64,000 bases of DNA, from contig NC_091475.1 of NCBI RefSeq assembly GCF_036971445.1, positions 137,826,001 to 137,890,000 of the forward strand, in the 5' to 3' direction. A model generated the notes under the pieces. The model made no database searches, was not told the DNA's origin, and worked only from the letters and a program-made list of their open reading frames with translations. This stretch comes from Narcine bancroftii (Eukaryota). The stretch's first letter is position 1, and each line of letters begins with the position of its first letter. Positions 1-64,000 of the stretch are shown piece by piece. The position numbers and the translations under genes are program-made.

Positions 1-70
1 AAAAAAAATTAAGACACTACAGTTTGAAACATAACTTAAGTTTACAATACCTAGTACAGAGAAGCTTTTG

Positions 71-417
71 TCAGCCATTATATAATATGGTGGTAGTTCC
101 CTTGTCATAATCTTCAGTAAGATGCCACACAGATATACCATGATCAAGCTTCTGTAATAACTCTACTTTCTGCACTATCGATAATGACAGACACTTCCTT
201 TTCGGCTTCTCTCTATTACCCAAAGGGGACTCTGCAGATCTTTTTGACATTCTCACAGTCTTCAAAGTCCGTTAACAGCAGGGACACATCCAACTGGTAG
301 GAGCATTGAGATACGGCACTGGGTGAACTTTGGTGTGCGGATGACGTCTGTGGAAAAAAATGTTCAGTTTTTTTGAGGTTTCAGTTTTCAGAATTTTGGA
401 TAAAAATTATGGACCTG
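71..417 (-). mobile_element. Tigger/pogo-family DNA transposon remnant (5' end plus start of transposase)
   Basis: ORF 71..265 (KRKCLSLSIVQKVELLQKLDHGISVWHLTEDYDKGTTTI) resembles the CENP-B/psq helix-turn-helix N-terminus of Tigger/Jerky-type transposases. On the - strand the element begins TA|CAGGTCC (TA at 418-419), a pogo-like TIR start with a TA target. Confidence 0.7.
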
Positions 418-1284
418 TATGAGTTTCTGGATAGTGTATAGAGCCAGTGACTGCTCCACATTGCCCTGTGAGTGCCAGATTAGAATCTGAAATTGTTCAG
501 GACTGCAAAAAATGTCATTTCTTAATTCCTCATGCCTGAATCTGACTTACTTTCATGTCCCCAGATTCAACCTCAGATAGTTTTCATTTATTATTTTCAT
601 TAATTGGAAAGTTAAATATTTTTCCCTTGTTACCCCATATTTCCATTTTACATTGAGTTTTAATTTTTTTTTCATTTTCTTATTTTTTTTAAAGTCTGCT
701 CCATTACCATGTTTGAAGTTCACATTTAAATTTCAATCCCCTGAAATCAATTTGTGGATTTCATTTTAATCTCAATATAATCTCCAATTTTCATGCTCTT
801 TTCTTAATTTTAAGTGGTTCTGTGCTACTTATTTCCAATTTCCTATATCTTCATTTAACTTCTTGCCACTGGTTTCATTATCTATGTTCCCTTTGTTGCT
901 TACATCCAACTCTCTAAATTCTACAACCCTCCTTTTTCTGGCTGCTCGACCCTTTCCTTTTGCACCACTAAATTTCTCAACCTTCATCCTGTTATTTATT
1001 ATATTGCTGCCTGTCTATCCATTTCTCCAAAAACATCTCCCCCTCCCAGCCCCCGCCCCCCCCCCACCCAATGGTGGGCTGCTCCAACTGCTGTGACAGA
1101 AGCACCATCTGCTGCTGTGACCCATCTAAGAAAAAAAACTACTTTTACAGGTCTTGATTAACTCTGTACAAAGTGAAGTTTGGATTGATACCGAATAATG
1201 CTTGGACGCAGTCAGAGATGTATTTCCTGAAGAACAGTTGTAACTATGAGGCCTTACTTCCATGCAGGAATACAAAATTTTTAA

Positions 1285-1360
1285 AAAAGTGCTGGAAATG
1301 CTCAGCAGGTCAAATAGCATCTGTGGAGAAAAAAATGTTTCAAGTCTATAAACCTCCCTA
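1285..1360 (-). repeat. Short dispersed repeat, probable Penelope-type terminal fragment
   Basis: gctggaaatgctcagcaggtcaaatagcatctgtggaga...gtttc. Similar segments recur at ~58925-59000 and ~61560-61620. Family assignment is from recall. Confidence 0.35.
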
Positions 1361-2399
1361 AAATGCTTAATGTAAATTTTGTTGCTAAATAGATTTCACT
1401 AAAGGAGGCCCTTCTCTGTACTACCAAAAATCTGATCATGTGCTAATATTTTGTCAATCATTTTAAAAAAAGCACGTGCCATATCACTTTCAATATACAT
1501 TTCCACTGAATTACTTTACATCTTAAAACTTCCATTCCATTATCCATTAACCTTTTAATTTCTGATGAATACAAGTGAAGTTCATTCTTTCATCAGAATG
1601 TAATCTATTCTAATGACGGGTGGTCAAATTTCCATTTTGACCATAATCTGCAAGTGAGGCACAAAACGGACTCAAACGAGTTCCAGTTGGCAAATGTGAC
1701 TATCTTTTTACTCCAGTTTACATTTAATCTATTTACGTATCTTCTAAGCTTCCATCTGCAAACTCACCTTTCAGTCTGTGTATTAAATTCAAATGATAAT
1801 GGTATTTCCTCATGTTCATTATGTGTGCAGGGATTTCACTTTCAATCTGAAATTTAATTTCAGACACTGATGAAAGGACTGAGACAATGGAGAACTTTGT
1901 TTTGGTACTGAAGTGGGTGTTAAATTTGAGTGTAATATATTTGAATATTAAGCTTCCACATAGCAAGCAATTTTCTTAATCCACTATGATATTTTAACAC
2001 TTAAACAAATAATAAGCCGGTAGCAGACATTGCTAAACCCTTTTCATAAAAGATGACGGGCAGATCCTTAATGAATTTTCAGATAACCACATGTTATTGC
2101 AACTCAAATCAATTTAGAGTAGATGGTTTGACTAAAACCAGAACTAAAAATAGAATACAAAGGGTATATTTGGGAGATGAGACAGCATCTGTGAAGAGGT
2201 AAATTGATTTTTTTGGTTTACCTGCTGATTGTTTTCAAATTCCTGATGAACTATCACATTTTAAATATCAGAGAAAGGGGAGCACTGGAAAAGTCAAAAG
2301 GAATATTTATGAGGGGCTGGATACCAAGAGGGATCGTGATGTAATTTTTAGAAATATATGTATTCAACATTTTTAAGGAGCTGGTCATTGTTGGCAAAA

Positions 2400-3450
2400 T
2401 GCTAAAATTTACTGTGCATCCCCAATTATCCTTGAAGTTAAAGTGGAGGTGAGCCTCCTTCCTGAAATACTTGAGAGTTGTTGGAGCCATTCTCATTGAG
2501 AAAATAGAGTTTACTATTTGACTCTGACAACGGAAGAAAGTCCTTGAATTTTCAGCAGGTAAATCAGCCGCCATGGGATAACAAACACACATCAGCTCTT
2601 TTAGCCATTGTATGTATTCAAATTGCCCAGTTGCATTTCATTTCAATGGCCATCTTCACTCTGTTGGATATAAAGAGTTTAGTCATGGTATTGCCATTAA
2701 ATGTCAAGGGGAGGTGGTTGGGTTCTCCCTTGTTGGAGATGGTTGATGCATAGCACTTTTGCAGATAAAAGTTTACTTCCTTCTTTTCATGCTACAACTG
2801 AATGTAGTCTAAGTCTTGTTGCATGTAACCTTGCTCAACTGCATTTCCAGAGAAGTTGCAAATGGTATTAAATACAAGCAACCCCACTGGTGATTCAGTG
2901 ACAAAAAGGGCATGACGGAATATAATGGGCCTTGAGCACTGCTCGGAAGAACATGCACTAATGACTTGAGACTGGGATGACTGACATCTAACAAAATATG
3001 TTGTGTGAGGTGGGACTCCAACCACTAAAATGCTTTCTCCTTCTCGCCATAAGACTTCAGTTTTGCCAGTGCTTTTTGATACCACACTGGGAGAATTGCT
3101 GCACTGATGCCAAAATTGTTCATGCTCATCCTCTGGAATTCATCACACTGTTCCACATTAGGACAAACATTATGATGATGGCAAAGCAAAGCCTAAATTA
3201 TAGATGAGTAAATACCAATTATTAGTACTGTTGAAAACATATATTCTCACTTTCATGATTGAGAGTGATACAGACATTAATTAGCATGCCTGAATTTACT
3301 TTGTCTGTTGTGGACAAGATAGACCTGCAATGTTCCCCATTGTTGGGCAGATACCACTCGAACTGCTTGGCTAGATATGAAGTTTGTTCTGGATCACAAA
3401 TCTTCAGTACTAAGCTGACATGATGTCAAGCTGTGCCCAAATCTTTTGAA
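2400..3450 (-). mobile_element. Degraded CR1/L2-group LINE, RT region
   Basis: - strand ORF 2792..3085 ends ...MQQDLDYIQL, matching the MQQDLDNIQAW motif after the LINE RT FADD. A decayed GVPQGSVLGP region lies near 2930-2960. Many frameshifts. Confidence 0.55.
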
Positions 3451-3484
3451 TGAATCAGATTGGCTAATATCTGAGAGAACACAG

Positions 3485-3595
3485 AAAGCAGTGACAATGA
3501 TCAATGAGAGTAGGACAATGGATGTTGTCTTCAAGAACTTTAGTAAACCATATAACAAGGTTCCCCATGGTCAGCTGCTCTAGAAGATTGAATCA
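3485..3595 (+). mobile_element. CR1 LINE RT fragment
   Basis: atggatgttgtcttcaagaactttagtaaaccatataacaaggttccccatggtcagctg reads as a decayed VDVVYMDFSKAFDKVPHGRL motif. Confidence 0.55.
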
Positions 3596-3599
3596 GGAA

Positions 3600-4800
3600 G
3601 ATGACATCCACATGTAGTCACAGACATCTTTAATCTCTCCTTGCAACAGGCCCACAGCTCCCACATGCTACAAGAAGGCCACCATCATACCAGTACCAAA
3701 AAAAATGGCTACCAACCGGTGACTATCCCCTCCACCATCATGAAGTGATTTGACAGGCTGATCATGGCTCACAAGCCTCCAAACCAGCCTTGACCTACTT
3801 CAATTCCCCCACCAGCCAAAGAGATCCACAGCTGACATCATCACCCCAACTCTCCATTTGGTCCTGGAACACCTGAATGCCAAGGACTAGAGCTCTGTCT
3901 TCAATATCATAATCGCCAGTAAACCCATTCCAAAACTTTGGGATCTAAGATTCAGCATCCCTCTCTACAATTGGATACATGATTTCCTAACAGACCACAA
4001 TCAGTGAAGATGGGTTACACCTCCTCTTCAATCACAAACACCAGTGCTCCACAGGGATGTGCACTCACTGCACTCCCAGAACTACTGAACTAAATACCAT
4101 TTCCCTTTCCACCTTTAAATTTGCCGACAACACCACAGTAGTGGCAAGGGTATCAAATAACAAGACGGAATACAGGAAAGAGGTTGAAAGTCTGGTGGCA
4201 TGGTGCCAAGACAACTTCTCTTTCAACCTCAATAAGAAGGAGATGATTGTTGACTTCAACAAAGGGGAAATAGTTCACAAACCTGCCCATATTAATTGTG
4301 AGAAGATTGAAAAGTTAGAAAGCTTCGTTCTTTGGAGTAAATATCTCCATTGTCCTGACCTGTGACAAACAAGTTGACCCAAGAGTCAAGAAATTCCAGA
4401 AATTGCATAAATGCCACAAATTTCTTAGAAAACTAAGGAAGGTCAGCATGTCACCCTTATCTCTCAGGAAGTTCTACAGGTGCACCATCGAAAACATTCT
4501 TACTGGATGCATCACAACATTGAATGAGAGCTGTTAGGCTCAAAAATCAGAAGAATCTGAAGAGGGTAGTGAAGGCTCCAAAATAAAATGCAAACTTCCC
4601 TCCCCTCCATGGATTCTACATCTCCCACTCTCCAGGAAAGATAGCCAATACACTGAAAGACCCTTCACATCCCAGACACATTCTTTTCTCTCTCCTTCCA
4701 TCGGGGTGAAGCTTAAAAATGTGAAAGTGTACACCAACAATTTAAAAAAACCTTCTTTTCTCCACAGCCATCAGGTTCCTGAATGAACCTCACAACAATG
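3600..4800 (+). mobile_element. Rex1/Babar-type LINE, decayed RT and 3' end
   Basis: DIFNLSLQQ...TCYKKATIIPVPKK at ~3622-3705. ORF 4057..4365 has FKFADNTTVVARVSNN...LVAWCQDN...EMIVDF. 3' motif ttctccacagccatcaggttcctgaa at ~4760-4785. Confidence 0.8.
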
Positions 4801-4923
4801 CTATCATGCTTCCTTTCCTTGGAGCTGTTTGATCTCCCTTTTCATTGTCATGCTATGCAGGTACTCCCTGGTCTGCCACCTATGTAACTAAATCCATCCG
4901 CATTTACGAGCAAATTAAAAAAA

Positions 4924-4977
4924 ATATATATAAAAATATATATATATTTTATATCTATATATATATATATATATATA
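4924..4977. repeat. (TA)n microsatellite
   Basis: Interrupted TA dinucleotide run, seen directly. Confidence 0.95.
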
Positions 4978-4984
4978 ACACCAA

Positions 4985-5250
4985 GAATGTAGATGGAGTC
5001 CATGGAGGTGTGGGAAGTTTGTGTGACACTCTGAGTTGCATTCACTATCTCCTGCAGCTTCTTCTAATCTTGAACAGAGCAGCTCCCATGCCATGCAGAG
5101 ATGCATCCAGCAAGTATGTCTTTAATGCAACATTTCTAGAAGTTGTTGAGGTATTGGGGGTGGAGGGGAAACATCCTTTAAAAAAGTGGAGGCATTGTGT
5201 GCTTTCATGAATATGATAGCAACGTTATTGGTCCAGGTTTGATCAATGGT
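4985..5250 (-). mobile_element. Rex1-type LINE fragment in the opposite orientation
   Basis: The reverse complement resembles the 4400-4640 part of the adjacent Rex1 copy (aatgccacaaatttcttaga / ttctacaggtgcacc / ccctccatggattctacatc). Confidence 0.45.
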
Positions 5251-6410
5251 TGATATTTTGATCCAAAACTCTTAATCAAGACTGAAGGAATGTCCTACAG
5301 AACCAGTGTAATGAGGTCAGGAAGGGATAGAATAAATGTGGATGGTTAACCAGGAGGAGGTGAAACAGAGGCAGAGGACAGACAAAGAAAGAGAGAGAGA
5401 GAACAAAGAGCAAGGTAAAGAGAAATGGAGAGAGAACAAACAAATGTCAACTGGAGGAAGATGAGTCTCACAGGGTGGTAGATAAATGCTACCATTGCTG
5501 GGATTGAATAATTAGTCAAGGTGACTATAATGGTTTAAAGAAAGATCAGATGGAACTGAAGGTGGGGAGAGAGTGCAAGAATCCAATGGGGAGGTAGGGT
5601 GGAAGAGGATGGAACAAAAAGTAGGTGGAGCAGAAAGAGGAAAGGGAAAGAACAGAGGAGAGAAGAGACCCATGAGCTGAAATGAAACAATTATGTTTAA
5701 ACCATTGAGTTGTCGACTGCCAGGTGGAATATAAAGGGTTGTCCCTCAACTCTGACAGTAAGGTGGCTCAGGTCAGAGAGGATGGTCTGAGAATGGGAAG
5801 GGGAGTTAAAATAACATTCAAACAGGAACTCAGGATGGCTATTGTGAATATTTTGTAGATCAGGGGCAGCCAACCTTATAATTTGGATATGCAGCACAGT
5901 AACAGGCTGTTTCAGCTCATGAGTAGGTACACGGGGTGTAAGTTATTTGGACGGCACAGACCCGTGGGCCCAAATGGCCTGTTATTATGCTGTATATATA
6001 AATTAAAAAGTAAAAGTTTGACACTCCTGGTGTAGATGCTCTTCATAACAGTTCCCAACTCTGGATTTGGTCTCACTGATGTGGAGCAGGCTACACATGG
6101 AGTTCTGATTGCAATAGATGAGGTTACAGGAGGTACAAGTGAATCTCTTTGCCTCTTGTGAAAGGGCTGTTTGGGATTCTGGATGGAAATGAGAGAGGGG
6201 ACACAAAAACAAGTGCTACCCTGTGCAGTTTAATGAGAAAGTACAAAATGAAATGGACGATATGGAAATGGGGGAGAAGTGGCAGAAATGGTCCGGGTTA
6301 ATTTCAGAGAAGGGTGGAGGTTAGCAATAACATTGACGAGGTACAGGAAGCAACCCCAGTGCAGTCATCAAAACAACGGAGGAAGAGTTAGTGGGAGATG
6401 CCGGCATAGG
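5250..6410 (-). mobile_element. Penelope-like retroelement remnant (GIY-YIG endonuclease region and 3' terminal region)
   Basis: ORF 6003..6212 has RFTCTSCNLIYCNQNSMCSLLHISETKSRVGNCYEEHL, a decayed FTCxSxNLIYCIxCxxCxxLYIGETxRRLxxRFxEH. ORF 5697..5897 has YFNSPSHS...EGQPFIFHL, a decayed HFNSPSHS...EEQHLIFRL. Confidence 0.75.
5905..6003 (+). mobile_element. CR1-type 3' tail inserted into the Penelope remnant
   Basis: ggcacagacccgtgggcccaaatggcctgttattatgctgtata. It separates the two GIY-YIG ORF pieces. Confidence 0.45.
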
Positions 6411-6999
6411 TAACTCTTGAATGACAAACATTAACTGTATATCAAAATTCTATCTAGCATAATATAATAATACCTTTAAAATATTCATGGGCTGCCAACT
6501 AAAGAAAGCTGTGAATGATGTTATCTCTTTACTCCTCAACTACCCATGAAAATTACTGGCACAGAATAAATTTGATAATTGTTAGATCACAAGGAATAAA
6601 CAGGGTACAGCATGGATAATCATAAAGAGAATATTGTGCGTGTGCATGTGTTTTCTTTAATAATCAAAAATGTGGAAATTCTGGGCAATTTGGATGGGAA
6701 CGACATGTCTGAACAAAGGTAGGGTTGGGGTGATTTGTTTTGAGAATCAAGAGTTTTAGCAATTTGTATGAGAGTTGTAGATATCATCGTTAAAAGCTCT
6801 GTATGATTGTTGGAATACAAAATCTGCAGCAGTTACAAATTTCATGGATGGTAATGTTTCCTATTATGTAATCCTCTATATTTATATCTGATGAAATGTT
6901 ATTGTATTATGTTGATAGTGGTGCTATTTAGTTTCAATGAATTTTTATAGTAATTGTGTTCTGTTGTTCAATGGACACTGGGTGACTTAACCTCACTTG

Positions 7000-8018
7000 T
7001 ATGGGTTCAGACCCAGCAGAGATACTTGATACGAGGCAAGACTACGTACATTAGAAATGCCTGGATTCCAAAAAATAAATCTTATTGGTACAAAAAAGCT
7101 GAAACCCTCTAACATATTCTCTATTTATTGAATAACGTGAATTTTAAAAGAAAAGGGACGAAATGCAGGCAAGGATATAACATTCAATTAAGAGGCTTAC
7201 AATGTTACTAGAATGTAATAAACCAAAGGACTGAGGAAGTTGTAAGTAGGATACTTAACCCAAAAGCCTATAAAGAAATATAAAGTTTTATAAGATGATT
7301 TGACAGGAGCTAGCTGGGGTAGATTGGAAGCAGCTGTTATTGGACAAGCTTAAACCTGACAGGTGGCTGTTATTTAAGGGTCAAATAATTAGAATTCAGG
7401 GCTACCATCTTCCAATATGAAGAATGGGGAAGGATGAAGAAGGTCTCTAACTGAGGATGTGTGAAGTTCATGAAGCCTCAAATCAGAAGAATATAAATAT
7501 TACAGGGAGGATCACAAGCAGGGCATCAGGAAAAGGCCACATGAGCAGGATTTAAAAAAAAAACAATCAAGGGATTTTGTACTTGAATTGAAAACCAGAG
7601 GATGACCAGGGAGAGGCTTTGATACTTCAAGGACAAAGGAGGGAACTTATGCTTGATGTCAGAGGAAGTAGCTGACGTACTGAATACTTTTCATTGGTGT
7701 TTATTGGTGAGGTGGTCTGTAATAGGCAACATAATATTGAAGAATGTTAATTTATTTGGGCATTTTGAGATCAAGAGTTAGTTCTAGGTATTTTAAAATG
7801 GACAATTCCCCTGGGCTTGGTGGGATGTATTCCCTGTTCATTGAAAGAGCAGGCAAGTAAAAATTGTTGGGGCCTTGCCAAAGATCTTTACCTCCTTACG
7901 AGTGATAAGAAAGGTTCCAAATGATTAGTGTGGCTAATATTGTACCTCTCTCCAAGCGAGAGATAAGGAGAATTCAGGAAACTATAGGAATAAACTTTAC
8001 ATCAGTGAGATATTTGGG
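7000..8018 (+). mobile_element. CR1 LINE ORF2, 5' part (interrupted by Gypsy A)
   Basis: gacaattcccctgggcttggtgggatgtat (DKSPGPDGMY-like), gtggctaatattgtacctctc (VANIVPL) and ggaaactatagg (GNYR). Left boundary approximate. Confidence 0.7.
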
Positions 8019-8023
8019 GTATG

Positions 8024-8241
8024 TATGGTGAATGTCTGCCAAGCTGCCTGTCTCCCCGCTGGCAAGCCTTGGTGTACTAACATTGGCTGTGCATTATCTC
8101 TACTGCTAAGGACACTCCCCTTGGATATAACTGTATATGCACCTATTGTCTTTCATTATTATACCATGAGTTTCTGCTAATAAATGCCATGATTATTGTT
8201 TGACCACATCGTCTTTGTCTACTTCATCAACTGGCACTTCA
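8024..8241 (+). repeat. 5' LTR of Gypsy A
   Basis: Starts TATGGTG (TG mutated to TA; the 3' LTR starts TGTGGTG) and ends ...CACTTCA. TATAA at 8126-8130, AATAAA at 8179-8184. About 14 substitutions and 2 indels versus the 3' LTR by eye (~92-93% identity). Confidence 0.92.
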
Positions 8242-8256
8242 ATTTTATTCACAGAA

Positions 8257-8960
8257 ATGGATGCAGGACTCAAGCCAGAGCGGCTGATAATCGACCAATC
8301 TGCCCCGAGGGCCAGAGAAATTTTTAACCCCTGGATTGCTTGTTTCAATTACTACATGGCTCGAAACAACATGGTCGATGAGGCGATACAGTGGGGCCAC
8401 CTGAAGGCTCTGCTGGCTGAGGTCCATTTCACCGTAACGCAAGGAGCTCCCACTCTGGCTTTAGCCCAGGAACGTCTGACTGCTTACTATGCAGGGCCAC
8501 GGAATGTGGTGCTTGCTTGACATCAGTTGCTGACTAGACGCCAGAAACCCGGGGAAAGTGATGGTGCCTATGCACTGGCTCTCAACTCATTGGCAAATGA
8601 ATGTGATGTCAGGGCAGTCAATGTGCAACAAGATCGCAATGCCTTGAAGCTGGATGCTTTAGTCAACGGGATCGACTCCAGTTACATCCAACAGAGGCTG
8701 CTGGAGACAGACCCCTTAACCTATGACCGGGCAGTCACTCTCGCCAAAACACTGAGAAGTGCCATGCGGGCCAGTGAAATGCTGGAAACCGAAAAGGAAA
8801 CATCCAGGAGTGCTGGAACCCCAAAGAAAAGAAAAAGGCGAACTCCTAAAAAATGCTACTTCTGTGATAAGAGCTGACACCCCAGACAGAAGTGCCTGGC
8901 TCAATTTGCTATCTGCAGCTATTGTGGGAAACTCAGCTACTTTACGAAAGCATGCAAGGC
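8257..8960 (+). pseudogene. gag: gag of Gypsy A (premature stops)
   Basis: MDAGLKPERLIID...; TRRQKPGESDGAYALAL...C; two decayed zinc knuckles CYFCDKS*HPRQKC...CSYCGK...C. In-frame stops at 8518-8520 and 8875-8877. Confidence 0.85.
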
Positions 8961-9149
8961 GAAAAGTACTCCCACTGATAAGAGAAGCACCAAGAAAATG
9001 TGTCATGGAGCTGCAGGAATGGAAGACAACTGTGAAAAGGGGGAATCTTCAGATGAGCAGGCTGATTCGACTTCAAGTGATGGCGAGGTGAGATCCACTG
9101 TGATAGCTCAATTGACTCCAAAGTTTGGGGGATGTTACAGACTGAAACG

Positions 9150-10800
9150 GTCAATTAGGAAGGGGGAGGTGAATGGTGAGACTCTTGATTGTTTAATAGA
9201 CTTGGTGAGTGCTGACAGCTACATCCACGAGAGGGTTGCCAGAGCCTTAAATTTGTGGAGATATCCAGCGAACTGAAAGCTATCAATGGCTTGTAGTGAA
9301 CTTACAAAAACTGTACGGGACAAGTGTAAAGTTACTTTAAATTTGCAGGGACATTGCCTGGGTGATGTGTGGCTCTTTATTATGCCAGACTCTGTGCCCC
9401 TGTGTTACTGGGGTTAGATATTCAATCTCAGATGAACAGTTGGTGTTAAATTTTGGTGGGCCACTACCCACACTTACCATCCCCTGCACTAGTTACTGCA
9501 GTCTGTCCACATAAAGATCAAAGCTCCCTCCCTTTTCAGTGATTTATCCCCCGAGTGTCAGCCGATTGCCACTAAGAGCTATTCTTACAGCAAAGAGGAT
9601 GGTGAGTTTATCAAAGCTGAGACGCAGAGATTGCTTAAAGAGGGAGTAAATGAACCCAGTAAGAGTCCGTGGTGAGCCCAGGTGGTGGTTGTGAAAAATC
9701 ACAGTAATAAACGACTGGTTATTGACTACAGCTAGACAATCAACCATTGCACTAACCTGGATGCCACACATCAATGAAATGATTAATCAGATAGCGCAAT
9801 ACAAAGTGTACTCCACTATTGACCTCAAAGCAGCTTACCCCCAAATTCCCATTAAAAAAAGGAACAACCCAATACAGCCTTTGAGGCTGATGGGGGGTTA
9901 TACCAGTTTAAATGGGTACCTTTTGGAGTCACTAATGGTTGTCAGTGTTTCAGAGGGAAATGGATAAGATTGTTAGGACGAATGAGTTACAGGGTACGTT
10001 TCCCTATCTGGATGATGTCACTATCTGTGGGAAAACACAGGCTGAGCACGACAACAACTTAAAGAAATTTTTAGCAACAGCTAAAGAACTCAACCTTACA
10101 TTTAACAAGGGCAAATGTGTGTTCAACGCGACAGAGCTACCCATTCTGGGCTACATTGTCTGCAAGGGCAGAAAACAAAAATGTATATTTCCTTACTGTA
10201 ATTGACGAATATTCCAGGTTTCCCTTTGCGATTCCATGCCCTGACGTCTTGTCAGCATCTGTCATTAATTCACTTGATAGGATTTTCAGCATTTTTGGTT
10301 TTCCCAGTTACATTCATACCGATAGAGGCTCAGCATTCATGAGCGCTGAACTGCTGTGAGCCCTGCTATGAAAAGGGATTGCCACCAGCCGTACCACGAG
10401 CTACAACCCGCAGGGCAATGGGCAGGTTGAAAGGGCTAATGCTACAGTCTGGAAGACTGTTAATCTTGCTTTAAAAACACATGGTTACCCTGTTACCCTG
10501 ACGCACTTCATTCTATTCCGTCTTTATTGTGTACTGCAACAAATCAAACTCCTCATGAACATATGTTTGCCTTTCCTAGGAAATGAGGAACTGTGATGGA
10601 CTGGCCAGCCTGTTTAACTGAGCCTGGAACCGTGCTGCTGAAGAGCCACATTCGGGCCTGTAAAACAGACTCCTTAGTTCAACTAGCTCAGCTACTGCAT
10701 ACTAACCTCAACTACGCTCATGTTAAATTCCCCGACGGGTGTACTAACACTGTACCCCTAAGAGATCTGGCCTTGCCTGGTTCGCCCCTTCCTCACACTC
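9150..10800 (+). pseudogene. pol: pol of Gypsy A (protease, RT, integrase core; RNase H missing)
   Basis: Protease CLIDLVSADSYI. RT STIDLKAAY, PFGVTNG, FPYLDDVTICG. Integrase YFLTVIDEYSRFPFA, IHTDRGSAFMS, YNPQGNGQVER. Frameshifts and stops throughout. Confidence 0.9.
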
Positions 10801-11163
10801 AGAGTGAACCTGAGAGGTTGACTCACCCCCCCAGCCTATGACCCCAAGTAAGCTTTCAGATGGCCATGCTGAGGCTCCATGGGTCCAGAAGCCAGTCCTT
10901 CCCATACTACTGACCCAGGATCTGTACCAGTTCCCAAGGTTGCAAAGGAGCCAACTGTTTTGGGTTGAAGCACCAGAATTCGTAAACAGCCTGATAGACT
11001 GACATATTCATAAAACATCTCATTATATTTTGATTGCTTGCTAGATACTGGTGTAATTTGGCTGAGTTTCTCAAGGCCAAACATAGTATCCATGTATTGC
11101 TTGCTTCAGTCTTTCCTAGCAGCTGTCCTTTTGATTTTAACCCTTCTTCTGCTGGGGGGAGAC

Positions 11164-11377
11164 TGTGGTGAATGTTTGCCAAGCTGACTCTCTGCCCTCT
11201 GGTGAGCCTTGCTGTACTAACATTGGCTGTGCATTATCTCTACTGTTAAGGACACTCCCCTTGGATATAACTGTATATGCATCTATTGTCTTTCATTATT
11301 GTACCATGAGTTTCTGCTAATAAAAGCCATGATTATTGTTTGACCACATCCTCTTTGTCTCCATCAACTGGCACTCA
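11164..11377 (+). repeat. 3' LTR of Gypsy A
   Basis: TGTGGTG...GGCACTCA, followed by the TSD GTATG. Confidence 0.92.
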
Positions 11378-11382
11378 GTATG

Positions 11383-12510
11383 ATATATACATCACTCTTG
11401 GATTAGAGGTAGTAAATATTGATTTTGTGATTTTTTTTTTCCCAGGAGGTGATGAAGGTGTTTTATAAGAGTAGGGCAGCGGATGTTGTATGCATGGACA
11501 AGGTTTCTCATGATGGACTAATTGAGAAGATGCAGTTGCATACGGTCTGTGGTGAGTGGAATTTGGACAAGAATTTTATCTGTGGTCAGTTGATAGTTTG
11601 GACACTAAGATCATAGGATATTGATGCAAGGATGTTATTTGAGTGGAAGGTCTGACCAGTCTTGGTCCACATTATTGCTGCCCTCTGTTTTGTGTAATAT
11701 GCATGAATACATTGGATGGAAAAAGTAGGTGGTCTGCAGTTGGTACAAAAAATTAGTAGAGTAGTGGAGAGTAAAGAGGGTTATCAAACAATACAACAGG
11801 ATGTTGATCAATTGGATATATGGGCAGAGAAATGGCAGATGGAGTTTCCTTTGAACAGATGTGAGGTGTTGGACTTTGGAATGTCAAATATAAAGGAAAT
11901 GTTTGCTGTTAAAATAATTTGATGTGTAGAGAGATCTAGGGTTCCAGGCTATAGGTTATTGAGAGTGGCCATACAAGTGGATGGGGTGATAACAATGGCA
12001 GGGTATAGCATACAAAATTAAGGGAGTAATTTGATATCAAATATAAAATGTTGGTAGATTTGCATTTGGAATACTGTGTGAAATTCTGGCTGCCCCATTA
12101 TATGATGTGATGGCTATGGAAAGAGTGCAGAAATTATTTACTAGTGTCTTGTCTGGTTTAGAGGGCATGAGTTTTGGGGATAAATTGGACAAATGGGTTG
12201 TTTTCTCCAGTGTAGGAGATTGAAGTTTATAAAATCATGAGGCATTGATTGGATGAACAGACAGAATCTTTTGCCTGGGTAAAAGTGACATACACTAAAG
12301 GATATGTTTGATATAAATGAGAGATGATATCTAGGGCAAATATTTCGCACTTATCGATGCCTCGAATACGTTCTCAGGAGTTATAGTGGATTCAGATACA
12401 ATAGTAGTATTAAAGCGATTTTATGATAGACACATTAATATGGAGGAATGTCTATCAGGTACAAGCAGCAGAATTTTATATTGCATGGACATGGGGCCTG
12501 TTCCCTTCAA
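11383..12510 (+). mobile_element. CR1 LINE ORF2, 3' part (RT to 3' tail), continuing 7000-8018
   Basis: ORF 11716..11922 has IQQDVDQLDIWAEKWQMEF...CEVLDFG. ttggaatactgtgtgaaattctggctgccc is LEYCVQFWSP-like. CR1-like tail ...ggggcctgttcc near 12495. Confidence 0.8.
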
Positions 12511-12779
12511 GACTACTTCTTCCCCATCTGCCTTCATATTTCTGAGCAAACAATTAACCTATAGGCATTATCTCACTCTTTCACTTTTGCACTAGTTTAT
12601 TTTTTTTAAATCTTTCATTGACAGAATTGTCATTTTTAGTAATTTTGGTGCAAAACTTTGCATTTTGTGACTCATGTTCATGATTCTGATTTCTCTGCTG
12701 TTCTGGTTAAATTTATGGTGAAATAATGAAATGCAAAGGCAATATGTATTCATTACACACAGGAAGTTAGATGATGTAG

Positions 12780-13380
12780 AAATAAGAGAGAATAAAGGAA
12801 CTAATGATCGTGAAAGATGAGCTAATTAAAAACACTGAAGAGAAAGATTTAAAGAAATTCAGGTGACCGAAGCTCAACAATTCTCTGAAGAAGATGGTTG
12901 GTCTCGACAAGTTCTAAAGGAGATGGCTGCAGTAAATTGTAATGTTCTCCAAAACTTCTGTCAATTCAGTATAGTTTTAGCATATCAGAAGCTAATATTG
13001 TAACTTTTTTAAGATAGGGAAGAAATAAAATGGTGATTATTAGATCAAATCATGTGATTTCAGTTGGCAATATGTATTCAAATCTATCATTAAGAATATT
13101 TTAAGAAGCACTTCTGGCATGACCAGGCACCTTAACTATGGTTTAAGGAAAGACAACTCATGTTTGATAAAAGATACTTTTAGGATGAATAGAGGATTGG
13201 CTAAAGAAAAACTGAACAAGAACCAAAGGATCTTTTTTTTAGGCTGGTAGACCACACTGCATCAGTCAAGATTTCATCAAGATCCATGTTAGATCATCGA
13301 CTCTTCATATTTTACAACAATAATTGCAATCAAGAGGCAATATTTAATGTTACTAATGGCAACAACAATAAGATGCAAGG
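12780..13380 (+). mobile_element. Highly decayed CR1 ORF2 fragment
   Basis: gttctaaaggagatggctgcag (VLKEMA) and catcaagatccatgttagatc (decayed PQGSVLG). Confidence 0.4.
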
Positions 13381-15414
13381 ATATAAAAATTAAATTGGAT
13401 TTCACAATTTTTATTTCAGTAATGGTGTGTTACACTATATCCTTCCAAGAAATCTGGCAACCAATGATTTTCAAAAATGAAGACTTTTTTGTTTTTCAAA
13501 ACAAGACGCGATTCCTTTGATTTAATAATCTAGCCTGCATGATTATGTTTGTACACAACACAACACTATTTGTTTTAACTTCTGGTTGGATGCTACCTGA
13601 CACAATGACAATAAAGTTGATCCTGATCTAATGATTAAGAAGGTGTTAAGCATTATTGCATGCTGACTTCTGGCAAACAATTAGTCCTGTGATGAGAAAA
13701 TATCAGTAAGGTTGGGTCAGAATGAGGGGAGACAATGTTAAGCATGAATAAAGGCATGTGGTGTTTAGATACTTGGATAAAGAATGGAATGACTGGAGCC
13801 TCTGCCACAGAAACAGACGAACTACATTGAATAGGAAAGCGTGAGTGTACTAATAAAGGTATCTGTGAGCTGAAGACATTAGAGAAAAAACCCTTTGATC
13901 CATGCTCAACACTTACAAAAATTCAATTTTGAACTTATTAGAATGCCTGGGATGTGTGAGGCAAATATTCTAGTGAGGTGCGTAATATCGCACAATTCAT
14001 ATCTTTCAGTAGAAGATGTAATTTGTTTTGTCGAGCTAAAATCAAAAGTTGTAGCTCTAGTTCATAAAACATCTGATTCAATTCTTGGCTGTATATAAAT
14101 AGGTAATTTCTATGTTGATGACATCATGTGAATGGAATGTATAGAAAGATTGCCACTCACATCAATGAGAATCATGACAGGAAGTCATGAATTAATTTCG
14201 TGAGATGCCTGAAGATCACAGAAATGAGTATAAACACTAAAACATGCATAATGAGGTGGTGTTGGTGTATCTGTGCATTGTACTGTGGTGGTAACATTAA
14301 AGTCTTATTACACCTAGTTGGATTTTTTGGTATAATTTAGTTATAAATGTCTGATGCAAATCAATGCAATATTAACATGAGCCAGCAAAAGTAGGAAAGG
14401 AAATGTGGTATAATCAATGAATGTCACCTCCATGAAATGAGCTTTGCATGTGAAACAATTTTACATTTTGTTATGTGGAACAAATAGAGGTAAATAGGAT
14501 GACTTGGACTGATAGCTTCATCAGCTTGTTGGGCCAAAGGGCCTGTTTCTGTTCTGTATAGATTCATGAGTTTGACCTACCAAACAAAGAGCTAAGGATG
14601 GCACCTGGTGGTGTAGACTTTGAAACATTTTAATCACGTGTAATCACAGATCATCAAGGGTGACAAGTTTGACCAGAGGAAACCCTTGCATGGTCCAGCT
14701 GAACTATTGTCAAGAAGATGCAACTTGCATTTTTTTTTGATTGGGTGTTTTGGGATCATTTAGTGTGAATATTAATGAAATGATGTTCAAGAACTGGAGT
14801 CTTAACTTCAGGTGATTCTGAAGTGCTTTATATTGTCTTTGTCTACAATGTCAGTCATGTCATAGGAAGTGAATTTCACTGAAAATTTTTTCATCTGTGC
14901 TGCATGAAAGGCAAATAAGGTCAACAGAACCACTGAGTAGAATGGTCGTGAAAGGTACTTGGAGATGACAAGTTGATAATTATAATTGTCCAGTGAAGGT
15001 GACAAAAGATGTGGGCTCACATCACTCATTAATAGGTCATGATGTATGTGAATTGTTTAGTGCCATTGTTATTTGCAACACTAAGCAGGTGTATTCTAAG
15101 GAGGTTTTGTCAATACCATACCATACAAGGTCGTGGAGAGAAAGTGGTTACCATCAATAGCTAACTTTTGTGATCAATTGCAGAAAAATGCGAATACTAA
15201 TGACGAAATAACTGGATGAAGGCACTGCAACTGGATGATGATTCACACTGTTGCCATGTTTTTGGACTAGTGTAAGCAAATATTCACCAATGGTATTTTT
15301 GAGTATGAGGTTCACATCATTCATGGAATCAAGGCCATTCATCATTTAAATATTTTTTCAACAGCAAAATAGAAGCATTTTTTTAATATTAAACCCATTC
15401 TGTTCAATTGCACC

Positions 15415-15590
15415 CAAATCAATCTACAGACCCACCACCGCCCACCACCCCATACGTTTTGAAGGATGGGAGGAAATTGGAGCCCCTGGGGAAAGCCCAC
15501 ATAGACACAAGGAGAAAATTTGAAAAACTTCTTGCAGACGAGAAGTTGGGTGAACCTAGGTCACTGTAATAACATTGCCTTGCCACTCAA
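15415..15590 (-). mobile_element. V-SINE (HE1-like) fragment
   Basis: Reverse complement ttctccttgtgtctatgtgggctttccccaggggctccaatttcctcccatcc matches the conserved V-domain core (ttctccccgtgtctgcgtgggtttcctccgggtgctccggtttcctccca) as I recall it. Confidence 0.7.
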
Positions 15591-16049
15591 TTTTTATCCA
15601 TTTTGCTTGTCACTTATGCAAATCCAGGCACAAGACTATTTAATACAAAAGTGAGATTGGCTTCAAATAAAATGTAGCTTTATATTCCTCAAATTGTGAT
15701 GTTGTTTTGGCAATTGGCCCAGAGCTTGGATGGTTCTGAGAAACAAAAGAAAAATGTAGTTGCTAGAAATCTAAAATAAGAAAAGTTGTAGCCTCGCCTG
15801 CCATTTCTCAAGCATTTTCTGCCTTTGTATTATGGTCAGTTATCACTGTTATTACAATTCCACAGTAACACTTAGTAATCTTTATCTGTTATTTCTAGAA
15901 TATAAAGACCACAAAATTATTTGAGGTTTCTTTTTTTGTACCTTTGCTTATTTACTTCCAATCGCAATCACAAGCACACATTTGGTACAAGCTGGCCAAT
16001 TTAATAAACACTAGAGCTAGGCCACAGGTTAAAAAAATGTGACACTAAC

Positions 16050-16790
16050 TTCTGGCTGGCTACTGTGTGGATTATCAGCAGTAGTTAGGTGCTCCTGTTC
16101 TTTTAATTTTTTTTTTCTCTAATAATTCACCTTTAACTTTTCAACCAAGATGTTTTGTACTTTTCCCCTTTACTAATTAACATTGATGATTATTTCAAAA
16201 CAACTATAAGGAGTGCTAAAGCTAGAAAAAAATTGGAAAAAAGTAGATAGAGGCAGCTACACTGACTAGGGACTCTATTTCTGACCAGACACACACAGGA
16301 AATAACCAAAACAGAAAAAGAGAGTCAATTGGGAAATTAAATCTACACTCAAAGATTTTGCAGTCACCATCAGCAATTGATGAATGTCTGGGAGCTGTGG
16401 AGGAAGGCTTATGTGGACAAATTAGAGGTTCTTTGTTCTGAAATCTCTGCCAACAATTTCAAATTAGCTTTGAAAGTTGATGTGGAGAGCAGAAGCAGAC
16501 GTCAAAATATAGGAATCTTGGGCTTAACTGAAGGTACCCAAACTGGCCAACCCACCAACTTCTTTTCCAATCTACTCTTGGAAGTTATTGGTAAGGAGTT
16601 CTTTTCCACTATGCCTGAGCTTGACAGAGCACATCATTCCTTGATTCTCAAGCCAGCTTTAGGACACCATCCATGTTCCATTATTCTCCCATTTCACCAA
16701 TCTCAAGTAAAGGATCATGTAATTTGTGAGGCTCGTCAGAGAAGAAATCTTTACGATCTGGGAAAACAGCTTAGACTTGTGCCCTGAAGT
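16050..16790 (+). mobile_element. L1-clade LINE 5' fragment (ORF1 remnant)
   Basis: ORF 16377..16787 has DVESRSRRQNIGILGLTEG...ELDRAHHSL...PCSIILPFH, matching the L1 ORF1p motifs RSRRxNxRIxGxPE and ELDRAHR. Confidence 0.8.
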
Positions 16791-16801
16791 TGTGAATCTG
16801 T

Positions 16802-17746
16802 TGTGATGTAATGGGTTAATTAAATATTGTGATGTAATTGGTTGGTTGGCGGTTAGATTGCATGAATTTCACAGACAGCCTTGCAAAGTCAGAGCAGGTG
16901 CAATTAGAAGGTTCTGGGCTTTAGCAACATGTGCAAGCACACCCAAGAAACTGAAAAATTTGTAGAGAGCTGGGACCATGTGTTTTTTTTTGTAAAGCCT
17001 AGAAATTACAACATTTGCAAATTGAAACCAAAAAAGTAACTGTGTCTGGAGCATCAGGAAGGGAGGGGTAGAGAATGAGATGAAAGGAGTTAGCAGGAGG
17101 CAGACTGAGAAAAGACTGGACAGAAGAGGAGCTTGCTGAAAAATCTTTTTTAAGACTGGGCAGAGTTTGAATATGGTTGCCAGAGGATATTCTTTGTGGA
17201 AATCAGGAGTGGCGGCTAGTCTTCCCAGTATGGCGAAGAGGATAAGAACAAAGAAGAACCTGGAAAGAAGGCACATTTCTTCTGGAAGACACTCCTGTTT
17301 GGGACGTCTAACAAGCAACAACCATATCTCTGTCACCCTCCACAACTTGCCTGCCTGGTAATTCTAAGTAAAGCACTGAAGTTTGCTTGAATGTAATGAC
17401 TGTGATTCTGGGCACAGGATTGAAGATCACTGGAAAATGTAGCCTTGAAAATCTGGACAGTGGAAGATTCCCCAATAAAAAGTACTTTCTTGAAAACACA
17501 TTTCACACACTTGTGCTTCGATTAGGTTGGGGAAGGGCTTGTGTAAATAACTTTGTGTTGATAAGTTAAGGGTTGATCTTATTCTATACTCAGAGAATTA
17601 AACTAATTTTGTTGAAAGAACCATTGCTTTGGAGTATTTCTATTGCTACTAGTATATGGGGTTCATGGAACTCGTTACACTGTGCAGAGAATATAAATAT
17701 CTGTTATATCCAGCTTGCCTGCAGATTACATTTGATGATGGTCACA
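16802..17746. repeat. Candidate long solo LTR (unclassified)
   Basis: Begins where the L1 ORF1 breaks off. Termini TGTGAT...GTCACA form a near-perfect short inverted repeat. AATAAA at ~17474. No TSD found. Confidence 0.35.
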
Positions 17747-17841
17747 TTTTTGAATGAGTAGTTTTGAATAAGTCTCCTTCATTATTAATTCTCACATGAA
17801 CTATTATTTGATGTCTGCAATGAACTGGAATTCACTGGTAG

Positions 17842-19460
17842 TGTGATGTGCTGATGGCTGGCCCTACCCCCATCTGCCTAAACCCAGAATCCTTCTGAAG
17901 ACTACTGTTGAACCTTACCCATAGTTATAAGCTAATAAAAGCATTTGTTCTCCTTCTAGTCGTGAGATCTTTTATTCATGCTATAATTTTATTAGCTTAT
18001 TTCCTAACGATGGAAATGCTACTCAAGCCAGGTATGCTACTGATAGACCCTCTGTCCCCGACGTGGCTAAGGAGTTCACATACTGGTTAGACTGTTTCCA
18101 GGCCTACCTGAACGCGACCAGAGACATCTTCCACGTCCATGAATTCAGGAGATCCGCACTCATTTCGAGGGTAGGAACAAAAGGGTATGCAGTCATCAGG
18201 GACTGCTCTACGTATGACACTGCTACGATGCATTGAAGGTTAGGTACCTGAAATCGCAGAACAAGGACCTAGTGAGGCACCGACTCGCTCTATGTCGCCA
18301 GCGGCCAAGAGAGACCATCAGTTACTACTGCTGGATCTGTGGACACTTGCCAAGAAGTGCAGGTCTAAGCAGCTACGGGCAGTGTTTGTGAGGAAGAATA
18401 GATTTGGGGCAGTCTAGTCACAGGGGTCCACTTGAGATACAGGACTCAAATAGTTGTTGTTTCATGTAAGAAGGACCTGGCTAGCCACGTCAAGCTGGCG
18501 AAATCACGAACAGGCCAAGTTCGAAAACAACAACCTCTAAGCCAGCAAGCCCTTCCAAGGACCAGCTGCTCCTGCTACCCTAGCCCTAACAGCTGTTGCT
18601 TCCTGTGCTAATGAGTGCTTTTACTGTGGCAAGAGCCAGCATCCCCAATCTTGTTGCTCGGCAAAAGATTGTGTCCCAGCTGTGGCAAGAAAGGACATTG
18701 GGTGAGGGTTTGCCGCATGAGGAGAAGTCCATGGCCTGCAACGCTCCCAGATCAGATTCCATCCCCAAGTCATCTGCTTCGAATTCACCAAAACCCATTT
18801 ACTACATGACAGGCCAACAGAGGATGGCAGTGAGGAAACAGCACAAGGCTTGGTGGCCATCTTGCCACAACCTTAACTTAAACTCTGCACCGTCATCGGA
18901 GGAAGATGGAGGGCAGCCATTTTGCCACACAAGGTTCATGCTATCTTACCCATGCAGGGCAAGCCAGGATGGTGGGGGCCACTTGAATGAAGAACATGGA
19001 GTCTCTGGAGACCTAGCCTTGATGGTCCTAGATCAGAACAGACCTCACCAGTTCAGCAACGTGATAATGACTGTAAAGGTACATGGATATTCCACTAATT
19101 GCCTATACGACATGGGCTCAACTGAATGCTTCATGGGCGCATGAACTGTACAAAAATACAACCTGAAGATGTATCCTTCTAATTACTGCATTTTTCTTGT
19201 GTCTCATTCGCATTCTACGCATGTTCATTGCATAGTACATCTGTCGTTTGAAGGGGGAGTTCTGTAAATTTCACTTGTATATTTTTGATGAACTCTGTGC
19301 TCCAGTGTTGTTGGGTCTGGACTTCCTGTGTTCCTGTGTCACCTTAAAAGTGTGACCTTGGAGTATTCTGGTCCACTCCACACCACCCCCCCCCAACCCC
19401 ATAACTGTTGGGAACAGAGGGTCCCTCAAATCAAAACTCACATGCAGCCTCTCCACACTG
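17842..19460 (+). mobile_element. Gypsy LTR retrotransposon B, 3'-truncated (5' LTR, gag, protease)
   Basis: LTR-like segment ~17842-17985 (start uncertain). gag ATG at 18010 (MEMLLKPGMLLIDPLSP). Knuckle CPSCGKKGHWVRVC, protease CLYDMGSTECF, PVLLGLDF at ~19300. Homology ends before RT. Confidence 0.85.
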
Positions 19461-19809
19461 AATTTTATTTGCTTTTTTGCATGCAAGAATTAAGTTGAAT
19501 ATATTAATTTCACTTTATTTATTTACTGATTTTATAATTTATCAATAGTGCAAATAGTGTTATAGGTTTTTTTGCACTTCGTTCTTATATGACCGTGGGA
19601 AAATAAGGTTAACTAATAATAATTAATGCTGGAAACCTTAAAGTTAATCATGTACAAGTTTTGGATACTTGCTCTACCAAGCCTGGAAAGTTAAATGGGG
19701 AATGTATGTTAGACTCTATATTCTGTTTTTTTAAACTATTAATGGTTTAATTGGTTTTTGTATTATTTTAAATGCTCGTTTAGAAATGTTTATGAAATTA
19801 TTAGCCTAA

Positions 19810-20024
19810 TGTGGCGTCCTACCAGCGTGGCGATCAGGCCAGCACTCTGGGCAGCAAACCAAACCAAAGGCCAGCAGCCTACGCAGAGGCACTGGCCCAA
19901 ACAAGCAAACTGGCGGGTGAGGGGCAAGGGCAGAATGTACAAACACTCTTTACAGATAGCAACAGTTTCAAACCCAAGTCACTGGTGCTTTAATAGTTTT
20001 ATACAAACCGCTATTCTCACCACA
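19810..20024. repeat. Candidate solo LTR or small insertion
   Basis: GC-richer block with TGTGG...CCACA inverted termini in AT-rich flanks. No TSD seen. Confidence 0.3.
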
Positions 20025-20789
20025 CATTGGACATTTTTATTAAAGATGTTTTCACAGGAGGTTATAGACCATATTGGATCCAGAGATTTTTTTTATTCTA
20101 CAGACTAATTGGTAATCCCTTGGCCTCCAGCATAACAGAGGATGCAGAAGTGGGGTCAAGATGACCTCTGCCAGAATAAGATGACAGAGCAAAGCGGACT
20201 AGGAAGGCTGGAGTAGAAGTGGCATTTGTATCTTTCCAATAAAGGTCTCCAAGAGTTTGAAGTTCTCCAAAGATCTGTCATCTGTTGTAGATCATGATAA
20301 CCACACACTGGCCTACACACCTTTCTCTTTTAGGCTGCAAAATTGTAATGGGAGATGTACACTGACAGGAAATATAGGGTAAAAAATGTGCCCATAAGAC
20401 CTTTTCAGAAGTTCCTGTATGCTTTGAATAAAGTACATTTTTTTGTTGAATTTGACAAACCATGGAAACAGAACAAGTTAAAATTCCATGTTAATTTACA
20501 ATTACAAAGTAAAAGACTTGCTACTCCAAAACAAAATTATTGATGCACAGCAATAGCATCACATTGGCTGGCTGAACCTAGCAGATGGAGAGTTGCTATC
20601 TGGAGTGCATAGTCTATCCTGGATCAGGATACATTTTATCCATGTGGGAGAGAGGAATAGTTTATGATAAGCTAAAACTCAGTGCATTGGTGAACAGTTC
20701 CATCCAAGGATAGGCACCAGTTTCCTTAGTTGGTTGACAAAGGTGTCCATGGCATCACAGAATCCCTCACTGTGCAAAAATCTGAGCCC

Positions 20790-21325
20790 AGTGGTTCACC
20801 CATTAGCATTTTAGAAGGTCCAACTTGTTGGAGTATTGTGTTCAGTTCTGATCACCTCCTTTCATGAAGGTGATAGAAGCTTGAGAGGATGCAAAGGAGA
20901 TTATTCAGATTTTCTGAATTGGCAGGGATGTCTAGTGAAGAAACAGTTGATGGAGCGGAGGTTTTTCTTTGTAATGAAGGATGAGACATGATGAGAGGTT
21001 TGCAAGATTATGAGGAGAATAGATGGTGTAGACAACCATTACTTTCCTTCTTGGAGCAACAATAGCAAATAACAGAGGACATATTTTGAATGGGTGAAAG
21101 TTAGGGTTGCTATCAGATGAGCTATTATGCACAGACAAGGTGCCTGAAATGCATTGTTGAGGGCAATGGCATCTGGTACAATAGGGATATTTAAAAATAA
21201 TCTTGGCGACATAGATGTAACAAAAATAAAGGGTTATGAGTGTGATGTAGGGAAGGATTAGATTGCTGTGTAGGAGGTTTGCACAACATTATGGTCTGAA
21301 GGGCCTGTACTGCAATGTTTATATT
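20790..21325 (+). mobile_element. CR1 LINE 3' fragment
   Basis: ttggagtattgtgttcagttctgatcacct (LEYCVQF*SP) and a CR1-like tail ggtctgaagggcctgtactg. Confidence 0.75.
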
Positions 21326-22299
21326 ACAGGGTTCGTGTAGTCTTTTCCAAAATTAAATGCTTGATGCTCCTCACAAATAGATTACATATTAGTTATATTG
21401 GTGAGATCAGACATGGCAATATTGGCATCAAATCAAAATGCACACTGCAACTTTCCACTTGTGCAACACCTTGCAATGTGCTGTAAATGTGTAAAGAGAA
21501 AGGAACAAAGGTGTGACAGAAAATAATTGAAAATTTACTGTTTGCAACAGTTGATACTTTAAAGAACCAAAGAGCATTTTAAAATAATGATGCCAATACA
21601 AAATGATTCTAGTCATATAAATACAAGGTTGTCCTCGTGACAGGGACAGAGGTGAAGTTCACAAAGGACAAATCAAAGGAAATTGCGATTTAAAAAAAAT
21701 ACTAGTTTTGAATATTAAACTCAGCAGGACCAGATGGAATCCGAAAGTACTTCACTAAATAAGGGTAGAAATGGAGATGGCTGTTGGCTGACTTTTTTTT
21801 TCATGGCTTATTAAGTGCAAACCTATTAAACAAAATGTGGATAACACCAAATGTGTTCTGAAGTTTTATTCCAAAAAAGGTTGGAGGAAAGATCATGCCA
21901 TTGATGTGTAAATTTGGCAGAAGCAAACAAAACAACAACCTTGATAGAAGAAGTTCAAGTACATTTAATAAGAATTAAGGCCTTAAAATCAACTCACACT
22001 TATTATACATTTTGTCAATTCAGTTTCTTGGAGTGCCTTGAATTGATGAAAAAAATGTTAGATAATGAACTGTTGCTTTATCAACAATATCATGCTTTTA
22101 AACCAGTAACTATTGTCTGGTAATTTTTAACAGATGGAAAATAAATACATAAATCGTAACAGTTGAAGAACCCCACTAATAGGATGTGTAATTGCTCAGG
22201 GGATAGAGACACAAATTAAACAAATTTTCACCACATTTTACCAGAGATCTGAGATGTTGTGTTCTGGCTCCAAAGGCTGTCAAAACAAGTTGCAGAAAT

Positions 22300-22830
22300 T
22301 CAGAGACCATGAATCTACCTGTCCACATTTATGGTGCTGAAGTGGAAAGATTTGGTAAGTTCAAATTCTAGGGAGTAAACATCTCATTGACTTCACTTTA
22401 GACAAGCACATCAACATAACTGTCAAGAAGGCACATGATTTGCTCAAATTTTTTGAACAGAAATGTGACATACCTCAACTTCTAATGGTGCACTCTCGAA
22501 ACTGTACTTGACTGCATGGTATGGGAAATAGCACAAGATCGGAAGCTACAGAAGGTGGTGAATGCAACTCATTACATCATGCAAATGTCTCTGCTTTTTG
22601 GGACTCCATTTATGCTTCCTGCCTTGGAAAGGCAGCCAACATACTGAATAGACCTGTGGCAGCCTGGACAATCTTCTTTCTCCTTCCATTGGGGAGAAGG
22701 CTGAAGGTGGCAAAAAATGCTCATCAGCAAAGACCATTTAATTTTTGCACTTATAAGGTTCCTGAACAAACTCCCGTAACACTATCGTGCTACTCTTGCA
22801 TGGTGCTAATTGATATTTCTTTCCATTGTA
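22300..22830 (+). mobile_element. Rex1-type LINE 3' fragment; Gypsy C sits at its tail
   Basis: aagttcaaattctagggagtaaacatctc (FKFLGVNIS-like), gcatggtatggg (AWYG), aagctacagaaggtggtg (KLQKVV) and LPLGRRL. Confidence 0.7.
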
Positions 22831-22837
22831 ATCACTT

Positions 22838-23059
22838 TGTGGTGATATGATTATGTGCTTTGGCTGGCCCGCCCTCCAGGTGTTTCCCTGTCCTCGACTC
22901 CTCCCCGGTCCTGCCCGGACCATAAAGATAGAGTCCCCTCTCCTTCCCACTCATTTTCCTAGCCTGGACCTGGGCCAGCAGTCTCTAGTACAATAAAGCC
23001 TATCATTCCCCTCAGCCTTTTGTCTGTGTCATTATTGGGGCGACAGATAGCATCCAACA
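22838..23059 (+). repeat. 5' LTR of Gypsy C
   Basis: TG...CA termini, AATAAA at 22992-22997. Aligns to 27278-27479 with indels. Confidence 0.92.
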
Positions 23060-23092
23060 ATTTATTGTACTGGATTTTGGAGGTCTCCAGTA

Positions 23093-23900
23093 ATGGAGAA
23101 ATTGCTGCACCCAGAATGGCTGAAAGTAGACCCCCAAGTCCCAGGTGCATCAGTGATCTTCGAACAGTGGGTGAACTGCTTTAACAACTTCCTCAATGCT
23201 TCTGCTAAGGTGATCCACTCTGTCAAAAAGAAACTCAAGATCCTTCAGGCATGAGTCGGCCAGAGGGCCTTCCTGGCCATCCAAGGAAGCGCGATCTACA
23301 ATGAGGTGATGGCACACCTGTGTGCACTGTAAAAGCTGAAAGTGAACGTGGTTCTACTCCCATTACCTGCTGGTGTCCCGAAAACAACAGCCTGGTGAGT
23401 CCACTGAAGCGTTCATCCAGTCCCGGTCACACTGGGAAAGTAATGTCTTGGAGATCCCACAGCCACAATATCACTGACCCAGTGCATGGAAGAGCTGATC
23501 CGAGACGCCTGCAGGGAAGGGTTGAGGAAGGATTGAGGTCGGATTATATCCGACAATGACTCCTGGAGGAAGACCTGCTCCCACTCAAAAAGGCTAACAA
23601 CTTGATCAGGACTTTGGACTCGGCCCAGCGCCATGTGGTGTCAATCGCGGGAAGAAACGGGCCATCTACGCATGTTCCACCATGAGGGCAGTCGGCCTGG
23701 GACTCAGAGTCGGGTGTTACTGACCCAACCACAGCTGCAATAATGCCATTTGCATAGTCAAGTTGCAACTTCTGCAGGCAGGCCAGGCACACAAGACGCC
23801 TCTGCCCCGTGAGGGGAGCCACATGCTCAGACTGCGGGAATAAGGGCCATTACCAAAAGGTCTGCAGGTCCAGACCGCAGTCCGGGAGCAGCGTGGCTTG
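23093..23900 (+). pseudogene. gag: gag of Gypsy C
   Basis: ATG at 23093 (MEKLLHPEWL). GLRSDYIRQ*LLE. Knuckles CNFCRQARHTRRLCP and CSDCGNKGHYQKVC. Confidence 0.85.
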
Positions 23901-24169
23901 CATGTTAATGGAGCTTCCACCAGTGACTGCATGCGTATTGAGGGGAGTGTCATCTTTCCAGCCACCATTCCTAACCTCAGCACCTCGGCCTACCGCTCCG
24001 ATTACATAATTTCCAACCGCCACGACTCCACTTCCGCCTTCTCCTACATTGAAAGCTGCGTGATTAACATGGATGTTGCCATCTTGGCCGGGCCTCCCCA
24101 CTGATGACGACGAAGAAATGTCTGTCCAAGCATCAGTGATGCTGAACCAAGCCATCTCTCACCTGATCT

Positions 24170-26860
24170 CGAACTCCATGATGCAGATCGAAGTGAATGG
24201 GCATAAAACAAACTGTCTTTTTGATAGCGGCAGCACAGTAAGCTTCGTGCACCCCGACGTGGTCCAGAAACTCTCCCTTCCGGTTAGACCGATGACCTGA
24301 TGGTATAAATGGCAGCGAGTGATCAACAGATCAACAATACCCAGGGGTATTGTGTGGGGGGGAGTTATAATGACTTTGTATTGCTGATTATGCCTCGCCT
24401 CTGCGTGTCGATCCTCCTGGGCCTCGACTTTCAGAATCAGTTCAGGAGTGTGACGATGGCATTCAGAGGCCCCCAACCACTGCTGACCATTCACAACCCC
24501 CCAGCTTTTGGATGCCCATCAACAACCAAATACCCAGTCCCCGGCACTGTCCTATGGTCTCACCACCTTATGGGTGCCCCCGTCACTGCTCGCGGACCCC
24601 CGTCACTGCTCGCGGACCCCCGTCACTGCTCGCGGACCCCCGTCACTGCTCGCGGACCCCCGTCACTGCTCGCGGACCCCCATCACTGCTCGCGGACCCC
24701 CGTCACTGCTCGCGGACCCCCGTCACTGCTCGCAGACCCCGTCACTGCTCGCGGACCCCCGTCACTGCTCGCGGACCCCCATCACTGCTCGCGGACCCCC
24801 GTCACTGCTCGCGGACCCCCACCAAGTGTAGTCGCTATAGAACGGAGGACATGCAATTCATTCGGGCTGAGGTTCAGAGATTCCTGGCGGATGGGATCAT
24901 AGCCCCTAGCACCAGTCCCTGGAGAGCGCAGGTCCTCGTGGTCAGAGGGGCAGACAAGCCTCGGATGGTAATTGATTACAATTAGACCATCAAGCTCTTC
25001 ACTCAATTGTATGTGTACCCGCTATCCCATATAGCCGACTTGGTCAATAAGGTCACAAAGTGCAGAGTTTTTTCAACCATTGACCTCAAGTCAACTTACC
25101 ATCAACTTTCCCTCTGTCCGAGTGATTGAATCTACACTGGATTCAAGGATGACAGAAAACTCTTCCATTTCCTGTGGGTACCCTTTGGTGTTACTAATGG
25201 GATTTCTGTCTTTCAGAGAGTAATGGACCGGATGGTGGAGGAGCACAAGCTGACTGTGTCATTCCCTTACCTTGACAATGTCATCATCTGCAGCTATGAC
25301 CAGGACAACGACGCTAATCTCGCAAAGTTCTTGTGTACTGCCAAGTCCCTCAACTTGATGTACAACAAGGACAAGTACATGTTCAATACAGAGCGTCTGG
25401 CCCTTCTTGGATGTGTTGTGACACATGGTGTCATTGCCCCTGAACCTGACTGCATGCAACCACTCATGGAGCTCCCTGCCCCAAACACCCTGAAGGCACT
25501 AAAGAGATGCCTGAGGTTGTTTTCCTATTACGCACAATGGGTGCCGAACTACGCCGATAAGGCCCACCCCCTAATTTGATCAACTACCTTCGCATTATCG
25601 GCGGAAGCCCAGTCTGCTTTTAACCACATTAGAGGAGACATTACTAAGGCCACGATGCATGCCATTGATGAATCCGTCTCCTTTTAGGTGGAAAGCGATG
25701 CCTCAGATTTTGCACTGGCCGCCACACTAAACCAGACAGGCAGGTAGCATTTTTTCCCGCACCCTGCACGGTCCTGAACTCAGGCACCCCTTCATCGAGA
25801 AGGAGGCACTAACAATTATTGAGGCAGTGCACCACTGGCAAACTATCTGGCCAGTAAGAGGTTTACCGTTTCTGAGGTGGCCGATTGAAGTATCCACCTA
25901 CAACTATGACATCTTGTACTGGCTGGGTAAGCTCAATGATCCCCGGATGTCCTATCCCAAGGGACGTGCGTCAGAGCACATCTCGATCATCTCCAGACTT
26001 GCATGATAATCTGTGCCACCCGAGTTACGAGGTTGTACCATTTTGTTAAGACACGGAATCTCCCATACTCCGTCAAAGATGTCTGGTCCACAAACAGACA
26101 CTGCCAGATCTGCACTGAGTGTAAGCCTCAGTTCTACCGGTCAGAGAAGGCATACCTCATCAAGGCCACCCACCCTTTCGAACGACTCAGTGTCAGCTTT
26201 AAGGGCCCCCTCCCAAACACAAATAGGAACGCCTACTTCCTGACGATGGTGGACGAATTCTCCAGGTCCCCTTTGCAATTCCCTGCATGGACAGGACCTC
26301 AGCTATTGTTATTAAGGCTCTGCGCAGCATCTTTACCCTGTTCAGGTACCCCGACTATATTCATAGTGACTGGGGGACTTCGTTCATAATGAGGATCTGT
26401 GACAGTACTTCCTGGCCAAAGGCATAGCCACCAGCAGGACCACCAGCTATAATCCCAGAGGTAATGGCAAGGTGGAAAGGGAGAACTGCAATGTCTGGAA
26501 AGCAGTGTTCCTGGCCCTTGGGTCCGAAAATATACCAGTGTCCCATTGGCAGGATGTCTTGCCAGAGGCTCTCCACACCATCCGGTTGATACTGTGCACT
26601 GCCACTAACACCACCCTGCATGAACATCTCTTTGCTTTCCCTAGGAGATTGGTGAATGGTTTATCCATCCCTCCCTGGCTGACAACCCTAGGGCCAGTTC
26701 TGCTTCAGAAGCACATCAGGGGCCATAAGACAGACCTATTGATTGAAGCAGTGCACCTCATACATGCAAACCCTCAATACACATTTGTTAGGTACCCGGA
26801 TGGCCATGAGGACACTGTGCCAATACGAGATCTGGCAAGGGCTAGAGACCCTGAGACTGC
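24170..26860 (+). pseudogene. pol: pol of Gypsy C (PR, RT, RNase H, integrase)
   Basis: Protease CLFDSGSTVSF. RT SPWRAQVLVV, PRMVIDY, FPYLDNV (decayed YLDD). RNase H ESDASDFALAATL and EKEAL. Integrase HFVKTRNLPYS...CQICTECK, YFLTMVDEFSR, YNPRGNGKVER. Many stops and frameshifts. Confidence 0.92.
24577..24820. repeat. 20-bp minisatellite (CCCCCGTCACTGCTCGCGGA) x12 inside pol
   Basis: Twelve tandem units counted. G>A variant in units 6 and 11; unit 8 has GCAGA followed by a 1-bp-shorter C run. Confidence 0.97.
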
Positions 26861-27277
26861 CTTGCCGGCCACGCTGCAGATCCGATCGTGCTGCATCAGA
26901 GCATGACCCTGGAGTCCGAGCCGCCTGCCTTGCAGCCGGATGTCCAGACTTCTACCTCCCGTGAAGCAGCAGAGGACCCCCATCACCCCAGGAGTCCCGC
27001 GCCAGCATCCCGACCCTGACGGTTCCTGCAGCGGACTCTCCCCGTCTGCCCCCTCTCTGGAGGAGCGCCAGTCGGACATGCCAGTTCCCCAACGGTCCAG
27101 CAGGAGGATGTCACCTGTGCGGCTAAACTTCTAGCCAGTGGGGGCGTCCACTTCTCCTGCCCCCATTTGTGATAATTATTGATATTGCCACTGTTATTAT
27201 TATTGTTACTGTTATTAACCCCAGTTTGCTGTTGGTTTCCGGTGGGTTCCATTTTTTTTAAAAAAGATGGGGTGAAT

Positions 27278-27479
27278 GTGGTGATATGACTATGTGCACT
27301 GGCTGGCCCGCCCTCCGGGTGTCTTCCTGGTCCTGCCCAGGTGACCCCATGCCATAAAGATCGAGTCCCCTCTCCTTCGCACTCATTTTCCTAGCCTGGA
27401 GTCTCTTGAACAATAAAGCCTATCTTTCCCCTCAGCTTTTTGTCTGTGTCATTATTGGAGCTACAGATAGCGCCCAACA
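27278..27479 (+). repeat. 3' LTR of Gypsy C
   Basis: TGTGGTGATATG...CGCCCAACA, preceded by the PPT. Confidence 0.92.
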
Positions 27480-28184
27480 CACATACTCTAAATTGTGCTC
27501 TTTACGTGGCTCGGAATGTTAGAGATGACATGAATGTTCACTTGGAAAAACCCTTCTCACTGTACAAAGTACTTTGGGACAAAAACAAGTTAAAGATGCA
27601 TCTCCCAATCACTCAGTATTTCTCTGATTCAGCAGAAGCCACAAATTTGTAGACCAAATCTCTGACAGAATTCATCAATTTACCCTTAGATGACAGTGAG
27701 AAGGGGCTCTCTCCATCAAATCTTTCATGATTAGCCAAGGCCACAAATCTACTGCAGACTGATCTTAAGATAGTAGTGGTGCAAATAAGGTAATCACCCA
27801 TCTTCTTGTGGATTTGAAGGTCTGCAGAGGTGTCCTTGTCAAGTTTATTCAAAGCAACTGCAGAGGAGGATTTGTGATCAAGGGCATTTTCTGTGACAAA
27901 CATCACCTCAGTTTTTAAAAAAAAATTGGTCACCCAGAAACTTATTAATTTTCCTTTGCAATGGACAAGTGAATGCTGACAACTGACAAATTTCAAGGTG
28001 CAGGAATACTTACTGATGGATGCATTTAATCTCCATGAACCTGCCACAAAGGCTCCAATGTGGAAAGACCATACGCCAGGGATCTGCATCCACCAAAATT
28101 GGGCCTAAGTCTTGCTATGTCTCAAATGCTTCAAAGATGTGCTGTTTTAGGAAGAGGTGCAAGTATTATTGACATGTTTAAAAA

Positions 28185-30720
28185 TATATATATTTTTCAC
28201 ACTATAAACCATACTGACCAAAATACATAGACATTTTTCTCTTGAATATATAGAGTGTCATTTTCTCCCCTTTTCCCCTCCCTCCCTCCCTCCCTCCCTC
28301 CCTCACCCCCACTTCCCATTTATTCAAAGTTCAATCTATAAGATACATTAAACCCGTTAAACAATGTCGTCACTTAATAAAAATAAAACAAGAATTTTTT
28401 GTCTTTTATATACTGAGTCAGTTCATTTTGTTGTCTTCTCCTTCTGTCTTTTTAGGTGGTAGAAGTCTGCAGTAGGACTTCTCTATTGTGTTTCATGTAT
28501 GGTTCCCATATTTGTTCAAATATTGTGATGTTATTTCTTAAATTATATGTTATTTTTTTTAATGGAATACATTTATTTATTTCTATGTACCATTGTTGTA
28601 TTCTCAAGTTGTCTTCTAATTTCCAGGTTGACATAATATATTTGTTTGCTACAGTTAGGGCTATCATAATAAATCTTTTTTGTGCTCCATCCAAATAGAG
28701 TCCAAATTCTTTATTTCTTATATTACTTAGAAGGAAGATCTCTGGATTTTTGGTACATTGCATTTGGTGATTTTATTTTATATCTGGTTTAGATCTTCAC
28801 AAAATTTCACTTTCTCACATGCCCAAATTGCATGTATTGTTGTTCCCGTTTCCTTTCTACAGCGAAAACATCTGTCTGATACTGTTGGGTCCCATTTATT
28901 TAAATTTTGGGGTATGATGTATAGCCTGTGTAACCAATTATATTGTATCATGCGTAACCTCGTGTTTATTGTATTTCTCAAAGTTCCAGAGCATAGCTTT
29001 TCCCATGTTTCATTCTTTATCTTTATTTTTATTTTTCTTGTTCCCATTTTTGTTTAGGTTTACAGTTTGTTTCGTCATTCTCCTTTTTTTGCAGTTTGAT
29101 GTACATGTTTGTTATAAATTTTTAAATGATCATTGTGTCTGTAATCACATATTCAAAATTGCTTCCTTCTGGTAACCTCAGACTGGTTCCCAATTTGTCC
29201 TTCATGTAGGTTTTCAGTTGGTGGTATGCAACATTGTATCGTGAGTTAGATTATATTTGTCCTTCATTTGTTCAAAAGATAATTTATTTCCCAAAAAACA
29301 GTTTTCTATTTTTTTGATCCCTTTTCTCTCCCATTCTTTGAAGGAAAGGTTATCTATTGTGAAAGGGATTAGTTGATTTTGTGTCAATATTAATTTTGCT
29401 AGTTGATAATTTATTTTATTCCTTTCTTCATGCATCTTCTTCCAAAGGTTGAGCAGATGGTGCAATACTGGTGAATTCCTATGTTGCACCAATTATTCAT
29501 CCCACTTATAAAGTATATGTTCAGGTATCTTCTCCCCTATTTTATCTAGCTCTAATCTGGTCCAATCTGGTTTTTCCCTTGTTTGATAAAAATCTGATAG
29601 GTATCTTAATTGTGTTGCTCTATAATAATTCTTAAAGTTTGGTAGTTGTAAGCCTCCTTGTTTGTTCCACTTTGTTAATTTATCTAGTGCTAGCCTCGGT
29701 TTCCCCCCTTTCCATAAGAATTTCCTTATTAATTTCTTTAGCTCCTTGAAGAATTTCTCTTAAGTGAATTGGTAATGATTGAAATAGGTATTGAATACTT
29801 GGGAAGATGTTCATTTTAATACAGTTTATCTTTCCTATCAATGTTAGTGGTAAGTCTTTCCAGTGCTCTAAGCCGTCTTGTAATTTTTTTCATTAATGGC
29901 TGATAATTTAGTTTATAGATGGCCGAGATTATTATTTAGTTGTATACCTAGGTATCAAATTGCTTGTGTTTGCCATCTAAATGGTGATTCTTTCTTAAAC
30001 TTTGTGAAATCCGCATTATTTATTGGCATTGCTTCACTTGTATTTGCGTTGATCTTGTACCCCGATACTTCTCCATATTCCTTCAATTTCTTATGTAATT
30101 CTTTTATTGATATTTCTGGTTCTGTTAAGTATATTATAATGTCATCTGCAAATAGACTGATTTTATATTCCTTCTCTTTTATTTGTATCCCTCTTATTTT
30201 ATTTTCTGTTCTTATCAGTTCTGCTAGAGGTTCTATAGCTCTCGCGAACACTGAGGGAGATAGTGAACATCCCTGCCTTGTTGATCTGCCTAATTTAAAT
30301 TGGTTCGATATATATTCATTTACTGTCACCTTTGCCAATGGTCCCTTATATAATGCTTTACTCCAATTAATATATTTCACTGGTAGGTTGAATTTTTGTA
30401 GTACTTTGAATAAATAATTCTATTCTACTCTGTCAAAGGCTTTCTCTGCATCTAAAGCAACCACTACTGTTGGAGTTTTGATTAAGTTAATGAATTTACA
30501 GATACTGTCCATCTTTTTTTAATAAATCCAGTTTGGTCTAGTTTTACTATTTTTGGTACACAGTCGGCCAATCTCTTTGCTAATAGTTTAGCTATTATCT
30601 TATAATCTGTGTTAAGTAGAGATATTGGTCTATACGATGCTGGTGTTAGTGGATCTTTCCACGTCTTTGGTATTACTGTAAATATTGCTGTTTTGCATGA
30701 ATCTGGTATGTTTTGTGTTT
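28185..30720 (-). mobile_element. L1-clade LINE, 5'-truncated (RT, C-terminal CCHC, 3' UTR)
   Basis: [13 protein letters not shown]; RSTRQGCSLSP...IEPLA...ISLFADDII...GYKIN (ORF 29955..30380); CFRCRKETGTTIHAIWAC (28778..29047); KITY...FEQIWEP; G-rich 3' UTR near 28270-28310. Confidence 0.92.
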
Positions 30721-30734
30721 CAGGAAGCAGTAGA

Positions 30735-30935
30735 GACTACTCCCAGAAAGTAGCAAACCTGTGGATTGCTCTGCCAAAGGAAGCAGTAGAGACTGCCTCA
30801 TTAGATATATTTAAGACCAAGTTGGATAGAATTTTGCATCATTGAGGATTTATGGGTTATAGGGAAAAGGCAGGAAGGTGGATCAGCCATGATCTTAATT
30901 GGTGGAGGAGGCCATCTGTCCCCTCCCAATTCCTG
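30735..30935 (+). mobile_element. CR1 LINE 3' end fragment
   Basis: SQKVANLWIALPKEAVETASLDIFKTKLDRIL (end of CR1 ORF2), followed by a CR1-type 3' UTR. Confidence 0.8.
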
Positions 30936-31234
30936 TGCACTTGCAACTGATTAGCATAATCTGATTTTCGCACTGAAATTCCATTGGCATGATCCATCCT
31001 GTTGTCTCCTATGTTTCTCCAAAAGAAAGGGAGTGCTGATGACCAGCCAGGAGTTTCCCTGTGTCCTCTGAAGGTGGTGGAGCAACATATGCTGTAGTAA
31101 AGGCTGACAGGAAAGTGATTATAGTTTCCTGGAGACATTGCAGTTTCTGGAGTTCCTCTATTGGACCTCTGGTATTGTATATGCAAATCTGTACTGATTT
31201 TCTGCTTCCAGCAATATTGTGAAAACAGCCAGGG

Positions 31235-31480
31235 GACCACGTTCAAGAACAGTTTATTCCCAACAGCCATCAGGCTCTTAAACCTTGCTAATCATGGACT
31301 GCTCCAACTCCACAAAATTATTGATTGTACCGTTGTCATCACTTTTTGTTCTGGGATAGACATGACTATTGTCTAATTTGTTTGTTTTGTTGGGTGTTTT
31401 TTATAAAAATCAATTATCTGTTCAGCTGCAGCAAACAAAAATTTGGTGCACATGTGCATTGTGTACACGATAAACCTTAT
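31235..31480 (+). mobile_element. Rex1-type LINE 3' end
   Basis: TTFKNSLFPTAIRLLN, the Rex1 ORF C-terminus (ORF 31161..31376). Confidence 0.7.
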
Positions 31481-32097
31481 GCTTCAGCAAACATACTGCA
31501 ACATTCACTGAAACTATGGAGCATTTGTAAATGAAAAAATTGCTTCCAATCAACACTTGGGCACCAACTCTGAAAGTATCTGGTTGGCCACCTCCAACCA
31601 AGTTTAGTTATGGCATACATTTAATACCTGTTCTCATCAGTGCATTAATTGGAAAGGTGTTCATTTAAAATGTTTTTTTTTAAACTGGATTGAAGATGCA
31701 AGCAAACTATTGCTGCTGTTTCATCTGGGATGTTGCAACGACAATTTGATTTCTTTATAATAAATGGTCTGCCTGTAATTTAACCTAATAATCAAACTGG
31801 CTTCTGTGGTATGCTCTGCACAAGAAAGCAATCTTTTACAATTTACAATCTCTCCTTGTGGTATTTAAAATGGTTATGAACACTGAATAAAGCATTTTAA
31901 TAGAGAAAAATCCAAGCTCAAGTTCTGAGGATTTTGCTTTCTAGAAATAGTCACAGCTGGCCAAGAAATAACAATTTACTCAATGTGGGGAAATTTGTCA
32001 GGGCAAATCAAGCTCAGATAATTTTCCCCTATTGTCACCTTTAATGTTTCCCTGCAGTGATGAAAGGTGTTAATTAAAGTGAGCAGTATTTACTCAC

Positions 32098-32219
32098 CCT
32101 GATCATTCATGGTCAACCACTTTTTGTTTTGACCCTTTATCGCAGATCCAAGCTTGTCAAGAATGGACAGAAGGAACCGAGTTCCAGAGATAACAGGTCC
32201 ATCAATCCATGTGTCACTT
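32098..32219 (-). other. Candidate spliced exon (122 nt), identity unknown
   Basis: On the - strand: ...aaacattccattcag|AAGTGAC...ATGATCAGG|gtgagt. One frame is open: SDTWIDGPVISGTRFLLSILDKLGSAIKGQNKKWLTMNDQ. No homology recognised. Confidence 0.3.
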
Positions 32220-32299
32220 CTGAATGGAATGTTTAAATCAAACTAAAACTAGGCTGGCTTTGCAAATGATAGATATCACTCTTCCCTTCCTATCTAGGT

Positions 32300-32615
32300 G
32301 CCTGCCACAAAGCCTCTCAAATGTTACTATTGCATCTGCTTCCAAGACTATTCCTGGAAGCCTGCTACCAGAACACTGGTAGCCTGTTTCAGAAAATTGT
32401 TCACCACACCTCTTAAAGGAAACCTCTCTTTATGCCCATGTCCTCCCGTGTGACATTTTCCTGGGGAAATTATTGTGGGTGTCCACCCTATCAATGCCTC
32501 ATGATTTTATAAACATCAAGTCTCCACTCAGCCTCCTATGCGCTAGAGAAAGCAACTGGAATTTGTCCAACCTGTTCTCATAAGTAATTCCCTCTAAAAT
32601 GGTTAACATCCTTGT
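32300..32615 (-). mobile_element. CR1 LINE 3' fragment
   Basis: Reverse complement matches the CR1 3' region at 12220-12430 (tttataaaatcatgaggcattgat...). Confidence 0.7.
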
Positions 32616-35223
32616 AGTGGCATATCTAGGTCGTGGCACCCTAGGACTGTCACTGACATTGCATGCCTCTCCACCCACCCCGGTTTAAAGACCAGCACAT
32701 CAACCATTCTGCTGTTGCCTGACACATCCCCATAAATTACACATGTTTGTGTCAATGTATTAGAAGTCTGCATTTCTTACCTGCTATTCTGGCCCAGAAT
32801 GTGCATTCCCCAGCTTTTGTGCCCCTGGCCTCCTGCTGACAACTTCAAGTTGGTTTTGGTTGACATCGACTCACTCACATGCCAGTCCAGCACCTCCCAC
32901 CCACCCCATTCCATTACTTGCTTTAAATGCTTACTAATTGGGTGATGAGAATGAGCAGGAGGAACACTTTGTAGACCTCTCCTCAGACTTGCACAGGAAC
33001 ACAATCATTATGAGCCATACAGAGCAGAAATTCCATGATGGAACCAGTGTCAGTGCCGAAGGGGTGCTCTGGTGAGCTCCTCTGGCAGTACTGTCTTGAG
33101 ATGAACATTTAGTACAGTAATTAAAAAAATACATGCACACAAACACTAATTAGGTACCCAGTACAACAATCAAGGAACAAAAATACAATACCCACCAGTC
33201 CTACTCCCAAGTCACCCCTTGACTGACTCAGTCAGGCATACATACACACTGCTATCCTTTATTCACTTACCAGCAACTTATTAGGCCAAACTAGGGGTAC
33301 TAATTAAATAATCAAGACTCAGTCTTTTAACAGTAGAGAACAGTACACATCTTAGCCAAAAGGCAAGAACTTACCATTACCAACAATTGCTCCAGAGGTT
33401 GCTCTAGGTCTAGAGTGATCAGAGTGAAGCAGAATGGCAAAGACGCAATTTGACTCAACAACAGCATGGTCCCAAGACAGAGACCCAATAATGGGAAAGA
33501 GGGCTATTGGAGCATGTGGCACCCATTACAGTGCTGGGGGGCTCGCATCAGGTAGTTTACAGGAGGCCAATGGCTCAACACCAAGTCAGCCAAACCCAAG
33601 TGGGCTGGCTGGGAGAACCCATGTTCCAAGCCCAGGTAATTTACAGGGATCAATCTTTGGCTTAGTGCCACCAAAGGCATGCCAATTACAATGGCTAATA
33701 GGCCAAGGACAAAGGGATTTAAATTAGCCAATGCAAGGTGTGCACTTTATGGGTGTTAGCAGGGTGAAAACTTGATTGGCACTTGTCACTCATTACATTA
33801 CATACAATATAGAGTGGTGAAACAGTAATTCAGTCAAATAAATCTTCAGATCAGATATCCCTTTTCATTCACACTCACAAGCTATCACCAACATACTTCT
33901 AATTCAAATGTATCAAAAACTCAGATCATACTCCGTTTGTCTGGTGCTGGCAGGAGCAAAGTGATGCCACTTGCTTGCTGTGTTGCTGCCTTCACCTGGA
34001 ACTGCCCTGCTGTCCTGAAGGGCTGTAGCCCCAATAAGTGGCCTAATGAAATGTCGCCCACAAGTGTAAGTGGGATTGGGCTAGGCTGACTGATATTGGG
34101 TGGATAAAGCGAGGACAGTGGTGCCCCTTGATATTTGAACCCTGTTCTCTGCCCCACCTGCCATATCCTAATATGCCTATGCATCCTGGTACACTTCATT
34201 AGAGATTGCCTTTAGGACCTTGCTCCAATACGACAGGATCTTTTTCTGCACAAAGGAAAACAATTCCAGATCAAAACCAAATTCACTGCCATTATATTGT
34301 TGAAATCCAAATGAATTAATTCTCCATTACTACACTCCAACCAGAATCCAGCTGAGAAACCATTGTCAGATTGGCAAAGTCTGAGATTTCTATAATTCCT
34401 GGGAGTTTCTAGCTTACCAATCCTTACTTGGACAAATAAGAACACTGCACAAAGTGAGGGGAAATATAGGCCCATGCACAATAATGCTTGTAACATTCTT
34501 ACATTTATTGTTTATTTGAGTACTTTCCAACTGAAAGTATCATTCCATCAATTTATGAATTACAGAGGATGTGCTCGAGCACCCTATTAGGTGCAAGTAT
34601 CAATATTCAATTAAATATTGTACCTCCCTCAATGACACTCAAATAATCTTGGCAGCAGGTCATTAAAAATTGAACAATGAAGGATGCTGAAATAGAGCAA
34701 CCCATTCATTAAAACTTTTGCCGTTACACATGAGGGATGGTTTTCTGAGACCCTTTAGGTTGGCAATGCCTACCAGTGGCTGAAGTCCAAACAATACAAT
34801 GAAGCTCTACTTAACTAGATTGTTTGGATTCCAGACAGCTGCCAGACCCTTCTCATGCATATTGCTAGAGAACACTGGATTCACTCCAGCACTGTGCTTT
34901 CTTAAGACTTGTGATTATGAACTCATTAGATGGGCCATAGAACTTCATCTCCACTGTTAATTGTTCAAATATAAACATACTTAAAAACTCCTCCAAGGCT
35001 TCAAAATTGTAACAACTACTTAACTAAGTTGTAGAAGTTGCTGCCAAATATTGTTGGTTTAATAACTTTCTAGATGGCAAACAGCACAAGGTATTTTGGA
35101 ACAAGGTTCACTTTCTTTTTCCAGAGGTATTGACTATATGTTTTGTGTATCCAATTCCAATTACTTCAGGATAAATGTTATTTTTTTCCTGCTTTCACTG
35201 AAATGTCATGGAAGAGCATTGTT

Positions 35224-35593
35224 ATTAGAAAAAAATAACATATAGTTTAAGAAATAATATTGAAATATTCGAACAAGTATGAGAGCCTTACATTAAATAC
35301 AATAGCAAAAACCTACCGGGAACAAACATTACCTAAGTTGATGGAAGGAGAAGAAAAGAAAAGAATGGACTCAGTAGAATTTCTGGTGTATTTTTGTTGA
35401 ATGACAACATTGTCTGACTGGCTAAAAGCAACCTAGATTGTATACCTAAAATGGATGAGAGGGGGGTGGGGGGGTGGCTTGGGAGGAGGGAGGGGGGTGG
35501 GAGAAAAAGACACTGTATATGTGTGAAAAAGAAAAAGTGTATATCATGGCTAACGTGATTTATGGTGTGAAAAATAAAAAATTTAAAAAAAAA
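35224..35593 (+). mobile_element. Short 5'-truncated L1-clade insertion with A tail and 13-bp TSD
   Basis: LEKITYSLRNNIEIFEQV*EPY (closely related to the 28452..28763 ORF). AATAAA and A tail. TSD GAAGAGCATTGTT at 35211-35223 and 35594-35606. Confidence 0.9.
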
Positions 35594-35920
35594 GAAGAGC
35601 ATTGTTTTTAAGAACAAAATAATTCTGAAAATCACCTTTTTTAAAAAATACAAGTCTCTTTAGTTGTGTACAATTAAGACCATGACCTTCACATTTTGCT
35701 TCATTTTTTTGTCTCTTCATCTTGAGGTTCCTAATATTGTCATGTAATGCACAAAGATGTAATAGACTTGTACTTCAACTTTTGTCTGCCATTAAGGCAA
35801 ACAGTCACCATGAGCATTGCCTGGCACCCCCAACCAATAACAGAAAGAAGAAAAAGAGATTCCTTTCAGACGTTGTGTGTATTTGCCTCAAGTTCTCCCA
35901 CATATTCTGCAGATATAGAC

Positions 35921-36148
35921 TGTGATAGTACAGGATGCTATCACCAATGTATATATTTGTATATATTTACATATAGTAATAGTGATTGGCTGAGAGCAGT
36001 AGCCACGCCTACTGGAAGGTCATAAAAGGCTGCTCCTAACCAGACCCAGGTCAGTCTCGACAGGTCAACCTCGGTGTACTATGCTCCAGTTTTTGTTAAT
36101 AAAACCCTTGGTTAGAGTCAACAAGTCTGAGTCATTCGATGCGCTACA
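35921..36148 (+). repeat. Solo LTR with Gypsy-type architecture like elements A-C
   Basis: TGTGAT...GCGCTACA. TATA-like CATAAAA at ~36022 and AATAAA at 36098-36103, 45 nt from the end. Its 3' end resembles the element B LTR end (ttcatgctata). Flanks TAGAC / CAGAG match only 3/5. Confidence 0.7.
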
Positions 36149-36237
36149 CAGAGCTATGTTCAAACCAATAGAAATCCAAGTTCTAGATCCAAATCTCCAA
36201 TACAATCAAGAAGCTTTCAGTGCCAGAGTCTCTTTGA

Positions 36238-39200
36238 GAGGGGGGGATCTTCACCGGGGGGGGGGATATCTTTGCAGGGGGAGATATCTTCACCGGGGAG
36301 GGGATATTTTCGCCGGGGAGGGGATATCTTCGCCGGGGGAGGATATCTTCGCTGGGGGGATATCTTCACCAGGGGGGATATCTTCGCCGGGGGGGATATC
36401 TTCGCCGGGGGGATATCTTCGCAGGATGGGATATCTTTGCCGGGGGTGATATCTTCGCCGGGGGAACCTTCACCGGGGGGATATCTTCGCCGGGGGATAT
36501 CTTCACTGTGGGGGTATATATTTGCCATGGGGGGATATATTCGTCGGGGGGATCTTCACCGGGGGGATATCTTCGACGGGGGAATATCTTCAACGGGGGG
36601 TATATCTTCGATGGGGGGGATATCTTCGATGGGGGGGATATTTTCGATGAAGGGATATCTTCGACGGGAAGATATCTTCGATGGGGGATATCTTCAATGG
36701 GGGATATCTTCGATGGGGGTATCTTCGATGGGGGATAACTTTGCCAGGGGATATCTTCTCTGGGGGATATCTTCTCCGGGAGTTATCTTAGCCATGTGGG
36801 GGGGAGATCTTCACCGGGGGGTTATCTTCGCCGGGGGGATATCTTTGCCGGGGGATATCTTTGCCGGAGGATATCTTCGCCAGGGGGAGATATCTTCACC
36901 GGGGGGATATCTTCGACGGGGGGGATATCTTCGACGGGGAGTTATCTTCGACGGGGGGATATCTTCGATGGAGGATATCTTTGACAGGGGGATATCTTCG
37001 ACAGGGGGATATCTTCGACAGGCAGATATCTTCGACGGGGATATCTTCGACGGGGTGGATATCTTTGACGAGGGTGATATCTTCGACTGGGGATATCTTC
37101 GATGGGGGTTATCTTCGCCGGGGTGGGGGATATCTTCGCCGGGGGGATATATTCACCAAGGGGATATCTTCGCTGGGGGGATATCTTCGCCGGGGGGATA
37201 TCTTCTCCGGGGGATATCTTCGATGGGGGGATATCTTGGATGGGAGGATATCTTCAATGGAGGATATCTTCGATGGGGCGGATATCTTCGACAGGGGAAT
37301 ATCTTCGATAGGGGATATCTTCGACTGGGGGATATCTTCGACAGGGTGATATCTTCGATGGGGTGGATATGTTTGATGGGGGTATCTTCAATGGGAGGAT
37401 ATCTTTGAAGGGGGGATATCTTCGACGGGGAATATCATCGACGGGGAGATATCTTTGACGTGGTGGGATATATTCAACGGGGGATATCTTCGACGGGGAT
37501 ATATTCGACAGGGGGTATCTTCACTGTGGGAGTAATCTTCGCTGGGGGTATCTTCGCCAGGAGGGATATCTTCGCTGGGGGAGATATCATCACCAGTGGG
37601 GATATCTTCGCCGGGGGGATTTCTTCGATTGGGGATATCTTCGACGGGGTGGATATCTTCGACTGGGGTGATATCTTCAATGGGGGATATCTTTGATGGG
37701 GGGATATCTGCGACTGGGTGATATCTTCAATGGGGGATATCTTCGACGGTGGATATATTCGACGGGGGGATGTCTTTGCAGGGGGTGATATTTTCACCAC
37801 GAGGGGATATCTTCTCTGCGGGGATATCTTCGCTGGGCAGGGGGATATCTTCGCCGGGGTTGGGGGATATCTTCGCCGGTGGGGGATATCTTTGATGGGG
37901 GGATATCTGCGACTGGGAGATATCTTCAATGGGGGATATCTTCGACGGTGGATATATTCGACGGGGGGATATCTTTGCAGGGGGTGATATTTTCACCACG
38001 AGGGGATATCTTCTCTGCGGGGATATCTTCGCTGGGCAGGGGGATATCTTCGCCGGGGTTGGGGGATATCTTCGCCGGTGGGGGATATCTTTGACGGGGT
38101 GGATATCTTCGACGGGGGGCGGGATATCTTCAATGGGGGTTATCTTTGATGGGGGTTATCTTTGATGGGGGGTTATCTTCAACAGGGTGCATATATTTGA
38201 CTGGGGATATCTTCGACAGGGGAATATCTTCGACGTGGGGATATCTTCGATGGGGATATCTTCAATCGGGGGATATCTTCGATGGGGGTATCTTCGACGG
38301 GGATATCTTCGACGGGGTGGATATCTTTGACGGGGTGATATCTTCGACTGGGGATATCTTCGATGGGGCTTATCTTCGCCGGGGTGGGGGATATCTTCGC
38401 CGTGGGGGATATATTCGCCAAGGGGATATCTTCGCTGGGGGGATATCTTCGCCGGGGGATATCTTCTCCAGGAGGATATCTTAGCCGTGTGGGGGGGAGA
38501 TCTTCACCGGGGGGATATCTTCGCCGGGGGGATATCTTTGCCGGGGGATATCTTCGCCAGGGGGAGATATCTTCACCGGGGGGGATATCTTCGATGGGGG
38601 GATATCTTCGACGGGGAGTTATCTTCGACGGGGGGATATCATCGATGGAGGATATCTTCGACTGGGGGATATCTTTGACAGGGTGATATCTTCGACGGGG
38701 TGGATATGTTCGAAGGGGGTATCTTCAATGGGAGGATATCTTTGAAGGGGGGATATCTTCGACGGGGAGATATCTTTGATGGGGTGGTATATCTTCGACG
38801 GGGCATATCTTCGACATGGTGGGATATCTTCGATGAGGGATATCTTCGATGGGGGATATATTCGACGGGGGGTATCTTCACTGTGGGAGTAATCTTCGCT
38901 GGGGGTATCTTAGCCAGGAGGGATATCTTCGCCGGGGGAGATATCATCGCCAGTGGGGATATCTTCGCCGGGGGGGATTTCTTCGATTGGGGATATCTTC
39001 GACGGGGTGGATATCTTCGACTGGGGTGATATCTTCGATGGGGGATATCTTTAATGGGGGATATCTGCGACTGGGAGATATCTTCAATGGGGATATCTTC
39101 GACGGTGGATATATTCGACAGGGGGGATATCTTTGCAGGGGGTGATATTTTCACCACGAGGGGATATCTTCTCTGCGGGGATATCTTCGCAGGGCAGGGG

Positions 39201-42200
39201 GATATCTTTGCCGGGGTTGGGGGATAACTTCGCCGGTGGGTGATATCTTTGACGGGGTGGATATCTTCGACGGGGGCAGGATATCTTCAATGGGGGTTAT
39301 CTTTGATGGGGGCAATCTTTGATGGGGGGGTTATCTTCAGCAGGGTGCATATATTCGACTGGGGATATCTTCGACGGGGGATATCTTCCACGGGGTGGAT
39401 ATCTTCGATGGGGGTTATCTTCGCTGGGGGTGGGAGATATATTCGACGGGGGGATATATTCGCCAGGGGATATCTTCACTGGGGGGATATCTTCGCCAGA
39501 GCGATATCTTCTCCGGGGGATATCTTTGCTGGGCAGGATATCTTCGACGGGGGGATATCTTCGACAGGGGATATCTTTGATGGGGGTATATCTTCGCCGG
39601 GGGTGGGGGATATCTTTGCCGGGTGGATATCTTCTCCGGGGGATATCTTCGCTGGGTGGGATATCTTTGACAGAGGGGATATCTTGAATGGTGTGATAAC
39701 TTCGATGCGGGGATATCTTCTATGGGGTGGATATCCTCGACGGGGGGATATCTTCGGCGGGTGGATATCTTCGACTGGGGATATCTTCGACGTGGAGATA
39801 TCTTCGACATGGGATATCTTTGATGGGGATATCTTCGACAGGGGATATCTTCTCAGGGATATCTTCAACGGGGGGATATCTTTGACGGGGATATCTTCAA
39901 TGGGGCAGATATCTTCGACGGGGGGGATATCTTCTACGAGGTGGATATCTTCGACGGGGGATATCTTCGACAGGGGGATATCTTCGGCGGGCAGATACCT
40001 TCGACTGGGGATATCTTTGATGGGGAGATATCTTCGAAGGGGGATATCTTCGATGGGATATCTTATCGGGGGGCTATCTTCGACGGGGGGATATCTTCGA
40101 CGGGGATATCTTCGACGGGGTGATATTTTCGACGGGATGGATATCTTCGTCGGGGGATAGCTTCGACATGAGGATATCTTCGATTGGGGATATCGTCGAC
40201 GGGGGATATCTTCGACGGGGTGATATCTTTGACGGGATGGGATATCTTCGACGGGGCAAATCTTCGAAAGGGTGGGATATCTTCGACGGGGATATCTTCG
40301 ACGGGGGGTATCTTCACCGGGGGAGTAATCTTCGCTGGGGGTATCTTTGCTGGGAGGGATATCTTTGCCGGGGGACATATCATCGCCGGTTGAGATATCT
40401 TCTACGGGGGGATTTCTTCGATTTGGGAATATCTTCGACGGGGTGGATATCTTTGACGGGTGGATATCTCCGATGGGGGGATATCTTCGATGGTGGGAAA
40501 TCTTCGACGGGGGTTATCTTCGATGGGGTATATCTTCGCCGGTGGTGGGGGACATCTTCATTGGGGGAATATATCATAGCCGGGGGGATATCTTCGCTGG
40601 GGGATATCTTCGACGGTGGAATATCTTCGACGGGGGATATCTTCTCTGGGGGATATCTTCGACGGTGGAATATCTTCGACGGGGGATATCTTCGATGGGG
40701 GGATATCTTCGATGGTGGGATATCTTCAACGGGGCGGATATCTTCGATGGGGAAATCTTCTACGGGGGGATATCTTCGACGGGGGGATATCTTCGATGGT
40801 GGGATATATTTAAAGGGGTGGATATGTTCGAAGGGGGATATCTTCGACGGGGTGGATATCTTCAACGGGGGATATCTTCCACGGGGGGTATATTCACCAG
40901 GGGAGTAATCAATGCTGGGGGTATCTTCGCTGGTGGGGATATCTTCACCGGGGGAGATTTCTTCGATGGGGATATCTTCGACGGGGTGGATATCTTCGAC
41001 AGGGGTGATATCTTCAATGGGGGTTATCTTCGACGGGGGATATCTTCTATGGAGTGGATATCTTCGATGGGGAAATATCCTCGACAGGAGGATATCTTCA
41101 GTGGGGGGATACCTTCGACAGTGGATATCTTTAACGGGGGAGATATATTCGACGGTGGGATATCTTCGACGGGGATATCTTCGACAGGGGGTATCTTCTA
41201 TGGGGCATATCTTCGACAGGGGGATATCTTCGACAGTGTATATCTTTGACGGGGGGATATCTTCGATGGGGTGTATCTTCACCGGAGGAGTAATCTTCGC
41301 TGGGGGTATCTTCGCCAGGAGGGATATCTTCTCCAGGGGAGATATCATCGCCAATGGGGATATCTTCCCCGGGGGGATTTCTTCGATGGAGGATATGTTC
41401 GACAGAGTGGGTATCTTCGACGGGATGATATCTTCGATGGGGGTGATATCTTCGACAGGGGGATATCTTCGGAGGGGGGATATCTTCGACTGGGGATATC
41501 TTCGACGGGGAGTTATCTTTGACGGGGGGGATATCTTCGATGGAGGATACCTTAGACAGGGGGAAATCTTCGAAGGGGGGATATCTTCGACGGGGGATAT
41601 GTTCGACGGAGTGGATATCTTCGATGGGGGTGATATCTTCTATGGGGTGGATATCTTCGACGGGGTTGATATCTTTGATGGGGGAATATCTTCGACAGGG
41701 GGATATCTTTTGCGGGGGGATATCTTCAACGGGGGTTATCTTCAACAGTTTGTATACATTCGACGGGGGATATCTTCTATGGGGATATCTTCGACAGGGG
41801 GATATCTTTGACTCTTAATATCTTTGATGGGGGGATATCTTCGACGGGGGTATATCTTTGAGGGGGATGTCTTCGAAGGGGGGTTATCTTCGACGGGGAT
41901 ATCATCGACGGGGTGGATATCTTTGACGGGGGGGAATATTTTCGACGGGGTGATATGTTCGCCAGGGGATATCTTAGCCATGTGGGGGGAGATCTTCACC
42001 GGGGGGTATCTTTGCCTGGGGTTTATCTTCGCCGGGGGGTTATCTTTGCCGTAGGGGATATCTTCGCCAGGTGCTGATATCTTCGCCAGGGGGAGATATC
42101 TGAACCGGGGGGATATCTTCATCAGGGGGATACCTTCGCCGGGAGGGATATCTTTGACGGGGGGATATCTTCGATGTGGGGATATCTTCGACGGGGGGAT

Positions 42201-45200
42201 ATCTTTGACGAGGACTTAGCTACGACGGGGGGATATCTTCACCAGGGGAATATCTTTGCCGGGGACATATCTTCGCCGGGGGGATATCTTTGATGGGATG
42301 GATATCTTCGACGGTGGGATACCTTTGACGGGGCTGATATCTTCAACAGGGGATATCTTCTACGGGGTGGATATCTTCGACGGGGTGGATATCTTTGACG
42401 GGGGAATATCTTCGACAGGGGGATATCTTTTGCAGGGGGATATCTTCAACTGGGGATATATTCGATGGGGTGGATATCTTCGACCGGGGGAATATCTTCG
42501 ATGGGATATATCTTCGATGGGGTATATCTTCAACGGGGGTTATCAACAGGTTGTATATATTCGACGGCGGATATCTTCGACGGGGTGATATCTTCGATTG
42601 GGGTTATCTTAGACAGGGGGATATCTTCCACAGGGGGATATCTTCGAAGGGGGGATATCTTCGACGGGGGATATGTTCGACGGAGTGGATATCTTCGACG
42701 GGGTTGATATCTTTGATGGGGGAATATCTTCGTCAGGGGGATATCTTTTGCGGCGGGATATCTTCAACGGGGGTTATCTTCAACAGGTTGTATATATTCG
42801 ACGGGGGATATCTTCTATGGGGATATCTTCGACAGGGGGATATCTTCGACTGTTAATATCTTTGATGGGGGGATATCTTCGACGGGGCTATATCTTTGAG
42901 GGGGATATCTTCGACGGGGTGATATCTTCGCCGGGGGATATCTTAGCCATGTGGGGGGAGATCTTCACCGGGGGGTATCTTTGCCTGGGGTTTATCTTCG
43001 CCGGGGGGTTATCTTTGCCGCGGTGGATATCTTCGCCAGGCGCTGATATCTTCGCCAGGGGGAAATATCTTAACCGGGGGGATATCTTCACCGGGGGGAT
43101 ACCTTCGCCAGGAGGGATATCTTTGATGGGGCGATATCTTCGATGTGGGGATATCTTCGATGGGGGGATATCTTCGACGGGGACTTAGCTACGATGGGGG
43201 GATATCTTCACCAGGGGAATATCTTTGCCGGGGGCATATCTTCGCCGGGGAGATATCTTTGATGGGATGGAATTCTTCGATGGTGGGATACCTTTGACGG
43301 GGCGGATATCTTAGACAGGGAATATCTTCTACGGGGTGGATATCTTCGACGGGGTGGATATCTTTGACGGGGGAATATCTTCGACAGGGGGATATCTTTT
43401 GCAGGGGGATATCTTCAACTAGGGATATCTTCGACGGGGTGGATATCTTCGACCGGGGGGATATCTTCGACGGGGGATATCTTCGATGGGGTATATCTTC
43501 AACGGGGGTTATCAACAGGTTGTATATATTTGACAGTGGATATCTTCGACAGGGGATATCTTTGACAGGGATATCTTCAACGGGGGGATATCTTCGACTG
43601 GGGATATCTTCGATGGGGAGATATCTTTGACGGGGGGATACCTTGGACGGGGGTATCTTCGATGGGGTGGATATCTTCGACGGTGGGATATCTTTGACAG
43701 GGGGATATCTTCGATGAGGGATATCTTCGACGGGGATATCTTCGACAGGGAGTATCTTCTATGGGGCATATCTTTGACAGGGGATATTTTCAACAGTGGA
43801 TATCTTTGATGGGGGGATATCTTCGATGGGGTGTATCTTCACCGGAGGAGTAATCTTCGCTGGGGGGTATTTTCGCCAGGAGGGATATCTTCTCCAGGGG
43901 AGATATCATCGCCGGTGGGGATATCTTCCCCGGGGGGATTTCTTCGATGGAGGATATGTTCGACGGAGTGGATATCTTCGACGGGATGATATCTTCTACG
44001 TGGGTGATATCTTCGACAGGGGGATATCTTCGGAGGGGGGATATCTTCGACTGGGGATATCTTCAACGGGGAGTTATCTTTGATGGGGGGATATCTTCGA
44101 TGGAGGATACCTTAGACAGGGGGATATCTTCCACAGGGGGATATCTTCGAAGGGGGGATATCTTCGACGGGGGATATGTTCGACGGAGTGGATATCTTCG
44201 ACGGGGTTGATATCTTTGATGGGGGAATATATTCGACAGGGGATATCTTTTGCGGGGGGATATCTTCAACGGGGGTTATCTTCAACAGGTTGTATATATT
44301 CGACGGGGGATATCTTCTATGGGGATATCTTCGACAGGGGGATATCTTCGACTGTTAATATCTTTGATGGGGGGATATCTTCGACGGGGGTATATCTTTG
44401 AGGGGGATATCTTCGACGGGGGGATATCTTTGATGGGGATATCATCGACGGGGTGGATATCTTCGGCGGGGGATATCTTAGCCATGTGGGGGGAGATCTT
44501 CACCGGGGGGTATCTTTGCCTGGAGTTTATCTTCGCCGGGGGGTTATCTTTGCCACAGGGGATATCTTCGCCAGGAGGGATATATTCGCTGGGGGTGATA
44601 TCATTGCCGGTGGGGATATCTTTGCCGGGGGGATTTCTTCGATGGTGGGATATCTTCGACGGGGTGGATATCTTCGACGGGGTGGATATATTCGACAGGG
44701 GATATCTTCGACGGGGGATATCTTCGATGGGGGATATCTTCAAAAGGGGGGTTATCTTCAACAGGGTGTATATATTCGACAGGGGGATATCTTCAACAGG
44801 GAATATCTTTGACGGGGTGGATATCTTCGAGGGGGCGATATGTTCGACGGGGGATATGTTCGACGGAGTGGATATCTTCGACGGGGTTGATATCTTTGAT
44901 GGGGGAATATCTTCGACAGGGGGATATCTTCGATGGGGGATATCTTCAAAAGGGGGGTTATCTTCAACAGGGTGTATATATTCGACAGGGGGATATCTTC
45001 AACAGGGAATATCTTTGACGGGGTGGATATCTTCGAGGGGGCGATATGTTCGACGGGGGATATGTTCGACGGAGTGGATATCTTCGACGGGGTTGATATC
45101 TTTGATGGGGGAATATCTTCACCGGGGGATATCTTAGTCATGTGGGGGGAGATCTTCACCGGGGGGTATCTTTGCCTGGGGTTTATCTTCGCCGGGGGGT

Positions 45201-48200
45201 TATCTTTGCCGCAGGGGATATCTTCGCCAGGCGCTGATATCTTCGCCAGGGGGAGATATCTTAACCGGGGGGATATCTTCACCGGGGGGATACCTTCGCC
45301 AGGAGGGATATCTTTGATGGGGTGATATCTTCGATGTGGGGATATCTTCGATGGGGGGATATCTTCGACGGGGACTTAGCTACGATGGGGGGATATCTTC
45401 ACCAGGGGAATATCTTTGCCGGGGGCATATCTTCGCCGGGGGGATATCTTTGATGGGATGGATATCTTCGATGGTGGGATACCTTTGCTCGGGCGGATAT
45501 CTTAGACAGGGGATATCTTCTACGGGGTGGATATCTTCGACGGGGTGGATATCTTTGACGGGGGAATATCTTCGACAGGGGGATATCTTTTGCAGGGGGA
45601 TATCTTCAACTAGGGATATCTTCGACGGGGTGGATATCTTCGACCGGGGGGATATCTTCGACGGGGGATATCTTCGATGGGGTATATCTTCAACGGGGGT
45701 TATCAACAGGTTGTATATATTCGACGGTGGATATCTTCGACAGGGGGATATCTTTGACGGGGATATCTTCACCAGGGGAGTAATCTTCGCTGGGGGTATC
45801 TTCGCCTGGAGGGATATATTCGCTGGGGGTGATATCATTGCCGGTGGGGATATCTTCGCCGGGGGGGGGATTTCTTCGATGGGGGATATCTTCGACAGGG
45901 GGATATCTTCGACAGTGGATATCTTTGACAGGGGGATATCTTCGACGGGGGTTATCTTCGATGGGGATATCATCGACGGGGGTGGATATCTTCAACGGGG
46001 GGATATTTTGGACAGGGTGGGATATCTTCAACAGGGATATCTTCGACGGGGGTATCTTCACCAGGGGAGTAATCTTCACTGGGGGTATCTTCGCCTGGAG
46101 GGATATCTTCGCTGGGGTAGATATCATCGCCAGTGGGGATATCTTCGTTGGGGGGGATTTCTTCGATGGGGGATATCTTCGACGGGGTGGATATCTTCGA
46201 CGGGGGTGATATCTTCGATTGGGGTTATCTTCGACGGGGGATATCTTCTACAGGGTGGATATCTTCGACGGGGGAATATTGTCGACAGGGGGATATCTTC
46301 AACGGGGGGATATCTTCGACTGGGGATTACTTCGATGGGGAGATATCTTCGACGGGGGGATACCTTGGACGGGGGTATCTTTGATGGGGTGGATATCTTC
46401 GACGGTGGGATATCTTTGACAGGGGGATATCTTCAATGAGGGATATCTTCGACGGGGATATCTTCGACAGGGGGTATATTCTATGGGGCATATCTTTGAC
46501 AGGGGATATTTTCAACAGTGGATATCTTTGATGGGGGGATATCTTCGATGGGGTGTATCTTCACCGGAGGAGTAATCTTCGCTGGGGGGTATTTTCGCCA
46601 GGAGGGATATCTTCTCCAGGGGAGATATCATCGCCGGTGGGGATATCTTCCCCGGGGGGATTTCTTCGATGGAGGATATGTTCGACGGAGTGGATATCTT
46701 CGACGGGATGATATCTTCGACGGGGGTGATATCTTCGACAGGGAGATATCTTCGGAGGGGGGATATCTTCGACTGGGGATATCTTCAACGGGGAGTTATC
46801 TTTGATGGGGGGATATCTTCGATGGAGGATACCTTAGACAGGGGGATATCTTCCACAGCGGGATATCTTCGAAGGGGGGATATCTTCGACGGGGGATATG
46901 TTCGACGGAGTGGATATCTTCGACGGGGTTGATATCTTTGATGGGGGAATATCTTCGTCAGGGGGATATCTTTTGCGGCGGGATATCTTCAACGGGGGTT
47001 ATCTTCAACAGGTTGTATATATTCGACGGGGGATATCTTCTATGGGGATATCTTCGACAGGGGGATATCTTCGACTGTTAATATCTTTGATGGGGGGATA
47101 TCTTCGACGGGGCTATATCTTTGAGGGGGATATCTTCGACGGGGTGATATCTTCGCCGGGGGATATCTTAGCCATGTGGGGGGAGATCTTCACCGGGGGG
47201 TATCTTTGCCTGGGGTTTATCTTCGCCGGGGGGTTATCTTTGCCGCGGTGGATATCTTCGCCAGGCGCTGATATCTTCGCCAGGGGGAAATATCTTAACC
47301 GGGGGGATATCTTCACCGGGGGGATACCTTCGCCAGGAGGGATATCTTTGATGGGGCGATATCTTCGATGTGGGGATATCTTCGATGGGGGGATATCTTC
47401 GACGGGGACTTAGCTACGATGGGGGGATATCTTCACCAGGGGAATATCTTTGCCGGGGGCATATCTTCGCCGGGGAGATATCTTTGATGGGATGGAATTC
47501 TTCGATGGTGGGATACCTTTGACGGGGCGGATATCTTAGACAGGGAATATCTTCTACGGGGTGGATATCTTCGACGGGGTGGATATCTTTGACGGGGGAA
47601 TATCTTCGACAGGGGGATATCTTTTGCAGGGGGATATCTTCAACTAGGGATATCTTCGACGGGGTGGATATCTTCGACCGGGGGGATATCTTCGACGGGG
47701 GATATCTTCGATGGGGTATATCTTCAACGGGGGTTATCAACAGGTTGTATATATTCGACAGTGGATATCTTCGACAGGGGATATCTTTGACAGGGATATC
47801 TTCAACGGGGGGATATCGACTGGGGATATCTTCGATGGGGAGATATCTTCGACGGGGGGATACATTGGACGGGGGTATCTTCGATGGGGTGGATATCTTC
47901 GACGGTGGGATATCTTTGACAGGGGGATATCTTCGATGAGGGATATCTTCGACGGGGATATCTTCGACAGGGAGTATCTTCTATGGGGCATATCTTTGAC
48001 AGGGGATATTTTCAACAGTGGATATCTTTGATGGGGGGATATCTTCGATGGGGTGTATCTTCACCGGAGGAGTAATCTTCGCTGGGGGGTATTTTCGCCA
48101 GGAGGGATATCTTCTCCAGGGGAGATATCATCGCCGGTGGGGATATCTTCCCCGGGGGGATTTCTTCGATGGAGGATATGTTCGACGGAGTGGATATCTT

Positions 48201-51200
48201 CGACGGGATGATATCTTCGACGGGGGTGATATCTTCGACAGGGAGATATCTTCGGAGGGGGGATATCTTCGACTGGGGATATCTTCAACGGGGAGTTATC
48301 TTTGATGGGGGGATATCTTCGATGGAGGATACCTTAGACAGGGGGATATCTTCCACAGGGGGATATCTTCGAAGGGGGGATATCTTCGACGGGGGATATG
48401 TTCGACGGAGTGGATATCTTCGACGGGGTTGATATCTTTGATGGGGGAATATCTTCGTCAGGGGGATATCTTTTGCGGCGGGATATCTTCAACGGGGGTT
48501 ATCTTCAACAGGTTGTATATATTCGACGGGGGATATCTTCTATGGGGATATCTTCGACAGGGGGATATCTTCGACTGTTAATATCTTTGATGGGGGGATA
48601 TCTTCGACGGGGCTATATCTTTGAGGGGGATATCTTCGACGGGGTGATATCTTCGCCGGGGGATATCTTAGCCATGTGGGGGGAGATCTTCACCGGGGGG
48701 TATCTTTGCCTGGGGTTTATCTTCGCCGGGGGGTTATCTTTGCCGCGGTGGATATCTTCGCCAGGCGCTGATATCTTCGCCAGGGGGAAATATCTTAACC
48801 GGGGGGATATCTTCACCGGGGGGATACCTTCGCCAGGAGGGATATCTTTGATGGGGCGATATCTTCGATGTGGGGATATCTTCGATGGGGGGATATCTTC
48901 GACGGGGACTTAGCTACGATGGGGGGATATCTTCACCAGGGGAATATCTTTGCCGGGGGCATATCTTCGCCGGGGAGATATCTTTGATGGGATGGAATTC
49001 TTCGATGGTGGGATACCTTTGACGGGGCGGATATCTTAGACAGGGAATATCTTCTACGGGGTGGATATCTTCGACGGGGTGGATATCTTTGACGGGGGAA
49101 TATCTTCGACAGGGGGATATCTTTTGCAGGGGGATATCTTCAACTAGGGATATCTTCGACGGGGTGGATATCTTCGACCGGGGGGATATCTTCGACGGGG
49201 GATATCTTCGATGGGGTATATCTTCAACGGGGGTTATCAACAGGTTGTATATATTCGACAGTGGATATCTTCGACAGGGGATATCTTTGACAGGGATATC
49301 TTCAACGGGGGGATATCGACTGGGGATATCTTCGATGGGGAGATATCTTCGACGGGGGGATACATTGGACGGGGGTATCTTCGATGGGGTGGATATCTTC
49401 GACGGTGGGATATCTTTGACAGGGGGATATCTTCGATGAGGGATATCTTCGACGGGGATATCTTCGACAGGGAGTATCTTCTATGGGGCATATCTTTGAC
49501 AGGGGATATTTTCAACAGTGGATATCTTTGATGGGGGGATATCTTCGATGGGGTGTATCTTCACCGGAGGAGTAATCTTCGCTGGGGGGTATTTTCGCCA
49601 GGAGGGATATCTTCTCCAGGGGAGATATCATCGCCGGTGGGGATATCTTCCCCGGGAGGATTTCTTCGATGGAGGATATGTTCGACGGAGTGGATATCTT
49701 CGACGGGATGATATCTTCGACGGGGGTGATATCTTCGACAGGGGGATATCTTCGGAGGGGGGATATCTTCGACTGGGGATATCTTCAACGGGGAGTTATC
49801 TTTGATGGGGGGATATCTTCGATGGAGGATACCTTAGACAGGGGGAATATCTTCCACAGGGGGATATCTTCGAAGGGGGGATATCTTCGACGGGGGATAT
49901 GTTCGACGGAGTGGATATCTTCGACGGGGTTGATATCTTTGATGGGGGAATATCTTCGACAGGGGATATCTTTTGCGGGGGGATATCTTCAACGGGGGTT
50001 ATCTTCAACAGGTTGTATATATTCGACGGGGGATATCTTCTATGGGGATATCTTCGACAGGGGGATATCTTCGACTGTTAATATCTTTGATGGGGGGATA
50101 TCTTCGACGGGGGTATATCTTTGAGGGGGATATCTTCGACGGGGGGATATCTTCGATGGGGATATCATCGACGGGGTGGATATCTTCGGCGGGGGATATC
50201 TTAGCCATGTGGGGGGAGATCTTCACCGGGAGGGATATATTCGCTGGGGGTGATATCATTGCCGGTGGGGATATCTTTGCCGGGGGGATTTCTTCGATGG
50301 TGGGATATCTTCGACGGGGTGGATATCTTCGACGGGGTGGATATATTCGACAGGGGATATCTTCGACGGGGGATATCTTCGATGGGGGATATCTTCAAAA
50401 GGGGGGTTATCTTCAACAGGGTGTATATATTCGACAGGGGGATATCTTCAACAGGGAATATCTTTGACGGGGTGGATATCTTCGTGGGGGCGATATGTTC
50501 GACGGGGGATATGTTCGACGGAGTGGATATCTTCGACGGGGTTGATATCTTTGATGGGGGAATATCTTCGACAGGGGGATATCTTCGATGGGGGATATCT
50601 TCAAAAGGGGGGTTATCTTCAACAGGGTGTATATATTCGACAGGGGGATATCTTCAACAGGGAATATCTTTGACGGGGTGGATATCTTCGAGGGGGCGAT
50701 ATGTTCGACGGGGGATATGTTCGACGGAGTGGATATCTTCGACGGGGTGGATATCTTTGACGGGGGAATATCTTCGACAGGGGGATATCTTTTGCAGGGG
50801 GATATCTTCAACTAGGGATATCTTCGACGGGGTGGATATCTTCGACCGGGGGGATATCTTCGACGGGGGATATCTTCGATGGGGTATATCTTCAACGGGG
50901 GTTATCAACAGGTTGTATATATTCGACGGTGGATATCTTCGACAGGGGAATATCTTTGACGGGGATATCTTCACCAGGGGAGTAATCTTCGCTGGGGGTA
51001 TCTTCGCCTGGAGGGATATATTCGCTGGGGGTGATATCATTGCCGGTGGGGATATCTTCGCCGGGGGGATTTCTTCGATGGGGGGATATCTTCGACGGTG
51101 TGGATATCTTCGACGGGGTGGATATATTCGACGGGGGATATCTTCGACGGGGGATATCTTCGATGGGGGATATCTTCAACAGGGGGATATCTTCAACAGG

Positions 51201-51398
51201 GTGTATATATTCAACAGGGGGATATCTTCAACAGGGGGATATCTTTGACGGGGTGGATATCTTCGAGGGGGCGATATGTTCGACGGGGTTATCTTCGATG
51301 GGGTGGATATCTTCGATGGGGGAATATCTTCGACGGAGGTGGATATCTTCGATGGGGGATATTTTCGACGGGGGTATATCTTCGACAGGGGGGAACTT
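36238..51398. repeat. ~15.2 kb tandem satellite, unit ~15-18 bp, consensus G(4-7)ATATCTTCGAC (variants ending CGCC, CACC, CGAT)
   Basis: Continuous array seen directly. Consensus units carry GATATC and TCGA. The + strand is strongly G-rich. Confidence 0.98.
46321..50140. repeat. Near-identical 1500-bp higher-order repeat within the satellite (~2.5 copies)
   Basis: The lines starting at 46501, 48001 and 49501 are identical. The same 171-aa translation occurs at 46898 and 48398 (and at 42673). Confidence 0.95.
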
Positions 51399-52464
51399 CC
51401 TCACTCAGCAATAACACAAATTAAATATCAAATGCAATATTATTAAAAATATCACTCCTGATTATAGCGACTCTCAAATGCAAAACAAGGGGTTGAATGA
51501 ACAGTACAATCCACCACTTTGTCGGTAGCAGACTCAGCCCATTAATAGATAGCATCCAAATAACAACTAACAAGTGAATACTGCAATGATTCCTCCCTGG
51601 TATCAGCATCCCCTGTAACCCACATTGTCGAGGGAGTATGAACACAAAACTTTGAGTTATTCTATGTGGTGTGTTTTTATCCTGCATCTGGCTTCATGGG
51701 ACAGTCCTGGGGGCCCCCACGTAAACTCTGAGAGCCAATTGGGAAGCAGTATCACTTGTGGGTGGGTTTAACATCTGATTGGCACCTGGAGGACTCATTG
51801 TGCATCAGCCTCAAACTGTGATCTTATTTAACACTTAATTGATAGATGAGGTCACTTCTGATCTTTGTCCCTGGGGTGGTCAAGTGACCTCCAGCTTGCA
51901 GTTAAAAAAAAACCCATTGCTTTGTATTGCTGTCCAGAATAATCAAACTGTGCATAATTACAGCAGGTAGCACCCAAAAATAAAAAAAAAAGACAAAAGT
52001 TCAAAATATAGTGTTATGAAAAAAAAGCAATTAACACAAAATTGGCAATGGAATATAATTTTCTGTCAAGATTTGTGCATTTTAAAAATATCTATTTTTT
52101 TTGGATGGATGATGATTTGGAGTGATGAGTAGAGGAGTGGTTATTATCTAAATTGACTTTGATAAGGTCCTGCATTTCCCGCTGCTCTCGAAGCATGGGA
52201 TCCAGGGTGAATCAGCAAATTGGATGGATATGAAGGAATAAGTGGGCTGTAGGTAATAGTGTACTGTAGAGATTGGTGCTGCATCCACAGTATGTAATTT
52301 ATGTTCATAACTTTGGTGGTAATGCAATTGATACTGGAATTTCTTGGAAATTGTTCAGAGGAGGTTGATGGTGAATACAAGAGGATCTTGAAAAGATGAG
52401 GTAAGTGGTGCAGGATGGAATTAAGTCTAAATGTATGAAGTATTGAAAGTGATTCATTTTGATT

Positions 52465-54116
52465 CTTAATAAAACCTGTTTGATCAATATGTACCATTTT
52501 GGGTAAATATTTAGCAAGTCTATTAGCTAATACTTTTGATATAATTTTATAATCTACATTTAATAAAGAGATAGGTCTATATGAATTTTAATGGATTTTT
52601 TTGGAATGACAGCTATTAAAGTACTTGAACATGATTCTGGTAACTTCTGATCTTCAGTAACTTGATTCAACACTTCTCCAAATTCATTAGAAAATCATCA
52701 TTAAAAAGTTTATAAAATTCTACAAAAATCCATCATCCCCTGGAAACTTTCCATCAGGCATTTTCTGAATAGCTTCCTTAATTTCAAAATCCGTAAATGG
52801 AGATTCCAATTCCTGAACATCATTTCCATCTAATACTGGTAACTTTAATTTAGATAAGTAAGAATCAATAGAACCATTATCCTGTTTCCCCTCAGAAGTA
52901 TATAATTTCAAATAAAATGAATAAAACTGGTCATTGATTTCCTGTGGTTTGTAAGTAACTTTTGAATTCTTCTTAACAGCAATAATAGTCTGAGAGGTCT
53001 GATCAGCTTTCAATTGGCATGAGTTCTTACCCCCAACTCATAATAACATTGTTTAGATCGATTAACCATTCAAACTGATGTTTGTAAAGTATTATAACAT
53101 AATTTCAACCTCACTAATGCAACTTTTTATCTTCTGTTACACCTTTCTGAAAATCTTTCTCTAACTCAGCATCTTATTTTCTAACTCTAAACTTTCTGCC
53201 ATATATTTCTTAACTTTCATAGAATAACTAATGATCTGCCCTCTCAAATAAGCTTTTAAAGCATCCCATATTACAAAATGACTATCCACAGAATTAACAT
53301 TTTTAGTTAAAAATAAAGAAATCTACTCTTTAGCAAAAGTAACAAGATTTTTTTTTCAATAACATTGCATTAAACCTCCATCTAAATGACGGATGTACTA
53401 CATCCGAACTATCACAGGAGAAAAAGTAATAATGAATGATCAGATATAACTCTACTTTTATATTCAGCTCATAATACTCTACCTTGTAAATGTGCTGATA
53501 CCAAAAATAAATCAATTCTAGAAACTAATCATGTCTTGAAGAATAAAAAGAAAAATCTTTCTCTTTAGGATTAACTTTTCTCCAAATATCCACCAAATAT
53601 AAATTTTTCATTAACACATTAATTTGTGTTGCCATCTTTGATTTCCTTATACTTTTTGGATTTCTGTCCAATAAAGGGTCGAGAACACAATTAAAATCAC
53701 CACTAACTAAAACATTTTCATTAGTTTGAGTTAATATTTTTTTTAAAAAAGCTTCTGAAATAAACCGCTCATCATCTATATTAGGGGCATAAAGATTCAG
53801 CAAAGTCCAAGATTCAACAAAAATTTTACAGTTCGCTCTTAATACTCTGCCAGCATACCCCTCTGAAGATTCCAATTCAAATGGTAATTTTTTTATGAAT
53901 TAAAATCACTACTCCTCTTGCCTTAGAATTAAAAGAAGTAAAAACATGTCCAACCCAATCTCTTTTCAATTTCAAATGTTCTTTCTCAGTCAAATGTGTT
54001 TCTTGTGAAAAAGCAATATCAATTTTCTTTTTTTATATATAAGCCAATATTCTCTTTCTCCTAATTGGATTATTTAACTCCTGAAGATTAAAAGTTGCAA
54101 AATTCATTTTAGACAT
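52465..54116 (-). pseudogene. L1 ORF2 (APE endonuclease, linker, first RT motifs), frameshifted
   Basis: ORFs 53525..53875 and 52720..53013, plus the motifs listed for the element. Confidence 0.88.
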
Positions 54117-54379
54117 TTTTAACTACTAATATATTTACACACTATAAAATAATGCACCCCTTTATCATTCTTCCAAGAAAAAAAAAACAACCCCTCAAAA
54201 AGTCCCAGAAAAATACAAAAAAAAACACCCAATGGTAGTAATACCCTAAAAATCTGGGTGTGGTAAACCCACTAGTGGCAGATGACTATCAAAGTTTTCA
54301 GTATCATCCAACCCCCCCCCCCCAAGCCAGATACATATTTATTATTTAATCAAAAGCAATAGAATATAGTCCATATATT

Positions 54380-55986
54380 CAGCCGAATGATTCAAAGCCC
54401 AACGACTGCTCCGGATCTTCAACAACAAGAAGACTTTGTGTCAATTCTCCATTCTTCCCATTATTCCCATGTCCATTTACCCTCCTCTTAGGAGATAACG
54501 GAGGAGAACATCCATTTCTTTGCAATTCCGGCAAGAATTAGCAAAAACCAAAGCATCATGATAATTCTCAAAAAGTTAAGATTGAAAATTTCCATAGGAA
54601 ACCTTTAAAATTGCAGGATAACAAAAAGCAAATTCGTTGCCTTTTCACCACAAAACATCTTTGGCCGTATTAAATTCATGTCATCTTCTGATAACCTCCT
54701 TGCTCAAATCAGCATTTAAAAAAAATCACTGTTATTTTGAACCATTAATGGAGATCGATTCTGCCATGCATTCTGCACTGCCATATGTAAAATCATTTCT
54801 CTATCTTGATATTTTAAACAACTAATCAAGACTGCTCTCTGTGTTTGTCCTGGAAGTGGTTTTCTTCTCCGAGCTCTATGAGCCCTATCCAATTCCAAAT
54901 CTTCAGGGAAAAGTTGTTTACCCAACACCTCTGGGATCCAGTGCTTAAATTTTTTTATAGGGTCAGCACCTTCAATGTCCTCTGGGAGACCAACTATTTT
55001 CACATTATTCCTTCGATTTTGATTTTCCAATGAATCAAACTTCTTCATTAAATCTCTTTTTTGAATCCCCCAATCTACAAAAGAACCTTCCACTTTTTCA
55101 ATTTTTTCTCTATTACGTTCTACCTGAATTTAACACTCAGAGAAGGCTGTTTCAATTTTCTTAAAATTATCTTGCACAGTATCAACTGATTTTATACATC
55201 TATTAATATCACTTTTAACTACAGTCATTTCCTGCTTCACAGTTGACATTTCATCACACAAGGTATTCATTTTTATTTTCATGTCCATAAATTCTTGATT
55301 CACTTGAGTTGATATTTGTTTTGACATATTATATATTTGACAAGCAATTCCTTCCAAAACAGTAAACACTGAATCCAGTCCAGATTCCACTTCCACTTTT
55401 TGAGATTCACCTCCTTTGACTCCAAGCTCCTCCTCCTGGACGAATTCCAATAAGGTAAGTTCCTCTTCTTTCTCAATCATCGTCGGTCCCTTGGCTGAAC
55501 AGCTGCAGGTCTGGACACCCGATGCCGGCACCCTGACCTCTTTGGGATGATGGCATTCAGGCTCCCCCACAGCCCACCCCCACCATTTCTCCAGCAGTTC
55601 TCGGACCCACAATGTCCCACGCAGGCCAGGCAAAGCCGTCGGATGTGCAGGAGCGTCCTCCGATGCTACACTGCACGCCACTGGGCCACCCAGTGAGGTC
55701 AGAGGTTCGCAAGTCCCCTTATCAGCCATCCCATCCACACACATGACTGCATGTGAACACGGGTCGGCAATGGACGAATTCTCCAATGTGCCGGCGCCAT
55801 CTTGCGGAGGCAGGATCGGCGCCAGAGTCAGATTCAAACGGGCTGGAGTCCTCTGAGGCTTGGAGACTCCCAGCGACTACTCTGTGGATTCAGCTATGCA
55901 GGTAGGCCTCAATTCTTCCACACTTTTATATGGTAGTCTTTTTTCTGAAGCTGAGGTTTAAATTTTTCCACATTGAATGCCATCAT
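54380..55986 (-). pseudogene. L1 ORF1 (coiled coil and RRM) with long N-terminal extension, frameshifted
   Basis: ORF 55130..55837 has a heptad-like C-terminal half; ORF 54716..55093 has the RRM motifs. Start and end approximate. Confidence 0.8.
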
Positions 55987-56404
55987 AAATCACTGTTATT
56001 TAAATAATTGTAAATCTTATTTTTAACCACTTTTATGCTTTTTAAAAACTGGGTATTTAATGATCCAGCTGGGGAAAGGTGGAATACATGTCTTTCTTCT
56101 ACGCCATCTTGCCACGCCCCCACACCACTACTGTCCTGTCCTTGAAGTTTTTCCTTTGAGCTTCAAAATGGAAGGTGTTTTTAAAAAAAATCTGCAGTTG
56201 TAAAGGGCTGGTTCAGAAGCATTCAATACTTTGTACCTTTTGCTCTGCCGAATATTCTATCAGTCACTGTCGCAGCAGCAAGCACTTCCAGATTAATGAG
56301 CTCTTGTATTATTAATACATTGGAAAGCTATGGGTTAGGCGCTGACAAATAGTCAACATACACCTGGTTGGCTCGTGCTTGTTTCTATGCTGTCTGATAC
56401 TTTT

Positions 56405-56532
56405 AAGAATAAATATCCCAGAAGGAAGAATAAATATCCCAGAAGTAAGAATAAATATCCCAGAAGGAAGAATAAATATCCCAGAAGGAAGAATAAATAT
56501 CCCAGAATAAAACAAACCAGAATAAATATCCC
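56405..56532. repeat. 21-bp minisatellite (AAGAATAAATATCCCAGAAGG), ~5 copies plus a partial
   Basis: Seen directly. Confidence 0.95.
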
Positions 56533-56974
56533 TTTCAATTTTTTATAAATGTTGATCCTCACTAAAACTTTGAATCCTAATCATAGTAACTCCAATGTTC
56601 AATTTTGAGCACTTAACATGGGGCTGTTTTAGTAAATTACAGCGCAGATTTCAAGCTTCAAATTAAATTATTTTCACCAGAGGATAATTATTTGACATTG
56701 AACAAAATTTCAGTTTATGATTTTTAATATCTTTCTGCCATTGACTGAAGGACATTAGACAGCCAATCGTGCTGTGCTTGGAATAGTCTACAGGTAAATG
56801 AAATGAATTATTTGTTGGGTGTATTAACACACTGAACAGTTATGTTTTGCGTTCCATTCAAGTAAGTCAAACATATTTGAGAGTAATGGTTAATGCAATA
56901 ATAAACCAGGTGCAGAGCATAGAGTTATAAAGAAAATGCTGGGTGGAAAGAAAAGTTAAAAGATGCAAGGGCAT

Positions 56975-57110
56975 CATCTTTCACTAATGAAACATCCATT
57001 TAAGAGTTTGATAAATGCAGTAAAGCTGTCCTTGAGTTTCATGGGTTCAAGATCATGCATCTTCCCAGCTTCTAAGCGATGGAGTGCGGGAGAAGTGTAA
57101 CTGGGGTAGG
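56975..57110 (-). mobile_element. Rex1-type LINE 3' end
   Basis: ORF 56974..57189 ends KLKDSFTAFIKLLNG (compare RLxNSFFPxAIRLLN). Confidence 0.5.
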
Positions 57111-57139
57111 ATATATACAGAGAATGATATCTATGGAAT

Positions 57140-57512
57140 GTGAGTGTATGAATATGGAGATGTTTGTGTGGGTGTCTATGTATTTGCATGTGAGTGTGTG
57201 CATGTATATTTGTCTATGTATATGATCAAGCATGTGTGAGTGTACGTGTCTGAATTTGTGTATTTATACATGTGTATGTGTTTTTACAGTACATTTGAGT
57301 ATATATGTGTGTATACATGTTTGTATAGTTGTGTGCGTGTGTATTTGCAAATTTGTATGTGTTTGAGTGCATGTGTGTTGTATGTTTGTGTTTGGGTGTA
57401 TGTATGTTTTTTGTGTGTATATATTTGTGTGCATGTTTGTATGTGTTCATGTGTGTGCATTTATATGCGTGTATATTGCATCTGTGTATATTTTTTTTGT
57501 ATATGTGCATGT
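57140..57512. repeat. Degenerate (TG/TA)n low-complexity tract
   Basis: Seen directly. It accounts for the His/Thr- and Cys/Val-rich ORFs here. Confidence 0.9.
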
Positions 57513-57737
57513 GGGCAAGAATAATTACTATCCCAGCATCTCCCCCCCCCCCAACTTCATTTTCTGAAGCCAATGACCAACTTTTTTTGCTGATAATACT
57601 GTCATTTCTCCACCCCCACCCCCACCCCCAAAAGTTGTTTTATTAAAAACTTGGTTCTCTCTGAGAATTGAGAACCCCACTTTTACCTGGCTTATAGTGA
57701 CAGAATTCATTTGTTCTATCCTGATATAGATGTGCAC

Positions 57738-57878
57738 CTGACAGGATTGATTCCAAGGCTCCTGCAAATGTAGAGGTACATTTCCTCCATCACATTATCA
57801 AAAAGACCAGAGTTACTGAGCTGAAGAAATGAGTCTTGTCAATGAAAGTAAAAGTAAAACAGGGGCCAGAAATCTGAA
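57738..57878 (+). repeat. 141-bp direct repeat, copy 1
   Basis: Aligns without gaps to 58792-58932, 9 mismatches by eye. Confidence 0.92.
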
Positions 57879-58791
57879 TCTGGGGTTCAGAGATTGAATG
57901 GACCCAAAATGGTTCCCATGCTTCTGATCCCTGGCCAGTGACTTGGTGTTTTCCCTAATTCTTTGATCATAGTGGTCAGAGCAGTTTTGGGCTGCTTGTG
58001 CCAGGTCTAGAATGCTACCTATATTAGGCCCAGTGCTTCATCAGATCCCCAGTATTAGACCCAGTATAGATCCTGAGGGCAGATTCAGTGTGATTCCTGC
58101 AGTCTGGCTGATATTGGGAACCATGAGTGTTTGCCTCTGATGTGTATTGTTCCTTGTTTGCTCCCTTATTTTGCATTCATTTCACAAATCACTTGCTTGA
58201 AAGTTGTGGCTGACTGGAGGATTCTAATTCCTTCTCCAAAAGCCTCATTTGGCTTTGAGGGAAAGAATCCAAGATTCCTCTTCGCAAAGAGCATGACTTC
58301 AGCACATTCCAGCAAGAGACCAGATTGCAAGGAAATAGCCAATGCCTTTCAAATTAGTGAGGTGATATAACTACATAGTTGGTTAGCTAGTTCTGGAGCC
58401 TATGAGCTCTCATCGAAGGGTACTGATTCTGTGGGAGCACATGAATCTTAGCTGGAGTCAATTATTTACCAGTGGTGATGGTGCATTGTTTGGAGCCATT
58501 GGAATGAGCTACCAGCTGAAATGATGAATGTGGCCTCTATTTTGACATTTAAAACAATTTGGATATATACATGGGTGAGGTGGTATGGGTGCAAAATAAG
58601 TTTGACACACTAGATGGGCTGAAGATCCTGTTTCTGAGCTGTATGGTTAAAAAGGGGCTGTTTACTGATATTGAGTATCCATGTACAAGGTCAAAAAGCT
58701 TTTTTGATCCTGTTCCAGTGTTTGTTTTTTTTATTGTATTTGATGACTGTCATCCTCCTACCTGTCATCCTCCTACCTGTTATCCATTTGA

Positions 58792-58932
58792 CTGACAGGA
58801 TTGTTTCCATGGCTCCTGCAAATGTAGAGGTAGATTCCCTCCATCACATTTTCAAAAAGACCAGAGTTACTGAGTTAAAGAAATGAGTCTTGTCGATGAA
58901 AATAAAAGTAAAACAGGGGCCAGAAATCTGAA
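58792..58932 (+). repeat. 141-bp direct repeat, copy 2
   Basis: See copy 1. Preceded by a 15-bp tandem (CTGTCATCCTCCTAC, ~2.5 copies, 58747-58785). Confidence 0.92.
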
Positions 58933-59969
58933 ATGTAAAAAAAAATGCTGGAAACACTTCAGCAGATAAGGAAACAGCTGTGGAAAGAGAAACAGTTAAC
59001 CTATTAGACCTGTAACACTTTATCAAAATCTGTCTTCTCCATCGTTTCCACAAACTAGCCTTGCTTCTGGAGTGTTTTCTCCAGGAAATGAGAAAAATGG
59101 GCCTAGTTTGTCAAGGTGTATTAGATTCATATTTTGCAAGTGGCGATTCCCTGGCATAATGGAATTCCTGACTAAATTTTGCAGTTTTGATAACCAGATG
59201 GGAGTATAAGTTTTGCATGCATTCAACAGGATACCAGCTCACATACTTTTATGACATCATCCATTTTAGCCTCCTATATGTCACACTATACCACTTGGTT
59301 TATTGGAAACAACTTTATCACCTAACCAGCATGTGTGCAAAGATTCATTCACAGAAAAGACAGACAACCCTGAAAATTCTTTTCAACGCTTTATCCTTTG
59401 CAAAAAATTCCCATTTACCTTAAAGTTGCTTTAACAATCCTGTTGATGAAAAATTCCAATTCTCTGCTTAAATAGATAAATTATCTGACTCGTCATAAAA
59501 GGTTGCAGGCATCTCGTTATTACTTGATCAGAAATTTTAACATTTTCCATTGCTAATCAAATTCTGGGATCTCCTGACTGCTGAAATTCACATGATTTTC
59601 TGTTTTAGCATTCCCAATTTTGTTATTTTGTCACTTGATTTTGATCATAAAGTTCACATTTGAATCAGGGTTGCAATTGTCAAAACCAAAAGTATTATTT
59701 TAAATCGTCTGTAAAATGAAGCAGGATGCAAGACTAGATGAACGGGCCCTCTGTCCAGGGCCCATTGTCATTATGGGACAGCTATCAGGGGGAAGTTTAA
59801 CTAAAAAATCATCAAATCGTGATGTTCGTTATGAATGCATAGTGTAAATTGGCGTAATTTGTATAATTTCCTCGTTTGGAAACCTGAGCACCTAGAAAAG
59901 AGGAAGGATGCAGAAAGTTAACCCTATCAAGGGCACCACTATTCAGTTCATTAAAAACATTTGTGTGAG

Positions 59970-60125
59970 TCACTGGCTCAAGAAAGCAGCCAACGTCGCA
60001 ATGGAGGACACAATCTCTTCTCTCTGTTCCCTTCAGGCAGAAGGCACAGAAGCCTGAACTCCAGCACCTTTTGGTTCAAGAACATTTTTTTTTATTCCAA
60101 CAACTATCAGGATCTTGAAACTCCC
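59970..60125 (+). mobile_element. Rex1-type LINE 3' end
   Basis: aagaaagcagccaac...ctcttctctctgttcccttcaggcagaagg...ttcaagaac...ttccaacaactatcaggatcttgaa. Confidence 0.65.
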
Positions 60126-60199
60126 TTTACTAACAATTAACTGTCCCAGCACCACAAAAAAGATAGATCTTTGCTATGAAATGATCATTTTTTTACACA

Positions 60200-60290
60200 C
60201 TATAAGATATAGGAGCTGAAATATGCTATTCAGTCCATGGAGTCTGCCCTGCCATTTAATCATCAGCTGATCTAATTTCCCACTCAGCCT
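60200..60290 (-). mobile_element. CR1 3' tail fragment
   Basis: Reverse complement gatcagctgatgattaaatggcagggcagactccatggactgaatagcat...gctcctatatcttat is a CR1-type 3' terminus (compare 30880-30935). Confidence 0.6.
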
Positions 60291-63200
60291 AACTAATTAA
60301 AACTGAATATTTATTTTTTTTACTGTTCATAATTTTTTTTGTCTTGGCATGTTGTGGTATTGCAGTCAGTGTTCATTGTTTACCAATTTGGCTGCAGAAA
60401 GCAAGAGTTTCAGCTCCTTTGTACATTGTACTTGTGCATTGAAGTGGGAACAATTACAGAGCAATTGTAACATGATAATTTTATGTACTGATCAAGAAGC
60501 TTCAATTGCACATTTCAGATTTGAGCATAATTTGTATTTGGTGGCTGAGCCCATTGGCAGTGATTTCAAACTGATCATGATTTGATGTAAAAGTTGTCTG
60601 TCGTCTCTCACATGCACTGAACGTGCCCATAAATGAAGGATTAAAACTTTCAATAATATTCAATAAACAGAGATAACCCTTATCTGATTCACTCCTGGGA
60701 TGTCCTTGGCACTTGGAATGACAATGTTTATTTTACAATATTCCATATGCAAAAAAAATGTTCTCACTTTAACCATATAGATATTTCAATAAAACATTAA
60801 TTTGATAGATATTAAATCGTGCATTGTTAATAAATACAAAAGATATTATTCACTGTTACTGTAGTGAAATAAAATGTAGCATTATTGGCTTCCAATTAAG
60901 AAATGACACAGATTAATATTCTTCATATGTTCTCTGACCATTCTGCTGTACTTCCTGCTGTCACATTTCTCAAACTAAATCAACTCCACAGCTCTCACGT
61001 TTGAACCAGCCCTGACCTCCTTTGGATCAAAGCCAATCAAAAAGGTGATCAGAAATGAGCACAAAGTGACTTTGACCTAGTCTATCAATGAAGCCTTTGG
61101 CCTCCTGAATGAAAGGCTTCTATAATGACGAGTCCTTGCTCAAAAATCAGTGTGGGATCACTTTAAGGAAGTTGAAAACTGAACCACTTCATTTGGAACC
61201 AATTTGAAATAATATGGCTCATACAATGTCAATGTTATTAATGACATTGGAAATAATTAATCAATGTTTGAAACTGTCAGAAACTTAGAAATGTACTGAA
61301 AACAATATTGCAATTGTTAAACAAAAAGAGTGAGAACCAAAGCACTGAGAAATTGCACAGAAAAGAAACACAAAATGTGAAGACAACTATTGGGTTGGTG
61401 TCTGTTTGCACAGTCATTGAGTTTAATTTTCTTTGGGATAGGACATGAACCAGGTAATAACTATTTATAAAAGGGCAGTATTTTGCCTTCATCAAACTAT
61501 ACAGTTGCAAACCTGGCATGTGTATGCAGAGGGGTTGCTGACACTAAAATAAATCAGAGAGAATCTGGAGGAACTCAATGGGTCAGGCGACGTCCATGGG
61601 CAGAAATGGTCAGTCAAATTCAAGTTACTTCAGTTTGTGTTTCTCTTGAAATAAATCAATTTTGTAGCAATTACAATGAGTAACATGGTGCAGAAAGCCA
61701 AATTTGCTATTTTTGTTTTTACTGACTCTTTGCCTGGGGTGCCTGACACAATTGATTGAATTCATGGGCACGTCTGACCTCCACTGAAAAAGAAAATCTA
61801 AGTCCATTAACATCATTGCACCTTCAAAAATATGAATATGGATTAAAATGATCTTTTGGCCAGTACATTGCATTGATCCTGAAAATGGAACTTCACCTTT
61901 GCTTGAAAAATGCCATGAGAGAAGTGGTTGGCTGAAATATCAAACATATTGGAGTCCCTCTCCCACCCCAACCCTAAGTGTTATAATATGGCATATGCAG
62001 AACAAAGCCATGTTTCTATAGATTGACTATGAAAATTACTTTTGTATTCTGAAGTTTATGGATTATTCTGGAAATGTCTTACAAAATAGTTCAGTGACGA
62101 TGTGCCAATCATAATAGCTTCGAAAGAAGAAAACATGAAATGAGTAGGTAAGGAATAAAAGGATCCCACAGTTAAGAAAGTCTAGGGAAGAGACTATCAG
62201 ATTTCTACAAGCATAATTTTAGTGGTCTAGAGGGTCTGTACTGTGTTGTAATGTTCTGAACTTCATTTGAAATATTTCCTTTCAATGTAGCTGATACAAC
62301 CAATCTCACTCAATTGATTTTTTTTTCGATGGTAGATGTACTAAGGAAATCAGCAATGGCCAGAAGAATAGATTTTCATGTTTCAAATATCAGAAACTTC
62401 AGTGCTTAAAAAAGAGCAACTTTACAATTTTGCATCTCCCTCTTCTAACAATCAATTGTAAGACCAGATTCAGATTTCTATGTAATTGCTGTACATCTCC
62501 TGGCCACCACCTATGTAACTTTTAAAAATTTTTAAAAAATGGATATTTTGCCCACTTCAATTGGGGATCCAAATCATATACATTTCCCAAAAGAAAAAGC
62601 TCGAGTGTTAAAATGGTAAATGTATTTTTATTAAATAGAAAAGGTGACTTGTAATATTAGAAATGGGGATGATACATAAAAATATGGAAACCATATTTAG
62701 ATATTGTGTTTGGATATCTAATGTTTTCTCTTCTATATCCCACCACCATTTTTTTTAATCTTAATGGTTGAACCTTATGTTGGTTTAATTTTATTTTATT
62801 AAAATCCTGTCTTTTTGGGAAAGTGGGAGGGAGTGTAGTTAATCACAATAGCTTTGTACATATATCTATTCTTTTTTTCTTTTATACTTTTTCTCTTCTC
62901 ACTTTTATGTATTGTACAATCATTTATTTTATACTATTTTGATAATTGTAAATATCGTATGGACGCAATTTTCTTGTCATATTGTACTGCATACAAAACT
63001 ATAATTTAACAAAAAAAGAGCCACTGAGGAATTGCACAGAAATTTCAGGGTGCCACAGCATCCACTGGAAAATTTGACTCCACAGTTTTCTGAGGAGATT
63101 TTGTTTGCCTTAACCTTGTTATTCTGTATATGTCAGAACAACAGTCACAGGTATTTTCCACTGTGATACTTTAAACCTCTCAAAATAATTGTATTTCAAT

Positions 63201-63379
63201 TTGTTGTCAGAATAACTAGGTTTTACTAGCTCCATTGTTTCATTAACCTGCACTATTAAAAGAGCCAGGACCCTCATTGTAGGTTTGGCCATAAATATGC
63301 TCAACTGGAATCTCAAAAACTGCCTCAGATGCATGTCTGACCTAATGAAGATCTACCGGGACCAAAGCCTGAAGAGGGC

Positions 63380-63467
63380 GCACAAAATCAGTGAACTGGT
63401 ATGGACTCGAAAGGCCAACATGGACTGTTTCTGCTCCGTAAATGGTTATATGGTTATATGGTTATAC
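63380..63467 (+). mobile_element. CR1-type 3' tail with terminal octamer repeat
   Basis: ggactcgaaggccaacatggactgtttctgctccgtaa followed by (ATGGTTAT)x3. Short terminal tandem repeats are typical of CR1 3' ends. Confidence 0.6.
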
Positions 63468-64000
63468 CTGTGAAATTCAGTGTGTCAATCATTTCTTCTT
63501 CCTTCCCTCCGCATCATTCCAAGCTGCTGTTGCCATGTACTACCATTTCTCACTGCATAGACCAGCAAAACTTACTTAAGGAGGTGAGAATTATATTGAC
63601 TTCCTCCACCGTACAAGAGCATACATGAACATTTTGCCTGTATTGCAGATTTTCCCAAAGTGCAGCCATTCAGATTGCACTCACATCCTAATGGAGTCAT
63701 TACTATCAACTTCCAAAGCAGGGAACGTGTCCTTGGCCTCTGTGGACAAAGAATATGATTTCTTGGGGCAATCTCTCTCCTCAATCCATCTCTTTATTGC
63801 CCCCATCATCTCAGTATCTTTTCATTTTGTTGTAAAACTCCCCCATAGCTGGAAAAGCAAACGCTTCTATTATTCTCGTTTTTTTTTTAAATGTGTTGTA
63901 TTTTTGCTTTAGCGGCTGCAATAACTTGAAATAGTTTTAATGGAGAGGGGGTGGGGGGGGGGGGGTGAAATGATGGTCTGTTCTGCAATATTTGTCATTG

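What the first reader, a model, noticed from the sequence alone, without database searches (positions are those of the whole stretch)
8171..23074. Three Gypsy elements lack a tRNA PBS; the PBS position is complementary to each element's own LTR AATAAA segment, with co-variation (self-priming and/or poly(A) masking)
Seen: after each 5' LTR there is a single A and then, instead of TGG..., a stretch complementary to the AATAAA-bearing segment of the same LTR. B: LTR ATAAGCTAATAAAA (17927-17940) vs TTTTATTAGCTTAT (17987-18000), 14/14. C: LTR TCTAGTACAATAAA (22984-22997) vs TTTATTGTACTGGA (23061-23074), 13/14 plus one G-U. A: LTR TTTCTGCTAATAAAA (3' LTR 11311-11325; the 5' LTR copy 8171-8185 ends in T) vs TTTTATTCACAGAAA (8243-8257), 13/15. 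Outside AATAAA the three LTR segments differ, yet each downstream partner tracks its own LTR, so pairing rather than sequence is conserved. The gag ATG follows within ~15-35 nt of the LTR end, leaving little room for a tRNA PBS. Established: fission yeast Tf1 primes minus-strand DNA by annealing the 5' end of its own RNA to the PBS, and HIV-1 sequesters its 5' poly(A) signal in a hairpin. Inference: the polarity puts the 3' end of the paired LTR segment next to the U5 end, as a primer would need, and the same duplex hides AAUAAA only at the 5' LTR. One structure could serve both purposes. I see no chromodomain and the gag is of the LKPERL type, so these may not be Tf1/sushi chromoviruses. I cannot tell whether this lineage is already described as self-priming.
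Basis: partly seen in the sequence, partly recalled or inferred. Interest (0 to 1): 0.8.

Follow-up and report, generated by a model that had tools for sequence, protein, structure and literature searches.

The report
Self-priming Gypsy elements with internal primer
Three decayed jumping genes here, like relatives across animals, have no tRNA docking site; that spot instead pairs with 13-14 letters of the element's own end-repeat, so the group likely starts copying itself with a piece cut from inside its own RNA, a variant of a trick shown in yeast Tf1.

Summary
Observation confirmed. After the 5' LTR and one spacer base, elements A, B and C carry the Watson-Crick complement of their own AATAAA-bearing LTR segment, with no TGG. 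The trait marks a pan-metazoan, single-ORF, chromodomain-less Gypsy clade. Across 30 LTR clusters, positions 4-13 pair in 84-96% of cells, against about 50% when partners are permuted. Fourteen other Gypsy elements of this genome have TGG sites and at most 8 nt of self-complement. Self-priming is the best reading (0.8). Eight of 30 clusters keep the duplex without a canonical poly(A) hexamer, so masking alone falls short. Genomic fossils add detail: 13 LTR copies end in poly(A) 12-20 nt past the segment, and two retrocopies with target duplications begin with an extra G at an initiator about 40 nt upstream of the duplex. The primer would then be internal to R, unlike Tf1's first 11 nt; that start site is from a sister family. 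No priming assay exists. This scan noted the same trait on other genomes. Ten literature searches did not find it for this clade; Repbase and GyDB could not be searched.

The parts
8024..8241 (+). Element A 5' LTR (first base decayed from TG)
   Evidence: 93% to 3' LTR; target duplication GTATG
8126..8159 (+). A: TATA-like box (8126) and initiator-like TCATTAT (A at 8155); predicted start, weak initiator match
   Evidence: it failed the strict initiator pattern
8171..8185 (+). A: paired LTR segment (putative primer) with AATAAA at 8179
8243..8257 (+). A: PBS-position complement; its last base is the A of the gag ATG
8257..11163 (+). A: decayed gag-pol; RT runs straight into integrase, RNase H region missing; purine tract before the 3' LTR
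11164..11377 (+). A 3' LTR; segment copy 11311-11325
17816..17985 (+). Element B 5' LTR (internal deletion of about 35-40 nt relative to full-length relatives)
17927..17940 (+). B: paired LTR segment with AATAAA at 17934
17987..18000 (+). B: PBS-position complement, 14/14
18010..19460 (+). B: decayed gag and protease; truncated, no 3' LTR in the window
22838..23059 (+). Element C 5' LTR
   Evidence: 87% to 3' LTR
22921..22957 (+). C: TATA-like CATAAAG (22921) and initiator-like TCATTTT (A at 22953, 32 nt upstream of duplex position 13); predicted start
22984..22997 (+). C: paired LTR segment with AATAAA at 22992
23061..23074 (+). C: PBS-position complement, 13/14 plus G-U
23093..27276 (+). C: decayed gag-PR-RT-RH-IN; RT piece 25130-25576, integrase piece 26403-26903; purine tract before the 3' LTR
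27277..27479 (+). C 3' LTR; segment copy 27404-27417 differs from the 5' copy at two positions

Best explanation
These are decayed copies of a widespread animal Gypsy clade in which the first 13-14 bases after the 5' LTR pair with a segment of the element's own LTR, and that segment likely serves as the primer for minus-strand DNA in place of a tRNA. Shown: the duplex, its fixed register (one spacer base after CA), its co-variation, the lack of TGG, and poly(A) addition 12-20 nt past the segment. Inferred steps: (1) Transcription starts about 20-40 nt upstream of the segment, so the segment lies inside R. (2) The leader folds back, and the RNA is cut at the 3' edge of the duplex (after TAAA or TAAAA, before RCC), probably by the element's RNase H as in Tf1. 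(3) The freed 3'-OH copies the spacer, U5 and the remaining 12-20 nt of R, which supply the homology for strand transfer. (4) Plus-strand synthesis copies about 13 nt of the primer before it is removed, matching the roughly 13 bp between the two active sites of Ty3 RT. LTR changes are thereby written into the PBS. (5) Where the segment holds AAUAAA or AUUAAA, the same duplex hides the signal at the 5' LTR as a second, non-universal role.
For: Unbiased gag-start set: a perfect complement of at least 11 nt in 86 of 150 host and 24 of 33 non-host starts, against 0.13% and 1.8% in shuffles. With motif anchors that do not use pairing (127 of 183 starts kept, 30 clusters): Watson-Crick 0.84-0.96 at positions 4-13, 0.71 at 14, 0.43 at 15; G-U at most 0.07 at positions 1-13; the spacer position never Watson-Crick; own 0.89 vs permuted 0.50, maximum 0.61 in 2000. 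Within the C-type group, 15 of 37 RT-picked loci are fully paired, in 10 different 14-mers; a fixed tRNA cannot track that. Controls: 14 of 20 other Gypsy loci show TGG sites, and self-complement is at most 8 nt in all 17 with a repeat pair. Longest match to 28 distinct host tRNAs is 8 nt. The duplex is kept without a canonical hexamer in 8 of 30 clusters, and 3 clusters have a hexamer downstream of it. Predicted pairing probability is 0.73-0.99 for A, B and C whichever start is assumed. Poly(A) and start-site fossils. Ty3 RT spacing of about 13 bp: PMC5371799 passage. Tf1 mechanism: PMC7175516 passage.
Against: No strong-stop DNA, cleavage product or RT assay was seen; all evidence is comparative. 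In Tf1 the primer is the capped first 11 nt; how an internal segment with a 5' tail is cut and trimmed is unshown. The start-site fossils are 2 of 13 tailed copies, from family F only, and may come from solo or 3' LTRs rather than genomic RNA. The 5' part of the duplex itself looks initiator-like (commonest letters T,T,A,G,T at positions 13-9), so a second start at the segment is possible. L186 has both LTRs mismatched to its PBS at two positions. 64 of 150 host starts fall under 11 nt (old copies). The tRNA set covers only 14 anticodon types. A second helix next to the cut site, expected from Tf1, was not significant overall (mean 3.7 vs 3.4 bp). PMC5371799's reference list cites that Ty1 does not inherit its primer sequence, so step 4 is not automatic.
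Confidence: 0.8

Rival explanations
1. Tf1-like in full: the packaged RNA starts at the segment itself, so the primer is the capped 5' end, and the upstream initiator yields other transcripts.
For: Sharp loss of pairing after position 13-14; initiator-like letters at positions 13-9; G at position 10 in 94%. Tf2 is known to use alternative starts (PMC5341516 passages). TATA-like boxes are missing in many clusters.
Against: Two independent retrocopies start about 40 nt upstream with an extra G. TATA-like plus initiator-like pairs 29-33 nt apart lie 31-41 nt upstream of the duplex in C, D and F copies (4 of 9 copies tested). Position 13 is usually T, an uncommon first base.
Confidence: 0.25
2. 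The duplex only hides the 5' poly(A) signal (as recalled for the HIV-1 poly(A) hairpin), and priming uses something else.
For: 22 of 30 clusters hold A[AT]TAAA in the duplex. The signal is used 12-20 nt downstream, even in 66-nt capped transcripts, so the 5' copy needs silencing.
Against: 8 clusters lack the hexamer yet keep length and register. The duplex occupies the only place a primer can sit, and no other primer site was found. Pairing is almost purely Watson-Crick and the segment varies freely (10 haplotypes in one group), which fits templated copying better than double mutation under selection.
Confidence: 0.08
3. The primer has the segment's sequence but comes from the 3' LTR copy of the same or a second RNA, or from short LTR transcripts acting in trans.
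For: Both LTRs carry the segment, so sequence cannot tell them apart. Short capped, polyadenylated LTR RNAs existed (L427, L471).
Against: The 5' copy is only 23-67 nt away and is predicted to pair. Cutting the 3' copy would remove the R overlap of that molecule.
Confidence: 0.08
4. A tRNA half or other host small RNA primes.
For: Half-tRNA priming is known in Copia lineages (PMC6317226; PMC10886601). The tRNA set tested was incomplete.
Against: The site changes family by family in step with the LTR. Best tRNA match was 8 nt.
Confidence: 0.03

Closest known systems
Tf1/Tf2 (Schizosaccharomyces pombe) and Tj1 (S. japonicus)
   Same: Ty3/Gypsy; PBS complementary to own LTR RNA; no tRNA site (passages of PMC7175516, PMC4600332, PMC5341516)
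   Different: Tf1's primer is the first 11 nt of the RNA. Here the duplex is 13-14 nt, usually ends in the poly(A) hexamer, and in family F lies about 40 nt inside the transcript. No chromodomain or Tf2-type SH3 hit.
Tf1/Sushi chromoviruses of vertebrates and the Tcn1 clade
   Same: Predicted self-priming from LTR-PBS complementarity (PMC6317226 passages)
   Different: A decayed Sushi-type RT-RH from this genome is 22% identical to the clade, below the 25-33% of tRNA-primed controls, and does not group with it (one decayed sequence).
TAR lineage of plant Ty1/Copia (Houba, Osr-1)
   Same: Predicted self-priming outside chromoviruses
   Different: Other superfamily and hosts; shows the trait can arise more than once.
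HIV-1 5' poly(A) hairpin (recalled, no call)
   Same: AAUAAA hidden by pairing at the 5' LTR
   Different: The HIV hairpin lies within R-U5 of both LTRs, and HIV is tRNA-primed; here the partner is the PBS position outside the LTR.
Named metazoan Gypsy clades such as Cigr-1 or a MolGy clade (PMC6238403)
   Same: Possible identity on host range (tunicates, molluscs); a lead only
   Different: Not tested: no reference sequences were available, and the motif search of the supplements found nothing.

Membership tests
Ty3/Gypsy (Metaviridae) LTR retrotransposon | LTR pair, target duplication, purine tract | tested here: met
   A and C; B via full-length relatives
Ty3/Gypsy (Metaviridae) LTR retrotransposon | Domain order PR-RT-RH-IN | tested here: met
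   Intact relatives P0008, P0052, P0101, P0005; best solved-structure hit of C's RT is Ty3 RT
Chromovirus / Tf1-Sushi group | Chromodomain after integrase | tested here: not met
   No Chromo or SH3_Tf2-1 hit in 5 relatives scanned; none in the precomputed domains of 120 listed homologs; a Sushi-type piece of this genome does hit both
Chromovirus / Tf1-Sushi group | RT-RH groups with chromoviruses | tested here: inconclusive
   The clade is monophyletic (support 1.0) and apart from one decayed Sushi-type sequence; no Tf1 reference, unrooted tree
Tf1-type self-priming | No tRNA PBS; PBS complementary to own LTR next to U5 | tested here: met
Tf1-type self-priming | Primer is the 5'-terminal 11 nt of the RNA | tested here: not met
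   Family F retrocopies start about 40 nt upstream; duplex is 13-14 nt. Two fossils, sister family only.
Tf1-type self-priming | RNase H cleavage frees the primer | not testable with these tools
   Needs biochemistry
Tf1-type self-priming | Structured loop beside the duplex (recalled from titles of unread Lin and Levin papers) | tested here: inconclusive
   Adjacent helix of at least 4 bp in 20 of 30 clusters vs 13 expected; mean not above the shuffle maximum
tRNA-primed Gypsy (Mag-, CsRn1-, Gmr1-like; labels recalled) | TGG-initiated PBS | tested here: not met
   0 of 90 copies; controls have it
Cigr-1 / MolGy clades | RT clusters with reference elements | not testable with these tools
   No reference sequences held

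The most novel reading that the evidence does not exclude
A large animal Gypsy clade (cartilaginous fish, insects, nematodes, molluscs, cnidarians, tunicates) evolved self-priming independently of chromoviruses. It uses a primer excised from inside R rather than the capped end; the primer's length is set by RT geometry, it is re-copied into the PBS each cycle, and it doubles as a 5'-specific poly(A) switch. This is undescribed in print.
Probability: 0.4. Interest if true: 0.78.

Novelty: new variant of a known kind. Interest (0 to 1): 0.62.

Why it matters
Self-primed reverse transcription is experimentally shown for fission-yeast Tf1 and mostly attributed to its relatives. A common animal clade that does it with an internal primer would make tRNA independence a repeated invention. 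It would free these elements from control through host tRNA supply or tRNA fragments, and join priming, strand-transfer homology and 5' poly(A) suppression in one 13-bp duplex. It would also explain why PBS-based annotation misses them. The predicted cut site and start site are directly testable.

Tried and rejected
RNA evidence: no RNA holder listed; the four contig sets laid cannot show starts or ends. Viral contigs gave no relatives. A poly(A)-tail pattern for C-type LTRs found nothing. The loose tail pattern gave 285 matches vs 46 control, mostly unrelated; of 11 picked by eye from the first 100, 7 were tailed LTRs, 1 was an A-run expansion inside an intact LTR (L446) and 3 were unrelated. 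A second helix beside the cut site was not significant. A fixed TATA-to-segment distance was not found (35-71 nt or none). One search anchored by pairing and chose best-paired representatives (3 of 33 clusters mis-anchored), so its fractions and the 28-of-30 folding figure are inflated; one search replaced them. In one search, 23 of 60 loci gave no 5' junction and several rows were mis-anchored. Priming by the poly(A) junction was rejected: the PBS matches the hexamer segment, and tails begin 12-20 nt later. The clade could not be named. The primary Tf1 papers were not held.
Full report
Observation. A (8024-11377) and C (22838-27479) are LTR-flanked with target duplications and purine tracts. 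B is a 5' remnant whose LTR (17816-17985) was fixed from eight longer relatives, six of which show an LTR pair. All three are broken. Shuffles of the own LTR reached the match in 0, 0 and 56 of 5000 for B, C and A. Among the 30 best copies per family the duplex is perfect in 21, 14 and 13 for A, B and C, within one mismatch in 29, 23 and 22, and none of 90 has TGG within 6 nt.

The clade. A gag-start pattern that ignores the PBS matched 899 places against 3 for the control and brought in four more host families (D-G) with their own complements. An RT-RH stretch found 480 homologs. The 120 listed are 49-72% identical, many of them single ORFs near 1200 aa. Named sources include sharks and rays (nearest), a damselfly, an ant, a psyllid, a nematode, a mussel, a tunicate and two cnidarians. 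The host is therefore probably a cartilaginous fish. Domain order is PR-RT-RH-IN with no chromodomain. In an unrooted tree of 21 sequences the clade has support 1.0 and stands apart from ten tRNA-primed controls and one decayed Sushi-type sequence, 22% identical. This is weak evidence on origin. I could not name the clade.

Co-variation. Across 183 gag starts found by protein similarity, 86 of 150 host and 24 of 33 non-host starts have a perfect complement of at least 11 nt; shuffles give 0.13% and 1.8% (non-host loci). With anchors that use motifs and not pairing, 127 starts remained (56 dropped for decayed anchors) in 30 clusters. Positions 1-3 are fixed by the anchor. Positions 4-13 pair in 84-96% of cells, position 14 in 71%, position 15 in 43%; G-U is rare and the spacer position is never Watson-Crick paired. 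Own partners score 0.89 and permuted partners 0.50, at most 0.61 in 2000. Clusters are not fully independent, but all four pair types occur. In the C-type group picked by RT alone, 37 of 60 loci gave a 5' junction and 15 are fully paired in 10 different 14-mers. L186 is a counter-case, with both LTRs off from the PBS at two places; it fits a change made in the last cycle but is not proof. Of 20 control Gypsy loci, 14 show TGG sites, and self-complement never exceeds 8 nt. Twenty-eight distinct host tRNAs of 14 anticodon types match at most 8 nt; the set is incomplete.

Priming or masking. In 22 of 30 clusters the duplex holds AATAAA or ATTAAA. In 8 it does not: five end in GTTAAA or GTTAAAA, one in TTTAAA, and two in GATAAA or GATAAAA, of which one is probably a decayed copy. 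Three clusters have a hexamer downstream of the duplex. Length and register are unchanged in these, which favours priming as the conserved role. The hexamer is nevertheless used: 13 genomic LTR copies (5 of family A, 1 E-type, 7 F-type, two of which share flanks) end in poly(A) 12-20 nt after the segment. None was found for C-type LTRs. After a cut at the duplex edge, 12-20 nt of R would remain for strand transfer.

Start site. Two of those copies, L427 and L471, are 66-nt inserts with target duplications (17 nt exact; 15 nt with two mismatches). Each begins with one extra G followed by the same LTR base. That base is the A of an initiator-like YCATTCT, 31 nt after a TATA-like box and 40-41 nt upstream of duplex position 13 in family F. 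Reading the extra G as a copied cap rests on recalled LINE biology. A like geometry was found in 4 of 9 copies tested (C, D and two F), and in window C the predicted start is 22953. A and B have TATA boxes but no strict initiator. So the primer is probably internal to R. Against this: the fossils are few, from one family, and may derive from solo or 3' LTRs; the duplex's own 5' part looks initiator-like; and Tf2 uses alternative starts. The fossils also show that the signal works close to the cap, so hiding it at the 5' LTR is plausible as a second role.

Mechanism. Shown: duplex, register, co-variation, poly(A) site, and one family's start. Inferred: cleavage at the duplex edge, priming, and copying of about 13 nt of primer into the new PBS. 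The 13-nt core equals the separation of polymerase and RNase H sites reported for Ty3 RT, which could explain why pairing stops there whatever the start site. This match is suggestive only. Predicted duplex probability in the window elements is 0.73-0.99. A neighbouring helix was not supported overall. RNA runs were uninformative.

Literature. Ten full-text searches found self-priming ascribed to Tf1/Tf2/Tj1, Sushi, Tcn1 and the Copia TAR lineage, and suggested for Dictyostelium Skipper; none described this clade. I saw term passages only, no whole texts, of PMC6934838, PMC6317226, PMC12440569, PMC10886601, PMC6238403, PMC4600332, PMC3601003, PMC11042837, PMC12471100, PMC3670739, PMC5341516, PMC5371799, PMC5006619 and PMC7175516. 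For PMC6238403, five supplement files were also searched and one was unreadable. Levin 1996, Lin and Levin 1997 (RNA) and 1998, and Atwood-Moore 2006 were not held; Levin 1995 and Butler 2001 were not looked up; all are known to me from citations or recall. Repbase, GyDB and most subscription journals were out of reach, so a prior note is possible. Five earlier notes of this scan report the same trait on other genomes; they are not independent support.

Verdict. A real, strongly conserved feature; a new variant of a known kind. Self-priming 0.8; the fully novel reading (independent origin, internal primer, unpublished) 0.4. Interest 0.62.

Noticed in passing
window 36260-51394: 15-kb G-rich satellite with a 17-nt unit, about 889 copies, 72% matches, and longer higher-order repeats.
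   Followed up: no
window 24577-24820: 20-nt tandem repeat, 12 copies, inside element C between protease and RT.
   Followed up: no
L419, L420, L435, L472: Family-A LTR copies that start at or near the LTR's first TG and end in poly(A) in place of U5; origin unclear (read-through transcripts retroposed, or one-ended cDNA).
   Followed up: partly
L427, L471: 66-nt capped-looking, polyadenylated LTR transcripts retroposed with target duplications: fossils that map an LTR start and poly(A) site without RNA data.
   Followed up: yes
L380-L399: Other Gypsy lineages of this genome with TGG primer sites, including an abundant type with about 700-nt LTRs and integrase before RT (Gmr1-like, label recalled).
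   Followed up: partly
L412-L414: Decayed Sushi-type chromovirus remnants with SH3 and partial chromodomain hits; their primer region was not resolved.
   Followed up: partly
L271-L279: Clade members sit in contigs filed as bacterial genomes or MAGs; probably host contamination.
   Followed up: no
L191-L195, L212, L230, L272, L275: A short hairpin (RCCT...AGGY) begins right after the paired segment in these non-host families; in L192 and L275 its loop holds a second poly(A) hexamer. Not significant across all clusters.
   Followed up: partly
window 29958-30419 (-): Fragment of another reverse transcriptase, probably a LINE.
   Followed up: no
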